Source: Bacteroidota bacterium
GTDB lineage: Bacteria > Bacteroidota > Bacteroidia > UBA4408
Assembly (NCBI GenBank): GCA_040385525.1
Contig: JAZKHE010000004.1
Span: 35,357-99,356, forward strand
DNA: 64,000 nt
Reading direction: 5' to 3'
Part shown: positions 1 to 64,000 of the stretch, piece after piece
Position numbering within the stretch: the stretch's first letter is position 1
Layout: each line of letters begins with the position of its first letter
Program-made: the position numbers and the translations under genes
Notes under the pieces: generated by a model
Seen by the model: only the letters and a program-made list of their open reading frames with translations
What the model was told of the DNA's origin: nothing
The model's database searches: none

Positions 1-1365
1 ATTTGTATAACTAGTTGTACTTTGAACAATATTTATTTCTGGAGTTAATGCAGCTGCACCAATACCTGTAATATTAAATAGATATGGATTTTCGTCAGCA
101 TCATCGCTACTTAAAGAAAGAACACCAGTAAAAGTTCCTGCAGTTGTTGGAGTAAACTCTACTGAAAACGTTAAAACATCGCCAGCTGCAACAGTAGCAG
201 GAATTGGCGCTCCGTTTACTACGTATTCTGAACCACCCGTAAATGAAGCAGTTGTTAAATTTAATGGCGCTATTCCTAAATTTTGAACAGCAAATGTTGT
301 TACAACTGTTGTAGAAGTAACTACTGTGCCAAAATTATACGTCGAATTATTTAAATAATTTGTAGCTCCGCTTATTATATTTATTTCTGGCGCCGGAACA
401 TTCCCCACACCTGTAACATTAAACAAATAAGGGTTTTCATCTGTATCATCACTTGATATAGAAAGAACTCCAGTAAAAGTTCCTGCAGATGTTGGCGTAA
501 ACTCAACTGAGAAAGTTAAAACACCACCAGCTGCTATTGTTGCAGGAATTGGAGCTCCATTAACTATATACTCTGAGCCACCAGTAAACGAAGCGGTTGT
601 TAAATTTAATGTTGCTAAACCTAAATTTTGAACTGCAAATGTTGTAACTACTGTTGTTGAAGTAACTACCGTACCAAAACTGTAAGTTGAATTGTTTAAA
701 TAATTTGTTGAACCACTAGCGATATTAATTTCTGGTGCAGAAACGGTAGATGTTGCAGAAAACTTTATGTTATCAAATCTATTATTTCCCGTTGCTGATG
801 ATGCTCCACTTACAGTTAGTTTTACATAAACATTAGCCTGATTATCTAAAGCTGTTACACTTGAAAAATCAACACTTTGAGAACTATATGTTGTAACATT
901 TCTACCGCTAATAGTTGTAAATGTTGTAAAAGTTGTACCATCTGTGCTATACGCCCAATCATGTGTTGTAAAGCCAGTTGCCGTTCCTCTAGTGTCGTAA
1001 TTTAAAATTAAGTTTTCGTAATTGGTAGTTGATAATTTAAATACAATACTTTTTCCGTTATAAGCGCTTAATACATTAACTAAAGATAAAGCACCTGTAG
1101 TTGTTGTAACACTACACAAACTTGTAGAAGGAATAACTCCGCCAAAAAAAACTTTACTTGTTGCATCAGTCCAGTTATCTGAGCCATTAGTACCATCGGC
1201 ATAAACTGTGGCTGTACTAATCATTCCACACTCACTAGTAATACTGCTAGGTGCATTTCCTGACGTTGTTGGAAATGTCCAGCCTGCTAATACATCTTGT
1301 GCCTGCGCATTATTTAAAAACACAACAGATACTGTTAGCAATAAAAATAAGTAGATTTTTTTCAT
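1..1365 (-). CDS. Partial gene (N-terminal ~455 aa; the 3' end runs past the window start). Large secreted surface protein with a signal peptide, a jelly-roll-like N-terminal domain, then tandem ~120-aa Ig-like (choice-of-anchor-D/ASH-like) repeats.
   Basis: ATG at 1363-1365 (minus) gives MKKIYLFLLLTVSVVFLNNAQA, a signal peptide. The reading frame stays open to position 1. Nucleotides 1-360 and 361-720 are ~80% identical tandem copies encoding PEINI...G...F...N.G...L beta-sandwich repeats. The N-terminal domain resembles those of the three downstream paralogs. Confidence 0.6.
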   Translation of the reverse strand, partial: MKKIYLFLLLTVSVVFLNNAQAQDVLAGWTFPTTSGNAPSSITSECGMISTATVYADGTNGSDNWTDATSKVFFGGVIPSTSLCSVTTTTGALSLVNVLSAYNGKSIVFKLSTTNYENLILNYDTRGTATGFTTHDWAYSTDGTTFTTFTTISGRNVTTYSSQSVDFSSVTALDNQANVYVKLTVSGASSATGNNRFDNIKFSATSTVSAPEINIASGSTNYLNNSTYSFGTVVTSTTVVTTFAVQNLGLATLNLTTASFTGGSEYIVNGAPIPATIAAGGVLTFSVEFTPTSAGTFTGVLSISSDDTDENPYLFNVTGVGNVPAPEINIISGATNYLNNSTYNFGTVVTSTTVVTTFAVQNLGIAPLNLTTASFTGGSEYVVNGAPIPATVAAGDVLTFSVEFTPTTAGTFTGVLSLSSDDADENPYLFNITGIGAAALTPEINIVQSTTSYTN

Positions 1366-1384
1366 TTTATAATTTAATTTTAAT

Positions 1385-4300
1385 TTATATAACTATTATT
1401 CTTTGTGATACTAATTCGTTTTTTGATTTTACTTTAACAAAGTACACTCCTTTTGCTAATTGAAGCGTATTAATGTAAATAGATTTTTGTCCTGTATACG
1501 TTTGATTAAGAACAGCTTTACCAATTTGATCAATAATACTCACCTCAACTATTTCGTTTTCATCAATTAATTGAAGGTTAACATATACATCTTTACCCAA
1601 CTCAACTGGGTTTGGAAAAATATAAATGCTATTATTTAAATCGAAGTTAACGCTACGTATGTCTGAAAAAGTAATAGCTCCATTTGCATCAACTATTTTT
1701 AATTTATAATAGTTAATACCGATTTGCGGAGAATTATCTATTGTAAAATAATCTTTACTAGCTAAAAACTTATTACTTGTTTTAACAGATTCATTTAATT
1801 CAAAACTTTCTCCATCGGTTGAAGTCCAAATTTCAAAATAATTTATTTTATTGTTGTTTGATACCGACCAAGATAAATCTACGTTAGCACCATTTTTTAC
1901 TGCTTCAAATTTATTTACTACAATTGGTAAAGGATTTAAAATACTTATTGAACCTAAAGTAAATGGACTGAAAGATGTAACAACTCCAGATGTAACTATA
2001 GTTCCTGTTGTTGTATTACCTGTTGTACCACCATTACCATGATCTCTCCACAATAAACCATCCCATCTTGCAACTAATAAATCTGCTAAAGTTGTTACTC
2101 CACAACTACGAGGTGTATCCCAACTTAAATCAACACTAACATTTGATGTTCCGTTTGTTCTATTAATTATCCAATGTTCGCAAATACTTAAGTGATCTAT
2201 TGTAATATCTTTTAAAGTATTATCGTAAGTTGGATGCGGATTAACATCAAAATATTCAGCCGTAAAATGATCGGTTACTACACCTGGCGCAGTAATACCC
2301 GCTGGGGCATAAACACTTGTTTTACCTATTGGGAAAGTAAATGCATCGTTACCAATTTTACGAACTGGACCATTTGTAAAACTTAAGTTTGAAGCACCAA
2401 CTGCTGTTGCTCCATCTCTAAAAATTAACAAATTAGTAAGTGTAGAGTTTATTAAACCTGTTGTGTAAGATGCTATTTGCTCTACTTCGGCAGTGTAATT
2501 TAAAGTTACTGCTCCACCAGTTTTATTTACGCCAATATTTGCAAACACTTCATTAAAACTATTTGTGTTTACACTTTGATTTAATGATTGTACAAAATTA
2601 ATAGTGCCATTTCCTTGTACGAAAGCCGCCTCAGAAAAATTGTTTGTCCAATTACCTTGTAAATTAATTGTTCCATCTTGTACTGATGTGCCTGCATCCA
2701 TATCTATACTTCCGTCTACAGTGTTGTTTATTGTTAAATCACCAAATATATCTAATCTGTCAGCAATATCTCCAGAATTAGTAGCTCCATTTCCAAACTC
2801 AAGCGCTTTTCCATCAATTGTTAATGTTTTACAAACGGCCATACGTACTCCCCCAACTAAATATTTATCTGAAGTAAAACTGCCTGCGCAACCAGTTAAA
2901 GCATAACCATCAACATCTATACGCGAAAAAGTTGATGCACTTGTAGGAATTACTACATCTAACAAGTTATCTGGAACAACAAGCCCCTCCCAGTTACCAC
3001 AAGTAAACCAATCTGTTTTATTTGTAGGTGCATCTCCTACCCAATAACCTGGTAAATTACCACCAGTAATTGTAAAAGTTGTACTTGAAACTGCTGCCGG
3101 GATTGAAGCAGCAACAGTTGATGTAGTCCAATTTACAACATTACCAATTGAGCCTAGCAAAGTTCTTTTAGAACCAATGTGTACTTCTGTGGTTTTATAA
3201 TAAGCAATATCTAATTGTGATAAGTTTAGGAAATTAAAACATTCCAAATCTGGATGTAATCTAGAAACACGAGTTGCACCACCTGTACCACCATTAGAAA
3301 CAGCTGTGTTAAAAGGAACCCAATCTGCTCCATTAGTTAAGCCATATAATACTTGACCATTAAGTTGAACATTATTTGTGCCTAAACCAGTGAATGTGCC
3401 TTGTACTAAATATAATTGATCGGGCTCGGAACCAGAAATGTTTGGAGGACCTCCAGTAGTAGAAAGATTAAAATTTGTTACAACATTAGCACCATCATTA
3501 ATTGAAATCACGCTTGCTCCTGTAGTAGTTGTTTCAAATCTTATAACACTTCCTGCTGGAATTGTAGAAGCTGTAGTTTTAAGCTGAATATTTAAAATAG
3601 CAGGATCAGCATCTGGATCATCACCAGGCCCTCCCCAATGCATTGTTCTTGTGCAAGCAGCTGCCCCTGTTTCAAACCTTGAGTTAACGTGAGCAAAAGA
3701 AGTTCCTGGTAAAATATCTACCATGTTCATAATATAAATTGCATCCTCAGCACTTCCATTTGTACAGTCATAACCAATATAAACTAAATCGCCTGGTCTA
3801 AATATTGTTGTAGCTATCAATACTGAACCACTTAAACTTACTGTTAAAGATGTTGCTCCAGTACTTGTTAAACCAATACTACCAGTATAAGTATTAACAC
3901 TTAAACCTGAAATTAATTGAACATAAATAGGTGTTGAAGCAACAGTACCTGAAGAAGGCGATAATGAAATAGATGATGAAAATGGACCACCAGCTGATGT
4001 GGAAATTTGATAATTTGTTGATGCAGTTAAAACTATATCTGTAGTTAAATTATATCCTGCTGCAGTAAACGATTGAACAGCAGAAGGGCCAAAACCATCT
4101 ATATAATTAAATGAAGTTAAAGATAATGGCGATGCTGATATTGAAGGTGTTGTTGAATTGCAATATACATTAACATTATCTATTCTCCAATAAGATGTAG
4201 TACTTGATACTTTTTGAAACCTAATATAAACCGTTGCAAAACCTGTGTATGCGGATAAATCAACACTACAAGGTGTTGTACCTGCAGATGTTGTGTTACT

Positions 4301-6157
4301 ATGGTCAAAAGTATTAACCGTAACAAAGCCTGCAGTTTGACTTGTTGTAGATATTTGTATATTTAAATCTTTGGCTGTTGTATTTGCTGAACGAGTTAAG
4401 TCGAATGATAAACTTGTTGGATTGGCTATTGCAATTGTTACTAATTCGCCATTATTAGCAGCCATTTCTGCATAAACGCCAGCAAAAGTTGTACTTGTTG
4501 AAACCCATCCAGCAGGAATACTTGCTGCTGAAAATGTTTCGCTTAAACAAGGCCCTGCAGAAACAGTAAGTGTAGAAGCTCCATTTGATGTAACTGAGCC
4601 GCAAGCATTAACAGCATTAACTCTATATGCATATCCACTCATTGTTAAATCTGGATTTGTTACTGTTAATACTGCCGTTGTTGCTCCAGAATAAAATCCT
4701 CCATTTGAAACTGGATTCCAACCAAAACCTGTGTTTACCTCCCAGGTGTAAGATAATAAAGAGCCGGCAGTTACTGCGCTAAAACTGGCAGAAGTTGATG
4801 GTGATGCAGTTGCTGAAACAGGTTGCGATGTAATTGTTGGTGCGACATTACCTGTACCCTGTATTACAAAATCATAGGTTCCTTCATCACTATCATCATT
4901 TGTAATAGTAAGAGTAGCAACTCTTGTACCTGAAGCTGAAGGATCGAAAGTTACACTAAATGTAGTTGTACTGCTTGCCGAAATGGTAGCAGGAAATGAA
5001 ATTCCTCCAACAGCAAAATCAGCTGCTGCTGCTCCAGTAAACGAAATGGTAGTAACATTTAACGTAGCAGCTCCCGTATTTTGTATAGTGTAAATATTTG
5101 TAATGGTGCCTGAACTTTCGCAAACAGTTGTAAAACTTGTTAAATCTGTAGATGAAGGAGTAACATCGCCATCAGCAATTGAATTACCATTACCTTGAAT
5201 GTTTATTTCGGGTTGAGTTGGAGTTACAGTTCCTGTTAAAGCAACAGTTAAAGAAGTTGCACCTGTGCTTGTTAAACCAATACTACCAGTATATGTATTT
5301 ACACTTAAGCCAGAAACTAAACGCGTAAAAATTGGCGTAGATGCTACAGTACCAGATGTATGCGTTAAGGTTAATGATGTTGAAAAAGGACCACCACTAG
5401 CGGTTGCAATTTCAAAATTTGTTGGAGCAGCTAATACAATATCGTTAGTTAAATTGCTTCCACTAGTTGTAAAAGATTGCACTCCTGACGGACCACTACC
5501 AACAACATAGGTAAAACCTGTTAAACTTGATGGAGAAGCTGTTATTGTCGGAGATGGCGCACCGCAAGTACCTTTTAAAACAATATCATCTAGCCTACAT
5601 GCTATAGTGCCAGATTTTGTAAACCTAAGTCTTAATCCATTAATTTGCGCTCCTACTGGTAATGAAATACCAGATATTAAATACCAACCCGCTGCACTTG
5701 CAGATGTAGGTAATCCAGTTAATGTTACAGGTTGATACGCACTACCATCCCAATAATGTAAAGCAAAAGTAGCAAATGCAATACCTGCTGCACCTTCTTT
5801 TCTAACAGCAAAATCAATTGTTAAACTTGTACAAGCCGAAGCATCTATTCCTTCAATTGCAAAACCATATTGTCCTGATGTTGAAACAAACCAAACATTT
5901 GCCCCACCACTTGCACCTGAATATCCTGAAGAAACGCTAGTAGCTCTTAAATCACCTGGATTTGTAGCACCTCCAGCTGTCATAGTATATGTATCATTAT
6001 CAAAACCATTTGCAGTCTCATGTGCTGCAATAGTAGTAGTCGCTCCAACAGTACCTAGGCTTTCTGTGAAAATCGTAGTCTGCCCAAAGCCATTAAAACT
6101 CAATAAAACAAAAATTGCATTGAGCAATAAAAATCGAAGTATGCCGTTGTTTTTCAT
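1385..6157 (-). CDS. Very large (~1590 aa) secreted T9SS cargo protein. N-terminal MAM/jelly-roll-like domain, internal duplicated ~110-aa Ig-like domains, choice-of-anchor-D-like domain, and a C-terminal Por/T9SS sorting domain.
   Basis: ORF 1385-6238. Likely start is the internal Met at 6157 (MKNNGILRFLLLNAIFVLLSFNGFGQ, signal peptide). C-terminus ...FPNPVELGKDVYVNL...KGVYFVKVKSKNELVSQRIIVI is a typical T9SS CTD. Repeated block TYTGSIGLTSTGATSLTV appears twice. Confidence 0.8.
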   Translation of the reverse strand: MKNNGILRFLLLNAIFVLLSFNGFGQTTIFTESLGTVGATTTIAAHETANGFDNDTYTMTAGGATNPGDLRATSVSSGYSGASGGANVWFVSTSGQYGFAIEGIDASACTSLTIDFAVRKEGAAGIAFATFALHYWDGSAYQPVTLTGLPTSASAAGWYLISGISLPVGAQINGLRLRFTKSGTIACRLDDIVLKGTCGAPSPTITASPSSLTGFTYVVGSGPSGVQSFTTSGSNLTNDIVLAAPTNFEIATASGGPFSTSLTLTHTSGTVASTPIFTRLVSGLSVNTYTGSIGLTSTGATSLTVALTGTVTPTQPEINIQGNGNSIADGDVTPSSTDLTSFTTVCESSGTITNIYTIQNTGAATLNVTTISFTGAAAADFAVGGISFPATISASSTTTFSVTFDPSASGTRVATLTITNDDSDEGTYDFVIQGTGNVAPTITSQPVSATASPSTSASFSAVTAGSLLSYTWEVNTGFGWNPVSNGGFYSGATTAVLTVTNPDLTMSGYAYRVNAVNACGSVTSNGASTLTVSAGPCLSETFSAASIPAGWVSTSTTFAGVYAEMAANNGELVTIAIANPTSLSFDLTRSANTTAKDLNIQISTTSQTAGFVTVNTFDHSNTTSAGTTPCSVDLSAYTGFATVYIRFQKVSSTTSYWRIDNVNVYCNSTTPSISASPLSLTSFNYIDGFGPSAVQSFTAAGYNLTTDIVLTASTNYQISTSAGGPFSSSISLSPSSGTVASTPIYVQLISGLSVNTYTGSIGLTSTGATSLTVSLSGSVLIATTIFRPGDLVYIGYDCTNGSAEDAIYIMNMVDILPGTSFAHVNSRFETGAAACTRTMHWGGPGDDPDADPAILNIQLKTTASTIPAGSVIRFETTTTGASVISINDGANVVTNFNLSTTGGPPNISGSEPDQLYLVQGTFTGLGTNNVQLNGQVLYGLTNGADWVPFNTAVSNGGTGGATRVSRLHPDLECFNFLNLSQLDIAYYKTTEVHIGSKRTLLGSIGNVVNWTTSTVAASIPAAVSSTTFTITGGNLPGYWVGDAPTNKTDWFTCGNWEGLVVPDNLLDVVIPTSASTFSRIDVDGYALTGCAGSFTSDKYLVGGVRMAVCKTLTIDGKALEFGNGATNSGDIADRLDIFGDLTINNTVDGSIDMDAGTSVQDGTINLQGNWTNNFSEAAFVQGNGTINFVQSLNQSVNTNSFNEVFANIGVNKTGGAVTLNYTAEVEQIASYTTGLINSTLTNLLIFRDGATAVGASNLSFTNGPVRKIGNDAFTFPIGKTSVYAPAGITAPGVVTDHFTAEYFDVNPHPTYDNTLKDITIDHLSICEHWIINRTNGTSNVSVDLSWDTPRSCGVTTLADLLVARWDGLLWRDHGNGGTTGNTTTGTIVTSGVVTSFSPFTLGSISILNPLPIVVNKFEAVKNGANVDLSWSVSNNNKINYFEIWTSTDGESFELNESVKTSNKFLASKDYFTIDNSPQIGINYYKLKIVDANGAITFSDIRSVNFDLNNSIYIFPNPVELGKDVYVNLQLIDENEIVEVSIIDQIGKAVLNQTYTGQKSIYINTLQLAKGVYFVKVKSKNELVSQRIIVI

Positions 6158-6180
6158 TGTATATTTTTTTAAAAATAATA

Positions 6181-6286
6181 ACATTAAAACATTACAGCGG
6201 TTCAGACAATTCCAAATTTTATACATTTTGGAACTCATGTAGGGTGTTCGCTTGCGTTAAAATAACCTATACAAAAGTATAGCTTA
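6181..6286 (-). promoter_or_regulatory. Conserved promoter plus ~105-nt 5' leader (copy A) upstream of the T9SS cargo gene 1385-6157. Contains a Bacteroidetes-type -33 TTG / -7 TACTTTTG and conserved hairpins.
   Basis: ~85% identical to 9080-9182, which sits upstream of paralog 6377-9058. On the coding strand: TTG, 16 nt, TAcTTTTG. The -7 box lies inside the perfect palindrome CTATAC-AAAA-GTATAG. Conserved hairpin TTCCAAA..TTTGGAA shows loop covariation. Confidence 0.55.
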
Positions 6287-6376
6287 CATTGTTTAACCAA
6301 GTTAAATTAATATTAATAATTTACAAAGTCAAGTTTTGTTGAAAACAAATAATATTTTTAAAGAAAAACACATATC

Positions 6377-9058
6377 TTATTTATTGATTATGAATGATTT
6401 AGATAATAACATTAGCTTTTTAGAATCAAACCCATTAAGATGGTAAATTCCATTTTTAAAGTTTAATAAATCTATTGTTAAATTGTTTTTACCTGTATTT
6501 ATGCTAAATTCTTTTTCATAGATTTTATTCGCTAAAACATCTGAAACAATTAGTGTAATTTGTGAACTCTCTTTACTAAAAAAATATAAATTTAAAACGT
6601 TAGTTGCAGGGTTCGGAAAAAGAACTAAATCTTCAACTAAATTAATTGCTTTGTAATGTACTGATATAAGCTCAGAATAGTTTAACTCGCCATTAAAATC
6701 TGTACTTTTTAGTCTATAATAAATAAAGCCATCACTAATTTTTTTAGGTGTTATTGAATCGGTATATTCATATTTCTTATTCGATTTTGTTTTAACTTTA
6801 AAACTTTCTATTGGTAAAAAATCGAAACCATTTAAGGAGCTTTCTAAAGTAACATAATCTGTGTTTTTGGCTTCTTCAACTTGCCAATTTATTATTACAT
6901 TGTTATTATTTTGTTGCGCATTAAAATTATTTAGTACAATTGGTAAAATAGCATCGTTACGTGTGTACCAAATTGGTGAAGTAAAAACTTTGTTTCCATC
7001 GGGTTGAGTAATAACAATGTAATAATAATAAGTTTCGCCATTTGCTATAGAGTGTGTGTAGTTAAGCGTGCTACTATTTGTATTAGCTGTTAATTGAGTT
7101 GCTAAAACACCACTACTAGGCACACCATAAAATACTGCGATTGAAGAAACTGTTTCTGCATCATTGTCGGTAACAGAAACAGAAATGGTTGGATTTCCAG
7201 AATTTGAAAAAATAGAACCTAAAACTTGTCCATTTATTGTATAATTTACTTTTAAATTCCAATCATCTGAAGCATACATACGCATACTTTTAACAGCATC
7301 TAAAACACTGTTTTGAGAGAGTTCTGTGGCTAAAATTACTAATCTACTTTGGGCAGTTCTACCAAAGGTTGTGTAATGATTATCATGATCTAAACCAGCA
7401 CCTAAGTGATAGCCTCTACTTAGTGCTTCTTTATACCTAATTTCATAACTAAAATTAGAAGGATTTGTATAAGTTGTGTTGGTTGAAAAAGCGGGCCCAC
7501 TCCTTATTGCACAACCTACAATAGCACTATCGTTTGTGGCATTATAATTTTTAAAAAACAAACTATCATAATCTGTATTTTCTGGATGAGCAAAATACGC
7601 AAAAGCTTTACCTGTAGGATAACGAGCAATTTTTTTAAACAAATCGTTGTAATTATCTATAGCGTTAAACACATCGTAGTTTCCTGCTTCCCAACCTATT
7701 AACTGATCATAACCATAAACTAAAACATGGCCTCCTTGGCTAATTACACCCCATTCCATTCCATAAAGTGCTACAAACGTCCCGTTAATTGTTGCTAACG
7801 AAGCTTCTTGTAAGCCATCAGCATAGCGTGGCAAACTCATTCCTGCACCAGAATGATTATGCTCTGAAATACCTAAAAAATCAAAGTTTTGAGAAGTTTT
7901 TGCATAATCGTAAGATTCTGCTGGGCAATCATATAGTATATTGTTTTCCTGATTTCCGTCAGAATAAGCTGTATGCGCGTGAATATTGCCAAAATAATAA
8001 TTATAATTAACAACAGCAGAAATTACTGAACCACTAGCATTTATAAATATTGTAGTAGCTCCTGCAGAATTTAATTCAATTACATCTGCATAATTTCCAA
8101 CACTTAACCCTGATACTAATCGAATATAAATAATAGTATTAGCAACACTTCCGGCTGTTTGCGTTAAAGTTAAACTGCTTACAAAACCAGTTGTAGAATT
8201 AGTAGATATTTCAAAATTTAAAGGTGCTAAAATTAGAATGTCAGTACTTAAGGTGCTACCACTAACCGTAAAAGTTTGCACAGCTGATGGTCCATTACCA
8301 ACAACGTAATTTAATGGAGTAATATTTTGTGGAGTTGCAAATATCTGAGGAGTTGGTAGTCCAAAACCAGCTGTTACAGAAACATTATCTATACCAATAC
8401 CTTGCGAACTAGAACCAGTAGTATTTAAATTCCAACGTAAATAAAAATTAGAAGAATTAGCTATGCTTAAACCTGTAATAGTTATTGCTGTTTTGTTTAT
8501 TGTAAGTTGCGGTGCAAAACTATAAGAACTTGCGCCAGTAGGAATTGAAGCAGAAGTAATATCACCTGCATTAACTGCCACCCAATTTGAACCATCTAAC
8601 GAATAATAAAACTCAACCGAAGCTATTGATGTATTTATTCTATAACGTTCTAAATCGTAGGCAATTGTAAGATCTGTTATTGCACTTGCATTATTGTTTT
8701 GATAAAAAGCCATAATGCTATTTGGACTAGCATAACTACCAGAAGTCATAATACCTAACGCTCTTTCTGTTGCAGAAGTTCCCCAGTTATATCTACCTCC
8801 AGCTGTTGGAGTTCCTGTTGATGCTTGTTGTGTAACATTAGTGAAATTGCCAGATGAAAGCCAAGTTGGAGCTACAGAACCAGCTGAACTAATTTTCCAG
8901 TTTGTTGGTAACGATGCAGTAGCGCTAGCTGCCATAGCATCAAAGTTTTCAATTACTGGTAATGTATTTATTATTGAAATTTGAGCCGAAGTAGTGGAAA
9001 AAAAGAAAACCAAAAAAACATTTAGCAAGTAAAACCGAAGATTACTGTTGATTTTCAT
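6377..9058 (-). CDS. Secreted T9SS cargo protein (~893 aa) with the shared N-terminal jelly-roll-like domain, an Ig-like domain, a PHP-type (CehA/McbA-like) metallophosphoesterase domain and a C-terminal T9SS sorting domain.
   Basis: Likely start Met at 9058 (MKINSNLRFYLLNVFLVFFFSTTSAQ). PHP motif GNIHAHTAYSDG...GISEHNH. C-terminus LFPNPATNVLNLYFF...NGIYHLNGF...FIINK. Confidence 0.75.
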   Translation of the reverse strand: MKINSNLRFYLLNVFLVFFFSTTSAQISIINTLPVIENFDAMAASATASLPTNWKISSAGSVAPTWLSSGNFTNVTQQASTGTPTAGGRYNWGTSATERALGIMTSGSYASPNSIMAFYQNNNASAITDLTIAYDLERYRINTSIASVEFYYSLDGSNWVAVNAGDITSASIPTGASSYSFAPQLTINKTAITITGLSIANSSNFYLRWNLNTTGSSSQGIGIDNVSVTAGFGLPTPQIFATPQNITPLNYVVGNGPSAVQTFTVSGSTLSTDILILAPLNFEISTNSTTGFVSSLTLTQTAGSVANTIIYIRLVSGLSVGNYADVIELNSAGATTIFINASGSVISAVVNYNYYFGNIHAHTAYSDGNQENNILYDCPAESYDYAKTSQNFDFLGISEHNHSGAGMSLPRYADGLQEASLATINGTFVALYGMEWGVISQGGHVLVYGYDQLIGWEAGNYDVFNAIDNYNDLFKKIARYPTGKAFAYFAHPENTDYDSLFFKNYNATNDSAIVGCAIRSGPAFSTNTTYTNPSNFSYEIRYKEALSRGYHLGAGLDHDNHYTTFGRTAQSRLVILATELSQNSVLDAVKSMRMYASDDWNLKVNYTINGQVLGSIFSNSGNPTISVSVTDNDAETVSSIAVFYGVPSSGVLATQLTANTNSSTLNYTHSIANGETYYYYIVITQPDGNKVFTSPIWYTRNDAILPIVLNNFNAQQNNNNVIINWQVEEAKNTDYVTLESSLNGFDFLPIESFKVKTKSNKKYEYTDSITPKKISDGFIYYRLKSTDFNGELNYSELISVHYKAINLVEDLVLFPNPATNVLNLYFFSKESSQITLIVSDVLANKIYEKEFSINTGKNNLTIDLLNFKNGIYHLNGFDSKKLMLLSKSFIINK

Positions 9059-9079
9059 TGTAGATTTAAAAAAATAATT

Positions 9080-9182
9080 TACACTAAAATATTCCAGCGG
9101 TTCAGATAATTCCAATATTTTGCATATTTGGAACTCATATAGGGTGTTCGCTTTTAATAAACTATACAAAAGTATAGCTTAG
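9080..9182 (-). promoter_or_regulatory. Conserved promoter/5' leader, copy B, paralogous to 6181-6286.
   Basis: Shares CCAGCGGTTCAGA.AATTCCAA...TTTGGAACTCAT.TAGGGTGTTCGCTT and CTATACAAAAGTATAGCTTA with copy A. The ATG of gene 6377-9058 is ~36 nt downstream, the same offset as in copy A. Confidence 0.55.
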
Positions 9183-9218
9183 ATTACCTAATCAATTTAG
9201 TATCAAGTTACTATTAAT

Positions 9219-10484
9219 TTAATATACAAGCAAACTTTTGTTGATAATTTTAGCTTCGGTTTGCACAATTGCATAGTATAAGCCAGTAGGGTAGTTTTTA
9301 TAGTTTACTAGCAAAACATCATCATTATCGGTACTTTCAACAATTTCTATTGGCATTTCTTGTCCAAACGCATTAAAAATTTTAACAATTAGTATTTCAG
9401 AATTATTAACAAGCTTTAAACTGCCAAAACCAGTTGATGGGTTTGGATAAAATTGTACAATATCGGTTTCGCTATTTATTTCTGGCTCAAAATAAACTAA
9501 TTTACTAAAAGTAAAATTACCGTTTGCATCTACTTGCTTTATTCTATAGTATTTCCCTTTAAAAGACAAATCAACCGATATCGAGTAATTGTTTGTTTTA
9601 TTACTATTTCCTGTTCCATTTATTTTTTTAATTGTTTCAAAATCTATTCCGTTGGTTGATTCTTCAACTTCAAAATACGAATTGTTTAACTCTAACGAAG
9701 TGCTCCAATTTATATCTAATACATTATTGTTTTGCACACAATCAAATGCAGAAAAAACGACTGGTAATGGTGTTAAACAAACATTATCAATATGCGCAAC
9801 AACCGAAAAATTATCAATACCCATGTGGTGATCGTTTGCAGCATCATTAACATCAGTAAAGCGCAACATAATTTCTGAATTAGCAGGAATATCAACTAGT
9901 AAACAAGAAGAAACATTACCTGATTGGCTACACGGATAACCCAATAATTGAGCGGAGTTACCACCAGTATCGCCAACGAATTGAGAAAAATTTAAACTAG
10001 AAAAATTAGTGTACGTTCCGCTTGTTAAATCAGTTATAGCTGAAGATGATACTTTGTATGAAAAAATATTTGTATTCAAATTCCCATCGTTTTCGGCCAA
10101 CGAAAACTGAAAATAATCGTAATTAATTTCTAAACTTTTAATAGTGCTCGCACTTGTATTTTTAATTCGTAAACCATAATAAATAGCGCCTGTTGTGCCC
10201 GATGGTCGAGAGCCAATTTTTTGGTCGCTACCACCACTACATCTGTACGAATAAAAACCACCCGTATTTGTTGGAGCAGTTGCTGTAATATTTAAATTAG
10301 TTACACCAAACGTTCCACCCGATTGTGAAGCGTACCAACCTGTGAACGTAGAGTTATTTGACCATGCAGAAATATTGCTTGCTCCAAAATTTTGAAGCAT
10401 TTTGTTGTTTGCTTCATTTATTAAAACTTGAGCATTTGCTGTGTTTGCAATTAATGTTATAGCTAAAAGTAAAATTTTACGCAT
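9219..10484 (-). CDS. Secreted T9SS cargo protein (421 aa) with the shared N-terminal beta-sandwich domain and a C-terminal T9SS sorting domain.
   Basis: Signal peptide MRKILLLAITLIANTANAQ. C-terminus FYPNPSTGFGSLKLV...TGLYYAIVQTEAKIINKSLLVY. Domain ends in ...HHMGIDNFSVV, like its paralogs. Confidence 0.75.
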   Translation of the reverse strand: MRKILLLAITLIANTANAQVLINEANNKMLQNFGASNISAWSNNSTFTGWYASQSGGTFGVTNLNITATAPTNTGGFYSYRCSGGSDQKIGSRPSGTTGAIYYGLRIKNTSASTIKSLEINYDYFQFSLAENDGNLNTNIFSYKVSSSAITDLTSGTYTNFSSLNFSQFVGDTGGNSAQLLGYPCSQSGNVSSCLLVDIPANSEIMLRFTDVNDAANDHHMGIDNFSVVAHIDNVCLTPLPVVFSAFDCVQNNNVLDINWSTSLELNNSYFEVEESTNGIDFETIKKINGTGNSNKTNNYSISVDLSFKGKYYRIKQVDANGNFTFSKLVYFEPEINSETDIVQFYPNPSTGFGSLKLVNNSEILIVKIFNAFGQEMPIEIVESTDNDDVLLVNYKNYPTGLYYAIVQTEAKIINKSLLVY

Positions 10485-10685
10485 GCTGTTTTTTTTTTAC
10501 AAAATAACAATGCGTATGTTAACTAAAGTAGCTTATGTAAGCTACTATATTATTACTATTGTATTAATAGTGTTATGAAATGGTTAGTGGAATTTTAATT
10601 AAAAATTACTTAAGAAAAAAATGATTAGTCTTTTAATTTTCAATTAAGTTCTATAAAACTGATAATTATCTATTAACGGAATATT

Positions 10686-10888
10686 TTTTCTTTTTCCTTG
10701 ATGAAAAAGAAACAAAAAATCAAGACTGCTGAAAAATAAAACGAAAATCTACATTTCTATTTTTTCACGTAACCAAAGCCGTTCGTGCGCCACACAATGC
10801 TAATCAACTCACTCGTTGATTACTTACTTTTTTCCCTCGCTAAAAATATCATTTGATTTTCTTGTTTTATTTTTCAAAGGTCAATCCC
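10686..10888. repeat. ~204-bp intergenic repeat, copy 1. No coding capacity; candidate sRNA or regulatory element.
   Basis: ~90% identical to 13033-13236. The first ~100 nt are near-identical, the middle has diverged, and the last 38 nt (ATTTGATTTTCTTGTTTTATTTTTCAAAGGTCAATCCC) are identical. Contains hairpins CTTGAT..ATCAAG and AATCAAC-TCACTC-GTTGATT. Confidence 0.6.
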
Positions 10889-10912
10889 TAGTTATAGCTA
10901 GTTACAAAAAAA

Positions 10913-11815
10913 CTACTTAACTATAAATTTTAAAAATGTTTTTTTATATTCATCAATTCCCATTGTATTGGGAACGCTACCATGCCCGCCACCACTAACT
11001 CGGTGTGCTTCGCTGTAAAAACCTTTGTAGTTTTTATAAACTACTTCGCCATGTGTTTCAATACTTAAAAAATCATCTTTTGTGCCGTGTATCCACATAA
11101 ATGGTTGCGAAACTTTTTTAATTTCTTCAGCATTATCAATTTTTAAATCGGTAAAGTACTCTGCAGGCATAGCCATTTTAGAGCCATCTTGCACCATAAC
11201 CGCAGCCGAAGCAAATGGTGCTTCTAAAATTAATTTACTAGGAACTAACGTTCTAGGATTTGCAGTAAGTTCTGTTGCGGGTGCCGAACCTAAACTAAAA
11301 CCATACATAATTAATCGTTTGTTATCCAATCCGTTTGCTTGCAACCATTGTAAACAAGCGTCAACATCTGCATACAAACCTTCTTCTGTAGCTACTCCTT
11401 TTGATAATCCATAACCACGATAATCCATCATTAAAACTCCGTAATGATTTTTTGCGCCTACGTTTGCTAACAATTTTGCTCGTTGCCAGTAAAAATCCAT
11501 ATGATCGCGATTGCCGTGACAATAAACAATAATAGTATCTGTTTTAATTTTAGAAATACTACCTATATAAATGGCTTTTATTTCTGTAGATTCTTTTTCG
11601 GAAGCTGTTTTAGAATTTAAAGAAAATAAGTGAATTAATGAATCAGGAATAGTGTAGGTTTCGTCTAATATAAAATCTACTTCGCCAGCATAATTATCTA
11701 AATAATATTCAGTAATTGTATTGTCGCTGTTGTATAAATTAGCATCTAATCTAAGACAAGAAGTAACTAAAATTAGAGCTGAAAATAGAAAAATATTTTT
11801 TGTAATTGATTTCAT
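10913..11815 (-). CDS. Alpha/beta-hydrolase fold lipoprotein (esterase/peptidase-like).
   Basis: Lipoprotein signal MKSITKNIFLFSALILVTSC. Nucleophile elbow GFSLGS (GxSxG). HGNRDH region typical of alpha/beta hydrolases. Confidence 0.7.
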   Translation of the reverse strand: MKSITKNIFLFSALILVTSCLRLDANLYNSDNTITEYYLDNYAGEVDFILDETYTIPDSLIHLFSLNSKTASEKESTEIKAIYIGSISKIKTDTIIVYCHGNRDHMDFYWQRAKLLANVGAKNHYGVLMMDYRGYGLSKGVATEEGLYADVDACLQWLQANGLDNKRLIMYGFSLGSAPATELTANPRTLVPSKLILEAPFASAAVMVQDGSKMAMPAEYFTDLKIDNAEEIKKVSQPFMWIHGTKDDFLSIETHGEVVYKNYKGFYSEAHRVSGGGHGSVPNTMGIDEYKKTFLKFIVK

Positions 11816-12058
11816 AAAGCATTTAAATTACTCTACAAAATTAGCAAAGAAAATATAAGTAACTAATAAATAGATACTTCGTATCGAGCACAATAATTAA
11901 ATTTCAACCACATAGATACATAGTTTTTTAGTTAAAATTAGAAAAACATAGTTTTTCGCTATGCGAAAAAGCTATGCCATCTTAGTGTTCTTGTTTTTCG
12001 ATGTTACTATTTGGTAAAAAAAAGACTGCTTCGTTCCTCGCAGAATAGTTGGTTAAAA

Positions 12059-12856
12059 TTACAACCTAATTCCCACAAGGGAAACATCGTCTGTTTGGTG
12101 CATATTTCCTTTCCAAGTTTCAAAAACAAATTCAAACAATTCTTTTTGCTTTCCCATAGTTTCATTACTATAATTTTGCAAAACATTTAGCAATCTTTTT
12201 CTACTAAACTTTTTAGAATTATTTTCATCAAATTGGTGTTTTACTCCATCAGAAAAAAAGTATAAACTAGTAGCTTCTTTTAGTTCAATTTTAAAAGTCT
12301 CAAACGAACGATTTTTTTCTATTTGCCAACCTCCAATAGGAAAACTATTCCCCTTAAATAAATTTATTTCATTATTCTGAATTACAGCAAATTCGCCACC
12401 AGCAGAAGCGTACTCTAACGTTTTATCTATAGTGTTATAAGCAACTAGCGTTATTTCTAACCAATCGTTATTAAAATAAGTATCGTGAGTTTCGTTATTA
12501 AAAGTTTCAATCCATTTTTTATCTAACTCTGTTAAATAATCACCAATTTTTTCAAACTTTTTTTGAATAATGTAATTCAATAAACTTATTCCCAAAACCG
12601 ACAACATAGCTGCAGAAGTACCATGCCCAGTGCAATCAGCCAAAGCAAAATAAACGATATTTTCTTTTTTTAATAACCAATAAAAATCACCGCTAATTTT
12701 GTTTTGTGGCGCGTAATACACAAAATAATCTGAGAAATGTTTTTCAAAATGTCGGCTTTTGGGAAGCAATCCATTTTGAATGGTTTGCGCATAAACAAGG
12801 CTTTGAACGTGATGTTCGTTAACTGTATTCAAATGTAGTTCTTTTATACTATTCAT
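12059..12856 (-). CDS. PP2C-family (SpoIIE/RsbU-like) serine phosphatase domain protein.
   Basis: Motif FALADCTGHGTSAAMLSV (D-x-TGHG) is characteristic of the SpoIIE/PP2C phosphatase domain. 265 aa. Confidence 0.65.
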   Translation of the reverse strand: MNSIKELHLNTVNEHHVQSLVYAQTIQNGLLPKSRHFEKHFSDYFVYYAPQNKISGDFYWLLKKENIVYFALADCTGHGTSAAMLSVLGISLLNYIIQKKFEKIGDYLTELDKKWIETFNNETHDTYFNNDWLEITLVAYNTIDKTLEYASAGGEFAVIQNNEINLFKGNSFPIGGWQIEKNRSFETFKIELKEATSLYFFSDGVKHQFDENNSKKFSRKRLLNVLQNYSNETMGKQKELFEFVFETWKGNMHQTDDVSLVGIRL

Positions 12857-13032
12857 AGTACAAAGAACACGTTAGCATATAAACAAAAAGCTATGCCAAG
12901 GTTAGCGAATTATTAATTCGCCTAAACAAAAAATTTTAACGATGAATTTTAATTGAATTTTTCAAAAGACAATACTTATAATTTCAATGAAACTAAACTT
13001 TTAAAAACTGAAATCTAACTAAACACTGAGCA

Positions 13033-13236
13033 TTTTTTCTTTTTTCTTGATAAAAAAGAAACAAAAAATCAAGACTGCTGAAAAATAAAACGAAAATCTA
13101 CATTTCTATTTTTTCACGTAACCAAAGCCGTTCGTGCCTAGCGCAATGCTTTTCAACTCACTTGTTGATTACTTACATAACCCACGCTAAAAATCTCATT
13201 TGATTTTCTTGTTTTATTTTTCAAAGGTCAATCCCG
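13033..13236. repeat. ~204-bp intergenic repeat, copy 2.
   Basis: See copy 1. Lies immediately 3' of gene 13276-13680 and 5' of the PP2C gene. Confidence 0.6.
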
Positions 13237-13275
13237 AAAAAAAACTTGTGGTATAATTATAGAGATTAATTATTT

Positions 13276-13680
13276 TTAATAAGCTAAATCTTCTATAAAG
13301 AAAAAGAAAACTACAGCAGCTACCCATTCTTTTCTTACGCCTTTACATTCGCCTAATCTGCTGCCATTGTAGTAAATATCGCCATCGCTTTCTATTTGTC
13401 CAATTCGGCTTCCATTTTTGTAAACATCTCCATCACTTTCTATCTGGCCAACACGACTTCCATTTTTATAAATATCGCCATCGCTTTCTATCTGTCCTAC
13501 TCTACTTCCGTTAACGTAAATATCGCCATCGTTTTCTATTTGTCCTTTACGAGAGCCATTAATATAAACATCGCCATCGTTTTCTATTTCGCCTTTACGA
13601 CTTCCTTTAATGTATAGGCTTTGCGCAGAAACTGCAGTGTATAAAAAAACACTAAATAAAATTAAGATTGCTTTTTTCAT
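13276..13680 (-). CDS. Small secreted protein made of six tandem 13-residue repeats (GSRxGQIExDGDxYxN).
   Basis: Signal peptide MKKAILILFSVFLYTAVSAQ. Repeats: GSRKGEIENDGDVYIN / GSRKGQIENDGDIYVN / GSRVGQIESDGDIYKN, six in total. The repeat is also visible at DNA level (39-nt periodicity). Confidence 0.6.
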   Translation of the reverse strand: MKKAILILFSVFLYTAVSAQSLYIKGSRKGEIENDGDVYINGSRKGQIENDGDIYVNGSRVGQIESDGDIYKNGSRVGQIESDGDVYKNGSRIGQIESDGDIYYNGSRLGECKGVRKEWVAAVVFFFFIEDLAY

Positions 13681-13704
13681 TGTTTTATTTTTTAAGATTT
13701 ATAA

Positions 13705-14385
13705 TTAAAAATTACGTTGCACTCCAAAATAAATTCCTAATGCTCCTTTTTTACCAAAAAACTTTACATAATCAACTACTAAATTTTGATTAGAAACTGT
13801 TGGTAATAAATATTTTGCTTCTGTTGTAAAACTCCATTTTCCATTATTAAAAACATGCCCAATATGTGGATTTAACAACATAAAATTATTTTGTGGCTCG
13901 CCATGTGCACGTGTTTTTTCGCGTTCAAACCAATTGGTTAATCCGCCATAGAGCATATTTTCTTTATCTTTTTTATAATTCCAATAGGCATTTAAATCTA
14001 CTTGTGGCCAAACTCTAAATCCTGTTTTAAATTTATGAACGGCAACATTTACAGCACCTAAAGCAGATACACCAAAACGTTTGTTTTCATTGAAATATAA
14101 ATTTCTTACCGCACCTAAATCGGTTTGAAAATTACCAAACAAAGCCGATGTTGTGTGCAAGCCTGCAAACATTGTAGTTTTTTCGGTTACACCATATCCA
14201 TAAGAAATTGTTGTGTAAGGAATTGGAATGGGCGCACCTGCAAAATTAATCATTGGCCCGCCTAAACTAACATTTACAGCTTGTTCATCTTTCTTTAAAG
14301 GCTTTACATAGCGTGTAGGATTACAAGCTACAAAAGCTAATGCTACTATAAATAAAAAAAAGTTTTTTAAAATCCTAATTCGCAT
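13705..14385 (-). CDS. Outer-membrane beta-barrel-like lipoprotein (hypothetical).
   Basis: Lipobox ...ALAFVAC. Alternating hydrophobic beta-strand pattern. C-terminal ...YFGVQRNF with terminal Phe, typical of OM beta-barrels. Confidence 0.5.
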   Translation of the reverse strand: MRIRILKNFFLFIVALAFVACNPTRYVKPLKKDEQAVNVSLGGPMINFAGAPIPIPYTTISYGYGVTEKTTMFAGLHTTSALFGNFQTDLGAVRNLYFNENKRFGVSALGAVNVAVHKFKTGFRVWPQVDLNAYWNYKKDKENMLYGGLTNWFEREKTRAHGEPQNNFMLLNPHIGHVFNNGKWSFTTEAKYLLPTVSNQNLVVDYVKFFGKKGALGIYFGVQRNF

Positions 14386-14821
14386 AAATATCTTTAATTT
14401 TTTTAGCTACAATTTTATCAATCGAAAAAGTAACATCATCATCAGAAAAGTCTTTTAAATCAACCCACCTAAAACTTTGTGCTCCGTCAATATTCGGAAT
14501 TTCATTTTTAGTTTCAACAAAACTTATTCCAAACTCGTTTTGGTGCTCCATTAAATAATAAATACTCATCAATTGCTCTTTTTTACCAAATGCCGATTTG
14601 ATAAAAAAATCGGTAGTATAAAAGTGTTGTTTTACTTTTGCTTCAATATTCATTTCTTCCTTGCACTCTCTTAAAACACAGTCAATTAAGCCTTCTTCAG
14701 CTTCTAATCCACCACCAGGAAACTTAGTCATAAACATGCCAACTCTATATTCATCTGTCAACAAAACTTTATTGTTTTGTATAAAAATAGCATACGCACG
14801 AATATTATAAATATTACTCAT
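14375..14821 (-). CDS. NUDIX hydrolase.
   Basis: Nudix box GGGLEAEEGLIDCVLRECKEEMNIEA. The ORF extends to 14863; the Met at 14821 (MSNIYNIRAY...) is the more likely start. Confidence 0.7.
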   Translation of the reverse strand: MSNIYNIRAYAIFIQNNKVLLTDEYRVGMFMTKFPGGGLEAEEGLIDCVLRECKEEMNIEAKVKQHFYTTDFFIKSAFGKKEQLMSIYYLMEHQNEFGISFVETKNEIPNIDGAQSFRWVDLKDFSDDDVTFSIDKIVAKKIKDIYAN

Positions 14822-15135
14822 AGCTAATTTTATTATTTTTACAGGTGTTTTCAGCACATCCACAGCTGTTTGCTTTTAATTTTTTAAATCGCATAAAAAT
14901 TCGTTTTGCTATAAAAAGCAAAGCAAAAAGTAAACAAATTAAAGCGATTATAAACTGAAGCATAAGCATTAAAACTGAGTTCTAAATTACAATTTTATTC
15001 GCTCAAAAATAAAAATGAACATTTACTCCATAAAATTAAACAAATATTAATAAGTTTTCGGCTAAAAATATGGCTTTTTACAAAATTTATAGTAGGTTTG
15101 TTAGCTTACAGAAACCGACTAGTTTTTAATTGTTT

Positions 15136-17118
15136 ATGCTAAAGTTTGACAGAAAAAAATACAAAGACGACGTATTAATTCATATCTACAAAAACATTGT
15201 AAAACCGCGTATGATAGAAGAAAAAATGCTTCTATTATTACGTCAGGGAAAAATTTCAAAATGGTTTTCGGGCATTGGCCAAGAGGCAATTTCGGTTGGT
15301 TCTACCCTAGCTCTTCAATCTGATGAATATATTTTGCCAATGCACCGCAATTTAGGTGTGTTTACTGCGCGCGAAATCCCTTTGTATCGCTTGTTTTGCC
15401 AATGGCAAGGCACAAGCAGTGGTTTTACTAAAGGAAGAGATCGTTCGTTTCACTTTGGTACAAATGAGTATTCAATAGTTGGAATGATTTCGCACTTAGG
15501 CCCGCAAATGGGCGTTGCCGATGGTATTGCCTTAGGTCATTTATTGCGTAAAGAACCAAAAATCACGCAAGTTTATACAGGTGATGGTGGTGCTAGCGAA
15601 GGCGATTTTCATGAGGCAATGAATACTGCCGCTGTTTGGAATTTACCAGTTTTATTTACGGTAGAAAACAATGGCTATGGTTTATCAACACCTAGCAACC
15701 AACAATTCCGTTGCAAAAACTTTATTGATAAGGGTATTGGTTACGGTATGGAAGCCATTAAAATTGATGGTAACAATGTGTTGGAAGTTTATGATACTGT
15801 TAAACGTTTAGCAGAATCGATGCGTACAAACCCACGCCCAATTTTATTAGAATGTATAACTTTTAGAATGCGTGGACACGAGGAGGCATCGGGAACAAAA
15901 TACATTCCAAAAGAATTGTTTGAAGAATGGGGCAAAAAAGATCCAGTAGATAATTACGAGAAATTTTTGTTAGATGAATCTGTTTTATCAAAAGAATTAG
16001 TTGCTGAAATTCGCGCAGAAATTAAAAAAGAAATTGAAGAAAATTTAGAAATTGCTTGGGCTGATAGTCCTGTTACTGTTAGTACGGAAACAGAATACAA
16101 AGATTTGTTTACTGATTTTGATAACGTAGCGATTGCTCCTTCAACTCAAAATAAAACTGAAAAAAGATTTATCGATTCTATCAGCGACGGCTTAAAACAA
16201 GCCATGCAGCGCCATCCCAATTTAGTTTTAATGGGCCAAGATATTGGCGATTACGGTGGAGTTTTTAAAATTACTGATGGTTTTGTAAGCGAATTTGGCG
16301 CTGAAAGAGTTAGAAATACTCCGTTATGCGAATCTGCTATTTTAGGTGCTGGTTTGGGTTTAGCCATAAACAAACACAAAGCAATGGTAGAAATGCAGTT
16401 TGCCGATTTTGTTACCGAAGGTTTTAATCAAATTGTAAATAATTTAGCAAAATCACACTGGCGTTGGGGACAAAATGCTGATGTGGTTGTGCGTATGCCA
16501 ACCGGTGCAGGTACTGCTGCTGGGCCATTCCACTCACAATCTAACGAAGCTTGGTTTTTTCATACACCAGGTTTAAAAATAGTTTATCCTGCTTTTCCAA
16601 ACGATGCAAAAGGCTTATTATTGGCTAGTTTTGAAGATCCAAACCCAGTAATGTTTTTTGAACACAAAGCATTGTACAGAAGTTTGAAAGAAGAAATTTA
16701 TGATGACTTTTTTACTATCGAAATTGGTAAAGCAAATTTGATAAAAGAAGGAGATAAAGTTTCTATTATTACATACGGATATGGCGTGCATTGGGCATTA
16801 GAAGTATTAGCTAAACACCCAGAAATTTCTGCTGACGTGTTAGATTTAAGAACGCTTTTACCATTTGATAAAGAAGCCATTGAAAAAACAGTTTTAAAAA
16901 CTGGTAAAGCAATTATTTTACACGAAGACACTTTAATTGGTGGTATTGGAGGCGAAATTTCTGCATTTATTACAGAAAATTATTTTAAACATTTAGATGC
17001 TCCAGTAATGCGCTCTGCAAGTTTAGATACACCAATTCCTTTTCAAAGCGATTTAGAGTGGAATTTTTTACCTAAAAAGAGATTTGAAGAACAATTAATT
17101 AATTTATTAAACTATTAA
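15136..17118 (+). CDS. Fused E1 alpha/beta subunit of a thiamine-diphosphate-dependent 2-oxoacid dehydrogenase (branched-chain/2-oxoisovalerate dehydrogenase E1-like).
   Basis: TPP-binding region GDGGASEGDFHEAMNTAAVWNLPVLFTVENNGYG in the N-terminal half. Transketolase-like beta-subunit half (MPTGAGTAAGPFHSQS...). The ORF track starts at a TTG at 15130; the ATG at 15136 is preferred. Confidence 0.8.
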   Translation: MLKFDRKKYKDDVLIHIYKNIVKPRMIEEKMLLLLRQGKISKWFSGIGQEAISVGSTLALQSDEYILPMHRNLGVFTAREIPLYRLFCQWQGTSSGFTKGRDRSFHFGTNEYSIVGMISHLGPQMGVADGIALGHLLRKEPKITQVYTGDGGASEGDFHEAMNTAAVWNLPVLFTVENNGYGLSTPSNQQFRCKNFIDKGIGYGMEAIKIDGNNVLEVYDTVKRLAESMRTNPRPILLECITFRMRGHEEASGTKYIPKELFEEWGKKDPVDNYEKFLLDESVLSKELVAEIRAEIKKEIEENLEIAWADSPVTVSTETEYKDLFTDFDNVAIAPSTQNKTEKRFIDSISDGLKQAMQRHPNLVLMGQDIGDYGGVFKITDGFVSEFGAERVRNTPLCESAILGAGLGLAINKHKAMVEMQFADFVTEGFNQIVNNLAKSHWRWGQNADVVVRMPTGAGTAAGPFHSQSNEAWFFHTPGLKIVYPAFPNDAKGLLLASFEDPNPVMFFEHKALYRSLKEEIYDDFFTIEIGKANLIKEGDKVSIITYGYGVHWALEVLAKHPEISADVLDLRTLLPFDKEAIEKTVLKTGKAIILHEDTLIGGIGGEISAFITENYFKHLDAPVMRSASLDTPIPFQSDLEWNFLPKKRFEEQLINLLNY

Positions 17119-17119
17119 T

Positions 17120-18580
17120 ATGCGAGTAATTAGCCTTGTAATTTTGTTTTTTTATTGCTCATTTACAGGGCAATTAAGCGCACAAAACACCAAAATATAT
17201 TTTACATTAAATGATGCTATGGCAAATCCTACGCAAGTTTTTAAATTAAACTTAAGCGGAAGTAAACTAACTAAATTACCCGAAGATATTAGCCAATTTA
17301 CAAATCTTACCTATTTAGATTTGAGTAATAATGAGCTAAAGGAACTGCCTAAAAACTTTTCGAAACTTCAAAACTTAAAATTTTTAAATCTAGGTTTAAA
17401 TAATTTCGATCATATTCCTGAATCTATTTTTGAAATGAGTCAGCTACAAGAATTATTTATTTTTAATAATTACGTAATTGAAATTCCTAAAAATATTAAT
17501 AAACTAAAACTGCTTCAAACTTTTGACTTTACATCAAATTATGTAAAAGAAATTCCTGCTGAATTATTGCAATTAGAACAGATTAGCGAAATATTAGGAG
17601 AATCTAACCGAATTAAAGAATTACCTGTTGGATTTTTAAATTTAAAAAACTTACATACTTTGTTGCTAGGTGATAATCCAATAAATAAAATACCAACAGA
17701 AATTTATAAACTTCAAAATTTAAAGTATTTATCAATTCCAATAAAAACAGAACAAAGTGCAGAGAAATCAGCACTTAGACAATCGCTTAAAAAAACCAAA
17801 ATTTCCTTTAACGATTTTAAAGACACACTTAGTAACGATACTACTATTCGCAACGAAGCATTTAATTTAAAAGCTAAAGTACTTCGTGGTAACAGAGCCG
17901 ACAACTCTCCTATCACTATGCAAAATATTAAGTTGAAAGAAGAAAATAGTGATGTTTATGTGTCTACTTTTTCTGACAGCAATGGTGATTTTGAGTTTAT
18001 GAATTTATCAATTGAAAAAATATATACACTAGAATTAGAAAATCATAATTTAGGTGAAAACGAAAATATATATTTGGCAAAATCCAATGGAGAAATTATA
18101 AAAACACTAAAAGCAGACGATAATGGAAACTTTGTTTTTGAATTTTTACCACAAGAAATATACACCATCAAAACTTTAAAAGATGAAGATGCTGTGCTAT
18201 TTACTACCCATACTCCAAAAAACAATTACGAAACACAAACCATTTATTTTAAATCAGCTAGTTTTGATTTAACTAATGAAGACAAATTAAAGTTAGATGC
18301 AGTTGTAAATAAATTAAAAAAAGAAGTTAAAAAAAATCTTGAAATAGTTTCGTACACTGATTCACGAGGAGAAGATAAAGACAATTTAATTTTATCTAAA
18401 AAAAGATCGGAAGCAGTTTTAAATTATTTAGTTGAAAAAGGCATTACTAAAAACCGAATTAAAGCTTTTGGTATGGGCGAAACAAAACTATTAAACAAGT
18501 GCTCTAACAATGCAGCTTGCACCGAAGAAGAGCATCAAATTAACCGAAGAACTGAGTTTAGATTTTATACTAAAAAGTAA
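17120..18580 (+). CDS. Leucine-rich-repeat protein with a CarbopepD_reg-like beta-sandwich and a C-terminal OmpA-like peptidoglycan-binding domain.
   Basis: Signal peptide. LRRs (LTYLDLSNNELKELPKNFSKLQNLKFLNLGLNNF...). OmpA-like motif TDSRGEDKDNLILSKKRSEAVLNYLVEKGI...NRRTEFRF. The start is 1 nt after the upstream stop. Confidence 0.75.
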   Translation: MRVISLVILFFYCSFTGQLSAQNTKIYFTLNDAMANPTQVFKLNLSGSKLTKLPEDISQFTNLTYLDLSNNELKELPKNFSKLQNLKFLNLGLNNFDHIPESIFEMSQLQELFIFNNYVIEIPKNINKLKLLQTFDFTSNYVKEIPAELLQLEQISEILGESNRIKELPVGFLNLKNLHTLLLGDNPINKIPTEIYKLQNLKYLSIPIKTEQSAEKSALRQSLKKTKISFNDFKDTLSNDTTIRNEAFNLKAKVLRGNRADNSPITMQNIKLKEENSDVYVSTFSDSNGDFEFMNLSIEKIYTLELENHNLGENENIYLAKSNGEIIKTLKADDNGNFVFEFLPQEIYTIKTLKDEDAVLFTTHTPKNNYETQTIYFKSASFDLTNEDKLKLDAVVNKLKKEVKKNLEIVSYTDSRGEDKDNLILSKKRSEAVLNYLVEKGITKNRIKAFGMGETKLLNKCSNNAACTEEEHQINRRTEFRFYTKK

Positions 18581-18627
18581 TTTATTTACTGCCTTGCAAT
18601 TTAATTTTTCAAAACAATTCAATTTTC

Positions 18628-21399
18628 ATGAAGAATAAATTTATTATTGCTGCTATTTCAATAATAGCAATTATTCCGTTTTTAATTCCAAAACAAAACG
18701 GCGTTAAACAAAAATTTGTTTTTAAAGGAAAACAAGCAATGGATGGACCATCAGAAAGATTATTGTGGGAATACAATCGTTTAGTTGATCCAGCAACAGG
18801 AAAAATACCAGCTAATATTCGCGAAAAAGAACTTGAGTTTGCAGCAACATTAAACAATAATACCAGTAATAAAACAAATGCTTTAGAACCATTATATTGG
18901 ACTAACAGAGGGCCAATTAACTTAGGCGGAAGAACTAGAGCTTTAGCTTTAGATGCAAGTTCAGAAAGTGTTATTTTAGCAGGTGCTGTTTCTGGCGGAA
19001 TGTGGAAATCTACAAATGGCGGAACAAGTTGGTATAAAACAACTTCACCTTCAGTTCAACAAAGCGTTACGTGTATTGCGCAAGATACAAGAGCTGGTAA
19101 AAGAAATATTTGGTATTATGGTTCTGGCGAAGGCTATGGCTCTTCTGCAACTGGCGATGGAGCTTTTTTTACTGGTAGTGGAATGTATAAATCTATCGAT
19201 AATGGAGAAACGTGGACATCGCTAACAGCAACAGCATCTAATACCCCTACAAATTTTGATAATATTTGGGACATAATATGGAATGTTGCTACAGATGCCT
19301 CTAACGAAACGCAAGACGAAGTTTACGCTGCAACTTATGGCGCAATTTGGAGAAGTGTAAATGGTGGAACAAATTGGGCAGCTGTTAGAGGTGGAAGTAA
19401 TGGTGATGCATATGCTACAGATGTAGCTGTTACACCTAGCGGAATAGTTTATGCTACAATTAGTAGCGATGGTGTTGGCAAAGGAATTTGGCGTTCTGTT
19501 GATGGTACAACTTGGACAAGTATTATTCCGCCAACATTCCCAACAACGTATAATAGAATTGTAATTGGTATTGATCCTAATAACGAAAACAATGTTTGGT
19601 TTTTAGGAGAAACTCCTGGTGCTGGAAAAACAACTACAAACTATCAAGGGGACCCTGAGCAAAATAGTTTATGGAAATACACCTACATTGCCGGAAACGG
19701 AAGTGGCGCAGATGGCAGCTGGACTGATTTATCAGCAAATTTACCACAAAATGGAACAGAGTTCGACAACTTTAATTCACAAGGTGGCTATGATTTATTA
19801 GTTAGAGTTAGTCCGTTTAATTCTAACCACGTAATTATTGGTGGAACAAATTTATTTTTCTCTACAGATGGTTTCGTAACAATGAACAATACAAAGCAAA
19901 TTGGTGGCTATGGAGTTGGAACAAGTATTCCTATTTTTACTTCCTATCCTAATCATCACCCTGATCAACACAATTTAATATTCTCAAAAACGAATAGCAA
20001 TGTTGTTTATTCATCGAGTGATGGTGGTGTAAATAAAACATCTAATTTATTTGACAATTCAGTTACGTGGACTACGTTGAACAACGGTTATTATTCATCA
20101 CAATTTTATACACTTGCAGTTGATCAATATACTAGTAGTGATATTATTTTAGCTGGTGCTCAAGATAACGGAACACAATTTGTAAATAGTTCTTCAAAAA
20201 ATAAACCTTGGGTAATGAGCGAAAATGGAGATGGTTCATTTTGCGCCATTGCTCGTAATGCTAAATATTTTTATACTTCGCGTCAACAAGGAATAGTTGT
20301 AAAAAGTAATATTGATATAAATACTGGGCTATTAATTTCATACACACGTATAGACCCAGACGCTGCGATTACAGCAGATTACGACTTTATTAATCCATTT
20401 ATTTTAGATGCCAATAACGATAACATAATGTATATTGCTGGAGGCAAACAAATCTTTAGATGCAGTAATTTAGCTCAGTTTACGATTGATAACACTTGGA
20501 ACAAAAAAACTACTGGCTGGGATGCATTAACGAATACTTTTGACGCAACAAGAAAAATAACTGCTTTGGCTTCGTCAAAAGGAGAAATTAAACGTTTGTA
20601 TTATGGAACAAACAACCAACGAGTTTATAAAATTGATAATCCAGAAAGCGGTAATACAACTCCTGTAAATATTACAAGTTTACAATTCCCAGCTGGGGCA
20701 ACAGTTTCGAGCATTGCTGTAGATCCAGAAAATGCGGATAGATTATTAGTTTGTTTTAGTAATTACGCTGTTTATAGTTTATTTTTAAGCGAAGATGGTG
20801 GATCAACTTTTACAAAAGTAGCAGGGAACTTAGAGCAAAATATTACAACAGGTGCTGGTAACGGACCATCATTTAGAGGCGCCACAATTTTACCTTTGCC
20901 AGATGGCACAAGAGTTTATTTTGTAGCTACAAGTATTGGTGTGTTTGCAACCGATAATTTAAGTGGAACTGCAACAATTTGGGAACAACAAAGCCCAACA
21001 CAAATAGGAAATTTAGTTTGTAGCACAATACTTAGCAGACCTACCGATGGTTTAGTTGTAGTTGGAACACATGGTAATGGAATTTATTCTACTCGCTACC
21101 CAATTGGCTTAAGTGCAAAAAATAAATCAGAAAATTCAATTAAAAAAATTGTAGTTTATCCAAATCCTGCCAGCAATTATATTAAAATATCTATTCCCGA
21201 AAATATAGTTAATACTTCAGGAAACGTTCGTATTATAAATGCAAATGGCAAATTAGTTTATAATGAAAATGAAAAGCTGAATCAAAACAAAATGATTTCT
21301 ACAAGCGATTTAAGCAATGGAAATTATTTTTTACTAATCGAAAATAAAGGAACAAAATACTCACAACAGTTTATAATCAATCACCATGAAAAAAATTAA
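18628..21399 (+). CDS. T9SS-secreted BNR/Asp-box repeat protein (sialidase/sortilin-like beta-propeller).
   Basis: Multiple SxDxGxTW Asp-box motifs (STNGGTSWY, SIDNGETWT, SVNGGTNWA, SVDGTTWT, SEDGGSTFT). C-terminal T9SS sorting domain VYPNPASNYIKISIP...NGNYFLLIENKGTKYSQQFII. Confidence 0.8.
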   Translation: MKNKFIIAAISIIAIIPFLIPKQNGVKQKFVFKGKQAMDGPSERLLWEYNRLVDPATGKIPANIREKELEFAATLNNNTSNKTNALEPLYWTNRGPINLGGRTRALALDASSESVILAGAVSGGMWKSTNGGTSWYKTTSPSVQQSVTCIAQDTRAGKRNIWYYGSGEGYGSSATGDGAFFTGSGMYKSIDNGETWTSLTATASNTPTNFDNIWDIIWNVATDASNETQDEVYAATYGAIWRSVNGGTNWAAVRGGSNGDAYATDVAVTPSGIVYATISSDGVGKGIWRSVDGTTWTSIIPPTFPTTYNRIVIGIDPNNENNVWFLGETPGAGKTTTNYQGDPEQNSLWKYTYIAGNGSGADGSWTDLSANLPQNGTEFDNFNSQGGYDLLVRVSPFNSNHVIIGGTNLFFSTDGFVTMNNTKQIGGYGVGTSIPIFTSYPNHHPDQHNLIFSKTNSNVVYSSSDGGVNKTSNLFDNSVTWTTLNNGYYSSQFYTLAVDQYTSSDIILAGAQDNGTQFVNSSSKNKPWVMSENGDGSFCAIARNAKYFYTSRQQGIVVKSNIDINTGLLISYTRIDPDAAITADYDFINPFILDANNDNIMYIAGGKQIFRCSNLAQFTIDNTWNKKTTGWDALTNTFDATRKITALASSKGEIKRLYYGTNNQRVYKIDNPESGNTTPVNITSLQFPAGATVSSIAVDPENADRLLVCFSNYAVYSLFLSEDGGSTFTKVAGNLEQNITTGAGNGPSFRGATILPLPDGTRVYFVATSIGVFATDNLSGTATIWEQQSPTQIGNLVCSTILSRPTDGLVVVGTHGNGIYSTRYPIGLSAKNKSENSIKKIVVYPNPASNYIKISIPENIVNTSGNVRIINANGKLVYNENEKLNQNKMISTSDLSNGNYFLLIENKGTKYSQQFIINHHEKN

Positions 21400-23119
21400 A
21401 TTAGTTGTACTTTCTATACTGTTTGCTTGCACTTTAGCGAGTGCTCAAACAAAAACTAAACTATTTTACGATAAAGATTGGAAAGTTACCGAATCGGAAA
21501 ATAACGCTGCTTTTTATAGAATTTATTATTCTGATAATCAAAATAAAAACATTTTTACAGTTACCGATTATTTTATAAGTGGTGAAAAACAGTGGGAAGG
21601 CAAAATGTCGTATTTAGATAAAAAAGATAATTCTAAAGATATTGCAGAAGGACATTGCACTTGGTATTACAAGAGCGGAAAAGTACAGCGCACAAGCTTT
21701 ATGGTTAAAAATAAAGAAGACAGCGTAACTAATTCTTATTATGAAAATGGAAATAAAATGAGTGAATCTCATTTTTTAAATACAGAGTTAAATGGTACTT
21801 CGCAAGAATGGTATGAGAGTGGGAAAACTAAATTTAAAGCCGAATTTGCAAAAGGAGTTTTAGTAAATAGCAAGTTTACGCAATGCGACGAAGCTGACCG
21901 TTGTCAAGAAGTTTTTATTGATGACTTTAAAAAAAATAATAACAAATGGCCTGTAGGAAAATACTCATCTTACGAAAGTAAAGTAGACGAAAAGAAAGGC
22001 TTAGTAATAAAATCGAAAACAATAAGTAGTAATTCGCAACTAATAAATTTAGAATTACCCAACGAAAAAAACTTTACAATAGAAACAGTTATAAAATTTA
22101 ACGGAGGCGATATTGCTTCGGCTCACGGCGTTATTTTTGGTTTTGAAGATTGGAATAATTATTACGCAGTACAAATTACTGCCAACGGATTTTATCGTTT
22201 TGAAAAAACAGAAAATGGCATTAATAAAGCTACGCAAGGCTGGACTTACACTCCTTACATTCAAAAAAATAAAAAGGCAAACTATATAAAAATTAGTAAA
22301 GTTTACGATGAAATTTATGTTGTAATAAACAACAATCCTATTGGTGTTATTGAGTTTGATGAACTAAAAGGAAAAAAATTGGGTTATGTTTTTGCAGGTA
22401 AAAAAGAAATAATGATTAACACTTTAGTTGTAAAAACTGATGATGGAGATTTTTATGGAAAGATGAAACCGCCAACAAAAAAAGATAAAATTTGGAAAGG
22501 AAACGGCACTGGATTTTTTGTTTCGAACGAAGGACATATAGTTACCAATTACCATGTTGTAGAATATGCAAAAGAAATTGAAATTGAAATATTAGTTGGC
22601 GAAACACAAAAAATATACAAAGCAAAAGTATTAAGCACCGATAAGCAAAACGATTTAGCTGTGGTGAAAATTGAAGACGAAAATTTTGTTCCATTTACTA
22701 GTATTCCGTTTACAATAAAAACAGATATTTCTGATGTTGGTACAAATGTTTTTGCATTGGGTTACCCAATGGCGCTGAACGTTATGGGAATGGAAGTTAA
22801 GTTTACAGATGGTAAAATAAGCTCTAAAACTGGCGCTCAAGGCGATATTGCAACCTATCAAACATCAGTTCCTGTTCAACCAGGCAATAGCGGTGGGCCA
22901 TTATTTGATTACGATGGTAATTTAATTGGTGTTATTAATTCTAAAATAATGGCAGCAGATAATGTATCATACGCTATTAAAGCAAACTTTATAAAAAACC
23001 TTTTAGATGTTTTACCAACTCCTGTAAAAATGCCTGATGGTAAAGAGTTAACGAATAAAACACTAACAGAAAAAATCAAAATTCTTTCCAACTTTGTTCC
23101 TATTATTAAAATAAAATAA
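21386..23119 (+). CDS. Secreted trypsin-like (S1/Do-type) serine protease with an N-terminal MORN/YwqK-like repeat region.
   Basis: Signal peptide [21 protein letters not shown]. Catalytic His (TNYHVV), Asp (NDLAVVKIE) and Ser (GNSGGPLFD). N-terminal repeats of the form YYxSGKxxxxxxF. Confidence 0.75.
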
Positions 23120-23123
23120 ATTT

Positions 23124-24335
23124 ATGCGTAACAAAAAAGCTGCACTTAGTTTCATTTTTATAACGCTTTTACTCGATGTTATTGGTTTTGGAATTATTAT
23201 TCCAGTAATGCCTACATTAATTAGCGAATTAATTGGTGGAAACATGAGTGATGCTGCCATGTATGGCGGTTGGTTAATGTTTTCGTTTTCTGTAATGCAA
23301 TTTATTTTTGCTCCAGTACTGGGTAATTTAAGCGATAAATATGGCAGACGCCCAATTTTACTTTTCTCGTTATTTGGTTTTGGAATAGATTATTTGTTTT
23401 TAGCATTTGCTCCTACCCTTGCTTGGCTTTTTGTTGGGCGCATTGTTGCGGGAATTACAGGCGCGAGTATTACTACAGCAACAGCCTATATTGCAGATGT
23501 TAGTGAGCCAGAAAAACGTGCACAAAATTTTGGTTTAGTTGGTGCTGCATTTGGTTTAGGTTTTATTATTGGTCCTGTAATAGGCGGGTTACTTGGTCAG
23601 TATGGCTCACGTGTTCCATTTATAGCTGCAGCTGTGTTAACTTTATTAAATTGGCTGTATGGTTATTTTATTTTACCAGAATCGTTAAGCAAAGAAAACA
23701 GAAGAGAATTCAGTTGGAAACAAGCCAATCCAATTGGTTCGCTTATGCAATTAAAAAAATATCCTGTAATTTTAAGTTTAGTAGCATCTTTGGTTTTAGT
23801 TTATATTGCAGGCCATGCTACACAATCAACTTGGACATTTTTTACCATGGAAAAATTTAAATGGGACGAAAAAATGGTGGGTTATTCATTAGGAGCTGTA
23901 GGTGTTTTAGTTGCTATCGTTCAAGGTGGATTAATTCGCATTATTAATCCAAAACTTGGCGAAAAAAAATCAGTTTATTTTGGTTTGCTTTTATATGCCA
24001 TTGGCTATTTACTTTTTGCTTTTGCCACAGAAAGCTGGATGATGTTTGTGTTTTTAATTCCTTACTGCTTAGGAGGGATTGCTGGTCCAGCCTTGCAAGG
24101 AATAATATCTAATCAAGTAGCAGATAACGAGCAAGGCGAATTGCAGGGCGTTTTAACTAGTTTAATGAGTGTAACTTCTATAGTTGGTCCGCCTTTAATG
24201 ACGAATTTGTTTTCTTACTTTACACAGGCAGACGCTCCTTTTTACTTTGCTGGAGCGCCATTTTTAATGGGAGCAATTCTAACCTTAATAAGCTTGTTAT
24301 TCGTAATGCGTTCGTTAAAAAAACATATTAAGTAA
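23124..24335 (+). CDS. MFS transporter, DHA1/TetA-like 12-TM family.
   Basis: MFS signature [14 protein letters not shown]. 12 predicted hydrophobic segments. No claim about substrate. Confidence 0.8.
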
Positions 24336-24394
24336 GTTTTAGAAAATTTAAATAACAATTATTTTCTAGCAGAGTTTTTTATCTTTAAAAAAAT

Positions 24395-24796
24395 ATGACC
24401 ATGACAAAAATGTATAAATTCTTTTTGATTGCTGGTGCAACTCTTATATCAGCAGCTTGTTCTACACCGCCTGCTACTGAGCAAACAACAACAGTAGATT
24501 CCATTTCTTTGGCTACCAGCGATCCAGTAGAAGAACCCATTGGCGATTTGCCCGAACATAGCGATATCTTAACCTATATTGGTGAAAGCGAAAACGAAGA
24601 TAATCACTTATCCATTTTTGTTACCAAAAAACAAGATACCATTAGCATGGTGTTGCCTGTAAATCAGTTTTTAGCTGAGAGCGATAAAAATCATTTGTTC
24701 TCTGCGGTGTGGGAAGTACGCATGTTAACATCTGGTGGTGATTCAACACATAAATACGAGCAAGCGTATCTTATGAAATACAAAAGAATAAATTAA
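24395..24796 (+). CDS. Hypothetical lipoprotein.
   Basis: Signal with lipobox LISAACS. 133 aa. No recognisable domain. Confidence 0.45.
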   Translation: MTMTKMYKFFLIAGATLISAACSTPPATEQTTTVDSISLATSDPVEEPIGDLPEHSDILTYIGESENEDNHLSIFVTKKQDTISMVLPVNQFLAESDKNHLFSAVWEVRMLTSGGDSTHKYEQAYLMKYKRIN

Positions 24797-24936
24797 ATCT
24801 ATTTTATTTTTGTTACAAAGTAATGGCAGTCGGTATTTTATCGAAACTTCTACTTTGTTTAACTAATTCAACCTAAATAAGCAAATTGATAGGTAAAAAA
24901 CCTCTAGAATTTTGTTTAATAAAAAGCTATAAAAGC

Positions 24937-24966
24937 AAAAAAGCTCCTCATTTCTGAGAAGCTTTT
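24937..24966. terminator. Putative bidirectional intrinsic terminator hairpin at the island boundary.
   Basis: AAAAGCTCCTCA-TTTC-TGAGAAGCTTTT, a ~12-bp stem with one mismatch. T-run on the plus strand (TTTTG) and a longer one on the minus strand (TTTTTTGCTTTT). Confidence 0.45.
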
Positions 24967-24982
24967 GCGGTCCGGACGGGAC
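24967..24982. repeat. attR-like 16-bp direct repeat of the tRNA-Asp 3' end (GCGGTCCGGACGGGAC).
   Basis: Exact 16-mer match to 60611-60626, which is the 3' terminal 16 nt of tRNA-Asp (reverse complement). A GC-rich 16-mer in an AT-rich 64-kb window is very unlikely by chance. Confidence 0.7.
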
Positions 24983-25191
24983 ACCGCCAAAACCTCCAGA
25001 ACACTTGTATTTAGTAGTTTTTAATTTTTCAATTTTGCAAATTGTTAAACAATTGTGTTTTGATTAATAATATGACTTATTTTAATAAAAATTCGTTTTA
25101 TCATGCAAATCTATACTTTTTATTATAAAAACTCGCTATTCCGGTTAAAAACAGCGATTTATAAGACTTAAAGACCCTTTTGAATTTTCAA

Positions 25192-27264
25192 CTATGCTTT
25201 TATTGCATTTTCAAGCTCATTTATTTGGTTATTAATTACTGTTTCAAATTGAAAATAATCTTCTTTTTTAACAAACACATCATTTTTTACCCAAGCATCT
25301 GAAGCAAAATCACAAATCATTTTTTTAATCTCTTTTTCTTCAATTCTTGAAAAAGAAGTTAAGTGTTGTGCCATTTTAAGCAGCAATAATTTGTTGCGTT
25401 TTAAAATTGTTTCAGCCTCTTGTTCACATTCGTAAATTAAGGTCATTACTTCTTCACTATGTATTGATTTATGCACGATAGCTAAATCATCATGCGTATG
25501 TGAAAATCGGATAAATACAGGGTCATTACCCATCCCATATTCTTTTATAGCGCGATTAGCCATTTCACTTATTTTTTCAATATCACTAGAAACACCAGAC
25601 GAAGTTTGTTCTTCCCCAAAAATAATTTTTTCAGCCACATATCCTCCTAAACCAATTATTATTTCTTTTTTTAGAATTTCACGCGTGAGTGGTCCCTCTG
25701 GCATATTCACCATACAAAAACCTTCAGCAGTTGCTGAAACAGTTTTAGAAACAACTAAAGAAGGAATAATACGTAGTGTTAATGCAGCCAAAATAGCATG
25801 ACCTGATTCATGAACAGCTGTATGAGCTTGCAAATTTTTATTGTTAATTTTTCGGAGTTCGCCTACTTTAAGCATAGGCTTTTCAACATAAGTATTAATT
25901 GTATTATTTGCATGATCTTTAAAAACAAAAATGAAATTTTCATCTACATAATCCCAATTTACAGAATTTGTTTCTAGTTTTTTTTCAATAATTTCTAAAA
26001 CTATTTTACTTATACTTCCTTCAATTACATTTTTAACCGTTGTGAAAATTGGCCTTGTACCTTGAGCTGGATAAACCCCCTCGCTGTAAACTACATCAAC
26101 AACATTTTCGCTAAAATTAATTTCAAAATTGAAATATTCTTTTACATATATGTTTATTGCATTTAGTTTTTGGGTAATGATATCTCTAAAATTTTGATTG
26201 GTAAAAGAACGAAAGATGATATGATTATTTCCCAAACGGGCAATTTGTTCGTTTCGAAATCTTTCTTGAAGAGCTTTTTTTATATGCGCTACATTTATTT
26301 TTAGAGTTGCTTCATTCAATTCATCAGCACTAATATCTGGATTCATACTATGACTCATATAGTAAGCCTCATCTAAATTTCCTAAAACAAAAATAAGTCC
26401 TCTAGACAAATCCAATTGTTTAATAGCGGTTCTTTTGTTCATGCCTTCTATTAGCAAACGTTGAATGCCTTTTAAATCTGTATTTTCAATAATCTCCTTT
26501 AATTTGTTTCTAGTTATAGATAGATCATTATATAAATAGAAAACTCCATCAATAAAATCATTAGAAAGAAAATAATTGCTATTTACACTCTCTCCATTTC
26601 TATTAGCATTCTCAAAATAAAAATCGCTAAATGTATTTAAAAATTCACTTTCACTATTTATTACAACTCCATCTCTGATACCAACTCCTTTATCTTCGCA
26701 TTTAAGCAAATAAACCAGACAAATTTCTGCACGCACAACGTAGTAAGAATTATGATAAGGTATGTAATTCACTTTACCACTATCAAGTAAATCCCATATT
26801 ACTCTTAATTTATCTTTTCCTAATTCATTACCTTCTTTGTTTATCGTTCTCGCAAACTGAAATTCATCAAAACAAATTATACCCGGCTGCTCATGGAAAA
26901 ATTCTAGGTCATCAGTAAACATTCCTTTTATCCACGAAGCCGAATCTGATTCAAATTCACCCATATCCATTTGAACATATAAACGCTTGTAATCCAATAA
27001 TTCAACCATTTTGTTTACTAAAGCAGTTTTTCCAGATCCGGTTAAACCCCACATATTAATTACTGTTGGTCTTAGTTGAGCGTCAGGAAAAAGATACCAC
27101 GGTGTTATTAAATTAATTACTTCATCAATAATATTATTTAGTCCAATAAATTCTTTTTTCAAAGTTTTTTGTACTTCGTTTAATCTTTGTTTCTTTAAAA
27201 CTATATTATCGTATATATCGATTTTATTCATATTATTTTTTCTTTGTAAACTTTGATCCTTCAT
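25192..27264 (-). CDS. Cytoplasmic P-loop ATPase fused to an FtsH-like M41 zinc-metallopeptidase domain. No transmembrane segment.
   Basis: Walker A GLTGSGKT and Walker B ICFDEFQ in the N-terminal half. C-terminal HESGHAIL (HExxH) and the third-ligand region [40 protein letters not shown] match the FtsH protease domain. Its start overlaps the 3' end of prfH by 32 nt. Confidence 0.65.
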
Positions 27265-27862
27265 AAATTCTTTTAGGATTTCCGCGTTCGAGTAAGTTAT
27301 GATTATTCCACAGTTTATATTGCTCTTCCATTGCTTGATGTAATTGCCATTTAGTATACTCTTCTTGTAATTTTAATGCAGCAATTTTTTTATTCTGTAA
27401 TTGTGAACGGCTCTCATTTATAGTAATCTGTATTCCAGAGGAAATGTGTTTAGCTCTTACAGCCGTTTCCACTTTATTTACATTTTGACCTCCAGGGCCC
27501 GAAGAACGCATAGTTTGATATACAATATCCTTTTCATTCCATGGTGGGAGGTCTATTAAATTAATATTGTAAATTCCAATGAACCAGTTTTTTCGTTTAT
27601 GCAATTTTCTATATGGGCTTTGATTGATCCAGAGTAAAACACCTGTCCATGAATTTATAAAACTATCTACATTTTTACCTTTCAATTTAATAGATACAGA
27701 AGAATAAGTACCTTCTTCAATTCCTTTAGTTTGTTCAATTATTTCATACATCAATTTTAACTCATTTGCTTCTTTTAGCAATTCATTTAAAGCTAACGCA
27801 ACTGCCTTACAGCATTCTGAAGGGCCTTTTCCCGATGTTATTTGTATAATTTTTGTGTCCAT
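27233..27862 (-). CDS. prfH: Peptide chain release factor homolog PrfH (RF-H).
   Basis: 209 aa with GGQ motif ([16 protein letters not shown]). N-terminal ...[17 protein letters not shown] typical of PrfH. It lies immediately downstream of an rtcB, the classic rtcB-prfH pairing. Confidence 0.75.
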
Positions 27863-27904
27863 TTTTTTAAAATTAAGAGGCTGTTTAATTACAACCTCTT
27901 TTGT

Positions 27905-29308
27905 TTAACTTTTATTCATCCTTACTATTCTTGGCGTAAACGAGCCTTCAACATTAACGAGGCCGGATTGATTACTCATAACTGTTTCAATATCTTTATA
28001 AGCTAATGAAGATTCTTGGACACTACCACCAATTAATTTAACCTTGTGTTGATCAAGAGTTACGTTCATTTGTGATTTTGTTATTTTTTCACTTGCTTCT
28101 CTTCTCGACATTTTTCTTCCAGCTCCATGTGAAGCAGAGTTCAATGAACCTGAAGCTCCAACACCACTAACAATATAGCCTTTACTCGTCATACTACCCG
28201 GAATGATCCCCAATTCACCTTTAGCAGCAGGGGTAGCTCCTTTTCTGTGCACTATTAATTCTTGCCCATCGTGGATTTCTTTCCATGCAAAATTGTGATG
28301 GTTTTCAACTTTACAAATGGCTTTTAAACCCATAAAACGTTCTAGATTATTATGAATTACATCGTGGCAAGCTTTAGCATAGTCGCCTGCTAAATTCATC
28401 GATAACCAATATTCTTGGCCAGCTTCGTCATCCATACTCAACCATGCCATAGAACGCATTTCTTTTGGAAGTTTACATTTTTCCATTGCAATTTTTGTGT
28501 AAATACCTGCAATAGTAGCTCCCATTCCTCTAGACCCGCTGTGCGATAATAAGCCAATGTATTTCCCTGCAGCAATTCCTAAAGCGTTATTTTCATTTAT
28601 TTCCACATCACCAAATTCAACAAAATGATTTCCTGTACCCGAAGAACCTAGCTGATAACGAGCTTTTCCATGCAATCTTTTAAGCAAATCGGTTGCTTTA
28701 AATTCCCGTCGTTCCAAAACTTCATGATCTACATCAAAATCAAGCGTACCATCATTACCAAAATGAGTACATCTACGTAAAGCTTTTTGCAAATCATACT
28801 CTTTTTTAAGAATATAATTTTCTGGCAATTCATAGATACTTAAAGCCATTCTGCATCCAATATCTAAGCCAACTCCAAAAGGAATTACAGCGTTGTTAAC
28901 AGCAAGTGCAGCTCCAATTGGTAAACCATAACCATGGTGCGCATCAGGCATTAAAGCTCCTTTAACCGATACAGGTAAACGCATCGCTGCTTCCATTTGA
29001 AGAATAGCATTTTGACCAATAAGACGTTGACCGTAAATAGTAAAATCGCCAGTGTTTTTAAGCACATGAACTTCGTAACTGGTTTTAATTTTTGGCTTAC
29101 CACATAACTCATCTGATAAGGGTTTCAAAAATTCGTGTTCCAAATATTGTTCAGGATCTAAAAGAACGTTATTAATTATTTCTAATTTTTCATCTATCGA
29201 AAAGTGTTTATAGTTTTTCGACATAATATTTATAGCCACACTTTTGGCTATATCTGATGGGAAATCAAATTTTCTAAGATGCTTTCCCGTTATGAGATTT
29301 TTTCCCAT
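27905..29308 (-). CDS. rtcB: RtcB-family RNA 3'-phosphate ligase (paralog B, PrfH-associated).
   Basis: 467 aa. RtcB motifs GNHFVEFG, HSGSRGMG, SASHGAGRKMSR. Confidence 0.8.
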   Translation of the reverse strand: MGKNLITGKHLRKFDFPSDIAKSVAINIMSKNYKHFSIDEKLEIINNVLLDPEQYLEHEFLKPLSDELCGKPKIKTSYEVHVLKNTGDFTIYGQRLIGQNAILQMEAAMRLPVSVKGALMPDAHHGYGLPIGAALAVNNAVIPFGVGLDIGCRMALSIYELPENYILKKEYDLQKALRRCTHFGNDGTLDFDVDHEVLERREFKATDLLKRLHGKARYQLGSSGTGNHFVEFGDVEINENNALGIAAGKYIGLLSHSGSRGMGATIAGIYTKIAMEKCKLPKEMRSMAWLSMDDEAGQEYWLSMNLAGDYAKACHDVIHNNLERFMGLKAICKVENHHNFAWKEIHDGQELIVHRKGATPAAKGELGIIPGSMTSKGYIVSGVGASGSLNSASHGAGRKMSRREASEKITKSQMNVTLDQHKVKLIGGSVQESSLAYKDIETVMSNQSGLVNVEGSFTPRIVRMNKS

Positions 29309-29490
29309 GATATTTTTTAAATTTTATGGGCATGATTTTTCCTTTACAGTTTTTTTAATGCAAAGGATAAGTTCATAAAACGCATAGCATTTTTACCCTG
29401 TTTTTTTTTATAAAATGATTTTTTGGTTTCCGGATTTTTCTGTCTCCCCAGAATTTTATTTGTTTTTAGTTTATTTTGAAAAAATAAAAC

Positions 29491-29520
29491 AAATAAAAAA
29501 GCCCGGCATTAAACCGGGCT
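29491..29520 (-). terminator. Rho-independent terminator downstream of rtcB paralog A.
   Basis: Minus-strand reading: GCCCGGTTTAATGCCGGGC hairpin (6-bp GC-rich stem) followed by TTTTTTATTTG. Confidence 0.6.
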
Positions 29521-29909
29521 GAATATATTGATATTAGCAGCTTTTCGGCTTAAAACGTCGTATGTGAATTTGCTACTAACATAATTTCTTTTCTTTTTTT
29601 GGTTGGTGTTTTTTAATAAATCTGTCACAAATGTAAATCAAAAAATTGATTTGTCAAGTACAAAATATTTTTTTTTGCGTTAAAATTATTTCATTTATTT
29701 TTTTTAACCTTCAGAAGCATTGTAAAAAAAGGTGTTATAGAGGTTAATTAAAATGATTATAAATTTACCAAAGTCAAAAAAATTAAACAAAGTTTTTGTT
29801 GAGCTATCAGTTATAAAACAGAATAGGGTTTCAACCTAGATCCTTCAATTTGTCAATAGACAGACGACGATCAACCGAAGTGTCTCTATTCATGTCACTT
29901 TTGAATACT

Positions 29910-31331
29910 TTAATCTTCTCTGCTGCCATCATCTGCCATACGAACAATTTTAGGAGTAAATTTTGCAACTACATCAATTAGGTCTTTTTGTGAAGCCATA
30001 ACAGTTTCTATATTTTTATAAGCCATCGGTGCTTCATCTAAACCAGCACCAATTAATGTTACACCATGATCCTTTAGTACTTTTCTCATTTCGTCTTTAG
30101 AAATATTTTTAATTGCTTGTGTTCTACTCATTTGTCGACCTGCACCGTGTGATGCTGAATTAATTGCATTTGCTTCACCTTTACCTCTTACTAAAAAACC
30201 AGGGGCTGTCATTGATCCAGGTATAATACCCATTACATCTTTAGAAGCAGGAGTAGCACCTTTTCTATGAACAATTACTTCTTCTCCGTTCCACATCTCC
30301 TTCCAAGCAAAATTATGATGGTTCTCTACTTTAGCCAATACTTCTGCACCAATAGCTTTAGCTAAACGATTGTGAATTATTTCATGACAAGCTGATGCAT
30401 AATCACCAGCTAAATTCATTGCCATCCAATACTCTTGTCCTTCAGCAGAATTCATATCTAAGTAAGCTAAATTTGCTGCTTCTTTAGGAAGTTTACAAAT
30501 TTCTTTCGCTACTTTGGTATAATATCCTGCTATTGTTGCACCAAATCCTCTTGATCCCGAATGTGTTAACAACGCTAAGTATTTTCCTTTTTTGATATTT
30601 AATTTTTCATCATCATTTTCAAATTCAATAATTCCAAATTCTACAAAGTGATTTCCGCCACCTGAAGAACCTAATTGTTCAACAGCTTTTTGTTGAAGAT
30701 TTTTTACAAACGGTGTCATATTAAACTCTGTTCTATCTAATATTGAATGCTCAGCTCTATATTTACCATGCCATCCAGCGCCAGCGCCAAATTTAGTCCA
30801 GGCAATTAACTCTCTTTTATATTTGCTTTCATTCTCTATAAAATGATTCTCATTAATATCATAGATGGACAAAGCCATTCTACAACCAATATCAACGCCT
30901 ACACCATAAGGAATAATAGCGTTTTTTGTAGCCAATACTCCACCAATTGGTAAACCATACCCTTGATGAGCATCAGGCATTAAAGCACCAGCAACTGTTA
31001 CGGGCAATTTCATGGCTATTTCCATTTGATTAATTGCGCCTTGCTCAATGTTTTCTGAACCAAAAATAGAATAAAACATTCCTTGCTCTTTTAATGCAAC
31101 AGTAGCATCTTCATTTGGTTTTTCAATTAATTTTTGAGCAATAGCTTCAAGAACTTCGTCGTCTAAAAAGTTCTCTGGATATTGAACTACCTTAGTTAAA
31201 ATTGCGATTACTTCCTCTTTCTCTAATTCAGCATAATTTTGCTCAACTACTTTAATGGCTATTCCAATTACTTTTCCTTCAGGATAACCTAAAGCTTTTA
31301 ATTCAGCTCCTGATACGTTAACTATTTTCAT
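29910..31331 (-). CDS. rtcB: RtcB-family RNA ligase (paralog A).
   Basis: 473 aa. GGGNHFVEFG, HSGSRGFG, SASHGAGRQMSR. Roughly 50-55% identical to paralog B by eye. Monocistronic: an operator-like palindrome lies upstream and a terminator downstream. Confidence 0.8.
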   Translation of the reverse strand: MKIVNVSGAELKALGYPEGKVIGIAIKVVEQNYAELEKEEVIAILTKVVQYPENFLDDEVLEAIAQKLIEKPNEDATVALKEQGMFYSIFGSENIEQGAINQMEIAMKLPVTVAGALMPDAHQGYGLPIGGVLATKNAIIPYGVGVDIGCRMALSIYDINENHFIENESKYKRELIAWTKFGAGAGWHGKYRAEHSILDRTEFNMTPFVKNLQQKAVEQLGSSGGGNHFVEFGIIEFENDDEKLNIKKGKYLALLTHSGSRGFGATIAGYYTKVAKEICKLPKEAANLAYLDMNSAEGQEYWMAMNLAGDYASACHEIIHNRLAKAIGAEVLAKVENHHNFAWKEMWNGEEVIVHRKGATPASKDVMGIIPGSMTAPGFLVRGKGEANAINSASHGAGRQMSRTQAIKNISKDEMRKVLKDHGVTLIGAGLDEAPMAYKNIETVMASQKDLIDVVAKFTPKIVRMADDGSRED

Positions 31332-31418
31332 CTTGTTTTTTTTAATTATGATACAAAATAAATACTAAACTACGCAGTCAAATTGCGCAGTTGATTTTTT
31401 TTCATTTTTTTTTAAAAT

Positions 31419-31440
31419 CCCTCGCCCAAATTGACGAGGG
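31419..31440 (-). terminator. Possible terminator hairpin after the SPFH gene.
   Basis: CCCTCG-cccaaattga-CGAGGG hairpin 10 nt after the stop. Only a short U-run (AUUUUA) follows on the minus strand. Confidence 0.3.
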
Positions 31441-31450
31441 ATGCTACAAT

Positions 31451-32551
31451 TTATTTACCTGGAACAAATATCTGTTTTAACTGATCCACTAAATGAGTTC
31501 CTCCTGACAATGAAATATTATTAATTTTCTCTGCAATCTTCTCTACATATTCCATTTCTTTCAATTTAAACAACATAGTGTTTTCTTCCATCAATTTAGC
31601 AGTATTCAATAAACTTCTAGTTGAAGCAGTTTCTTCTCTTCTCATGATGGTATTAGCTTGAGCCTTTTTCTCCGCAACTAATACTTGATTCATAATATCT
31701 TTCATATCTCCTGGCAAAATTATATCTCTGATACCACTTCCTTTCAATACTACTCCCAAAGATTCTACTTTTTCAGACATCGACTCCATAACATAAGCTG
31801 AAATAGATTCTTTTTTTTCTAACAACTCATCTAATGTTAATGAACCTATGAACTCTCTCAAAGCTAATTGCAACAGTACATATAGTTGTTTATCATACTC
31901 CTTGTTATTTACTAACGCCTTAACAATATCTTTTATATTGTATTGAGCATAGAAATTAACTCTTAGTGCTGCTTTGTCTTTTGTCAAAATCTCTTGTCCA
32001 GCAATTTCCATTTGCATAGTTCTTAAATCAGCTCTTGAAATCACAATAGAAGTGCTATTCTTCCAAAAGTTGTAAGTACCTGACTCCATGATTTTATGAA
32101 ATTTACCATCAACATACATCACTGCTTTTTCATGTGCTTCAACTACAAAGTTCCTCACAAATGGGGCGATTTCTTTTTTAGTCAATAAAGATTTATCGAT
32201 GTCATTATCAATTTCAATTTGATTTAAATCAATGATATTAAAATTGTAATTTATCAAGCCTTTCCAAAAAATGTATCTACCAGCATTTAATACAGTAGTA
32301 AATAATCCATTTTCGTATTGTAAAGCAATTTCATTATTTTTTACTTCAACAATCAAAGTTGCATTTAGAAAATCTTCATTTTTTAATAAGATATTTATAT
32401 TAACTGGCGCTATTAATGGTTTTGACATATCACAGTCAAATACAACCATAGTTGGCCACAACCAATATGTACCTTCGTTTAAAACTTTTACCAAATTATC
32501 ATTTTTAAACACTAAGCCTTTTTTCCAGGCATTTATTTTTACTCTTTTCAT
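31451..32551 (-). CDS. SPFH/band-7 (stomatin/HflKC-like) domain protein, apparently without a TM anchor.
   Basis: SPFH core ...TKDKAALRVNFYAQYNIKD...LDELLEKKESISAYV...GVVLKGSGIRDIILPGDMKDIMNQVLVAEKKAQANTIMRREETA. N-terminal triple repeat of a GTYxFW hairpin motif. Confidence 0.6.
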   Translation of the reverse strand: MKRVKINAWKKGLVFKNDNLVKVLNEGTYWLWPTMVVFDCDMSKPLIAPVNINILLKNEDFLNATLIVEVKNNEIALQYENGLFTTVLNAGRYIFWKGLINYNFNIIDLNQIEIDNDIDKSLLTKKEIAPFVRNFVVEAHEKAVMYVDGKFHKIMESGTYNFWKNSTSIVISRADLRTMQMEIAGQEILTKDKAALRVNFYAQYNIKDIVKALVNNKEYDKQLYVLLQLALREFIGSLTLDELLEKKESISAYVMESMSEKVESLGVVLKGSGIRDIILPGDMKDIMNQVLVAEKKAQANTIMRREETASTRSLLNTAKLMEENTMLFKLKEMEYVEKIAEKINNISLSGGTHLVDQLKQIFVPGK

Positions 32552-32869
32552 TTTATTTTTGTTTTAATGATGGATGAATCCGGCATCATACCATCGGGGT
32601 TATTTAATTTTTTATAAAAAAGAAGGAACAATTCATTCATTAATTTTAAGCGAAGTTCGACTTAAGCTCATGTCTCAAATGATGGTTTATATAAATTCAT
32701 AATCCATTAAAAGGAAAACTATACTTTATAGAAAGCAGCATCTTTACAGAAGCGGTATCCGTGCCCCTTGGCAAATCATCAATTGCTTTTTACAAATTTA
32801 TATGCTAAAGCTGAATGAGATTATCCCTTCTTAATTAGGAGCCTTTTTTATAGAAGTTGGCGTCTTCTT

Positions 32870-33011
32870 CCACTGAAACCACAATTCAGCGCTCTAACCA
32901 ACTGAGCTATTCCAATTTTGAGCTGGAAGCAGGATTCGAACCTGCGCTTTGAGGTTGCTGCTCTACCAACTGAGCTATTCGCTATTAACGAAATGGGAAT
33001 CGAACCCATGA
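32870..33011 (-). pseudogene. Cluster of degenerate tRNA-like fragments: a 5'-truncated tRNA-His(GTG)-like piece, a related 5'-truncated piece fused to an unrelated T-arm/acceptor, and an isolated T-arm+acceptor 3' piece.
   Basis: Minus-strand reads GGAATAGCTCAGTTGGTTAGAGCGCTGAATTGTGGTTTCAGTGG (D-arm plus anticodon arm, loop TTGTGGT gives GTG), GCGAATAGCTCAGTTGGTAGAGCAGCAACCTCAAAG|CGCAGGTTCGAATCCTGCTTCCAGC, and CATGGGTTCGATTCCCATTTCGTTAA. None folds into a complete cloverleaf. ORF 32848-33072 is spurious. Confidence 0.5.
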
Positions 33012-33403
33012 CACACAACGTGAGACACACAAAATAATTACGCAGAATACAAGCAATCAAAGATTGTTGCACTATGGGGAAAGGAAACCCTCATCTTGGC
33101 GCAAAAATTTATTTATGCATCATTCTCCTCTTTTCAGAGAAGATTTTTAATCCTGATTTTCAGGAAATATTTTCAAGGAACTTTATTACTTTAAATCAAC
33201 GATGCAAATTTTATACTCATGTACGCAGTCGAATTGCGTACTAAAATTATTTTTAAATAGTTTATCAATTTAAAATGTAAATGACTGGTTTTCAACAAGA
33301 AAAAATCACTAGTAATTAGGTTAATTTTAAATCTACGCAAATACAATGCGTAGATGATTAATAAATAGTATATTTACGTTAACTAATTTTTCAAAACTTC
33401 AAT

Positions 33404-34417
33404 ATGCCAATTAATAAATTAGCTTTAGTTAGATACAAAACAATAGATAATTGTTTGCAAAATCGTTTTAGAAAATGGACATTAGAAGACTTAATGGAAG
33501 CCTGTTCTGATGCGATTTATGAATATGAAGGAATTACAAATGGAGTAAGCAAACGCACTATACAACTAGATATTCAGAACATGCGCAGTGAAAAACTAGG
33601 ATATAATGCCCCTATTATAGTTACAGATAAAAAATATTATAGCTATGAAGAAAAGAATTATAGTATTACTAATATTCCTTTAACACAACAAGATTTAAGC
33701 ACCTTGAATGAAGTACTTGATGTATTAAAACAATTTAAAGGTTTTGGTTATTTCCAAGAATTAAACGGAATGGTTACTCGTTTAGAAGATAAACTTTATA
33801 AACAACAACATAGAGGCAAGTCATATATTGATTTCGAAAAAAACGAATTATTAAAAGGATTAATACATATTGATGCACTACATAAAGCAATTATTAATAA
33901 GAAAACAATTGAAGTAACTTATCAATCATTTAAAGCAAAGCTTCCACAGCAAATTGTATTTTATCCCTATTTATTAAAAGAATACCGCAATAGGTGGTTT
34001 ATTTTAGGTGCAAATAAAAATGGAAAAACAATAATGATATTAGCATTAGATAGAATAGAAAAATTTAAAGAATTAAATTCTGAAAAATATCACAAATCAG
34101 AATTTGATGTTAATACTTATTTTAATGATGTAATTGGTGTTTCAAAAATGCCCACCCAGAAGCCACAACTTATTGTTATGAAAATAATTAAAGAGCATGC
34201 TCCATATATAATTACAAAACCCATGCATAGTTCACAAAAAATTTTGAGTGAAGATTCTGAAGGAGTTATCTTTTCAATTGAAGTTATTTGGAATTTTGAG
34301 CTGGAAAGAGAAATTCTTGGCTTTGCTGAACATTTAAAAATAGTTAGTCCTAAAAGATTATCAGGAAGAATACAATCACGAATGAAGAATACACTCACAA
34401 AATATCAAATGGAATAA
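33404..34417 (+). CDS. WYL-domain transcriptional regulator (HTH_11 + WYL; BrxR/CapW-like architecture).
   Basis: N-terminal HTH (GVSKRTIQLDIQNM). WYL hallmark YRNRWFILGANKNGKTIMILALDRIEKF. Two palindromic TACGCA-N7-TGCGTA sites lie upstream. Confidence 0.65.
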   Translation: MPINKLALVRYKTIDNCLQNRFRKWTLEDLMEACSDAIYEYEGITNGVSKRTIQLDIQNMRSEKLGYNAPIIVTDKKYYSYEEKNYSITNIPLTQQDLSTLNEVLDVLKQFKGFGYFQELNGMVTRLEDKLYKQQHRGKSYIDFEKNELLKGLIHIDALHKAIINKKTIEVTYQSFKAKLPQQIVFYPYLLKEYRNRWFILGANKNGKTIMILALDRIEKFKELNSEKYHKSEFDVNTYFNDVIGVSKMPTQKPQLIVMKIIKEHAPYIITKPMHSSQKILSEDSEGVIFSIEVIWNFELEREILGFAEHLKIVSPKRLSGRIQSRMKNTLTKYQME

Positions 34418-34491
34418 TTTTAAAATTTATTCTTGCATTATTAAAATTAATATTTAACTTTGCAGTACAAAGTACTTTTAACTAATTCAAA

Positions 34492-35130
34492 ATGACTGAA
34501 AATAACAAGCACTTAGAGAACCTTTCCGAAATTAGAACATTAATGGAAAAATCTTCTAGATTTATTTCATTAAGCGGTTTATCGGGCGTTGCAGCAGGGT
34601 TATTTGCTTTATCTGGTATTGTGGCAGCCTATTTATATTTGCCTACTGTAATGAAGTCGGGTGAATACTATAAAGCTGCATTCACTGATAATGGAGAAAT
34701 TAATTTTCAATTTTTTAGTTTCTTTATAGTTGATGCAAGTATTGTTTTGTTAGGCTCTATTGTTTTTGGAATTTACTTTACCGTTAGAAAATCACAAAAG
34801 AAACAACAAGCTATTTGGGATAATACTTCAAAAAGATTACTAATAAATTTATCTATACCCCTAGTTACTGGCGCAATTTTTTGTTTCGTTTTATTATACC
34901 ATGGCTTAATTGGTTTAATAGCCCCTGCTACTTTAATTTTTTATGGTTTAGCGTTAATAAACTCTAGTAAGTATACATTAAATGATATTAGATATTTAGG
35001 GATAATTGAAGTTATTTTAGGCTTAATTTCTTCTTTCTTTATTGGTGCTGGATTATTGTTTTGGGCAATTGGTTTTGGTGTGCTTCATATAATTTATGGT
35101 ATTGTTATGTACAATAAATACGAAAAATGA
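34492..35130 (+). CDS. Hypothetical integral membrane protein (4-5 TM).
   Basis: Hydrophobic segments. The next gene overlaps by ATGA. Confidence 0.45.
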   Translation: MTENNKHLENLSEIRTLMEKSSRFISLSGLSGVAAGLFALSGIVAAYLYLPTVMKSGEYYKAAFTDNGEINFQFFSFFIVDASIVLLGSIVFGIYFTVRKSQKKQQAIWDNTSKRLLINLSIPLVTGAIFCFVLLYHGLIGLIAPATLIFYGLALINSSKYTLNDIRYLGIIEVILGLISSFFIGAGLLFWAIGFGVLHIIYGIVMYNKYEK

Positions 35131-35426
35131 AAACATACATTGAGGACTTAAATAAAGCTTTTGAAAGTAGAATTAGGCTCGGCATTATGTCTATACTTAT
35201 GGTTAATGACAGCGTTGATTTTGCTACCATTAAAGAGTTATTAGATATTACTGACGGTAATCTTGCAAGCCACATATCTGCATTAGAAAAATTAGAATAC
35301 TTAAAAGTTATTAAACAATTTGTAGGAAAAAAACCAAACACTTCATATAGCATAACTAAACAAGGTAGAAAAGCCTTCACAAACCATTTAGATGCTTTGG
35401 AAAAATTATTAAAAAATAGAGCATAA
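35127..35426 (+). CDS. Small winged-helix transcriptional regulator (PadR-like).
   Basis: 99 aa. wHTH-like pattern and basic wing (FVGKKPNTSYSITKQGRKAF). Translationally coupled to the upstream membrane protein. Confidence 0.5.
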   Translation: MKTYIEDLNKAFESRIRLGIMSILMVNDSVDFATIKELLDITDGNLASHISALEKLEYLKVIKQFVGKKPNTSYSITKQGRKAFTNHLDALEKLLKNRA

Positions 35427-35445
35427 ATTTTTTTACACTTAAACT

Positions 35446-35961
35446 TTGAAATTCAAAGTACTTTTAAATATGAAAACAAAATTTGAACTAGACCAAAAAA
35501 AGAAAATAAAAAGGATTCTTATCGTTTTTATAACTCTCTTATTATTAAGTGGTATAACTGCTTTCCCAATTGAAATTGAACTACAGTTATTGCAAAATAT
35601 AGCCATAAAATCGCCAAACGTTTTAAGCGAATGGATTACTACTGTATACAACGCTATATCTATAACTAACAATAGTTTTCCATATCTATCTTATGGAACA
35701 GATTGGCTTGCTTTTGCTCATATAGTAATTGCGGGAATGTTTATTGGCCCATTAAAAGATCCAATAAAAAATATCTGGATAATTCAATTTGGAATTGTTG
35801 CTTGCATAATGGTTATTCCAACTGCTTTTCTTTGCGGATATATAAGACACATTCCATTTTATTGGCAACTAATTGATTGTTCTTTTGGAGTATTTGGTAT
35901 GATACCACTTATAATTTGTAAAAAGAAAATAACCATTCTCGAAAACTTAAAAATAAAATAA
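35446..35961 (+). CDS. Hypothetical integral membrane protein.
   Basis: 171 aa, ~4 TM segments. Confidence 0.4.
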   Translation: MKFKVLLNMKTKFELDQKKKIKRILIVFITLLLLSGITAFPIEIELQLLQNIAIKSPNVLSEWITTVYNAISITNNSFPYLSYGTDWLAFAHIVIAGMFIGPLKDPIKNIWIIQFGIVACIMVIPTAFLCGYIRHIPFYWQLIDCSFGVFGMIPLIICKKKITILENLKIK

Positions 35962-35983
35962 ACAAACCTAAAACAAACTAAAT

Positions 35984-38509
35984 ATGAAAACTCTACTAAA
36001 CAAAATCCTAAATGATAAAACATTATTTACAGGTATAATTTTTATTATTTTATCATTAGTTGTATTTATTATACCTGAACTAAATTCTTTAAAAATCAAT
36101 AACAACGCATTTTTAGGAGTGTTTTTTGTTAATTATTGTTTTATAATCATTTATATTATAGTACTGCTAGGAAAAACATTTTTTCAAAAATGGAAATTTT
36201 TAAACTTCAAATTTGAATACGCCACAGTACTTTCAATTCTATATTTGATAAGTGCATTTTCATTAAACAGAGAAATACCAATTTTTGAAGACTCAGTATT
36301 ATGGGTAAGTATATTTTTGTGTATCCAGTGTACTTCAATTATACTATTATCGCTTTTAGACGAAAACTCATCTAAACTACTTAAACATATTTTAATCGGT
36401 ATAAATGGAGTTGGAATAGTGTTTTATATTTATTACACAATCTATTTAACTCCCTTTTATTTAATTGGAATGATTGGTGGTCTTTTTTTTGGGGTTGGCT
36501 TACATGTGTTTGTACCTGCTTTTTGCGTGGTGTTAATATTACTTAGAGTTAGAAAAGAATATAAAATAAATAAGCAATTTATTTATTCTTTTGTTGTTGG
36601 CGTATTAATAGCTAGCACAGCTACTATCCTATTTGTATCACAATGGCAAAAATATTCAACAAAAATTAATTACATCATTAACGACCAAGTAGCTAATGAT
36701 AATAATTTGCCACTTTGGGTTAATCTAAGTCAACAAATTGAAAAAAACCATTTTACTGAAAAAATATTTAAAAGCAATTTAGTTTATACGGTTTACAACA
36801 ACAATAAATTCTGGCAATTTGGATTTCCGCAAGAGTTGTTTGATGAAGTTAAAAAACACGACCCATTAGTAATGATTGCTTCATTTTTCTCAAATGTTCC
36901 AGATATAAGTGATAAAGAAAAAATTAAAATATTAGAATCAATGTATGATTCTAGACACCAAGCTCAAGAAAGACTTTGGTCTGGCGATATGCTACAAACA
37001 TCTAATGTAATAAGTAATGTTAAACTGTTTCCTGAATATAGAATTGCTTACACCGAAAAAATAATAAGCATTAGTAATAATGATGTAAAAAACAATTGGA
37101 ATAACGAAAAAGAGGCAATCTATACTTTTTATTTACCAGAGGGAGGAGTTGCAACATCACTTTCGTTATGGATTAATGGAAAAGAAGAAAAAGGAATTTT
37201 AACTACAAAAAGCAAAGCAGATTCGGCATACAAAACAATTGTTGGTGTAGAATCAAGAGATCCATCTGTGGTTCATTGGCAAGAAGGAAATACATTATCT
37301 GTTAGAGTTTTTCCATGCACATCTAAAGAAAACAGACGATTTAAATTAGGCATTACCGCTCCTTTAAAAAAATATAAGAATAAACTAGTATATCAAAACA
37401 TCTATTTTGATGGTCCTAATTCATTAAACGCAACAGAAAGCGTACAAATTCAAATTACTAAAGATGTTGCTAACATTGAGTTTCCGTTTTTATTTGAAGA
37501 AATTAAAAACAACGTTTATAAAGCCGAAAAAAAATATAGCCCTTATTGGGAAATAAATTTTGATGAAGTTCAATTATCAAAAGAAACTTTTTCTTTTGAT
37601 AATAACACCTACTCTATTTCTAATTATTCAAAAACCTATGAAAGTTTTAATGCTCAAAAAATATACCTAGATATAAATTCATCATGGACAAAAACTGAAA
37701 TGGATGAAATTTGGAAAGCAATTAAAACCAAAGAAGTGTATGTGTTTCAAGACGAAATGATAATTGTAAACAATAATAATTTAAAAAAATTGTTTGAACA
37801 ATTACAGAAAAAAAACTTTAGTCTTTTTCCTTTCGATAAAATTGAAATGCCCGAAAAATCATTGGTTATTTCTAAAAGCACATCAACTTCTCCTAATTTA
37901 AAAGACATTCAAGAATCTGTATTTTTTGAAGAGCTTAAAAAACAATTACAAAAAAACACACAAGTTAGAATGTTCAATTTTGGAGATAATCTTTCGCCCT
38001 ACTTAAAAAGCTTAAAAGAATTAAGAGTGTTTGTATACGACGAAGGAAGCACTAAAAAACTAAGTGATAACATTTTAAACTCCAAATTTATATTAAATCA
38101 AGAAAATGATTCTTCAATTGTAATTGATAACGCAGAAATTATAATACGAAAAGAATTAGGAAATAAAAATGAAAATGCACCCGATCATTTATTAAGACTA
38201 TATGCTTACAACAATGTTTTAAAAACTGTAAGCAAAAATTATTTCAATAATAATTTTATAAATGATGATGTAATAAGTGAAGCCGAATTAGCATATGTTG
38301 TTACTCCTGTATCAAGTTTAATTGTTTTAGAAACAAAACAAGATTACGAAAGATTTGATATTGTAGCGAGTAAAAACAGTTTAAAAAATGCCTCTATAAA
38401 ATCATCTGGCGCAGTGCCAGAACCGCATGAATGGTTGCTAATTATTATTGCAGCTTCAATAATAATTTACTTACGTTTTAAACCCTACTTTATTAAAAAA
38501 GCAGCATAA
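35984..38509 (+). CDS. Polytopic membrane protein with a VIT (vault protein inter-alpha-trypsin)-like domain and a C-terminal PEP-CTERM-like sorting signal. Putative exosortase substrate/partner.
   Basis: ~8 N-terminal TM helices. VIT-like block EAIYTFYLPEGGVATSLSLWINGKEEKGILTTKSKADSAYKTIV. C-terminus ...GAVPEPHEWLLIIIAASIIIYLRFKPYFIKKAA (PEP motif + TM + basic tail). Its stop overlaps the exosortase start. Confidence 0.6.
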   Translation: MKTLLNKILNDKTLFTGIIFIILSLVVFIIPELNSLKINNNAFLGVFFVNYCFIIIYIIVLLGKTFFQKWKFLNFKFEYATVLSILYLISAFSLNREIPIFEDSVLWVSIFLCIQCTSIILLSLLDENSSKLLKHILIGINGVGIVFYIYYTIYLTPFYLIGMIGGLFFGVGLHVFVPAFCVVLILLRVRKEYKINKQFIYSFVVGVLIASTATILFVSQWQKYSTKINYIINDQVANDNNLPLWVNLSQQIEKNHFTEKIFKSNLVYTVYNNNKFWQFGFPQELFDEVKKHDPLVMIASFFSNVPDISDKEKIKILESMYDSRHQAQERLWSGDMLQTSNVISNVKLFPEYRIAYTEKIISISNNDVKNNWNNEKEAIYTFYLPEGGVATSLSLWINGKEEKGILTTKSKADSAYKTIVGVESRDPSVVHWQEGNTLSVRVFPCTSKENRRFKLGITAPLKKYKNKLVYQNIYFDGPNSLNATESVQIQITKDVANIEFPFLFEEIKNNVYKAEKKYSPYWEINFDEVQLSKETFSFDNNTYSISNYSKTYESFNAQKIYLDINSSWTKTEMDEIWKAIKTKEVYVFQDEMIIVNNNNLKKLFEQLQKKNFSLFPFDKIEMPEKSLVISKSTSTSPNLKDIQESVFFEELKKQLQKNTQVRMFNFGDNLSPYLKSLKELRVFVYDEGSTKKLSDNILNSKFILNQENDSSIVIDNAEIIIRKELGNKNENAPDHLLRLYAYNNVLKTVSKNYFNNNFINDDVISEAELAYVVTPVSSLIVLETKQDYERFDIVASKNSLKNASIKSSGAVPEPHEWLLIIIAASIIIYLRFKPYFIKKAA

Positions 38510-39831
38510 TGATTATTGAATATTTTAAGAATTTTACTAAAAAGCAAATAACAACTTTAGTGTTGTTATTTGCTTACTTAATAACTGGTTTTTTTTTACT
38601 TAAAAACTTCATTATTGTTGATGTGAATGTGTTTTTAGGATTAGCTATTACTCCTTATGTTATTGATTTTGAAAAGGGAGCATATTCACAAAAATATTTA
38701 GTCCCAACAGTATTACTTCTTATTCTTTCTTTTTACATTCAAATTTATACTTTAGTATTCTTAATAGTTTTATTTGGTATTATCTATTTATTAGAAAGTA
38801 GAATCGGGAAAGTTAGCTACCTATTCTTTTTCTTACTTATTATTTTATCTCCTATTTTTAAATTCTTAAGTAATTCAATTGGTTTTCCGATAAGATTATG
38901 GCTTAGCGAAGTAACAGGAAATTTATTATTATTTACTGGAAAAAAAGTTGAAACCATAGGTAATATAATTATTATAGATGGATTTGAATTTTCTGTTGAT
39001 CCTGCTTGTGCAGGCTTAAAAATGATGGCTATATCATTTATAATTTCTATTTTTTTAATTGCCTACTTTCAAAACAAAATAAAAAGTAGAATTTCATTTT
39101 TTCAGGTTTCAATTATTTTAATTTTCACATTTATACTAAATGTTATTTGCAATCTATTTCGGATAATTTCATTAATAATTTTTAAAATTTTACCTGATAA
39201 TCCACTGCACGATTTTGTTGGTATAGTATGTTTGTTGCTTTATGTTATTTTACCTCTATTTTTTGTAATCAAATTAATTTTAAAATTTTCTAAATATGAG
39301 CCAAGCGCTAAACCAGAGCAAAACAAAATAAGTAGGCTAAACATTCTTTACAATTCAATAATTATTTGTTCACTCCTATTTTCAAGTTTCAAAATTCAAA
39401 ATAGTAATTCAACAACAATAATAACAAACATCATTACTATTGACGGATTTAAAAAAGAAATTTTAAAAACAGGAATTACAAAATTTGAAAACAATAATGC
39501 ACTAATTTATTTAAAGCCACTACAGTTTTACAATGCAGAACATAACCCAATGTTATGTTGGACAGGTAGTGGATATGAGTTTAGTACAATAAACAAAATA
39601 AAAATTAGTGGAATTGATGTTTATACTGGAGTTATGAAAAAAGGCAACGACAAAATATATACTGCTTGGTGGTTTGATAATGGCACAACAAAAACTATTA
39701 GTCAAATCGAATGGAGATGGGTATCTGCAAAAGAGAACTCTTTATGTTATTTAATTAATGTTAGTGCTAGTTCTCAAAAAAATTTAATTATTCAAACCGA
39801 AAACTTACTAAAGCAGCAAATCATAAAATAA
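38509..39831 (+). CDS. Exosortase-family (Xrt; XrtF/XrtN-like) transmembrane transpeptidase.
   Basis: Multi-TM protein with the conserved exosortase Cys motif in DPACAGLKMM (ACSGLR-like). Adjacent to a PEP-CTERM-like protein. Confidence 0.6.
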   Translation: MIIEYFKNFTKKQITTLVLLFAYLITGFFLLKNFIIVDVNVFLGLAITPYVIDFEKGAYSQKYLVPTVLLLILSFYIQIYTLVFLIVLFGIIYLLESRIGKVSYLFFFLLIILSPIFKFLSNSIGFPIRLWLSEVTGNLLLFTGKKVETIGNIIIIDGFEFSVDPACAGLKMMAISFIISIFLIAYFQNKIKSRISFFQVSIILIFTFILNVICNLFRIISLIIFKILPDNPLHDFVGIVCLLLYVILPLFFVIKLILKFSKYEPSAKPEQNKISRLNILYNSIIICSLLFSSFKIQNSNSTTIITNIITIDGFKKEILKTGITKFENNNALIYLKPLQFYNAEHNPMLCWTGSGYEFSTINKIKISGIDVYTGVMKKGNDKIYTAWWFDNGTTKTISQIEWRWVSAKENSLCYLINVSASSQKNLIIQTENLLKQQIIK

Positions 39832-40094
39832 AGATACTACAGCTACAACTTTTACGTCGGTTTATAAAATCCATATTAAGCAAGTACCTAAATCTCTGTT
39901 TAGACCTTTAGCGCTCTTTTTAACCTCAGCTTCTAAAGTTTCAATTAGTTCATGCTGAGTTTTTTTAGACTAACGAGGATTTTGCAAGCTTACTATAGAA
40001 TTAACCACACAAAAAAAGCTCAATCTCACCATTTTAAGGTATAACATATCTAGCTCCTGCCATTTTCCAGCAGTTTTTGAGCTGCTTTTTCCGC

Positions 40095-40330
40095 ATTTTG
40101 CCAACAATTGCGAACTTTTGCCAACTTTTGCCAACTTTTACGGGAAATTTGCCAACTTTTTCGGAAAATCAGCCAGCTTTTTCGACCTCATTTTCAAAAT
40201 TCAGCTCCATTTTCCGTCATATTTTCGATTTTGACTACACTTTTTCAGTTTATACAGCATTTTTTTAGCATTCAAAATAGATTTTGGCTGAATTTTACTG
40301 CATTTTTTAAAAAACTCAAGCTTTTTTGTC
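40095..40330. repeat. Iteron-like direct repeats (TTTTGCCAACTTTT x ~5) embedded in ~20 phased T-tracts at ~10-11-bp spacing (predicted intrinsically bent DNA), inside a 1-kb ORF-free gap between convergent genes.
   Basis: 40097-40185 reads attttgccaacaattgcgaacttttgccaacttttgccaacttttacgggaaatttgccaactttttcgg. The periodic tttt tracts continue to ~40330. The ORFs 40077-40543 read through the repeats and are spurious. Confidence 0.55.
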
Positions 40331-40887
40331 CGATTTGTTTCGCAGATTACTTAAATCGCGTTGACTTGTAACTCTTCATTGTATTTAAATCTCATTTTCC
40401 AGCACAATGTTTTCTATTTTCTTGCTTTCGCGTCTTTCAAACTCCTTACAGTGTCAATTTTTAATGAAACTAGCATTATAATCTGGTTCAAATTGCCGTT
40501 CAAGATTTATTTCAGAACAATTTTATGCTGTTCTGCTTTTTAAACCAATTTTTGTGGCTCGCAAGTGCGGCAAATTAATTTTGAAACAGTTTATATTCTC
40601 AAATTGCTGCACAACCAATTAAGACAAGATTTTTTATGCGAAAAATGTGTTAACTGATTCAACATATAATAATTATATGTTGAAATAATCAATTATTTTC
40701 AACATATTATTGCTATATGTTTTGTAAAACAACTACCAAGAGTAAGAGATATTGTTAAGTTGCAAGATGTATTAATTAGAAATAATAATGGTCTAAGAAA
40801 ACAACTAAGTAAAGTATTGAAAAACATTGAAACTTAAGAAGTTGTTTTTACACTTCCATTTTGATAATGCTTAATAGATGAGATAAT

Positions 40888-43800
40888 TTAAACTCTTAAC
40901 ATCCTTTTTAAAGTATCTTGCATTGCAATTCTAAACGCATCGTCTTTTGCTAATAAGCGATATAATTCCAGTTCGTTTTTACGTTCAGAAGAAACTACAT
41001 CCTCAAATATTTTCATAAAGGCAATGCCTTTATTTTGTTCATCCATGTTTTCTTCAAACTTAGTTTTGAAATCAGGATGAGATTGTATTTTACTGGCAAG
41101 GCTTACAAACTTAACACGTTGTTCTTCTGGTGTTATACTCCAGCCTTGAAACCAACGTTCGTTAAAGCTCTTAATAATTAAATCTAATTGGTCTTCCTCT
41201 GAATCGCTACCATGTGCACTTCGTGGATTTGGATTTTGTGGGTCTAATTCAGTTTCAGTTGAATCTAATCCAATGTGTGCATTTAATTTAACTCGTTCTA
41301 ACCCATAGGTTGATAAATCAACTGAATTTAATAATTCGTCTAATGCATCTGAATTGCGGTCAATGATAACTAATTTTGGAATTAAGAATTTTAAAAACCA
41401 AAAAAGCTTTTCCCATTTTAAAACTTCATAAGGCAATATTGAGGCCATTTGTCCGTAAATCTTCACAAACTGCTTGGCTTTAATTTTATAATCTGCTTTT
41501 ACCTTGTCTTCTAATTCGAGTTGATTGTTAAATCTATCGGCTGCAATATCAATTATGGGACTTAATTGCTCAGCATTAACTCCTTTAAAATATTTCTCTA
41601 CAAAATCTTCTACCTCGCTCCATTCATAAACGCCTGCATCATCTAAATGTGTTTTTAATTCATGTAATACATTAACGTCAGTTGCTTTACTTAATGTGGT
41701 TGATGTATAAAATGGATCAAAGGCTTGTTTAATATCTTCGGTTGCATTAAAGAAATCGAGTACAAATAAATCTTCCGTTTTTTTCCCTAGTTTATCTGCT
41801 GCACGGTTTAATCGTGATAGAGCTTGAACAGCTAAAACACCTTGTAGTTTTTTATCTACATACATGGCGGTTAGCTTTGGTTGATCGAATCCTGTTAAAT
41901 ATTTATTGGCAACAACTAACACTTTATAGTCATCTTCATCAAATTTATCTCGTGTATCTTTTTCTGCAAAACCATTTAAACTATCTTCCGTGTACTCAAT
42001 ACCATTAACCAGTTTTGAGCCCGAAAAAGCAATAGCAGCCTTAAATGGATTTCCTTTTTCATTTAATATTTCTTGAATAGCTTTAAAGTAATGAATAGCG
42101 GATTCTATACTTTGAGTAATAACCATCGCTTTTGCCTTACCTTTTAATTTTTTGGTATTTACTATTTTGGAAATAAAATGATCCATCATAATATCTGCTT
42201 TGGTAGCAATGGTATCTTTATTTCGCTCAACAAAAGCACGTAATTTTTTTTGAGCTTTAGAGGTATCAAATAATGGGTTTTCAGAAATAGATTTTTCTAT
42301 TTCATAGTAGCTTCTATAAGTTGTATAATTTGCTAATACATCTAAAATAAAACCTTCTTCAATCGCTTGTTTCATTGAATATAAGTGGAAAGGCTTGTAC
42401 TTACCATCTTCTTGTTTTACTCCAAATTTTTCAAGTGTTATGTTTTTAGGTGTTGCTGTAAAGGCAAAATATGAGGCATTAGTACTCATTTTGCGATTAT
42501 GCATTGCCTCAATAATTTTATCTTGAGCATCTGTTTCTTCTTCATCGCCAGTACTTGAAATAGCACGATTCATATTATCTGCTGCTGAACCACTCTGTGA
42601 ACTATGAGCTTCATCAATAATAACTGCAAAGCGCTTATCACTTAAATCGGCGATACCATCTACAATGAATGGAAATTTTTGAATGGTAGTAATGATGATT
42701 CGTTTACCACTTTCTAAACTTTCTTTTAATTCTTTTGATGAGTAAGCTGGAGCCACAATGTTTTTTACTTCAGAAAACTCTTTAATATTTTCTCTTAATT
42801 GCTTATCCAATAATCTTCTATCAGTAACAATAATTACTGAATCAAATAATGGATTTGATACTCCTTTACTTCCAGGAACGGTATTGTTGATTGGATACGT
42901 TTCAATTAATTGATAGGCTGCCCATGTAATTGAATTGGATTTACCTGAACCTGCAGAGTGCTGTATTAAATACGTTTGACCTAATCCATTTTCGCTTGCA
43001 TGATTTATTAAACGCCTTACTACATCCATTTGATGGTAACGAGGGAAATATAAACTCTTTTTATTTAAAGCATCTGTTTCTTTTCCATCAAAGCGAACAA
43101 AGTGTTGAATAATATTTGCTACACTTTGACGTGTTAATACTTCATCCCACAAATAACTTGTTTTATGACCAAATGGATTTGGGGGATTTCCTTTACCAAA
43201 GTTGTGACCTAAATTAAATGGTAAAAAGAATGTATTACCTCCATCTAATTTAGTTGTCATATATACCTCGTCGGTATCAACTGCAAAATGGACTAAGCAT
43301 CTGCCAAATTGCAATAATGGTTGTGTTATATCTCGTTTAAACTTGTATTGGTTTTGACCATGTACCTTGGCATTTTGACCTGTCCATTGATTTTTTAATT
43401 CAACAGTGCTAAATGGTATACCATTAATAAATAATACCATGTCAATTTCTTCGCCTTTATTAACTTCTGAATAACGAATTTGGCGTGTAACACTAAATTC
43501 ATTTTTATCAAAATTATCTTTAACTGTTTGACTACTGCTTGCTAGAGGCAATTGATATAATAACGTGAAGTGAGCGTCATCCACTTCTAATCCTTTACGC
43601 AACAAACGAATGATGCCGTATTTTTTAATTAAACGATCTAAACGTTCGAGTATCTTTAATTTCCAATCACTTTGTTTTTGTAGTTTAAGTAATTCTTCTT
43701 TTTGAGTAGTTTCTAGAAAATGCCAAAAGCGGTTTTCATCAATGGCAAATTGTGGATTAAAATCTTTGGCTTCACCTAAATAATAACCATTACCACTACG

Positions 43801-43926
43801 ATAGAGTTCTGCTCTTTCGGCAAAAGCATTTACTACCCCTAAAGCTTTTAATTCTTCAAGAGTTGTACCTGTTAATTTTTTTTCAATTACAGCTTCAAGA
43901 GCTTGTTCGTTGGTTTGACTAGTCAT
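40888..43926 (-). CDS. hsdR: Type I restriction enzyme R subunit (HsdR).
   Basis: 1012 aa. Walker A GSGKSNSI. DEAH box VIIDEAHSSQSG. Helicase C domain. C-terminal HsdR-specific region. Confidence 0.85.
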   Translation of the reverse strand: MTSQTNEQALEAVIEKKLTGTTLEELKALGVVNAFAERAELYRSGNGYYLGEAKDFNPQFAIDENRFWHFLETTQKEELLKLQKQSDWKLKILERLDRLIKKYGIIRLLRKGLEVDDAHFTLLYQLPLASSSQTVKDNFDKNEFSVTRQIRYSEVNKGEEIDMVLFINGIPFSTVELKNQWTGQNAKVHGQNQYKFKRDITQPLLQFGRCLVHFAVDTDEVYMTTKLDGGNTFFLPFNLGHNFGKGNPPNPFGHKTSYLWDEVLTRQSVANIIQHFVRFDGKETDALNKKSLYFPRYHQMDVVRRLINHASENGLGQTYLIQHSAGSGKSNSITWAAYQLIETYPINNTVPGSKGVSNPLFDSVIIVTDRRLLDKQLRENIKEFSEVKNIVAPAYSSKELKESLESGKRIIITTIQKFPFIVDGIADLSDKRFAVIIDEAHSSQSGSAADNMNRAISSTGDEEETDAQDKIIEAMHNRKMSTNASYFAFTATPKNITLEKFGVKQEDGKYKPFHLYSMKQAIEEGFILDVLANYTTYRSYYEIEKSISENPLFDTSKAQKKLRAFVERNKDTIATKADIMMDHFISKIVNTKKLKGKAKAMVITQSIESAIHYFKAIQEILNEKGNPFKAAIAFSGSKLVNGIEYTEDSLNGFAEKDTRDKFDEDDYKVLVVANKYLTGFDQPKLTAMYVDKKLQGVLAVQALSRLNRAADKLGKKTEDLFVLDFFNATEDIKQAFDPFYTSTTLSKATDVNVLHELKTHLDDAGVYEWSEVEDFVEKYFKGVNAEQLSPIIDIAADRFNNQLELEDKVKADYKIKAKQFVKIYGQMASILPYEVLKWEKLFWFLKFLIPKLVIIDRNSDALDELLNSVDLSTYGLERVKLNAHIGLDSTETELDPQNPNPRSAHGSDSEEDQLDLIIKSFNERWFQGWSITPEEQRVKFVSLASKIQSHPDFKTKFEENMDEQNKGIAFMKIFEDVVSSERKNELELYRLLAKDDAFRIAMQDTLKRMLRV

Positions 43927-43931
43927 TTAAA

Positions 43932-44666
43932 TTAATTAATCAATTTGTTTATAATATCATGAGCTTTTTTAATATCAGCTGTTTGATCATTTTCGTTTTT
44001 GTATCCTATTTTACCAACATATACATTGTTATTATGTTCGGTGAAATAAACCCTTAGTGCGGTTGGTAAATAAACTCTCAATTCATAAACAGAGCATTCA
44101 TATTTATTTGGTGTTACATCCTTGACTATTTTGGTGTCAGGATAATATTTTGTTTTTAAATTTCGAGCCTTAGCTTTTTCAAAATCTTCAATAATAGATA
44201 CTTGCTCTTGAGGAGTTAATGTGTTAAATTCTTTTTCAAATTCCGATGAAATGAAAGCCTTTTCTAATGTCACTTTAAGTTTTTCATAAGTTGATGAACC
44301 AGCATAACACCATTCTTTATATGTGGAATCATTTATTATCTGTTTATCAGGACTAATAACACTTCCTGTGAAATTTATTCCAAGAAAAGCATATTTTTTT
44401 CCGTTAGTTTGTAAAATAGCACTTTCATCGTTATTTATATAGTTGCTTACTGAAGAAAGCTTACCAATGAATTTTATTATTTCTTGTACTTCTTGTCCAT
44501 TATTAGCAAATAGTTCAACATAGTATTCTAATTCATAAACGGATTCATGCTTACAAAAATCATCCTCCTTCTTTCTATCAATTGTTATTAGTTCACTCAT
44601 ACCTTCTTTGAAATCAGAAAAATTACCCTTAGTTAAAGTTTCATTTATTAAAAACAAGTGGCTCAT
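43932..44666 (-). CDS. Hypothetical protein, third gene of the embedded DUF262-ATPase cassette.
   Basis: 244 aa, no recognisable motif. Start overlaps the ATPase stop by 4 nt. Confidence 0.45.
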   Translation of the reverse strand: MSHLFLINETLTKGNFSDFKEGMSELITIDRKKEDDFCKHESVYELEYYVELFANNGQEVQEIIKFIGKLSSVSNYINNDESAILQTNGKKYAFLGINFTGSVISPDKQIINDSTYKEWCYAGSSTYEKLKVTLEKAFISSEFEKEFNTLTPQEQVSIIEDFEKAKARNLKTKYYPDTKIVKDVTPNKYECSVYELRVYLPTALRVYFTEHNNNVYVGKIGYKNENDQTADIKKAHDIINKLIN

Positions 44667-45817
44667 GACTTTCTCATTTTAAATAATTCAGCAAAATCAT
44701 TTTGACTTTGGTCAAAAAATCCTTTTGGCCATTTTGATAACTCTCCTTTTTCTGAAATAGAAATAGATTCAACATTTGGCTGCTTGTCGCCTTCTTCCTG
44801 ACTAAAAAAGTTTATGGTTACTTGTTCAGGTTGTATATCTTTTTTTGCTGTTGCTATTTGGATGCCATTTATTACATGATCGCTATGAGTTTCGACAATC
44901 ACATTAACACCTGATTTAGCTACCATTGCTAAAAACTGACCAATTTTTGATTGTGCTGAAGGATGCAAATGTGCTTCTGGATTTTCAACAATCATGATAC
45001 TATCCTTTTTAGCAATTAAACCAGTTACAATTATTGGCAATACATAACTTATACCAAAACCAATATTTGTTGCAATTGTGCTATTTCCTTTGGTATATAT
45101 ATTATCAACTCGTATTTGTGCTGAATGTGTTTGAGGCTCGTAAAACGCAGAAATTGAAACACCAGGCATTAATTCATTTAACCAAGCATTTACCTGTTGC
45201 TCAAGTCTTTTACTTTTAGAGGAAGTGTGTCTTCTTTCATTTTCAACTTCAAACTTGTAATTAGATTCAGTATCTGAAATTAATTGAGCAACGAATTCAC
45301 CTTGATAACCGGCATTGGGATAATCATAAAATTTAATTCCTTGATTTATTCTTGGTCCAATTCTTTCAGCATTTAAATAATAAAACTCTTGCATAAATAA
45401 TGATTTTGTCATTGGCATATCATTATGGACTTCAACTGGTTTTAACCATAGATTAATTTCGTCGTTTATATCGTAAACAACTTGAAATGATTCGGGTAAA
45501 TTTTTAATATTATTATATATCGTAATAGCAGAAAAATCTGGAGATGTATTTTTAGGTATTATTAAATCACTTGTTCCTAGAGCTAAGCAATACGAACCAT
45601 TTAGTTCAACATTTAAACCGTTCGGTTCATGAAAAAGATATTGTTCGATGTTTTTTTCCCAAACTGAACAATGTTCAACTGTTCTTCTCAAAAAAAGCAA
45701 TGCCTGAATGACAGTACTTTTACCGCCCCCATTTGCGCCAGTTAAAATAGTTAATTGATTTAAAGGAATGTTTTTATTAGTAAAACACTTAAAATTTTCT
45801 ATTTGAATATTCGTCAT
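44663..45817 (-). CDS. ABC/SMC-like AAA_15/AAA_21-family ATPase (DUF3696-type, abortive-infection/defence-associated).
   Basis: Walker A TGANGGGKST. Signature ENPEAHLHP (D-loop/H-loop region typical of this defence ATPase family). 384 aa. Confidence 0.65.
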   Translation of the reverse strand: MTNIQIENFKCFTNKNIPLNQLTILTGANGGGKSTVIQALLFLRRTVEHCSVWEKNIEQYLFHEPNGLNVELNGSYCLALGTSDLIIPKNTSPDFSAITIYNNIKNLPESFQVVYDINDEINLWLKPVEVHNDMPMTKSLFMQEFYYLNAERIGPRINQGIKFYDYPNAGYQGEFVAQLISDTESNYKFEVENERRHTSSKSKRLEQQVNAWLNELMPGVSISAFYEPQTHSAQIRVDNIYTKGNSTIATNIGFGISYVLPIIVTGLIAKKDSIMIVENPEAHLHPSAQSKIGQFLAMVAKSGVNVIVETHSDHVINGIQIATAKKDIQPEQVTINFFSQEEGDKQPNVESISISEKGELSKWPKGFFDQSQNDFAELFKMRKS

Positions 45818-47214
45818 TATCTGATTGGTAAATGTTTTATTATTAGTTCATCAATTGCATTAAATACATATATTAAATTTGCTTTAGAGTTGGTACCATA
45901 TGACAAATAATTAAAAAACGTTCTATTTTCTTCAATACCTCTGGCTAAAGGTTCTAGGAGAATATTTCTTTGATAATTACTGGAAATAATTTCATGATCA
46001 ATTTTTGATAATAAAACTGAGCAACTTACAAATAAAGCTTTATTGATTAATTGTTTATTAGCGCCTGGTACAATATCTTTGGTTACAACCTTTCTAAATG
46101 CGTATCTACTTCCAAATAAATATTCAGCATTTTTCATGGCATTTGAAAAACGTGCGACATAAGTATTCAATTCTTCAAAACTAACTCTAGAGAGTGTATC
46201 CGTTAAATTATCTAACTCCGAGTCCATGTAGCCAGTATAATTATCAATTCTATTATCATTACCAATTAATCTATAAAATAAAATAAAACGTAAAGCAACT
46301 TCGTGATCGTCCATTCGGGTCGGTTTAATACTGTAATCTGTAGCCGTTAAAAACTCAGGCAAGTTAACCATTTCTTTTAGCGTATCTCTTAGACTTTTAC
46401 CCGCTAAACAATTTCTTATTTCCTGATTATTTAATGGTTTACCACCTGTATTAATACGTCTGAAAATATCGTACTTAACTTTTTGCGGAGATGATGGATC
46501 AATTACATTAACTGAAAATTGCGTTTGATTAAACCATCTGAAATATTTTCCTTCAATAGATGGCAAACCATTAGATTCTCCGTTTTTACGAGTGCTAGAG
46601 TAATATTTACCTTCACAAGAAGATTTTAAATATTCTAAACCTTTTAATGGAAATTTATTTTCCATAAAATCTTTGATAGTTGTTAATCTTTGTAATCCAT
46701 CTACTACAGTTATTCGACCTTCTTCATCTTCTGAAAAATAAAACATTGGTAAAGGAATGCGTAATAATATTGATTCGATTAATCTTGATTTTTGATGACT
46801 GTTCCAAACATAATTTCTTTGAAAATCAGGTGCCAAATCAATATCACCATCATCAATCATATCGGATATTAATCTTAAGTTGAATGCCTTTGAGTGAATC
46901 TTAATTCGTTCAGGGTCATACGGACTTACTTCAGCTACTTCAATAGATTCAGTGAATCCTGTGCCTGATTGTTGTTGTTCAATAAGTTCGAGAGCAACTT
47001 TATTTAATTTGACTTCAAGAATTTCATTACTATCTATGATTGCATCACTTTTATAAATAATTGAAAAACTTGAATTTTCTAATCTTAATGTCATCCAAGC
47101 AATGGAATTATTATCCATTAAATGAAAAATATTTTCCTCGTTGAATTCATCGAAAATTCTATATGGTGCAACTAGTACCGTTTCACCAATACCAATATTT
47201 AATTCTATATTCAT
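45817..47214 (-). CDS. DUF262 (ParB/GmrS-like N-terminal nuclease/NTPase domain) protein.
   Basis: Signature DFQRNYVWNSHQKSRLIESILLRIPLPMFYF. 465 aa. No obvious DUF1524/HNH tail. Its stop shares a nucleotide with the ATPase start. Confidence 0.6.
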   Translation of the reverse strand: MNIELNIGIGETVLVAPYRIFDEFNEENIFHLMDNNSIAWMTLRLENSSFSIIYKSDAIIDSNEILEVKLNKVALELIEQQQSGTGFTESIEVAEVSPYDPERIKIHSKAFNLRLISDMIDDGDIDLAPDFQRNYVWNSHQKSRLIESILLRIPLPMFYFSEDEEGRITVVDGLQRLTTIKDFMENKFPLKGLEYLKSSCEGKYYSSTRKNGESNGLPSIEGKYFRWFNQTQFSVNVIDPSSPQKVKYDIFRRINTGGKPLNNQEIRNCLAGKSLRDTLKEMVNLPEFLTATDYSIKPTRMDDHEVALRFILFYRLIGNDNRIDNYTGYMDSELDNLTDTLSRVSFEELNTYVARFSNAMKNAEYLFGSRYAFRKVVTKDIVPGANKQLINKALFVSCSVLLSKIDHEIISSNYQRNILLEPLARGIEENRTFFNYLSYGTNSKANLIYVFNAIDELIIKHLPIR

Positions 47215-47238
47215 AATTAATATTCCTATTTAAATATA

Positions 47239-48567
47239 CTATACCTTTATCTTACCTGTTACAGCCGAATTTATTAAACTGGCTTTATACTCTTTTAATT
47301 TTTCTATTTCTCGAACTTTGAGGGTAATTGCTGTTATGATTTTAGTACTAAAAGTTTCGATATATTCTGCAATTTCTATTTGTTCTTTCATTGGTGGAAT
47401 TACAACTGGCAACCTTTTCAATAATTCTTGACTTAAAGAGGCTCGAATAACCAAATTCATTTCGCCAACAAAAAATGACCTATGAGTTTTGCTGCTAAAA
47501 TAAAATTTAGAATAACCTTTAAACAAAACATTTTTTTTAGGTCTGAATCTGATTAAAAATCCTGCAAAAGTTGCTTGGTCAATTGTATGTAAACAAGTTG
47601 ATGCAAATCCTATTTCATCCACTGTTTCTGAAGTTCTAGTGAAAAAAACATCTCCTTCTTGAACCGAAAACTGTTTTTGATCTTTGCTATTTGATTCTGC
47701 CAAACCACTCAATTGATTTGGTAATTCAATATCATTATAAACATCACCATATGTTAAAAAAGGAAATCCTGTTCCAAAATATTCACCACCTTTACTTAAA
47801 CCATTTTGAGTTTTACCTATAAATCGAAGAGGTTTCACTTCCCAATCTTCTGGTATCTCTCCAATCCATTCCACTCCGCTATCTTTTAGTTTTATATTTG
47901 TTTTAAGCCCTCGGGTAACACTTTTGTGTATGAGTATTTGCCTGCGTTCTTTAAGCAATTCTATTTGTTTTTCTTTAATACTGATGGCTTGGTCTATCAA
48001 AGCTGTTTTCCGGTCAAGGTATTCAACAATTACAGATTGTGTTTGGTAATCAGGGAAAGGAAGAATTATTTTTTTAAAATCTTCTTTATTCAAAGATTCT
48101 CTTAATTCCATGATGCCTGTGCAATATTTTATCAAAGACTTATAAAATGATGGATTTGAAAAAATATAAGAATAATAATTAATATTTATTTGACTAGTTC
48201 TAGGTTTATAAACAAGATAAACTTGGCTGAATGCCCCATAGTATTTTGACATACCCAATGAGCCAATGACAACATTCATTTTATTTATTACAAAATCATT
48301 GGGATAAACTAGTTTGTATCTTTCAATATCCTCCGATTTGTTGTTACCAATTGCTCCTTTTTCATCGTAGGGGATTACACCTCTATCTTTTGTAACTGAT
48401 AGAATATAATCAGTCTTCCGACCTTCATTTTTTTCATTTCTTTCCTCAAATATCGCACGTATGGGAAGTGCGCCCCAATTCTCTGGAACTAATCCAGACC
48501 ATTCAACCCCTGAATCCTTATAAGCAGGATAATTTTTGACTGATGTTTTATCTGTTACCATTTGCAT
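47239..48567 (-). CDS. hsdS: Type I restriction-modification specificity subunit (HsdS).
   Basis: 442 aa with two target-recognition domains separated by a conserved coiled-coil spacer (ALIDQAISIKEKQIELLKERRQ and the C-terminal IEKLKEYKASLINSAVTGKIKV). Confidence 0.8.
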   Translation of the reverse strand: MQMVTDKTSVKNYPAYKDSGVEWSGLVPENWGALPIRAIFEERNEKNEGRKTDYILSVTKDRGVIPYDEKGAIGNNKSEDIERYKLVYPNDFVINKMNVVIGSLGMSKYYGAFSQVYLVYKPRTSQININYYSYIFSNPSFYKSLIKYCTGIMELRESLNKEDFKKIILPFPDYQTQSVIVEYLDRKTALIDQAISIKEKQIELLKERRQILIHKSVTRGLKTNIKLKDSGVEWIGEIPEDWEVKPLRFIGKTQNGLSKGGEYFGTGFPFLTYGDVYNDIELPNQLSGLAESNSKDQKQFSVQEGDVFFTRTSETVDEIGFASTCLHTIDQATFAGFLIRFRPKKNVLFKGYSKFYFSSKTHRSFFVGEMNLVIRASLSQELLKRLPVVIPPMKEQIEIAEYIETFSTKIITAITLKVREIEKLKEYKASLINSAVTGKIKV

Positions 48568-50915
48568 TATTCTAGATTTAAAATTTCACGAATTAACCCA
48601 TCACTCAATTCTTCCAATTTTATTATGTCAGCCGTTATTTCTTCAATAGCACGTAATGGTTTGTGGCGGTAAAAATATTTATTAAAACTTATTTCGTAGC
48701 CAATTTTCGTAGCATCTAAGTTTATCCAAGCTTCTGGTACATGTGGTTTAACTTCACGCAAAAAATAGGCGTAAATGTTTTCTTTTAAAGGCATGTTTTC
48801 AAAATCACGCAAATCGCTTTCGGTTTCATACTCTATATACTCGCCTTTTTTGTCGGTTACAAAATAACCGTAATCGCTCAGTTGGTCTTCGGTGCAGCCT
48901 AAGTGCTTTAATGTCACTTTTAATTTATCGCCAGTTAATTTTACAGTTCCCTTTATTACTTTTTCTGCATCTGCATCGTACCAACTAATGGCATTGAGAA
49001 TGGTATTTTTTTCGGAAGAAGATAGTTTTAGTTCTTTGCTTTTTATTATTTTATCTAACTCTAAAATAAAGGCATTAAAATCGTTATACTCTTTAGTACC
49101 AAATACTTTCATTAAATTAGTAGCTAGGTTCAGTAAGTTTAATTGCTTTTCCCAAAGTTCTTTGCTAGTTAAGCTACTTAATTGTTTTGCATTTAAATTG
49201 AGTTCATTTTTCTCTACCCAATCTTTAATATCCTTTTCGTACTTTTTTGTATCTGAATAAATTTTATTTCCGTATGTTTCATAAGCCCATTCCATGGCTT
49301 CACGTAAGCTTTTATCAAAACGTAAAGTGGCAATGCGGTCGGCTGTAAATTGTGCTTTCAAACGCTTAGGACGTTCAATAGTTACTTTGTAATAACCAAA
49401 ATCAGCATTATCAAATACTTTAGCGGCAATACCCTCATCGCCTGTGCGCTCTGCAGTTTTTAATTTTGTGTAAACCTCTAGAATTTCTTTAATGTGCGCG
49501 GGAGAAAACTCACAGTTTTTGTTACCTAAATTTTTTCGCAATTTATGGTACATTAAACCAGCATCAATTAGCTGTACTTTGCCTTTACGCTTTTTGTCTT
49601 TATTATTGGTTAGTACCCAAATATAAGTTGTTATACCCGTATTGTAAAATAGGTTGTTTGGTAATTGTATTATACAATCTAACCAATCGTTTTCAATAAT
49701 ATAGCGGCGTACGTTACTTTCGCCACCACCAGCGTCGCCAGTAAATAAACTAGAACCATTGTGAACTGATGCAATACGGGAACCTAATGGACTTTGTGTT
49801 AATGGTTTCATTTTATTAACCATCTCCATTAAAAATAATAATTGTCCATCAGATGAACGCGGTGTTGCATCAACAGTTTCCTCATTGCCCCAATAATCGG
49901 TTAATGTAATTTGAAAACGTGGGTCGATAATGTCTTTACCATCTTTAATATATTTTTGTTCACTCGCCCATGATTTACCATAGGGAGGATTAGACAACAT
50001 AAAATCAAAAGTAATACCCGCAAATTCATTTGTAGAAAGTGTAGAGCCTACACGAATGTTTTCGGGATTATTCCCCTTAATCATCATATCTGATTTACAG
50101 ATCGCATAGGTTTCATCATTAATTTCTTTTCCGTATAAATACACATCGCCTTTTGCGCGGATTTCTCCGTCTTCGTCCTTTACAAAATTTTGTGATTCTG
50201 TTAACATACCACCGCTGCCACAAGCAGGGTCGTAAATTGTCATTACTGGAGGTAATTTATCTTTAATTGGTTCAAACACGATGTGTGTCATTAAATCAAT
50301 TACTTCACGAGGCGTAAAATGTTCTCCAGCTTCTTCGTTATTTTCTTCGTTAAACTTTCTGATTAATTCTTCAAACACATAACCCATTCCTAAATTAGAA
50401 AGAGGTTGAATTTTTCTTCCGTCAGGATCGTTCTTTTCAAATGGTGTTAAGTTGATGTATGGCGATGTGAATTTTTGTAAAACATCTAACAACACATCTT
50501 TACTAGCCATGTGTTTAATTTGTGTGCGGAGATTGAATTTTTCAATAATCTCTTTTACGTTAGCGCTAAAGCCGTTTAAGTAATCTTCGAAATTGGCTTG
50601 TAATATTTGTTGGCTATTAGTTGCTGTATCATGCAAGCGCTGTAAAGTCCATTCACTTGTGTTGTAAAATACATAACCAGAAGCTTGTCTTAATCCGTTT
50701 TCGTCCCACTCTGTAAAGCCTGCTTCATCGCGTTGAAAAGTTATTTCCTCCATTACAGCATCCTTAGTGTATTCTAGCAAAGCGTCTAAGCGACGTAACA
50801 CCACCATTGGTAAAATGACATCACGGTATTTGCCTCGCACATAAACATCGCGAAGGCAATCATCAGCAATTGACCAGATAAACGAAACTAATTTGTTATG
50901 GGATGAGTTATTCAT
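48567..50915 (-). CDS. hsdM: Type I R-M N6-adenine DNA methyltransferase (HsdM), long form with a ~280-aa C-terminal extension.
   Basis: N-terminal HsdM domain. Motif I DPACGSGGML. Motif IV NPPYG (SNPPYGKSW). 782 aa, versus ~500-550 for a typical HsdM. Confidence 0.85.
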   Translation of the reverse strand: MNNSSHNKLVSFIWSIADDCLRDVYVRGKYRDVILPMVVLRRLDALLEYTKDAVMEEITFQRDEAGFTEWDENGLRQASGYVFYNTSEWTLQRLHDTATNSQQILQANFEDYLNGFSANVKEIIEKFNLRTQIKHMASKDVLLDVLQKFTSPYINLTPFEKNDPDGRKIQPLSNLGMGYVFEELIRKFNEENNEEAGEHFTPREVIDLMTHIVFEPIKDKLPPVMTIYDPACGSGGMLTESQNFVKDEDGEIRAKGDVYLYGKEINDETYAICKSDMMIKGNNPENIRVGSTLSTNEFAGITFDFMLSNPPYGKSWASEQKYIKDGKDIIDPRFQITLTDYWGNEETVDATPRSSDGQLLFLMEMVNKMKPLTQSPLGSRIASVHNGSSLFTGDAGGGESNVRRYIIENDWLDCIIQLPNNLFYNTGITTYIWVLTNNKDKKRKGKVQLIDAGLMYHKLRKNLGNKNCEFSPAHIKEILEVYTKLKTAERTGDEGIAAKVFDNADFGYYKVTIERPKRLKAQFTADRIATLRFDKSLREAMEWAYETYGNKIYSDTKKYEKDIKDWVEKNELNLNAKQLSSLTSKELWEKQLNLLNLATNLMKVFGTKEYNDFNAFILELDKIIKSKELKLSSSEKNTILNAISWYDADAEKVIKGTVKLTGDKLKVTLKHLGCTEDQLSDYGYFVTDKKGEYIEYETESDLRDFENMPLKENIYAYFLREVKPHVPEAWINLDATKIGYEISFNKYFYRHKPLRAIEEITADIIKLEELSDGLIREILNLE

Positions 50916-50923
50916 GAAATTTT

Positions 50924-51127
50924 TTATTTAGTAGTTTTTGAAATTTGAGAAATTAATTCTCTTGGTTCAACATTTAGTAATTGACCTATTTTAAACAATA
51001 TTTCAATACTTGGCTGGCTTCTATTCTGTGCATATGAATTAACCATATTATAACTTTTACCGAGCTTTTCAGCTAACCAAATTTGTGTTTGCCCTTGTTT
51101 TTCAAGAACCTCTTTAATACGATTCAT
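50924..51127 (-). CDS. Small XRE-family HTH regulator (possible R-M controller protein).
   Basis: 67 aa. HTH QIWLAEKLGKSYNMVNSYAQN. Immediately upstream of hsdM. Confidence 0.6.
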   Translation of the reverse strand: MNRIKEVLEKQGQTQIWLAEKLGKSYNMVNSYAQNRSQPSIEILFKIGQLLNVEPRELISQISKTTK

Positions 51128-51368
51128 TATAGTTTTATATAATTAGATAAATATACATGAAATAGTTTTATATCTCGTTATTCGAGATATTAATTTATCA
51201 ATCTCATGTAAAAAACCAATTATAAAAAGTAATAAAACACAATTAGAAGCTTGCTTTTCTTGAAAAAACGTCATCAAATTTTGACATTATAGAATAATAT
51301 AATTACATGACAAAAAAGGGAAAAAGTAATTAATTCAAGAATTTAAACGTTATATATTTTCAAAAAAA

Positions 51369-52448
51369 CTATTTTTTAATTAGAAAAGTTGACCATCCAA
51401 ATTTATCATTTTTAACTTTCCATATAAATCCATCAATAAAATAATGCAATATTTGAGGCATAGAGAGTAATGGAATTAGCAATGATAATACATCTGAATT
51501 GTTAGATAAATCAGGCAAAAAATAGGTTGTAGGGAAAATTGAAAAGTGCTCTTTCCAAACTAAACCATCCCACAACATTTCTTCAAAATAAGCTAATAAC
51601 AAAACAAGAGCTATAAATAATAAAATGTATTTTACTTTAAATAATTTACTCAGCAATGTTTGTTTAGATTCAATAATTTTTGACTTATTGCCATATGCCC
51701 AAACTAAAGCATAATAAGGAATTCCGTGGCTTACTACATTTAAAAAAGTAAAAGTTAAATCGCCTTTAAAATAAACTATTCCAAAATACCACGAAACTAT
51801 AGTACCAATTATTATTAGATTTTTAGCTAGGTTAAATTCTTTATTTTTAATACTAAAAAAAAACTCTTTAGCAAAATATAGAATTAATACAGTTACAAAA
51901 ATTAAGAAGAAAAAGGGAATTAAAACAGGTTTATCTAAATAAAAAAAATCGTTCTCTACAAACCAATTAAAATCTAATTTTCCGTTTAAATGCCAATATA
52001 AAATAGGATATATTGTGGCTGAATAAATGGTAATAGTATCAATAATTCTACTGAGTTTTGATACATCATTACGAGCGTACAATCTCATAAAACCATACTG
52101 TTGCCTTATAAAATGAAAAACAGCTAAATAGGTAATGCATCTCCAAAAAAATATTGAGTCGGTTGAATGAAGTACAACGCCAACAATGTATAATACTATT
52201 GGACTAAAGTAAAAAAGTAATTTGTTTTTATTTAACGTTTCTTTATCTAAATACGTTCTATAAATAGTGGTGTAAACATGCCCAACATCGATACATAAAA
52301 CCAATACAAACCAAACTAACTGATTACTTTCGTGGGTTTCAAAAAAACTAGGAAAAATTACAATCAGCAAAAGGCAAACAAATGGAGGAAGTAGAATAAA
52401 AGCCAAATCAAAGCCTTTCGATTTTATCCAATTATTTTTATAATTCAT
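51369..52448 (-). CDS. Polytopic integral membrane protein (~9 TM), unknown function. Last gene of the polyamine-like operon.
   Basis: 359 aa. Conserved His-containing motifs (IDVGHVYTT, VFHFIRQQYGF). Overlaps the upstream gene by 1 nt. Confidence 0.45.
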   Translation of the reverse strand: MNYKNNWIKSKGFDLAFILLPPFVCLLLIVIFPSFFETHESNQLVWFVLVLCIDVGHVYTTIYRTYLDKETLNKNKLLFYFSPIVLYIVGVVLHSTDSIFFWRCITYLAVFHFIRQQYGFMRLYARNDVSKLSRIIDTITIYSATIYPILYWHLNGKLDFNWFVENDFFYLDKPVLIPFFFLIFVTVLILYFAKEFFFSIKNKEFNLAKNLIIIGTIVSWYFGIVYFKGDLTFTFLNVVSHGIPYYALVWAYGNKSKIIESKQTLLSKLFKVKYILLFIALVLLLAYFEEMLWDGLVWKEHFSIFPTTYFLPDLSNNSDVLSLLIPLLSMPQILHYFIDGFIWKVKNDKFGWSTFLIKK

Positions 52449-54085
52449 TATTTGGTATTATTTAAAACACTTTTTGCAGCACAAATACCTCTATAAAAAG
52501 CCTGCTCAAATATTGAAATTCCGCTTACATCAGAATTTGCAAAGTAAATATTATCAAATCCATTTTCTAGAATTTGTCGAGATTTAGAGCTTCTAAAACC
52601 AACTTTTGGGCTTATCATTCCATGTCCCCAAACTACTATTTGTATTTCTTCTATTAAGTTTTCTATTTTTAAATGTGCGTTTTTTAAGTCTTCAATAATA
52701 AATGATTTCCAATAATTTTCGTCTTTTTCTCTAATTTTATTTCTTTCAATTTTAGATGATTCCTCCGAAAAATTATAATAGTAGGTAATAACGGTTCTTT
52801 TGTCATCACTATTAAAATTTTGATGGCAAGCATTTACATAACCAAGAGATTTTGAGCCATAAATCACATTGTCCCAAGATAGTTCTTGAGAGCCATTTAA
52901 CTCTAACTTATTATTGATTGTAATACTCGCTACTATCCATGGATAGTAGTTAAAGTCATCAAAATTTAAATTGGTTTTAAAATCAAAAATATTTTTGTTT
53001 ACAAATTGTGGTGTTGCTAAAATCAAATTTTCACACTCGTATTCAATACTTTCATTTTTAACTAAATCATACACATAACATTTAGTTTTGTTTTCAATTT
53101 TTTTAACCTTATAAACTATATGTTGTGTTTTAATTTTGTCGTTTAATTCAGCAGACAATTTTTTTACAAGAAAATTATTTCCCTCGGGCCAAGTTAATAA
53201 CTCATGATTTGCAGCATTAGCAGCTTTTCCGTTACGAGATGAAAAATAATGAAAAACAGCCCATGCAGAAGTATTTTTTATATTAGTTCCAAAATCATCT
53301 TTACAACAATAATCTAAATACCATAAAATAAAATTCGATTTAAAATTATTCTGTTTTAAATAATCAAATATTGAAATTTTATCTAATTGCAAATATTTTT
53401 CATCGTTACTGCTTAACTCTAAGGGAATAGTAAATGCTGGCTTATTATCAGTACCTATTGCATTTTTAAATTCTTCTGTAATTTTTAAAAATCGAAGTAA
53501 CTCTTCTTTTTCAATCTCATTCAATCCATTATCTGGAGGAATTCCATCTTGCCAAATACCTTTAAAATAAATACGTTCTTGTGGCTCAAAACACAAGTAA
53601 TATTCATTGTATATTGGTAATCCATCAGAATTAAAGCCAGTTATAATTTTACTTTCTACTAAAAAATCAATTAGTTCTTTAAAATTAACAGTTGGTATTG
53701 GCAAATAATGTGCACCCATCGGAAATTCAGATACATTATTTTTACCCGCTTTAGAATTGCCTCCAATAACTGAATCTAATTCCAAAATTAAAAAATCAGT
53801 TTTATTATTTTTAAGTAGATGTCTTGCAGCACTCAACCCTCCTATTCCAGACCCAACAATTAGTGTATTAATTTTTTTACTTGTAATTGGTTCAGGAAAT
53901 TTATTTTGCCTAATTAAATGGCCTACTTTAGGATCAGAACCAATAAATGCTAATTTAATTTGACGCTTATCAAACAATGAACACGAGCTTAAATAAGGAA
54001 CTGCTAATAGCATTGAAGATAGTTTTAAAAACTTTCTTCTGTTTACAGCATTCAAACTATTGAACTTTTCCCCACTCATCTTCAA
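52448..54085 (-). CDS. Tat-exported FAD/NAD(P)-binding amine-oxidase-like oxidoreductase.
   Basis: Twin-arginine signal NRRKFLKLSSMLLAVPYLSSC. Rossmann dinucleotide motif LIVGSGIGGLSAARHL. 545 aa. Confidence 0.6.
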   Translation of the reverse strand: MKMSGEKFNSLNAVNRRKFLKLSSMLLAVPYLSSCSLFDKRQIKLAFIGSDPKVGHLIRQNKFPEPITSKKINTLIVGSGIGGLSAARHLLKNNKTDFLILELDSVIGGNSKAGKNNVSEFPMGAHYLPIPTVNFKELIDFLVESKIITGFNSDGLPIYNEYYLCFEPQERIYFKGIWQDGIPPDNGLNEIEKEELLRFLKITEEFKNAIGTDNKPAFTIPLELSSNDEKYLQLDKISIFDYLKQNNFKSNFILWYLDYCCKDDFGTNIKNTSAWAVFHYFSSRNGKAANAANHELLTWPEGNNFLVKKLSAELNDKIKTQHIVYKVKKIENKTKCYVYDLVKNESIEYECENLILATPQFVNKNIFDFKTNLNFDDFNYYPWIVASITINNKLELNGSQELSWDNVIYGSKSLGYVNACHQNFNSDDKRTVITYYYNFSEESSKIERNKIREKDENYWKSFIIEDLKNAHLKIENLIEEIQIVVWGHGMISPKVGFRSSKSRQILENGFDNIYFANSDVSGISIFEQAFYRGICAAKSVLNNTK

Positions 54086-55571
54086 AATAATGTATCAATA
54101 TTTGATTATTTAGCTTATTTATTTCAGTTTGTACATAGCCAATATCTTTGGGAAAATTTATCATTTCTGCAAACTGTTTTTCTTCATAAAATTTTAAATC
54201 TTTAGGCAAAAAAAAGTTTTCTTTATCTAATTCATTATAGGCCAAAACATATCCCCAATCGCCAAATGATGGTAAGTATAGATGATATGGAATAGTTTGA
54301 AAACCAAGTGATGCAATTGTATTGTTTATACACCAGTATGATTTTCTTGCAAAAAAAGGTGAAGTACTCTGAACAACAAATAAACCACCTTGGTTTAGTA
54401 CTTTTTTAATTTCTTTATAAAACATTGTAGAATACAATTTTCCAACAGAAAAATTTGATGGATCGGGAAAATCTATAATAATAAAATCAAATTTTTCTTT
54501 TGTTTCTTTTATCCATTTAAAGGCATCAGTATTAATTACTTGTAATTTACTACTTGATAAAGAGTTATTGTTTAGTTTTTTTAAAGGTTCGGATGTATTG
54601 AATAAATGTGTTATAGAGTTATCCAAATCAATTAATTTAATTGATTTTACACTAGGGTATTTTAAAACTTCTCTTAATGCTAATCCATCGCCACCACCAA
54701 GTATTAATATATTTTCTGGGTTTTTAATTTTTGACAATCCGGGATGTACCAATGCTTCGTGATACCTGTACTCATCATTCGAACTAAATTGTAAATTGTT
54801 ATTTAAATATAATTTTGTTACTCCTTTTTCGCTAGTTAAAATTATTCTTTGGTAAGGCGAAGATTTGCTGAAAATAATATTTTCATTAAACGAAATTGTT
54901 TCTGCCATACTTTGAATTTTATTTGAAAATACAAAGCCTAACAACAAGATTAATGTTACTATTAAAGCCTGTGTTTTAAGGAATTTTACGTACTTAATTT
55001 CTTCTTCAAATCTAAAACACAAAATAATTGAAACTACAACATTTAGTATTCCAAAAAAGTAAGACGTTTTTAATAATCCCATGTATGGAATCATGAAAAG
55101 TGGAAACAAAATGGAAGCAAATAGTGCACCTATATAATCAAATGTAAATACCTTAGAAACTAAATCTCCAAATTCAATTTTATCTTTTAAAATTTTCATT
55201 AGAATAGGTATTTCCAAGCCAACTAAGGTTCCAGTTAGCATAATTAAAAAGTAAAGAATAATTTCAAAACCAGCAACTTGTTCAAATGCAAAAAATAAAA
55301 TAGTTGAACTAACTCCTCCAACTATACCTACCAAAATTTCGATTTGAATAAACCAAACTAGTAAATTCTTTTTAAAATACTTTGAAATGAACGACCCTAT
55401 ACCCATTGAAAAAAGGTAAAGACCAATAATAATAGAAAATTGTGTAACTGAGTCTCCTAATAGATAACTAGCTAAAGTACCTGCAATTAATTCGTAAATT
55501 AATCCACAAGTAGCAATAATAAAAACAGAGATTAGTAATAAAAAACTATCGTTTTTATTAGATTTTTCCAT
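54057..55571 (-). CDS. Membrane-anchored spermidine-synthase-family aminopropyltransferase-like protein (N-terminal ~8-TM domain + C-terminal SpeE-like domain).
   Basis: C-terminal ILILGGGDGLALREVLKYPSVKSIKLIDLD, the SpeE GGGDGG motif region. N-terminal half is hydrophobic. Confidence 0.65.
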   Translation of the reverse strand: MEKSNKNDSFLLLISVFIIATCGLIYELIAGTLASYLLGDSVTQFSIIIGLYLFSMGIGSFISKYFKKNLLVWFIQIEILVGIVGGVSSTILFFAFEQVAGFEIILYFLIMLTGTLVGLEIPILMKILKDKIEFGDLVSKVFTFDYIGALFASILFPLFMIPYMGLLKTSYFFGILNVVVSIILCFRFEEEIKYVKFLKTQALIVTLILLLGFVFSNKIQSMAETISFNENIIFSKSSPYQRIILTSEKGVTKLYLNNNLQFSSNDEYRYHEALVHPGLSKIKNPENILILGGGDGLALREVLKYPSVKSIKLIDLDNSITHLFNTSEPLKKLNNNSLSSSKLQVINTDAFKWIKETKEKFDFIIIDFPDPSNFSVGKLYSTMFYKEIKKVLNQGGLFVVQSTSPFFARKSYWCINNTIASLGFQTIPYHLYLPSFGDWGYVLAYNELDKENFFLPKDLKFYEEKQFAEMINFPKDIGYVQTEINKLNNQILIHYFEDEWGKVQ

Positions 55572-55786
55572 TAACCTCTTATCGCTGAAGAAATAATAAT
55601 TCCAATTGCTAAAATAAATGCAGCAGCAATAATAGCTAGTGCCTTATTTTGTTTTTCAAAAATTTCTTTTCTAATATTTTCAGGTGTTATTACTTCAATT
55701 ATCCAAAAAGCGAACAATAGAATCAAAATTCCTAAAATAGAGTATACAACGGCAGTGCCAATGTATTGTAAATGTAGTGCTTCCAT
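55571..55786 (-). CDS. DUF350-family small membrane protein.
   Basis: 71 aa, two TM helices (MEALHLQYIGTAVVYSILGILILLFAFWIIE...). DUF350 is commonly found next to SpeE-like genes. Confidence 0.5.
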   Translation of the reverse strand: MEALHLQYIGTAVVYSILGILILLFAFWIIEVITPENIRKEIFEKQNKALAIIAAAFILAIGIIISSAIRG

Positions 55787-55804
55787 ATTAAATTTATTTA
55801 TTAA

Positions 55805-56008
55805 TTATTTATGATAATGCGTATTTGTTCTTTCTCTAGAATGGCTAGATTCATTAAAACTTAAAAATCTCCATCCAACAATCATTGAATAGATATATAT
55901 TAAAATTAATATCAAACAAAATATTAAATAATATTTAAGTGCTTTTATATCTTCTAAATCAATCTTCATAAGGAGAATAGTTACTATTATACCATCTATT
56001 TTCTTCAA
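55805..56008 (-). CDS. Possible small membrane protein (uncertain; overlaps the upstream gene by 50 nt).
   Basis: 67-aa ORF with one hydrophobic helix. May be a spurious ORF. Confidence 0.2.
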   Translation of the reverse strand: MKKIDGIIVTILLMKIDLEDIKALKYYLIFCLILILIYIYSMIVGWRFLSFNESSHSRERTNTHYHK

Positions 56009-57221
56009 ATTTTCTTTGCTTATAAAAATAATACGCTGGGAAAATTGCCATTAGTATTAATAAAATTAAACCATTAGAGGAAATAAAAACATCTCTTGTT
56101 AATGTTATTCCTATTGACATGTTGTTTAAAGAAGTTGGTTTTTCTGGACGAATTATTAAATAATACGTTCCTTCTGGTACTGATGACGCTACTTTTGACG
56201 ACCAATTTGTTCCTTCACTCCAACTTTCTCCATCAGTATAACCGTGGTAATATTCTGCTTCTAATTCAAAATCATAAACATCTCCTGTTTTTTCATTAAC
56301 TAGCGTTGCTCCTGCATAAATCCATGAATTAAATACGGATGTTACCATCGTTATTTCAACATTTTTGGTACCATGTTTTAACTCAAAAGAATTAGTATAG
56401 TAATCTTTACCTGTAGTAGAATCATTTACATTTATGTAGTTTTTAAAGACAACTTCCTCTTTAGCTAAACCATCAAAAACAACTTGCATAGTACCCCAAA
56501 TTAATGCCAATAAAATTAAAACTTGCTTAAAAAATTTAGTTTTAAATTTTGCAACATAGGGTTGTATTTGTCCAACACCAATTCTATCTGGAACATCAAC
56601 AAGATTGAATCCGTTTTTAATTTGATTTGGAGCATAATATTCGCCTTTTAACCAAACTAGATTATCTTCAGTTTTTTCGCTAGTAATTATGTATGGAGGC
56701 AATATAAATTCTTCAATTTGTGGTTTTTCATCAGGAGAAAAATTAAATAAAAATTCTCCAACAGCTCCATCAACTTTAGATCTATATCTCGAATACAATT
56801 CAAACCGTTCATTATTTAAATAAGCTGATCTACCTTCAACATTTGGTATCTCAGTAATTTCTTTTAACAGCATCCAATGCCCGTTATACATTGTTAAATA
56901 TGCTAAACCATAAATTGGATTAAACAATGTATACTCATGCCAAGAATAATCTGTTCCACTTTCCTTTTTAAGTACAAAAGATAATGTAATATATTTTATC
57001 TTATCAATTACCCCAATAGTACCTATATCAATTATTGGTTTTTCTTTTAGTGGCTTTAGTTTCTTAAAAGATTTAATAAACCATCCATCGTAATAATTGT
57101 ATACACAAGAGCATTTAGGACAAATTACATTGTAACTTGATGAACCTAAATAAGTTTCAATAACAGCATTACATTCGCTGCAATTCTTAATTTCTTTTTT
57201 TATTTCAGAAAAAGTACTCAA
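55959..57221 (-). CDS. Zinc-ribbon + DUF4178-like protein with two TM segments.
   Basis: N-terminal CSEC...CPKC zinc ribbon. TM helices near residue 230 and at the C-terminus. The domain order parallels the next gene. Confidence 0.5.
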   Translation of the reverse strand: MSTFSEIKKEIKNCSECNAVIETYLGSSSYNVICPKCSCVYNYYDGWFIKSFKKLKPLKEKPIIDIGTIGVIDKIKYITLSFVLKKESGTDYSWHEYTLFNPIYGLAYLTMYNGHWMLLKEITEIPNVEGRSAYLNNERFELYSRYRSKVDGAVGEFLFNFSPDEKPQIEEFILPPYIITSEKTEDNLVWLKGEYYAPNQIKNGFNLVDVPDRIGVGQIQPYVAKFKTKFFKQVLILLALIWGTMQVVFDGLAKEEVVFKNYINVNDSTTGKDYYTNSFELKHGTKNVEITMVTSVFNSWIYAGATLVNEKTGDVYDFELEAEYYHGYTDGESWSEGTNWSSKVASSVPEGTYYLIIRPEKPTSLNNMSIGITLTRDVFISSNGLILLILMAIFPAYYFYKQRKFEENRWYNSNYSPYED

Positions 57222-57222
57222 G

Positions 57223-57873
57223 TTATAACCAATTATTATTATTGATATTTTCTAAATTTAATTCATTAATATTTACTTTCTTCCCCAAATTTATTTCAAC
57301 GTTTTCTTTATCAAAAATAGTAATAGTAGCTATCTCATCACCTAATTCAGAAAGCATATCGAAAATAAAAAATTGAGTAGGGTTTACGCTGTTTAATTCA
57401 ATCTGACCTTCAAATAAAAATTCAATTTGTTTTGAAATACAGTTTATAACAAAATTTTTATCATTAAATTTTATTTTGCTTTCTGCTTTTTTAAATTTTA
57501 CATTCTCAGTTATAAATTTCTTATTATCATTATCAAAAATATAATAACTACCCTGTACTTCAACAAGCCATTTCTTAGTCTCATCAGAAAATAGAATCAT
57601 CCATTCATTTGAAATATAATAAGAATTAACGCTTCTAACATAACCAATAATTTCAAATGATTTGTTTTGGTACCTGCCTAAATCACCAATTTTTAAAAGT
57701 GAAAAGAAATTTAAACTATTATATTTAATACCTAAATCATTAATCTTTTCAGACGAAAAAACTTCAAAAGAATTGTTACACTTACTACATCTAAAAGCAA
57801 ATGGAAAATCAATTTTTTGGTAAATAATTGATTTACATGATGGACAATCTATTTTTGAAGTAACAGATACCAT
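57223..57873 (-). CDS. Zinc-ribbon + DUF4178-like protein.
   Basis: N-terminal CPSC...CSKC zinc ribbon. 216 aa. Separated by 1 nt from the downstream paralog. Confidence 0.5.
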   Translation of the reverse strand: MVSVTSKIDCPSCKSIIYQKIDFPFAFRCSKCNNSFEVFSSEKINDLGIKYNSLNFFSLLKIGDLGRYQNKSFEIIGYVRSVNSYYISNEWMILFSDETKKWLVEVQGSYYIFDNDNKKFITENVKFKKAESKIKFNDKNFVINCISKQIEFLFEGQIELNSVNPTQFFIFDMLSELGDEIATITIFDKENVEINLGKKVNINELNLENINNNNWL

Positions 57874-57876
57874 AAA

Positions 57877-58236
57877 TTAACGATTTAATTTTACTGTATT
57901 TATTTCTACTCCACCTAGAAGTTTTATTAATTCATTATGAATTGATTCAACAATTATGTCATTTTCTTTAAGGTAATTGCTTAGAAAAACATCAAATGTA
58001 ACTTTATTAAACTCTGGCCAAGTGTGAATTGATATATGCGATTCCGTTAAACAAATTACAGCTGTATAACCACTATTTTCAAACTCATGATATATTTCTC
58101 CAACATTAACCAATCCATTAGCTGATATAGCATTATTAAAAAAACGCTTAACAATTGAAGAGTCCTTCAATATTTCAGGGTTGCTAACACTAAAATCAGA
58201 AATAATATGGAGGCCTTTTTTATACAAATTATTCAC
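57877..58236 (-). CDS. speH: S-adenosylmethionine decarboxylase proenzyme, small pyruvoyl-dependent SpeH/SpeD class.
   Basis: 119 aa with the autoprocessing/active-site block LTESHISIHTWPE. Confidence 0.7.
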   Translation of the reverse strand: MNNLYKKGLHIISDFSVSNPEILKDSSIVKRFFNNAISANGLVNVGEIYHEFENSGYTAVICLTESHISIHTWPEFNKVTFDVFLSNYLKENDIIVESIHNELIKLLGGVEINTVKLNR

Positions 58237-58373
58237 TCAAAATCATTTACAAACAAAACTAATATTATATTTTAATTTTATAAGAATAATCTAAATTTAA
58301 TTACTAAAAAACATAACGCTCAGGCGTTTGGCGGTGCTTGGCTGCTTTGTTTCTCAATTATTTTTATTATTAA

Positions 58374-58631
58374 TTATCTATCTGTCTCACTTTTGTATTT
58401 TTGTATTTCGGCAGCACTAATCATCTTATAGCGCTGTTTCCCTCCAAGAGTAGCTATACGACCCTTGCGTATATGAAATAATATACCCTGTCGCGTTAAC
58501 CCGAGCTCTTTTGCAGCCTCTTCTGTAGTTAACATAGTTTGAGCTATTTTCAACTGCTTAAACTGCTCAAATTCATTCCTAAGCTCATCAAGAGCCAATT
58601 TTAGTTCTTTAATTTCTTCTTCTGTTTTCAT
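58374..58631 (-). CDS. Excisionase-like HTH DNA-binding protein (Xis/AlpA-type).
   Basis: 85 aa. N-terminal coiled coil, then HTH TTEEAAKELGLTRQGILFHIRKGRI. Sits between the repressor and the cargo. Confidence 0.55.
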   Translation of the reverse strand: MKTEEEIKELKLALDELRNEFEQFKQLKIAQTMLTTEEAAKELGLTRQGILFHIRKGRIATLGGKQRYKMISAAEIQKYKSETDR

Positions 58632-58745
58632 TTTATTTTCATTTTTTTGTCAAAAATATGACATATTATTCATACTTTTGACATAGAAATTAACAAAAAG
58701 CATTTCAATATTTCATTTAAAACACAATCAAGTTAAACTAAAGTC

Positions 58746-59297
58746 ATGGAAACAACTGTAAATCAGAGAATTAAAGACTATATTAAAATTAAAGGAATAA
58801 AATACACGGAAATTGCGGTAGCTGTAGGTTTAAGCAACCCAAATTTACATCGCTTATTATCATCTGACGATATAAAGGTAAGTATGCTTGTAAAGTTCTG
58901 TAAGGCTCTTAATGTAGATATGGATTACTTCATAGAAGGAAAGAGTAACCTACTTGCAGAGAAAAAATTTGCTTTAACGAAAAGCAAAAACAAACTAGAA
59001 AAATTAAATCAATTTTTAATAACCTTAAATAAAACATTAAATCAATTACCAGAAAAACAACAAAAACAAATCACTAGTATTTTTAACGAGTTTGATTTAG
59101 AAACTTTAAATATGGAAATTAAAAAAATTAATACCGTAAACAATCATCTCAAATCAATTGGTTTATCAGAATTACCTGTTCCAGATAAATCGAATAATAA
59201 TCAAGATTTAATTCAAAAAACACTTTTAAATCAAAGTGATCTAACCCAATTGATATGGTTAATTGAACATGCTTTACAACAAAATCAAGAAGAATAA
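58746..59297 (+). CDS. XRE/cI-like HTH repressor.
   Basis: N-terminal HTH (IKGIKYTEIAVAVGLSNPNLHRLLS). 183 aa. Divergent from the integrase. Confidence 0.6.
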   Translation: METTVNQRIKDYIKIKGIKYTEIAVAVGLSNPNLHRLLSSDDIKVSMLVKFCKALNVDMDYFIEGKSNLLAEKKFALTKSKNKLEKLNQFLITLNKTLNQLPEKQQKQITSIFNEFDLETLNMEIKKINTVNNHLKSIGLSELPVPDKSNNNQDLIQKTLLNQSDLTQLIWLIEHALQQNQEE

Positions 59298-59304
59298 ATT
59301 TACA

Positions 59305-60492
59305 TTAGCTAGCTTTTTTTACCTGACTCCTATTATTCAACTTATCCATTTCATTAAACAAAACAGAGTCAATTATTTTAGCATAAATTTGGGTTACTTT
59401 CAAATCTTTATGACCTAGTATTTTACTTACAATGTGAATTGGAATACCTTTAGCAATTGCAATCACTGCAAAAGTATGACGACTACAGTGAAATGTAATT
59501 TGCTTTTTAACGCCAGCTTTTTCAATAATTTTTTCAAGCTGCCTATTTACAACTTGATTAGTTGCCACCTTAAACACTTTACTATCACTTTTATTAGATA
59601 AATCTATTAATTCTTTAGCAGAATCAATTAAAGGAATTCTTACTTGCTCTTTTGTTTTGTGCATTATTATTACAATTAAGTTATCTTTTATATCACTATA
59701 GCGCAAATTCTTTATATCTGTGTAGCGCAATCCAGTGTAACAACAAAATAAAAAATACTTTAAAACATATTTTTGAGCTTGAGAAATATCAGAATGCAAC
59801 AAATTTTCCAAATCAATTAACTCTTTTTCGTTGCAATAATCTCTGTAAGTTGATTCTGTTTTTAACTTGTAGTTTTCAAAAACTTCATTTTGAGTTAAAC
59901 CTTGTGCTTTAGCTCTATTCACAAAATTCCTAATAAAGCGCATAGATTTATGTATGGTGTTTGTTTTATTACCTAATTTATCCCGCATATGTGCAGCATA
60001 CGCATTTAAAAAAGGAATCGTAATGTCATTAAACGATAAATTAGGGCTAAACTTTTTTAATTTGCTAGAATCACATTTTATTGTGTGAGATGAACTTACT
60101 GAATTATGCTTAGTTGTTTTATTTGCTTCAAGTTCATTATCAACAAAATCAAAGAAATTAATTACTTTTTTTTGTTTAAACTCATTTTCAAAATCATAAA
60201 ACGTTAATGATTTACGACTTACTGCATAAGAAAAAAGTATTTCCTCAGCTTTGTTAGTTGCAGACTTTATGAGTAGATTTTTCTCATCAGTTGTTTCACA
60301 ATTTTTGGACTTAATGTGAAACATTTTTTCATCCCAATCTTTTTCCTGACAAGAAACATTTAATGAATAAAGTTTTATTTGTCTGTTGATTGTTAATCTC
60401 AGGTAAATTGGATGTTCACCATTTTTCTTTTTAAAATCCTTTCTAAGGACTGGTTTTACTGTTGTTGCCATTTGTTTTACATTGTAAAACAA
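59305..60492 (-). CDS. int: Tyrosine-type site-specific integrase (Bacteroidetes CTn/phage-integrase family).
   Basis: C-terminal catalytic region HCSRHTFAVIAIAKG...ILGHKDLKVTQIYAKI (R..H..R..Y). Possible start at the internal MATTVKPV (60471). Adjacent to the tRNA-Asp 3' end. Confidence 0.85.
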   Translation of the reverse strand: MFYNVKQMATTVKPVLRKDFKKKNGEHPIYLRLTINRQIKLYSLNVSCQEKDWDEKMFHIKSKNCETTDEKNLLIKSATNKAEEILFSYAVSRKSLTFYDFENEFKQKKVINFFDFVDNELEANKTTKHNSVSSSHTIKCDSSKLKKFSPNLSFNDITIPFLNAYAAHMRDKLGNKTNTIHKSMRFIRNFVNRAKAQGLTQNEVFENYKLKTESTYRDYCNEKELIDLENLLHSDISQAQKYVLKYFLFCCYTGLRYTDIKNLRYSDIKDNLIVIIMHKTKEQVRIPLIDSAKELIDLSNKSDSKVFKVATNQVVNRQLEKIIEKAGVKKQITFHCSRHTFAVIAIAKGIPIHIVSKILGHKDLKVTQIYAKIIDSVLFNEMDKLNNRSQVKKAS

Positions 60493-60610
60493 TTGTTAAA
60501 CATTTTAACCAAAATTGCTAAAATTAGAGATTCTCTATTTTTAGAAAACGCCGCCAAACGCCTATAAAACAAAGAAACCTAAAATTACATTTCTGTAATT
60601 TTAGGTTCTG

Positions 60611-60626
60611 AGCGGTCCGGACGGGA
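60611..60626. repeat. attL core: 16-bp direct repeat overlapping the tRNA-Asp 3' end.
   Basis: GCGGTCCGGACGGGAC, identical to 24967-24982. Confidence 0.7.
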
Positions 60627-60686
60627 CTCGAACCCGCGACCTCCGCCGTGACAGGGCGGCATTCTAACCAACTGAACTACCGGACC
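60612..60686 (-). tRNA. tRNA-Asp (anticodon GTC).
   Basis: Minus strand GGTCCGGTAGTTCAGTTGGTTAGAATGCCGCCCTGTCACGGCGGAGGTCGCGGGTTCGAGTCCCGTCCGGACCG. Cloverleaf with anticodon loop CTGTCAC. Confidence 0.9.
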
Positions 60687-60706
60687 AATGTCTTAGTTTA
60701 ACTCCG

Positions 60707-60778
60707 TAGCCCGTAGGGGAATCGAACCCCTGTTTCCAGGATGAAAACCTGGCGTCCTAACCCCTAGACGAACGGGCC
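60707..60778 (-). tRNA. tRNA-Glu (anticodon TTC).
   Basis: Minus strand GGCCCGTTCGTCTAGGGGTTAGGACGCCAGGTTTTCATCCTGGAAACAGGGGTTCGATTCCCCTACGGGCTA. Anticodon loop TTTTCAT. Confidence 0.85.
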
Positions 60779-60904
60779 AAAATGTTTTCCCTAATTGTTG
60801 GGACTGCAAAAGTAATACTCTTTTTATTCTCTGCAAATTTTTTATCGCTTATTTTTAAAAAAATCTACGTTTTTTCTTCCAAGTTTTTAAATTCTCCCTT
60901 TTTA

Positions 60905-62386
60905 TTAAGAATTTATGCGATTGATACCTGCTTTTGCTTTTTGCGATAAGCTATTTTTATACGCATGATTTTTTAATGATTGACACTTTTTGTAATAATA
61001 AAGTGCTTTTGCTTCATTCCCTTCTTTTTCATAGATATTACCTAAATGCAAAGCAGCACTAGCTGCAAAATAAAGTGGCTCCTTCTCTCCTTTTTGTAAA
61101 GTCAACTCGTAAAATTGTTTTGCTTTTTCTGTTTTAAGTTGCTTATCAAATATTCTTGCTATTCTATACACGTATTCTAAATAGAAATTTTTATTTATTA
61201 GCTCTGTTTTGCTTGTTTGCTGAAGTTTTCCTAATGCTTTTTCGTAATAACCTCCATCAAACAATAATCTAGCTTTTAGTAAAGATAAACTAGGTAGCGC
61301 GTTTTGTTTTGTTTCGTTTACAGCTTGTTTATCCTCGTCGGCAATTAAATTTCCATTCTTTAAAAGATTTTGAAGCGCATTATTAGCTTGCGTTTTATTA
61401 TTAAAAAGTAAATAATACCACCACAATCTTAAATAAGCTGCTTTTATGTAATTTTTACCTTTAAAATTATTAACATAACGCAATAGGTATTTATCTGCAT
61501 CAGCATCTAAACGCTTTAGTTTACAATCGCCCAACAAATAATCTAAATAATAAAAATGTTTGTGCTTACTATTAAAATTTGTGCTTTGCAGAATTTTAAT
61601 TGCAGCATCATTATTACCACTTTTTATATGCAAACTTGCTATACAAAAAACAATTAACGGTGTTTTAGGCAAACTATTTAATTCGTTTTGAAGCGATGAA
61701 AAATCAACTTTGCTGTTTTGTAAATTGCCTTCTACAAAAGTGCGGTATAAAATAATTTCGTGTGCATAGGCTTTGTTATTTGAATCTAACTCGCAAGCCA
61801 TATATGTAGCTTTTAATTCGTTTAAACCTTGCTTAATTGTTCCTTTAAAACCGAGTGTTGATGATAGCCATTGGTAATCTTCGGGAATTGTGCCAATTAA
61901 TGCATGCAACAATCCCATCGATTTTTTATTGAGATAAAATTCTGGATATAGTTTTTCGTTTTCGCTTAATAAATTGTATGCCTTATTAATTTCTAATGCA
62001 GCACTTACATAATCTTCGTGTTTTACTCTTGCAAAAGCCCATTGAAGATTAATCTCTGCTTGTAAAAATCGATAATAAGGACTGTTTTTCGGGCAATTTT
62101 CAGTTATAAAAGTTAAGTTTTTCTTTTTGTTATTTTTTAAACTTTTATAATCTAATTCGCTCTCATCTAAAATTAAATTTATACAATCAATATAATTGCT
62201 TAAATAAGCAGTGTAGGCATTTTTGGAATTTATTTTTTGTTCCTCTTCAATTATTTTTTTTGCTTCAATAAATCTAAACTCAAAACAAAATAACAATGCT
62301 TTTTGGCAGTTTTTATTTCTATCTAAAACAGCTTGAGCTTTAAAAAAACTTAAGAAACAAAAAATGAAAATTAATTTATATTTCAT
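60905..62386 (-). CDS. Secreted TPR-repeat protein.
   Basis: Signal peptide MKYKLIFIFCFLSFFKAQA. Multiple TPR-like helical repeats (..AYLRLWWYYLLFN.., ..ALHLGNIYEKEGNEAKALYYYKKCQ..). Confidence 0.65.
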   Translation of the reverse strand: MKYKLIFIFCFLSFFKAQAVLDRNKNCQKALLFCFEFRFIEAKKIIEEEQKINSKNAYTAYLSNYIDCINLILDESELDYKSLKNNKKKNLTFITENCPKNSPYYRFLQAEINLQWAFARVKHEDYVSAALEINKAYNLLSENEKLYPEFYLNKKSMGLLHALIGTIPEDYQWLSSTLGFKGTIKQGLNELKATYMACELDSNNKAYAHEIILYRTFVEGNLQNSKVDFSSLQNELNSLPKTPLIVFCIASLHIKSGNNDAAIKILQSTNFNSKHKHFYYLDYLLGDCKLKRLDADADKYLLRYVNNFKGKNYIKAAYLRLWWYYLLFNNKTQANNALQNLLKNGNLIADEDKQAVNETKQNALPSLSLLKARLLFDGGYYEKALGKLQQTSKTELINKNFYLEYVYRIARIFDKQLKTEKAKQFYELTLQKGEKEPLYFAASAALHLGNIYEKEGNEAKALYYYKKCQSLKNHAYKNSLSQKAKAGINRINS

Positions 62387-62438
62387 AAAAAAAGGGATTT
62401 CAAAACGAAATCCCTTTTACAAATGTATTAAATAAAAA

Positions 62439-63188
62439 TTAAGCCAAAATACCTTCTAATATTTCGCCATCAACTAGCACTCTACCGCAGTGTTCGCAAA
62501 CAATAATTTTTTTGTGTGTTTTAATGTCTAATTGAGTTTGTGGTGGTATTTTGTTAAAGCAACCTCCGCAAGCATCACGATTTAAAGTAACAACTGCTAA
62601 ACCATTTTTAGTGTTAGAACGGATACGTTTGTATGCACTTAATAAACGTGGCTCAATATTTTTTTCCGATTTTGCTGATTTTCCAATTAAATCTGATTCT
62701 TCTTTTTCTGTTTCAGCAACAATGTCTTTTAGCTCATTGCGTTTATGATCTAAATCGCTTTTTCTTTCGTTGTAACGAGTTGTAGCTGTTTCAAAAATTT
62801 CTTTTTTAGAATCAATAGCAATTTTGTACTCTTTAATTCTTTTTTCAGATAACTGAATATCTAAATTTTGAAACTCAATTTCTTTCGATAAAGAGTCGAA
62901 CTCACGGTTGTTTCTAACTTTATCTTGTTGTGCTTCGTATTTTTTTATTAAAGCTTGTGCATCTTTAATAGCATTCTTTTTTTCGTTAATTTGATTTTCA
63001 AGATTAGATAACTCTTCTGATAAATTAGTAATACGTGTATCTAAACCAGCTACTTCATCCTCTAAATCGCTAACTTCTAAAGGTAATTCACCTCTAACAA
63101 TTTTAATTTTATCAATTGACGAATCAATTTTTTGAAGTTGATAAAGGGCTCTTAATTTATCTTCAATTGCGATATCTTTTTCTGCCAT
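62439..63188 (-). CDS. COG1579-type coiled-coil protein with a C-terminal C4 zinc ribbon.
   Basis: Long coiled-coil region then CGGC...CEHCGRVL zinc ribbon. 249 aa. Confidence 0.65.
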   Translation of the reverse strand: MAEKDIAIEDKLRALYQLQKIDSSIDKIKIVRGELPLEVSDLEDEVAGLDTRITNLSEELSNLENQINEKKNAIKDAQALIKKYEAQQDKVRNNREFDSLSKEIEFQNLDIQLSEKRIKEYKIAIDSKKEIFETATTRYNERKSDLDHKRNELKDIVAETEKEESDLIGKSAKSEKNIEPRLLSAYKRIRSNTKNGLAVVTLNRDACGGCFNKIPPQTQLDIKTHKKIIVCEHCGRVLVDGEILEGILA

Positions 63189-63201
63189 TTTTTATTGTTT
63201 T

Positions 63202-64000
63202 TTATAAATAATTAATAGGATTCGTGTTTATTTCCGTTAAACGGACAGCAAATGTAGTAAAATTTTTATTAATTATTTCACTAAAAAGTTGTTTTGTGTA
63301 TTGTTCGCCTTCATAATGACCTATATCTGCAATAACAATGCGGTTTTCGGCATCAAAAAATTGATGGTACTTAAAATCAGACGATAAAAAAATATCTGCT
63401 CCAGCATTAATAGCATCGTTTAACAAAAAGCTACCAGAACCGCCGCACACAGCTACTTTTTTAACTTTTTTGTTTAATAACTTGGTGTATCTAAGGCTTT
63501 TAGCATCAAACACTTGTTTTATTGTGTTTAAAAAATCTAATTCGTTTTCTTCAACTTCTAACTCTCCTATTCTACCAGAACCCAAATCTGTCCAAACGTT
63601 ATCAATTGCAACAGTTTCGTAAGCAACTTCCTCGTAAGGGTGGTTTTGCTTTAACTTACTAATAATTTGATTTCTTAAATGATTCGGAAAAACAACTTCA
63701 ATTTTGGTTTCTGCCTCGCTGTGCAACTTGTTTAACTCGCCAACAAAAGGATTTGCGCCATTATTAGCCATAAAAGTTCCTGTTCCATTACTATTAAAAC
63801 TACAATTGCTATAATTACCAATATTGCCCGCTCCTGCTTCAAATAAAGCATTACGAACTTTATCGGCATCAGCCAAAGGTGCATAAGTAACTAATTTGCT
63901 AAGTGTATTTGTTTTGGGTACTAGTACTTTTTGATTTTTTAATTGAAGCAAGTCGCATATTTTTGCGTTTACACCATTATTTACATTATCAAAATTGGTA
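63202..64000 (-). CDS. Nif3-family (YqfO/YbgI-like) dinuclear-metal-centre protein. Partial: the N-terminus lies beyond the window end.
   Basis: C-terminal Nif3 motifs (AVCGGSGSFLLNDAINAGADIFLSSDFKYHQFFD; IADIGHYEGEQ). The frame stays open upstream of the TTG the ORF finder chose at 63951, reaching the window edge (...TNFDNVNNGVNAKICDLLQLKNQ). Confidence 0.7.
   Translation of the reverse strand, partial: TNFDNVNNGVNAKICDLLQLKNQKVLVPKTNTLSKLVTYAPLADADKVRNALFEAGAGNIGNYSNCSFNSNGTGTFMANNGANPFVGELNKLHSEAETKIEVVFPNHLRNQIISKLKQNHPYEEVAYETVAIDNVWTDLGSGRIGELEVEENELDFLNTIKQVFDAKSLRYTKLLNKKVKKVAVCGGSGSFLLNDAINAGADIFLSSDFKYHQFFDAENRIVIADIGHYEGEQYTKQLFSEIINKNFTTFAVRLTEINTNPINYL

Follow-up and report, generated by a model that had tools for sequence, protein, structure and literature searches.

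A putative membrane-associated aminopropylation cassette carried on a tRNA-Asp island of a Bacteroidota bacterium

Analyzing a 64,000-nucleotide stretch of a Bacteroidota genome (contig JAZKHE010000004.1; hereafter the window), we examined a minus-strand operon of eight tightly packed genes (58236 to 51369) that, judged from its sequence, is an intact cassette predicted to make decarboxylated S-adenosylmethionine (dcSAM) and to use it via a membrane-embedded aminopropyltransferase. Our best explanation, which we hold with a probability of roughly 0.4, is that this operon is a membrane-associated module for aminopropylation, self-contained and horizontally movable, with an added periplasmic oxidase and a 10-TM protein. 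The original prediction had described eight co-directional genes, and every one of these open reading frames is present on the minus strand with exactly the limits it gave; the intergenic distances along the operon are, in order, +3, +1, -50, +18, -1, -29 and -1 nt. Searches of Pfam and NCBIfam also bore out the predicted gene content, i.e., an AdoMet_dc protein, two DUF4178 proteins, a DUF350 protein, an aminopropyltransferase fusion and a flavoprotein, with both the DUF4178 and DUF350 families confirmed and with Pfam matches to PF02675 and PF01564 obtained for the SpeH-like and SpeE-like proteins, respectively. No curated Pfam or NCBIfam family matched the 67-aa small protein or the last membrane protein of the operon. 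Rfam identified no riboswitch within or upstream of the operon, and a sigma-70 promoter scan, using a tool that does not cover Bacteroidota promoters, gave no sites above shuffled sequence.

The first gene (57877-58236, minus strand) encodes a 119-aa SpeH-like class 1b S-adenosylmethionine decarboxylase (AdoMetDC) proenzyme, which matches PF02675 (81.6 bits, E = 6e-23), scores just under the cutoff of TIGR03330 (75.4 bits vs. 75.65), and has PDB matches to 2iii and 1tlu. The pyruvoyl-forming E-S-H motif is kept, with TESHISIHTWPE lining up with the site at which 1tlu and 2iii are processed, and the decarboxylase-like assignment made originally is backed by both the PF02675 match and a self-processing site. 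Ser86 of this protein stands where the Thermotoga maritima enzyme has its catalytic proton donor, Cys83, and our alignment of 22 operon-linked SpeH homologues demonstrated that 9 of the 10 Bacteroidota operon copies have Ser at this position. Since this SpeH clade carries Ser instead of the catalytic Cys, the supply of dcSAM may be reduced, or the chemistry altered, which counts against our best explanation.

The aminopropyltransferase gene (54057-55571, minus strand) encodes a 504-aa protein in which a 7TM domain (residues 10-217) is followed by an aminopropyltransferase domain (residues ~225-504). This protein matches NF002956 (PRK03612, membrane-type polyamine aminopropyltransferase) at 653.1 bits against a cutoff of 472, with the match spanning residues 3-503 and model positions 13-521 of 522, and it matches PF01564 with an E value of 9e-42. 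These two matches uphold the fusion of a membrane domain with a spermidine-synthase domain that had been proposed, the helix count being corrected from eight to seven hydrophobic segments. Scores below cutoff were obtained with NF037959 (fused MFS/spermidine synthase; 28.4 bits vs. 40) and with the speE equivalog TIGR00417 (canonical spermidine synthase; 139.6 bits vs. 249.55), and the PDB structures closest to the catalytic domain are thermospermine synthase 6bq2 (ACL5, 121 bits) and T. thermophilus SpeE 1uir (109 bits). The GGGDG, D-F-P-D-P (D-x-x-D-P) and Y-H-E motifs are intact and are invariant over 35 homologues. In GxG(D/E)G, the acidic position excludes the carboxylate of SAM, and serves as a criterion of dcSAM specificity (PMC10349129); with the GGGDG acid, D-x-x-D-P and Y-H-E all present, the fusion has the features of a dcSAM-dependent aminopropyltransferase, and the proposed logic of dcSAM feeding an aminopropyltransferase holds at the level of these motifs.

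The mean number of Lys and Arg residues per loop alternates (1.74/0.26/1.89/0.09/3.03/0.23/2.66) in the 35 fusion homologues, a pattern that argues for an N-terminus located inside and a C-terminal domain located outside; by the positive-inside rule only, the catalytic domain of the fusion is thus predicted to face the periplasm. Four acidic residues, E27, E78, E120 and D145, are invariant inside the TM helices, and two distant homologues of the fusion give weak, sub-threshold matches to half of MFS_1.

The genes between speH and the fusion encode candidate accessory proteins. A 216-aa protein (57223-57873, minus strand), predicted to be soluble and cytoplasmic, contains a zinc ribbon with two CxxC pairs and a DUF4178 domain, and has syntenic homologues at 15 loci. 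The 420-aa protein that follows (55959-57221, minus strand) is also a zinc ribbon/DUF4178 protein, with two TM helices, and is ordered as a cytoplasmic zinc ribbon/DUF4178 region, a TM helix (228-252), a beta-sandwich (256-376) predicted to be extracytoplasmic, a second TM helix (383-410) and a conserved C-terminal tail. The two proteins score 29.3 and 27.3 bits, respectively, against DUF4178 (cutoff 25), and in some genomes both genes are joined into one, encoding proteins of ~635 aa. They had been described as paralogues; their common DUF4178 family stands, but BLASTP detects no similarity between them, leaving the paralogy unsupported. A small single-pass membrane protein (55805-56008, minus strand) of at most 67 aa, with an uncertain start codon, has syntenic tblastn matches of 45-60% identity at seven Bacteroidia loci and one weak match at a further locus (L007; 39%, E = 9e-5), and in loci L037 and L040 a gene is called at the position where it is expected. 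The DUF350 (YjfL family) gene (55571-55786, minus strand) encodes a half-size, 71-aa protein with two TM helices, its assignment confirmed by a match to PF03994 (50.5 bits, profile positions 4-66 of 133).

Downstream of the fusion lies a gene (52448-54085, minus strand) encoding an FAD-dependent oxidoreductase of the amine-oxidase/PPO/phytoene-desaturase superfamily. This protein matches PF01593 (39.3 bits, cutoff 19.8) over residues 81-541 and model positions 1-443 of 443, and also matches NAD_binding_8 (PF13450). Its N-terminus contains the Tat motif NRRKFLK, a hydrophobic region and then a lipobox, LSSC, with the RR motif and the lipobox Cys conserved in 10 homologues from across phyla. On the basis of the Tat motif and lipobox, we predict this oxidase to be a Tat-exported periplasmic lipoprotein, in agreement with the original call of a Tat-exported amine-oxidase-like flavoprotein, to which the lipobox Cys is an addition. 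Compared with the PDB, the profile of the oxidase family aligned chiefly over the FAD-binding N-terminus, and only residues ~54-128 align with the polyamine-oxidase-type structures 7oxl, 1b37 and 7d9j. The likeness of this protein to solved amine oxidases is almost confined to the FAD-binding region, and this counts against our best explanation.

The last gene (51369-52448, minus strand) encodes a membrane protein of an uncurated family, here named TM359, for which we found 10 TM helices in place of the nine reported earlier, with both termini predicted to be inside. Among the invariant residues of TM359 are the His residues H57, H112, H153, H241 and H335 and the acidic residues D54, D68, D167, D230, E289, E290, D294 and D339. 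A permissive Pfam scan of 32 family members (E up to 5) returned scattered noise only, e.g., RseC_MucC. The name "lycopene cyclase domain" attached to one UniRef entry (P0089) has no Pfam match behind it, and we rejected it. By our own tally, 14 of the 15 loci matching TM359 also contain the oxidase, the exception being L022, and we class the oxidase and TM359 as a putative accessory pair. TM359 could be a transporter and not an enzyme, a further point against our best explanation. One representative of 1278 aa joins TM359 to an M1 aminopeptidase; since this is a single case and perhaps a gene-calling artefact, we left it out of our argument.

AdoMetDC genes beside membrane-fused aminopropyltransferase genes occur in thousands of bacterial genomes. 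Li, Kurihara, Kim, Liang and Michael are said to have described, in 2019, clusters containing AdoMetDC, an "MFS"-SpdSyn fusion and DUF350; organisms with such fusions are reportedly without spermidine, and the fusion reportedly fails to complement E. coli speE. Our cassette shares with these Li-type clusters a class 1b AdoMetDC beside a fusion of an N-terminal membrane domain with a C-terminal SpdSyn-like domain, with DUF350 co-clustered as an integral membrane protein, a co-clustering that is conserved in many of the loci we identified. By these domain matches, the cassette is of a cluster type to which comparative genomics had already drawn attention (AdoMetDC, membrane-fused SpdSyn-like protein, DUF350 and DUF4178), and is a Bacteroidota version of a known system, extended by the flavin oxidase and the 10-TM protein. 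Beyond the Li-type clusters, it contains the two DUF4178 proteins, the small TM protein, the Tat-lipoprotein oxidase and TM359, and it differs from them in that its fusion fits NF002956 and not NF037959, and in the Ser that replaces Cys in SpeH.

Related arrangements of these domains are present in other systems. The "group 2" PspA-CesT/Tir operons contain a 7TM-SpdSyn, DUF350, DUF4178 and the Ctha_1186 lipoprotein (Ravi et al. 2024, PMC11237479), and for "aminopropylation of other substrates" the same study points to Li et al. 2019. The 7TM-SpdSyn fusion, DUF350 and a beta-rich DUF4178 are thus found in one operon in both cases, whereas our cassette is without PspA, the CesT/Tir chaperone and the RHH regulator, and has AdoMetDC, the flavin oxidase and TM359. 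The fungal enzyme NHMT (AN4663), an N-terminal histidine methyltransferase acting on secreted proteins, likewise has a 7TM domain and a SpdS-like domain (Batth et al. 2023, PMC10349129). NHMT and our fusion are alike in architecture, i.e., 7TM followed by a spermidine-synthase-like Rossmann domain; the substrates of NHMT are in the secretory (extracytoplasmic-equivalent) compartment. In contrast to our fusion, which keeps GGGDG and has an AdoMetDC partner, NHMT carries Ile at the acidic position of GxG(D/E)G and takes its methyl group from SAM. Soluble aminopropyltransferases of the 6bq2/1uir type share all the catalytic motifs of the fusion, but are cytoplasmic, have no membrane domain, and act on defined polyamine substrates. 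In Pseudomonas aeruginosa, PA4773-PA4775 (speD2/speE2-like) are described as leading to surface-localized spermidine (Johnson et al. 2012, as cited in PMC11107197). These genes would resemble the cassette as an accessory AdoMetDC/aminopropyltransferase pair serving the envelope and not bulk polyamine supply. To our knowledge, PA4774 does not encode a 7TM fusion, and the PA4773-PA4775 operon is without DUF4178, DUF350 or an oxidase.

In the membrane-associated module that we favor, dcSAM would be made in the cytoplasm by SpeH, as its homology suggests, and the 7TM-aminopropyltransferase would move the aminopropyl group to a membrane-located amine acceptor, which is probably not free putrescine. 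Based on its half-MFS likeness and its four invariant membrane acids, the 7TM domain would let the cationic donor or acceptor cross the membrane. The aminopropylated product may then undergo further oxidation or processing by the Tat-lipoprotein oxidase and TM359, within the periplasm or the membrane. Both DUF4178 proteins, the DUF350 protein and the small TM protein would be non-catalytic, membrane-spanning subunits, linking the cytoplasmic zinc ribbon and beta domain to a periplasmic beta-sandwich binding domain. The likely effect of the module would be to alter the charge or chemistry of the envelope, and not to supply polyamines in bulk. Of the functions proposed originally, periplasmic modification is retained in that a periplasmic flavoprotein step is likely, given the Tat motif and lipobox, and is changed in that the transferase domain is also predicted to be outside the cytoplasm. 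Synthesis of a spermidine-type product is now doubtful, Li-type clusters reportedly making no spermidine. The fusion also fails TIGR00417, and SpeH is without its catalytic Cys.

The same evidence bears on ordinary polyamine metabolism, where a cytoplasm-facing synthase would make spermidine, thermospermine or a long-chain polyamine, the 7TM domain would export the product, and a periplasmic polyamine oxidase would recycle or degrade it. The family name of NF002956, "polyamine aminopropyltransferase", the complete catalytic motifs of the fusion, nearest solved relatives that are genuine polyamine synthases, and an oxidase above the Pfam Amino_oxidase cutoff, with spermidine dehydrogenase and polyamine oxidases among its profile matches, all speak for such a pathway. 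We nevertheless consider it unlikely, since the positive-inside pattern of the homologues puts the catalytic domain outside, the speE equivalog model failed, the Li-type fusions reportedly neither occur with spermidine nor replace speE, and DUF4178, DUF350 and TM359 would be left without a role.

A fully extracytoplasmic aminopropylation is a tentative reading to which we give limited credence. Here, dcSAM would pass through the half-MFS-like 7TM domain, which would dimerize via the SpdSyn domain and be lined by the four invariant acids, the periplasmic transferase would modify an envelope component, and the oxidase and TM359 would convert the adduct; candidate acceptors are the headgroup of an amino-lipid and, on an exported protein, a lysine or the N-terminus. 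No bacterial enzyme acting with SAM or dcSAM on the periplasmic side is known to us, nor is any dcSAM exporter, which counts against our best explanation as well. If true, such a pathway would be the first in bacteria to employ a periplasmic donor derived from SAM, and would tell what such fusions aminopropylate.

For the favored module, the predicted periplasmic side of the catalytic domain, the conserved acidic path in the 7TM domain, and the placement of the oxidase in the same compartment are three predictions that narrow the search for an acceptor to the envelope or periplasm, and away from free cytoplasmic polyamines. What our analysis adds is this predicted periplasmic catalytic domain, the four invariant intramembrane acids, the conserved Tat signal and lipobox of the oxidase, the Cys-to-Ser change in the Bacteroidota SpeH copies, and the oxidase/10-TM accessory pair. 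In addition, as a compact and complete eight-gene version that is apparently horizontally transferable, the cassette is a practical unit for heterologous expression. If confirmed, the module would establish a new type of modification of the cell envelope, and would give functions to DUF4178 and DUF350 as well as to a family of >2000 clusters without a curated model.

An envelope-stress or membrane-homeostasis device akin to the PspA-linked polyamine operons, sensing or adjusting membrane charge and with a product that is mainly a signal, seems to us quite improbable. The presence of 7TM-SpdSyn, DUF350 and DUF4178 in PspA-CesT/Tir operons, for which aminopropylation has been proposed to be linked to membrane dynamics (PMC11237479), and the fact that the majority of the cassette proteins are membrane-bound would fit such a device. 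Against this, PspA, CesT/Tir and Band-7 gave no match among the eight proteins of the operon, the cassette encodes no sensor or regulator, and the Band_7 gene present on the same island (31451-32551) is ~19 kb away in a separate operon.

This island is 35.6 kb long and is located at a tRNA-Asp(GTC) gene (60612-60686, minus strand), its integration target. The 16-nt sequence GCGGTCCGGACGGGAC occurs at the 3' end of the tRNA gene (60612-60627) and again at 24967-24982, the putative far attachment site, with a chance expectation of 3e-5. Between the operon and the tRNA gene is a three-gene recombination/regulation module (58374-60492), comprising an excisionase-like HTH_17 gene (58374-58631, minus strand), an HTH gene (58746-59297, plus strand) and a tyrosine integrase gene (59305-60492, minus strand). 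A tyrosine integrase beside a tRNA gene, together with a far boundary at which the tRNA 3' end is directly repeated, identifies a tRNA-integrated island, and carriage of the operon on an integrative island, as first proposed, is supported by this repeat, the adjoining integrase and the excisionase-like gene. The defense cargo of the island consists of a Type I R-M system inside which NsnA/B/C are nested, and an RtcB/PrfH module also neighbors the operon; megablast of the operon against plasmids gave no match.

Identical gene order is found in many Bacteroidota and in one Planctomycetaceae MAG, always in differing chromosomal contexts; examples are Chitinophaga agri, Chryseobacterium daecheongense, Sediminibacterium and a Cyclobacteriaceae MAG, with shorter forms present in other phyla. 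Across the 36 loci surveyed, the eight genes themselves are the only conserved neighbors, and none of these loci contains a homologue of the island integrase. The original prediction had named as evidence against itself an operon that is a core feature of the genus, with a known product, and not specific to the island; with the same cassette in unrelated contexts lacking the island integrase, the operon is indeed not island-specific, and we did not find it to be a genus core feature with a known product. An anti-phage or competition role, e.g., one in which an aminopropylated substrate would yield toxic aminoaldehyde and H2O2 in the periplasm, is very improbable despite the neighboring R-M/NsnABC and RtcB/PrfH systems and an HsdM gene ~3 kb upstream of the cassette in L039, and we rejected it, since the sole PADLOC match among the operon proteins is a generic methyltransferase-fold match to mad2, the island integrase is missing from the relatives, and the annotated loci L037, L039 and L040 have no nearby integrase or transposase, with ordinary genes flanking the L040 cassette. 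In L037, TIR_2 and caspase-like genes are present 3-5 kb downstream of the cassette.

Our analysis of open reading frames, together with HMM searches, confirms the eight-gene operon of the original prediction, with its limits correct and with four corrections. All eight ORFs are intact and run in tandem along the minus strand (58236 to 51369), with intergenic spacings of +3, +1, -50, +18, -1, -29 and -1 nt. The first gene, speH (57877-58236; 119 aa), matches the AdoMet_dc family (PF02675, E 6e-23) and scores narrowly below the cutoff of TIGR03330 (75.4 versus 75.65 bits). It is followed by genes encoding two zinc-ribbon proteins, each with two CxxC pairs and a DUF4178 match, D4178a (57223-57873; 216 aa; 29.3 bits) and D4178b (55959-57221; 420 aa; 27.3 bits). 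These had been described as paralogous; they do share a Pfam family, but pairwise BLASTP finds no similarity between them. Next come a single-pass membrane protein of at most 67 aa (55805-56008), which matched no family in our HMM searches, and a 71 aa DUF350 protein (55571-55786; 50.5 bits), which covers half of the Pfam model, i.e., two helices. The fusion of a 7TM domain to an aminopropyltransferase, TMspeE (54057-55571; 504 aa), matches PF01564 (E 9e-42) and the polyamine aminopropyltransferase model NF002956/PRK03612 (653 bits, cutoff 472), and the flavin oxidase FADox (52448-54085; 545 aa) matches PF01593 Amino_oxidase (39 bits) and NAD_binding_8. The last protein, TM359 (51369-52448; 359 aa), has 10 helices rather than the nine proposed, and is without any Pfam or NCBIfam match in the HMM searches.

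We scanned one genome per species, found transferase relatives encoded at 36 loci, and compared these loci by tblastn and ORF clustering. The full order speH–DUF4178–DUF4178–small–DUF350–TMspeE–FADox–TM359 is present in three Bacteroidia MAGs (L002, L006 and L029), and in a fourth (L003) as far as the contig end, with transferase identities of 72-75%. In Sediminibacterium (L004), Chryseobacterium daecheongense (L008), a Cyclobacteriaceae MAG (L030) and a Planctomycetaceae MAG (L017), the gene order is again the same, but the small protein has no detectable match and some of these loci match just one DUF4178 protein. In Acidobacteriota loci the upstream part, speH through TMspeE, is retained, with the oxidase and TM359 absent; a Rhodocyclaceae MAG (L013) contains the oxidase and has speH at the operon end, and two Sandaracinaceae MAGs (L018 and L019) contain TMspeE–FADox–TM359. 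Some genomes encode the two DUF4178 proteins as a single fused chain of ~635 aa. The oxidase and TM359 look like an accessory pair, since TM359 is matched at 15 loci in the tblastn tally, and 14 of them, L022 being the exception, also have the oxidase.

ORF clustering of the 36 loci identified no conserved neighbours around the operon other than the eight gene families, and the annotated neighbours in the complete genome of Chitinophaga agri (L037) and in MAGs L039 and L040 are mutually unrelated and include no integrase. The proposed island specificity of the operon therefore fails: the cassette recurs elsewhere in differing contexts, and a homologue of the island integrase is present at 0 of the 36 loci. 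Occurrence of the operon outside the island is one part of what the original prediction had listed as counting against it, and only that part is what we observe, the other being a core operon of the genus with a known product. The cassette is a widespread unit found in many genomic contexts, and an integrative element has captured it here. At L039 (contig JAOQAG010000017), whose operon is the nearest complete relative (transferase 75% identical), a type I HsdM gene (1-1008, minus strand) lies ~3 kb upstream of speH; here, independently, the cassette is for a second time near restriction-modification genes.

The GGGDG, YHE and D-F-P-D-P motifs are all present in TMspeE and invariant in 35 homologues, and the acidic residue of a GGGDG-type motif separates aminopropyltransferases that use decarboxylated SAM (dcSAM) from methyltransferases (PMC10349129). 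The best solved relatives are the thermospermine synthase 6bq2 (121 bits), 7xif and Thermus SpeE 1uir (109 bits), with classical putrescine-specific enzymes matching less well (e.g., E. coli 3o4f, 83 bits), and TMspeE fails the speE equivalog model (139.6 versus 249.55). Its membrane domain consists of seven hydrophobic segments, and not of the eight helices first proposed. Mean K+R in successive loops alternates across the 35 homologues (1.74, 0.26, 1.89, 0.09, 3.03, 0.23, 2.66), so that, by the positive-inside rule, the N-terminus is predicted to be cytoplasmic, which would place the catalytic domain, located after the seventh helix, outside. Four acidic residues within the helices (E27, E78, E120 and D145) are invariant across phyla, and would suit a domain that binds a cation, for instance dcSAM or a polyamine, or lets it through. 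One half of MFS_1 is matched, below threshold, by two distant homologues; because SpdSyn-type domains oligomerise, a TMspeE homodimer could rebuild a full MFS-like fold. In the Polyangia-type loci L025 (6221-6865, minus strand) and L033 (6128-6928, minus strand), a 7TM-only gene matching residues ~6-210 occupies the transferase position, with a full-length 7TM-aminopropyltransferase encoded divergently ~3 kb away, which suggests that the membrane domain is able to work as a separate subunit.

SpeH aligns through its self-processing site TESHISIHTWPE with the solved class 1b AdoMetDCs 2iii, 1tlu and 1vr7. At the conserved position that follows, where the catalytic proton-donor Cys is expected (Cys83 of the T. 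maritima enzyme), SpeH has Ser86 ('DVFLSNY', codon at 57979-57981). In an alignment of 22 operon-linked homologues, Ser replaces this Cys in 9 of 10 Bacteroidota copies, with the Cys kept in Chryseobacterium and in the aligned copies from other phyla. Since the rest of the protein, including the remaining active-site motif, is conserved, SpeH is probably active despite this change, but its kinetics or reaction may differ.

The Tat motif attributed to the oxidase is present, and is accompanied by a lipobox missed originally: (S/N)RRxF(L/V/I)x, a hydrophobic stretch and then Cys are conserved in 10 homologues from three phyla, and FADox is predicted to be a Tat-exported lipoprotein. The deposited NCBI protein (P0327, 521 aa) begins 24 codons downstream of the first start codon of the ORF, and this start is probably too far downstream, because the conserved twin-arginine motif would be lost. 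Searched against PDB, the family profile matches amine oxidases, L-amino-acid oxidases, protoporphyrinogen oxidase, spermidine dehydrogenase and polyamine oxidases, almost wholly within the FAD-binding N-terminus; the superfamily assignment is secure, and stops short of substrate. The AF2 model of D4178b (pLDDT 85) begins with a zinc ribbon and a beta-rich DUF4178 domain; next comes a beta-sandwich (256-376) flanked by two TM helices (228-252 and 383-410), and a short conserved tail closes the chain. One TM359-family member (P0245, 1278 aa) is fused with a complete M1 aminopeptidase (Peptidase_M1_N, M1, ERAP1_C), which may be real or a gene-calling artefact.

The operon is clearly of the same kind as known clusters of AdoMetDC with membrane-SpdSyn fusion genes. 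Li et al. (2019) reportedly describe thousands of class 1b AdoMetDC genes co-occurring with an MFS–SpdSyn fusion, and DUF350 as a recurrent neighbour of these genes; the decarboxylases are said to be active, with spermidine absent, and the fusion reportedly fails to complement E. coli speE. Ravi et al., whose source for AdoMetDC gene linkages and 'aminopropylation of other substrates' is Li et al. 2019 (Biochem J 476:2579), describe operons in which 7TM-SpdSyn, DUF350 and DUF4178 genes accompany a PspA–CesT/Tir dyad and a lipoprotein gene (PMC11237479), whereas a domain search shows PspA and CesT to be absent from the present operon. Compared with the known clusters, this operon adds the Tat-lipoprotein oxidase, TM359 and the small TM protein, has the Cys-to-Ser change in SpeH, and is island-borne. 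TMspeE shares its combination of 7TM and SpdS-like domains with the fungal NHMT, an ER enzyme whose methylation target is the N-terminal His of secreted LPMOs (PMC10349129); unlike TMspeE, with its GGGDG motif, NHMT has Ile in place of the acidic residue and uses SAM. NHMT is an architectural precedent for 7TM/SpdS-like fusions that act on the non-cytoplasmic side.

The original prediction, in which a specialised polyamine is made and then turned over in the periplasm, is a reasonable reading, although probably too conventional in its reaction site and substrate. Because the active domain of TMspeE, the oxidase and the D4178b sandwich are all predicted to be on the periplasmic side, our preferred model is that an acceptor in the envelope or periplasm is aminopropylated and then processed oxidatively. 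Cytoplasmic SpeH would supply TMspeE, which would aminopropylate this acceptor before its oxidation, with structural or coupling roles for the DUF4178 proteins, DUF350 and the small TM protein. Gene content, motifs, conservation and co-occurrence are seen directly; compartment, substrate and step order we infer. The operon is a compact test case, with concrete testable predictions, for an open question of polyamine biology, and no discovery in itself.

The location of the operon on an island beside defence cargo is real. Three genes follow a tRNA-Asp gene (60612-60686, minus strand); they encode a tyrosine integrase (59305-60492) that has an Arm-binding domain, an HTH protein (58746-59297) and an excisionase-like HTH_17 protein (58374-58631). 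Read on the plus strand, the tRNA-Asp 3′ end has GCGGTCCGGACGGGAC as its first 16 nt; this sequence recurs once, at 24967-24982 (chance expectation of a 16-nt repeat within the window, 3e-5), and delimits an element of ~35.6 kb. The operon is more AT-rich than the DNA around it, with a GC fraction of 0.267 compared to 0.303 in the rest of the island and 0.31-0.33 in the flanks. A type I restriction-modification operon (40888-50915, minus strand) encodes HsdM (48567-50915), HsdS (47239-48567) and HsdR (40888-43926), and between hsdS and hsdR are three genes matched by PADLOC on the same strand: NsnA (45817-47214; GmrSD_N domain, E 6e-113), NsnB (44663-45817; AAA_15/DUF3696, E 3e-112) and NsnC (43932-44666; E 6e-44). 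For the proteins of the eight-gene operon, no PADLOC model matched except for a generic methyltransferase-fold match.

The island also encodes, at 35984-39831 (plus strand), a VIT-domain protein (841 aa) directly followed by an exosortase (EpsH-family) membrane protein (440 aa), a possible protein-sorting pair. A further operon encodes a Band-7 protein (31451-32551), two RtcB ligases (29910-31331 and 27905-29308), a PrfH-like protein with an RF-1 domain (27233-27862) and an M41 FtsH-like protease (25192-27264), with a WYL regulator (33404-34417) encoded divergently. Just upstream of this operon are two adjoining tRNA-like/YrlA-like (Y RNA-like) elements (32845-33017, minus strand), which match YrlA at 46 bits, below the gathering score of 69, and give one tRNA-model match above the gathering score (35 bits), with no tRNA called there by ARAGORN. 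As arranged, the operon and these elements resemble a module for RNA repair or ribosome rescue that has Y-RNA-like cofactors of its own.
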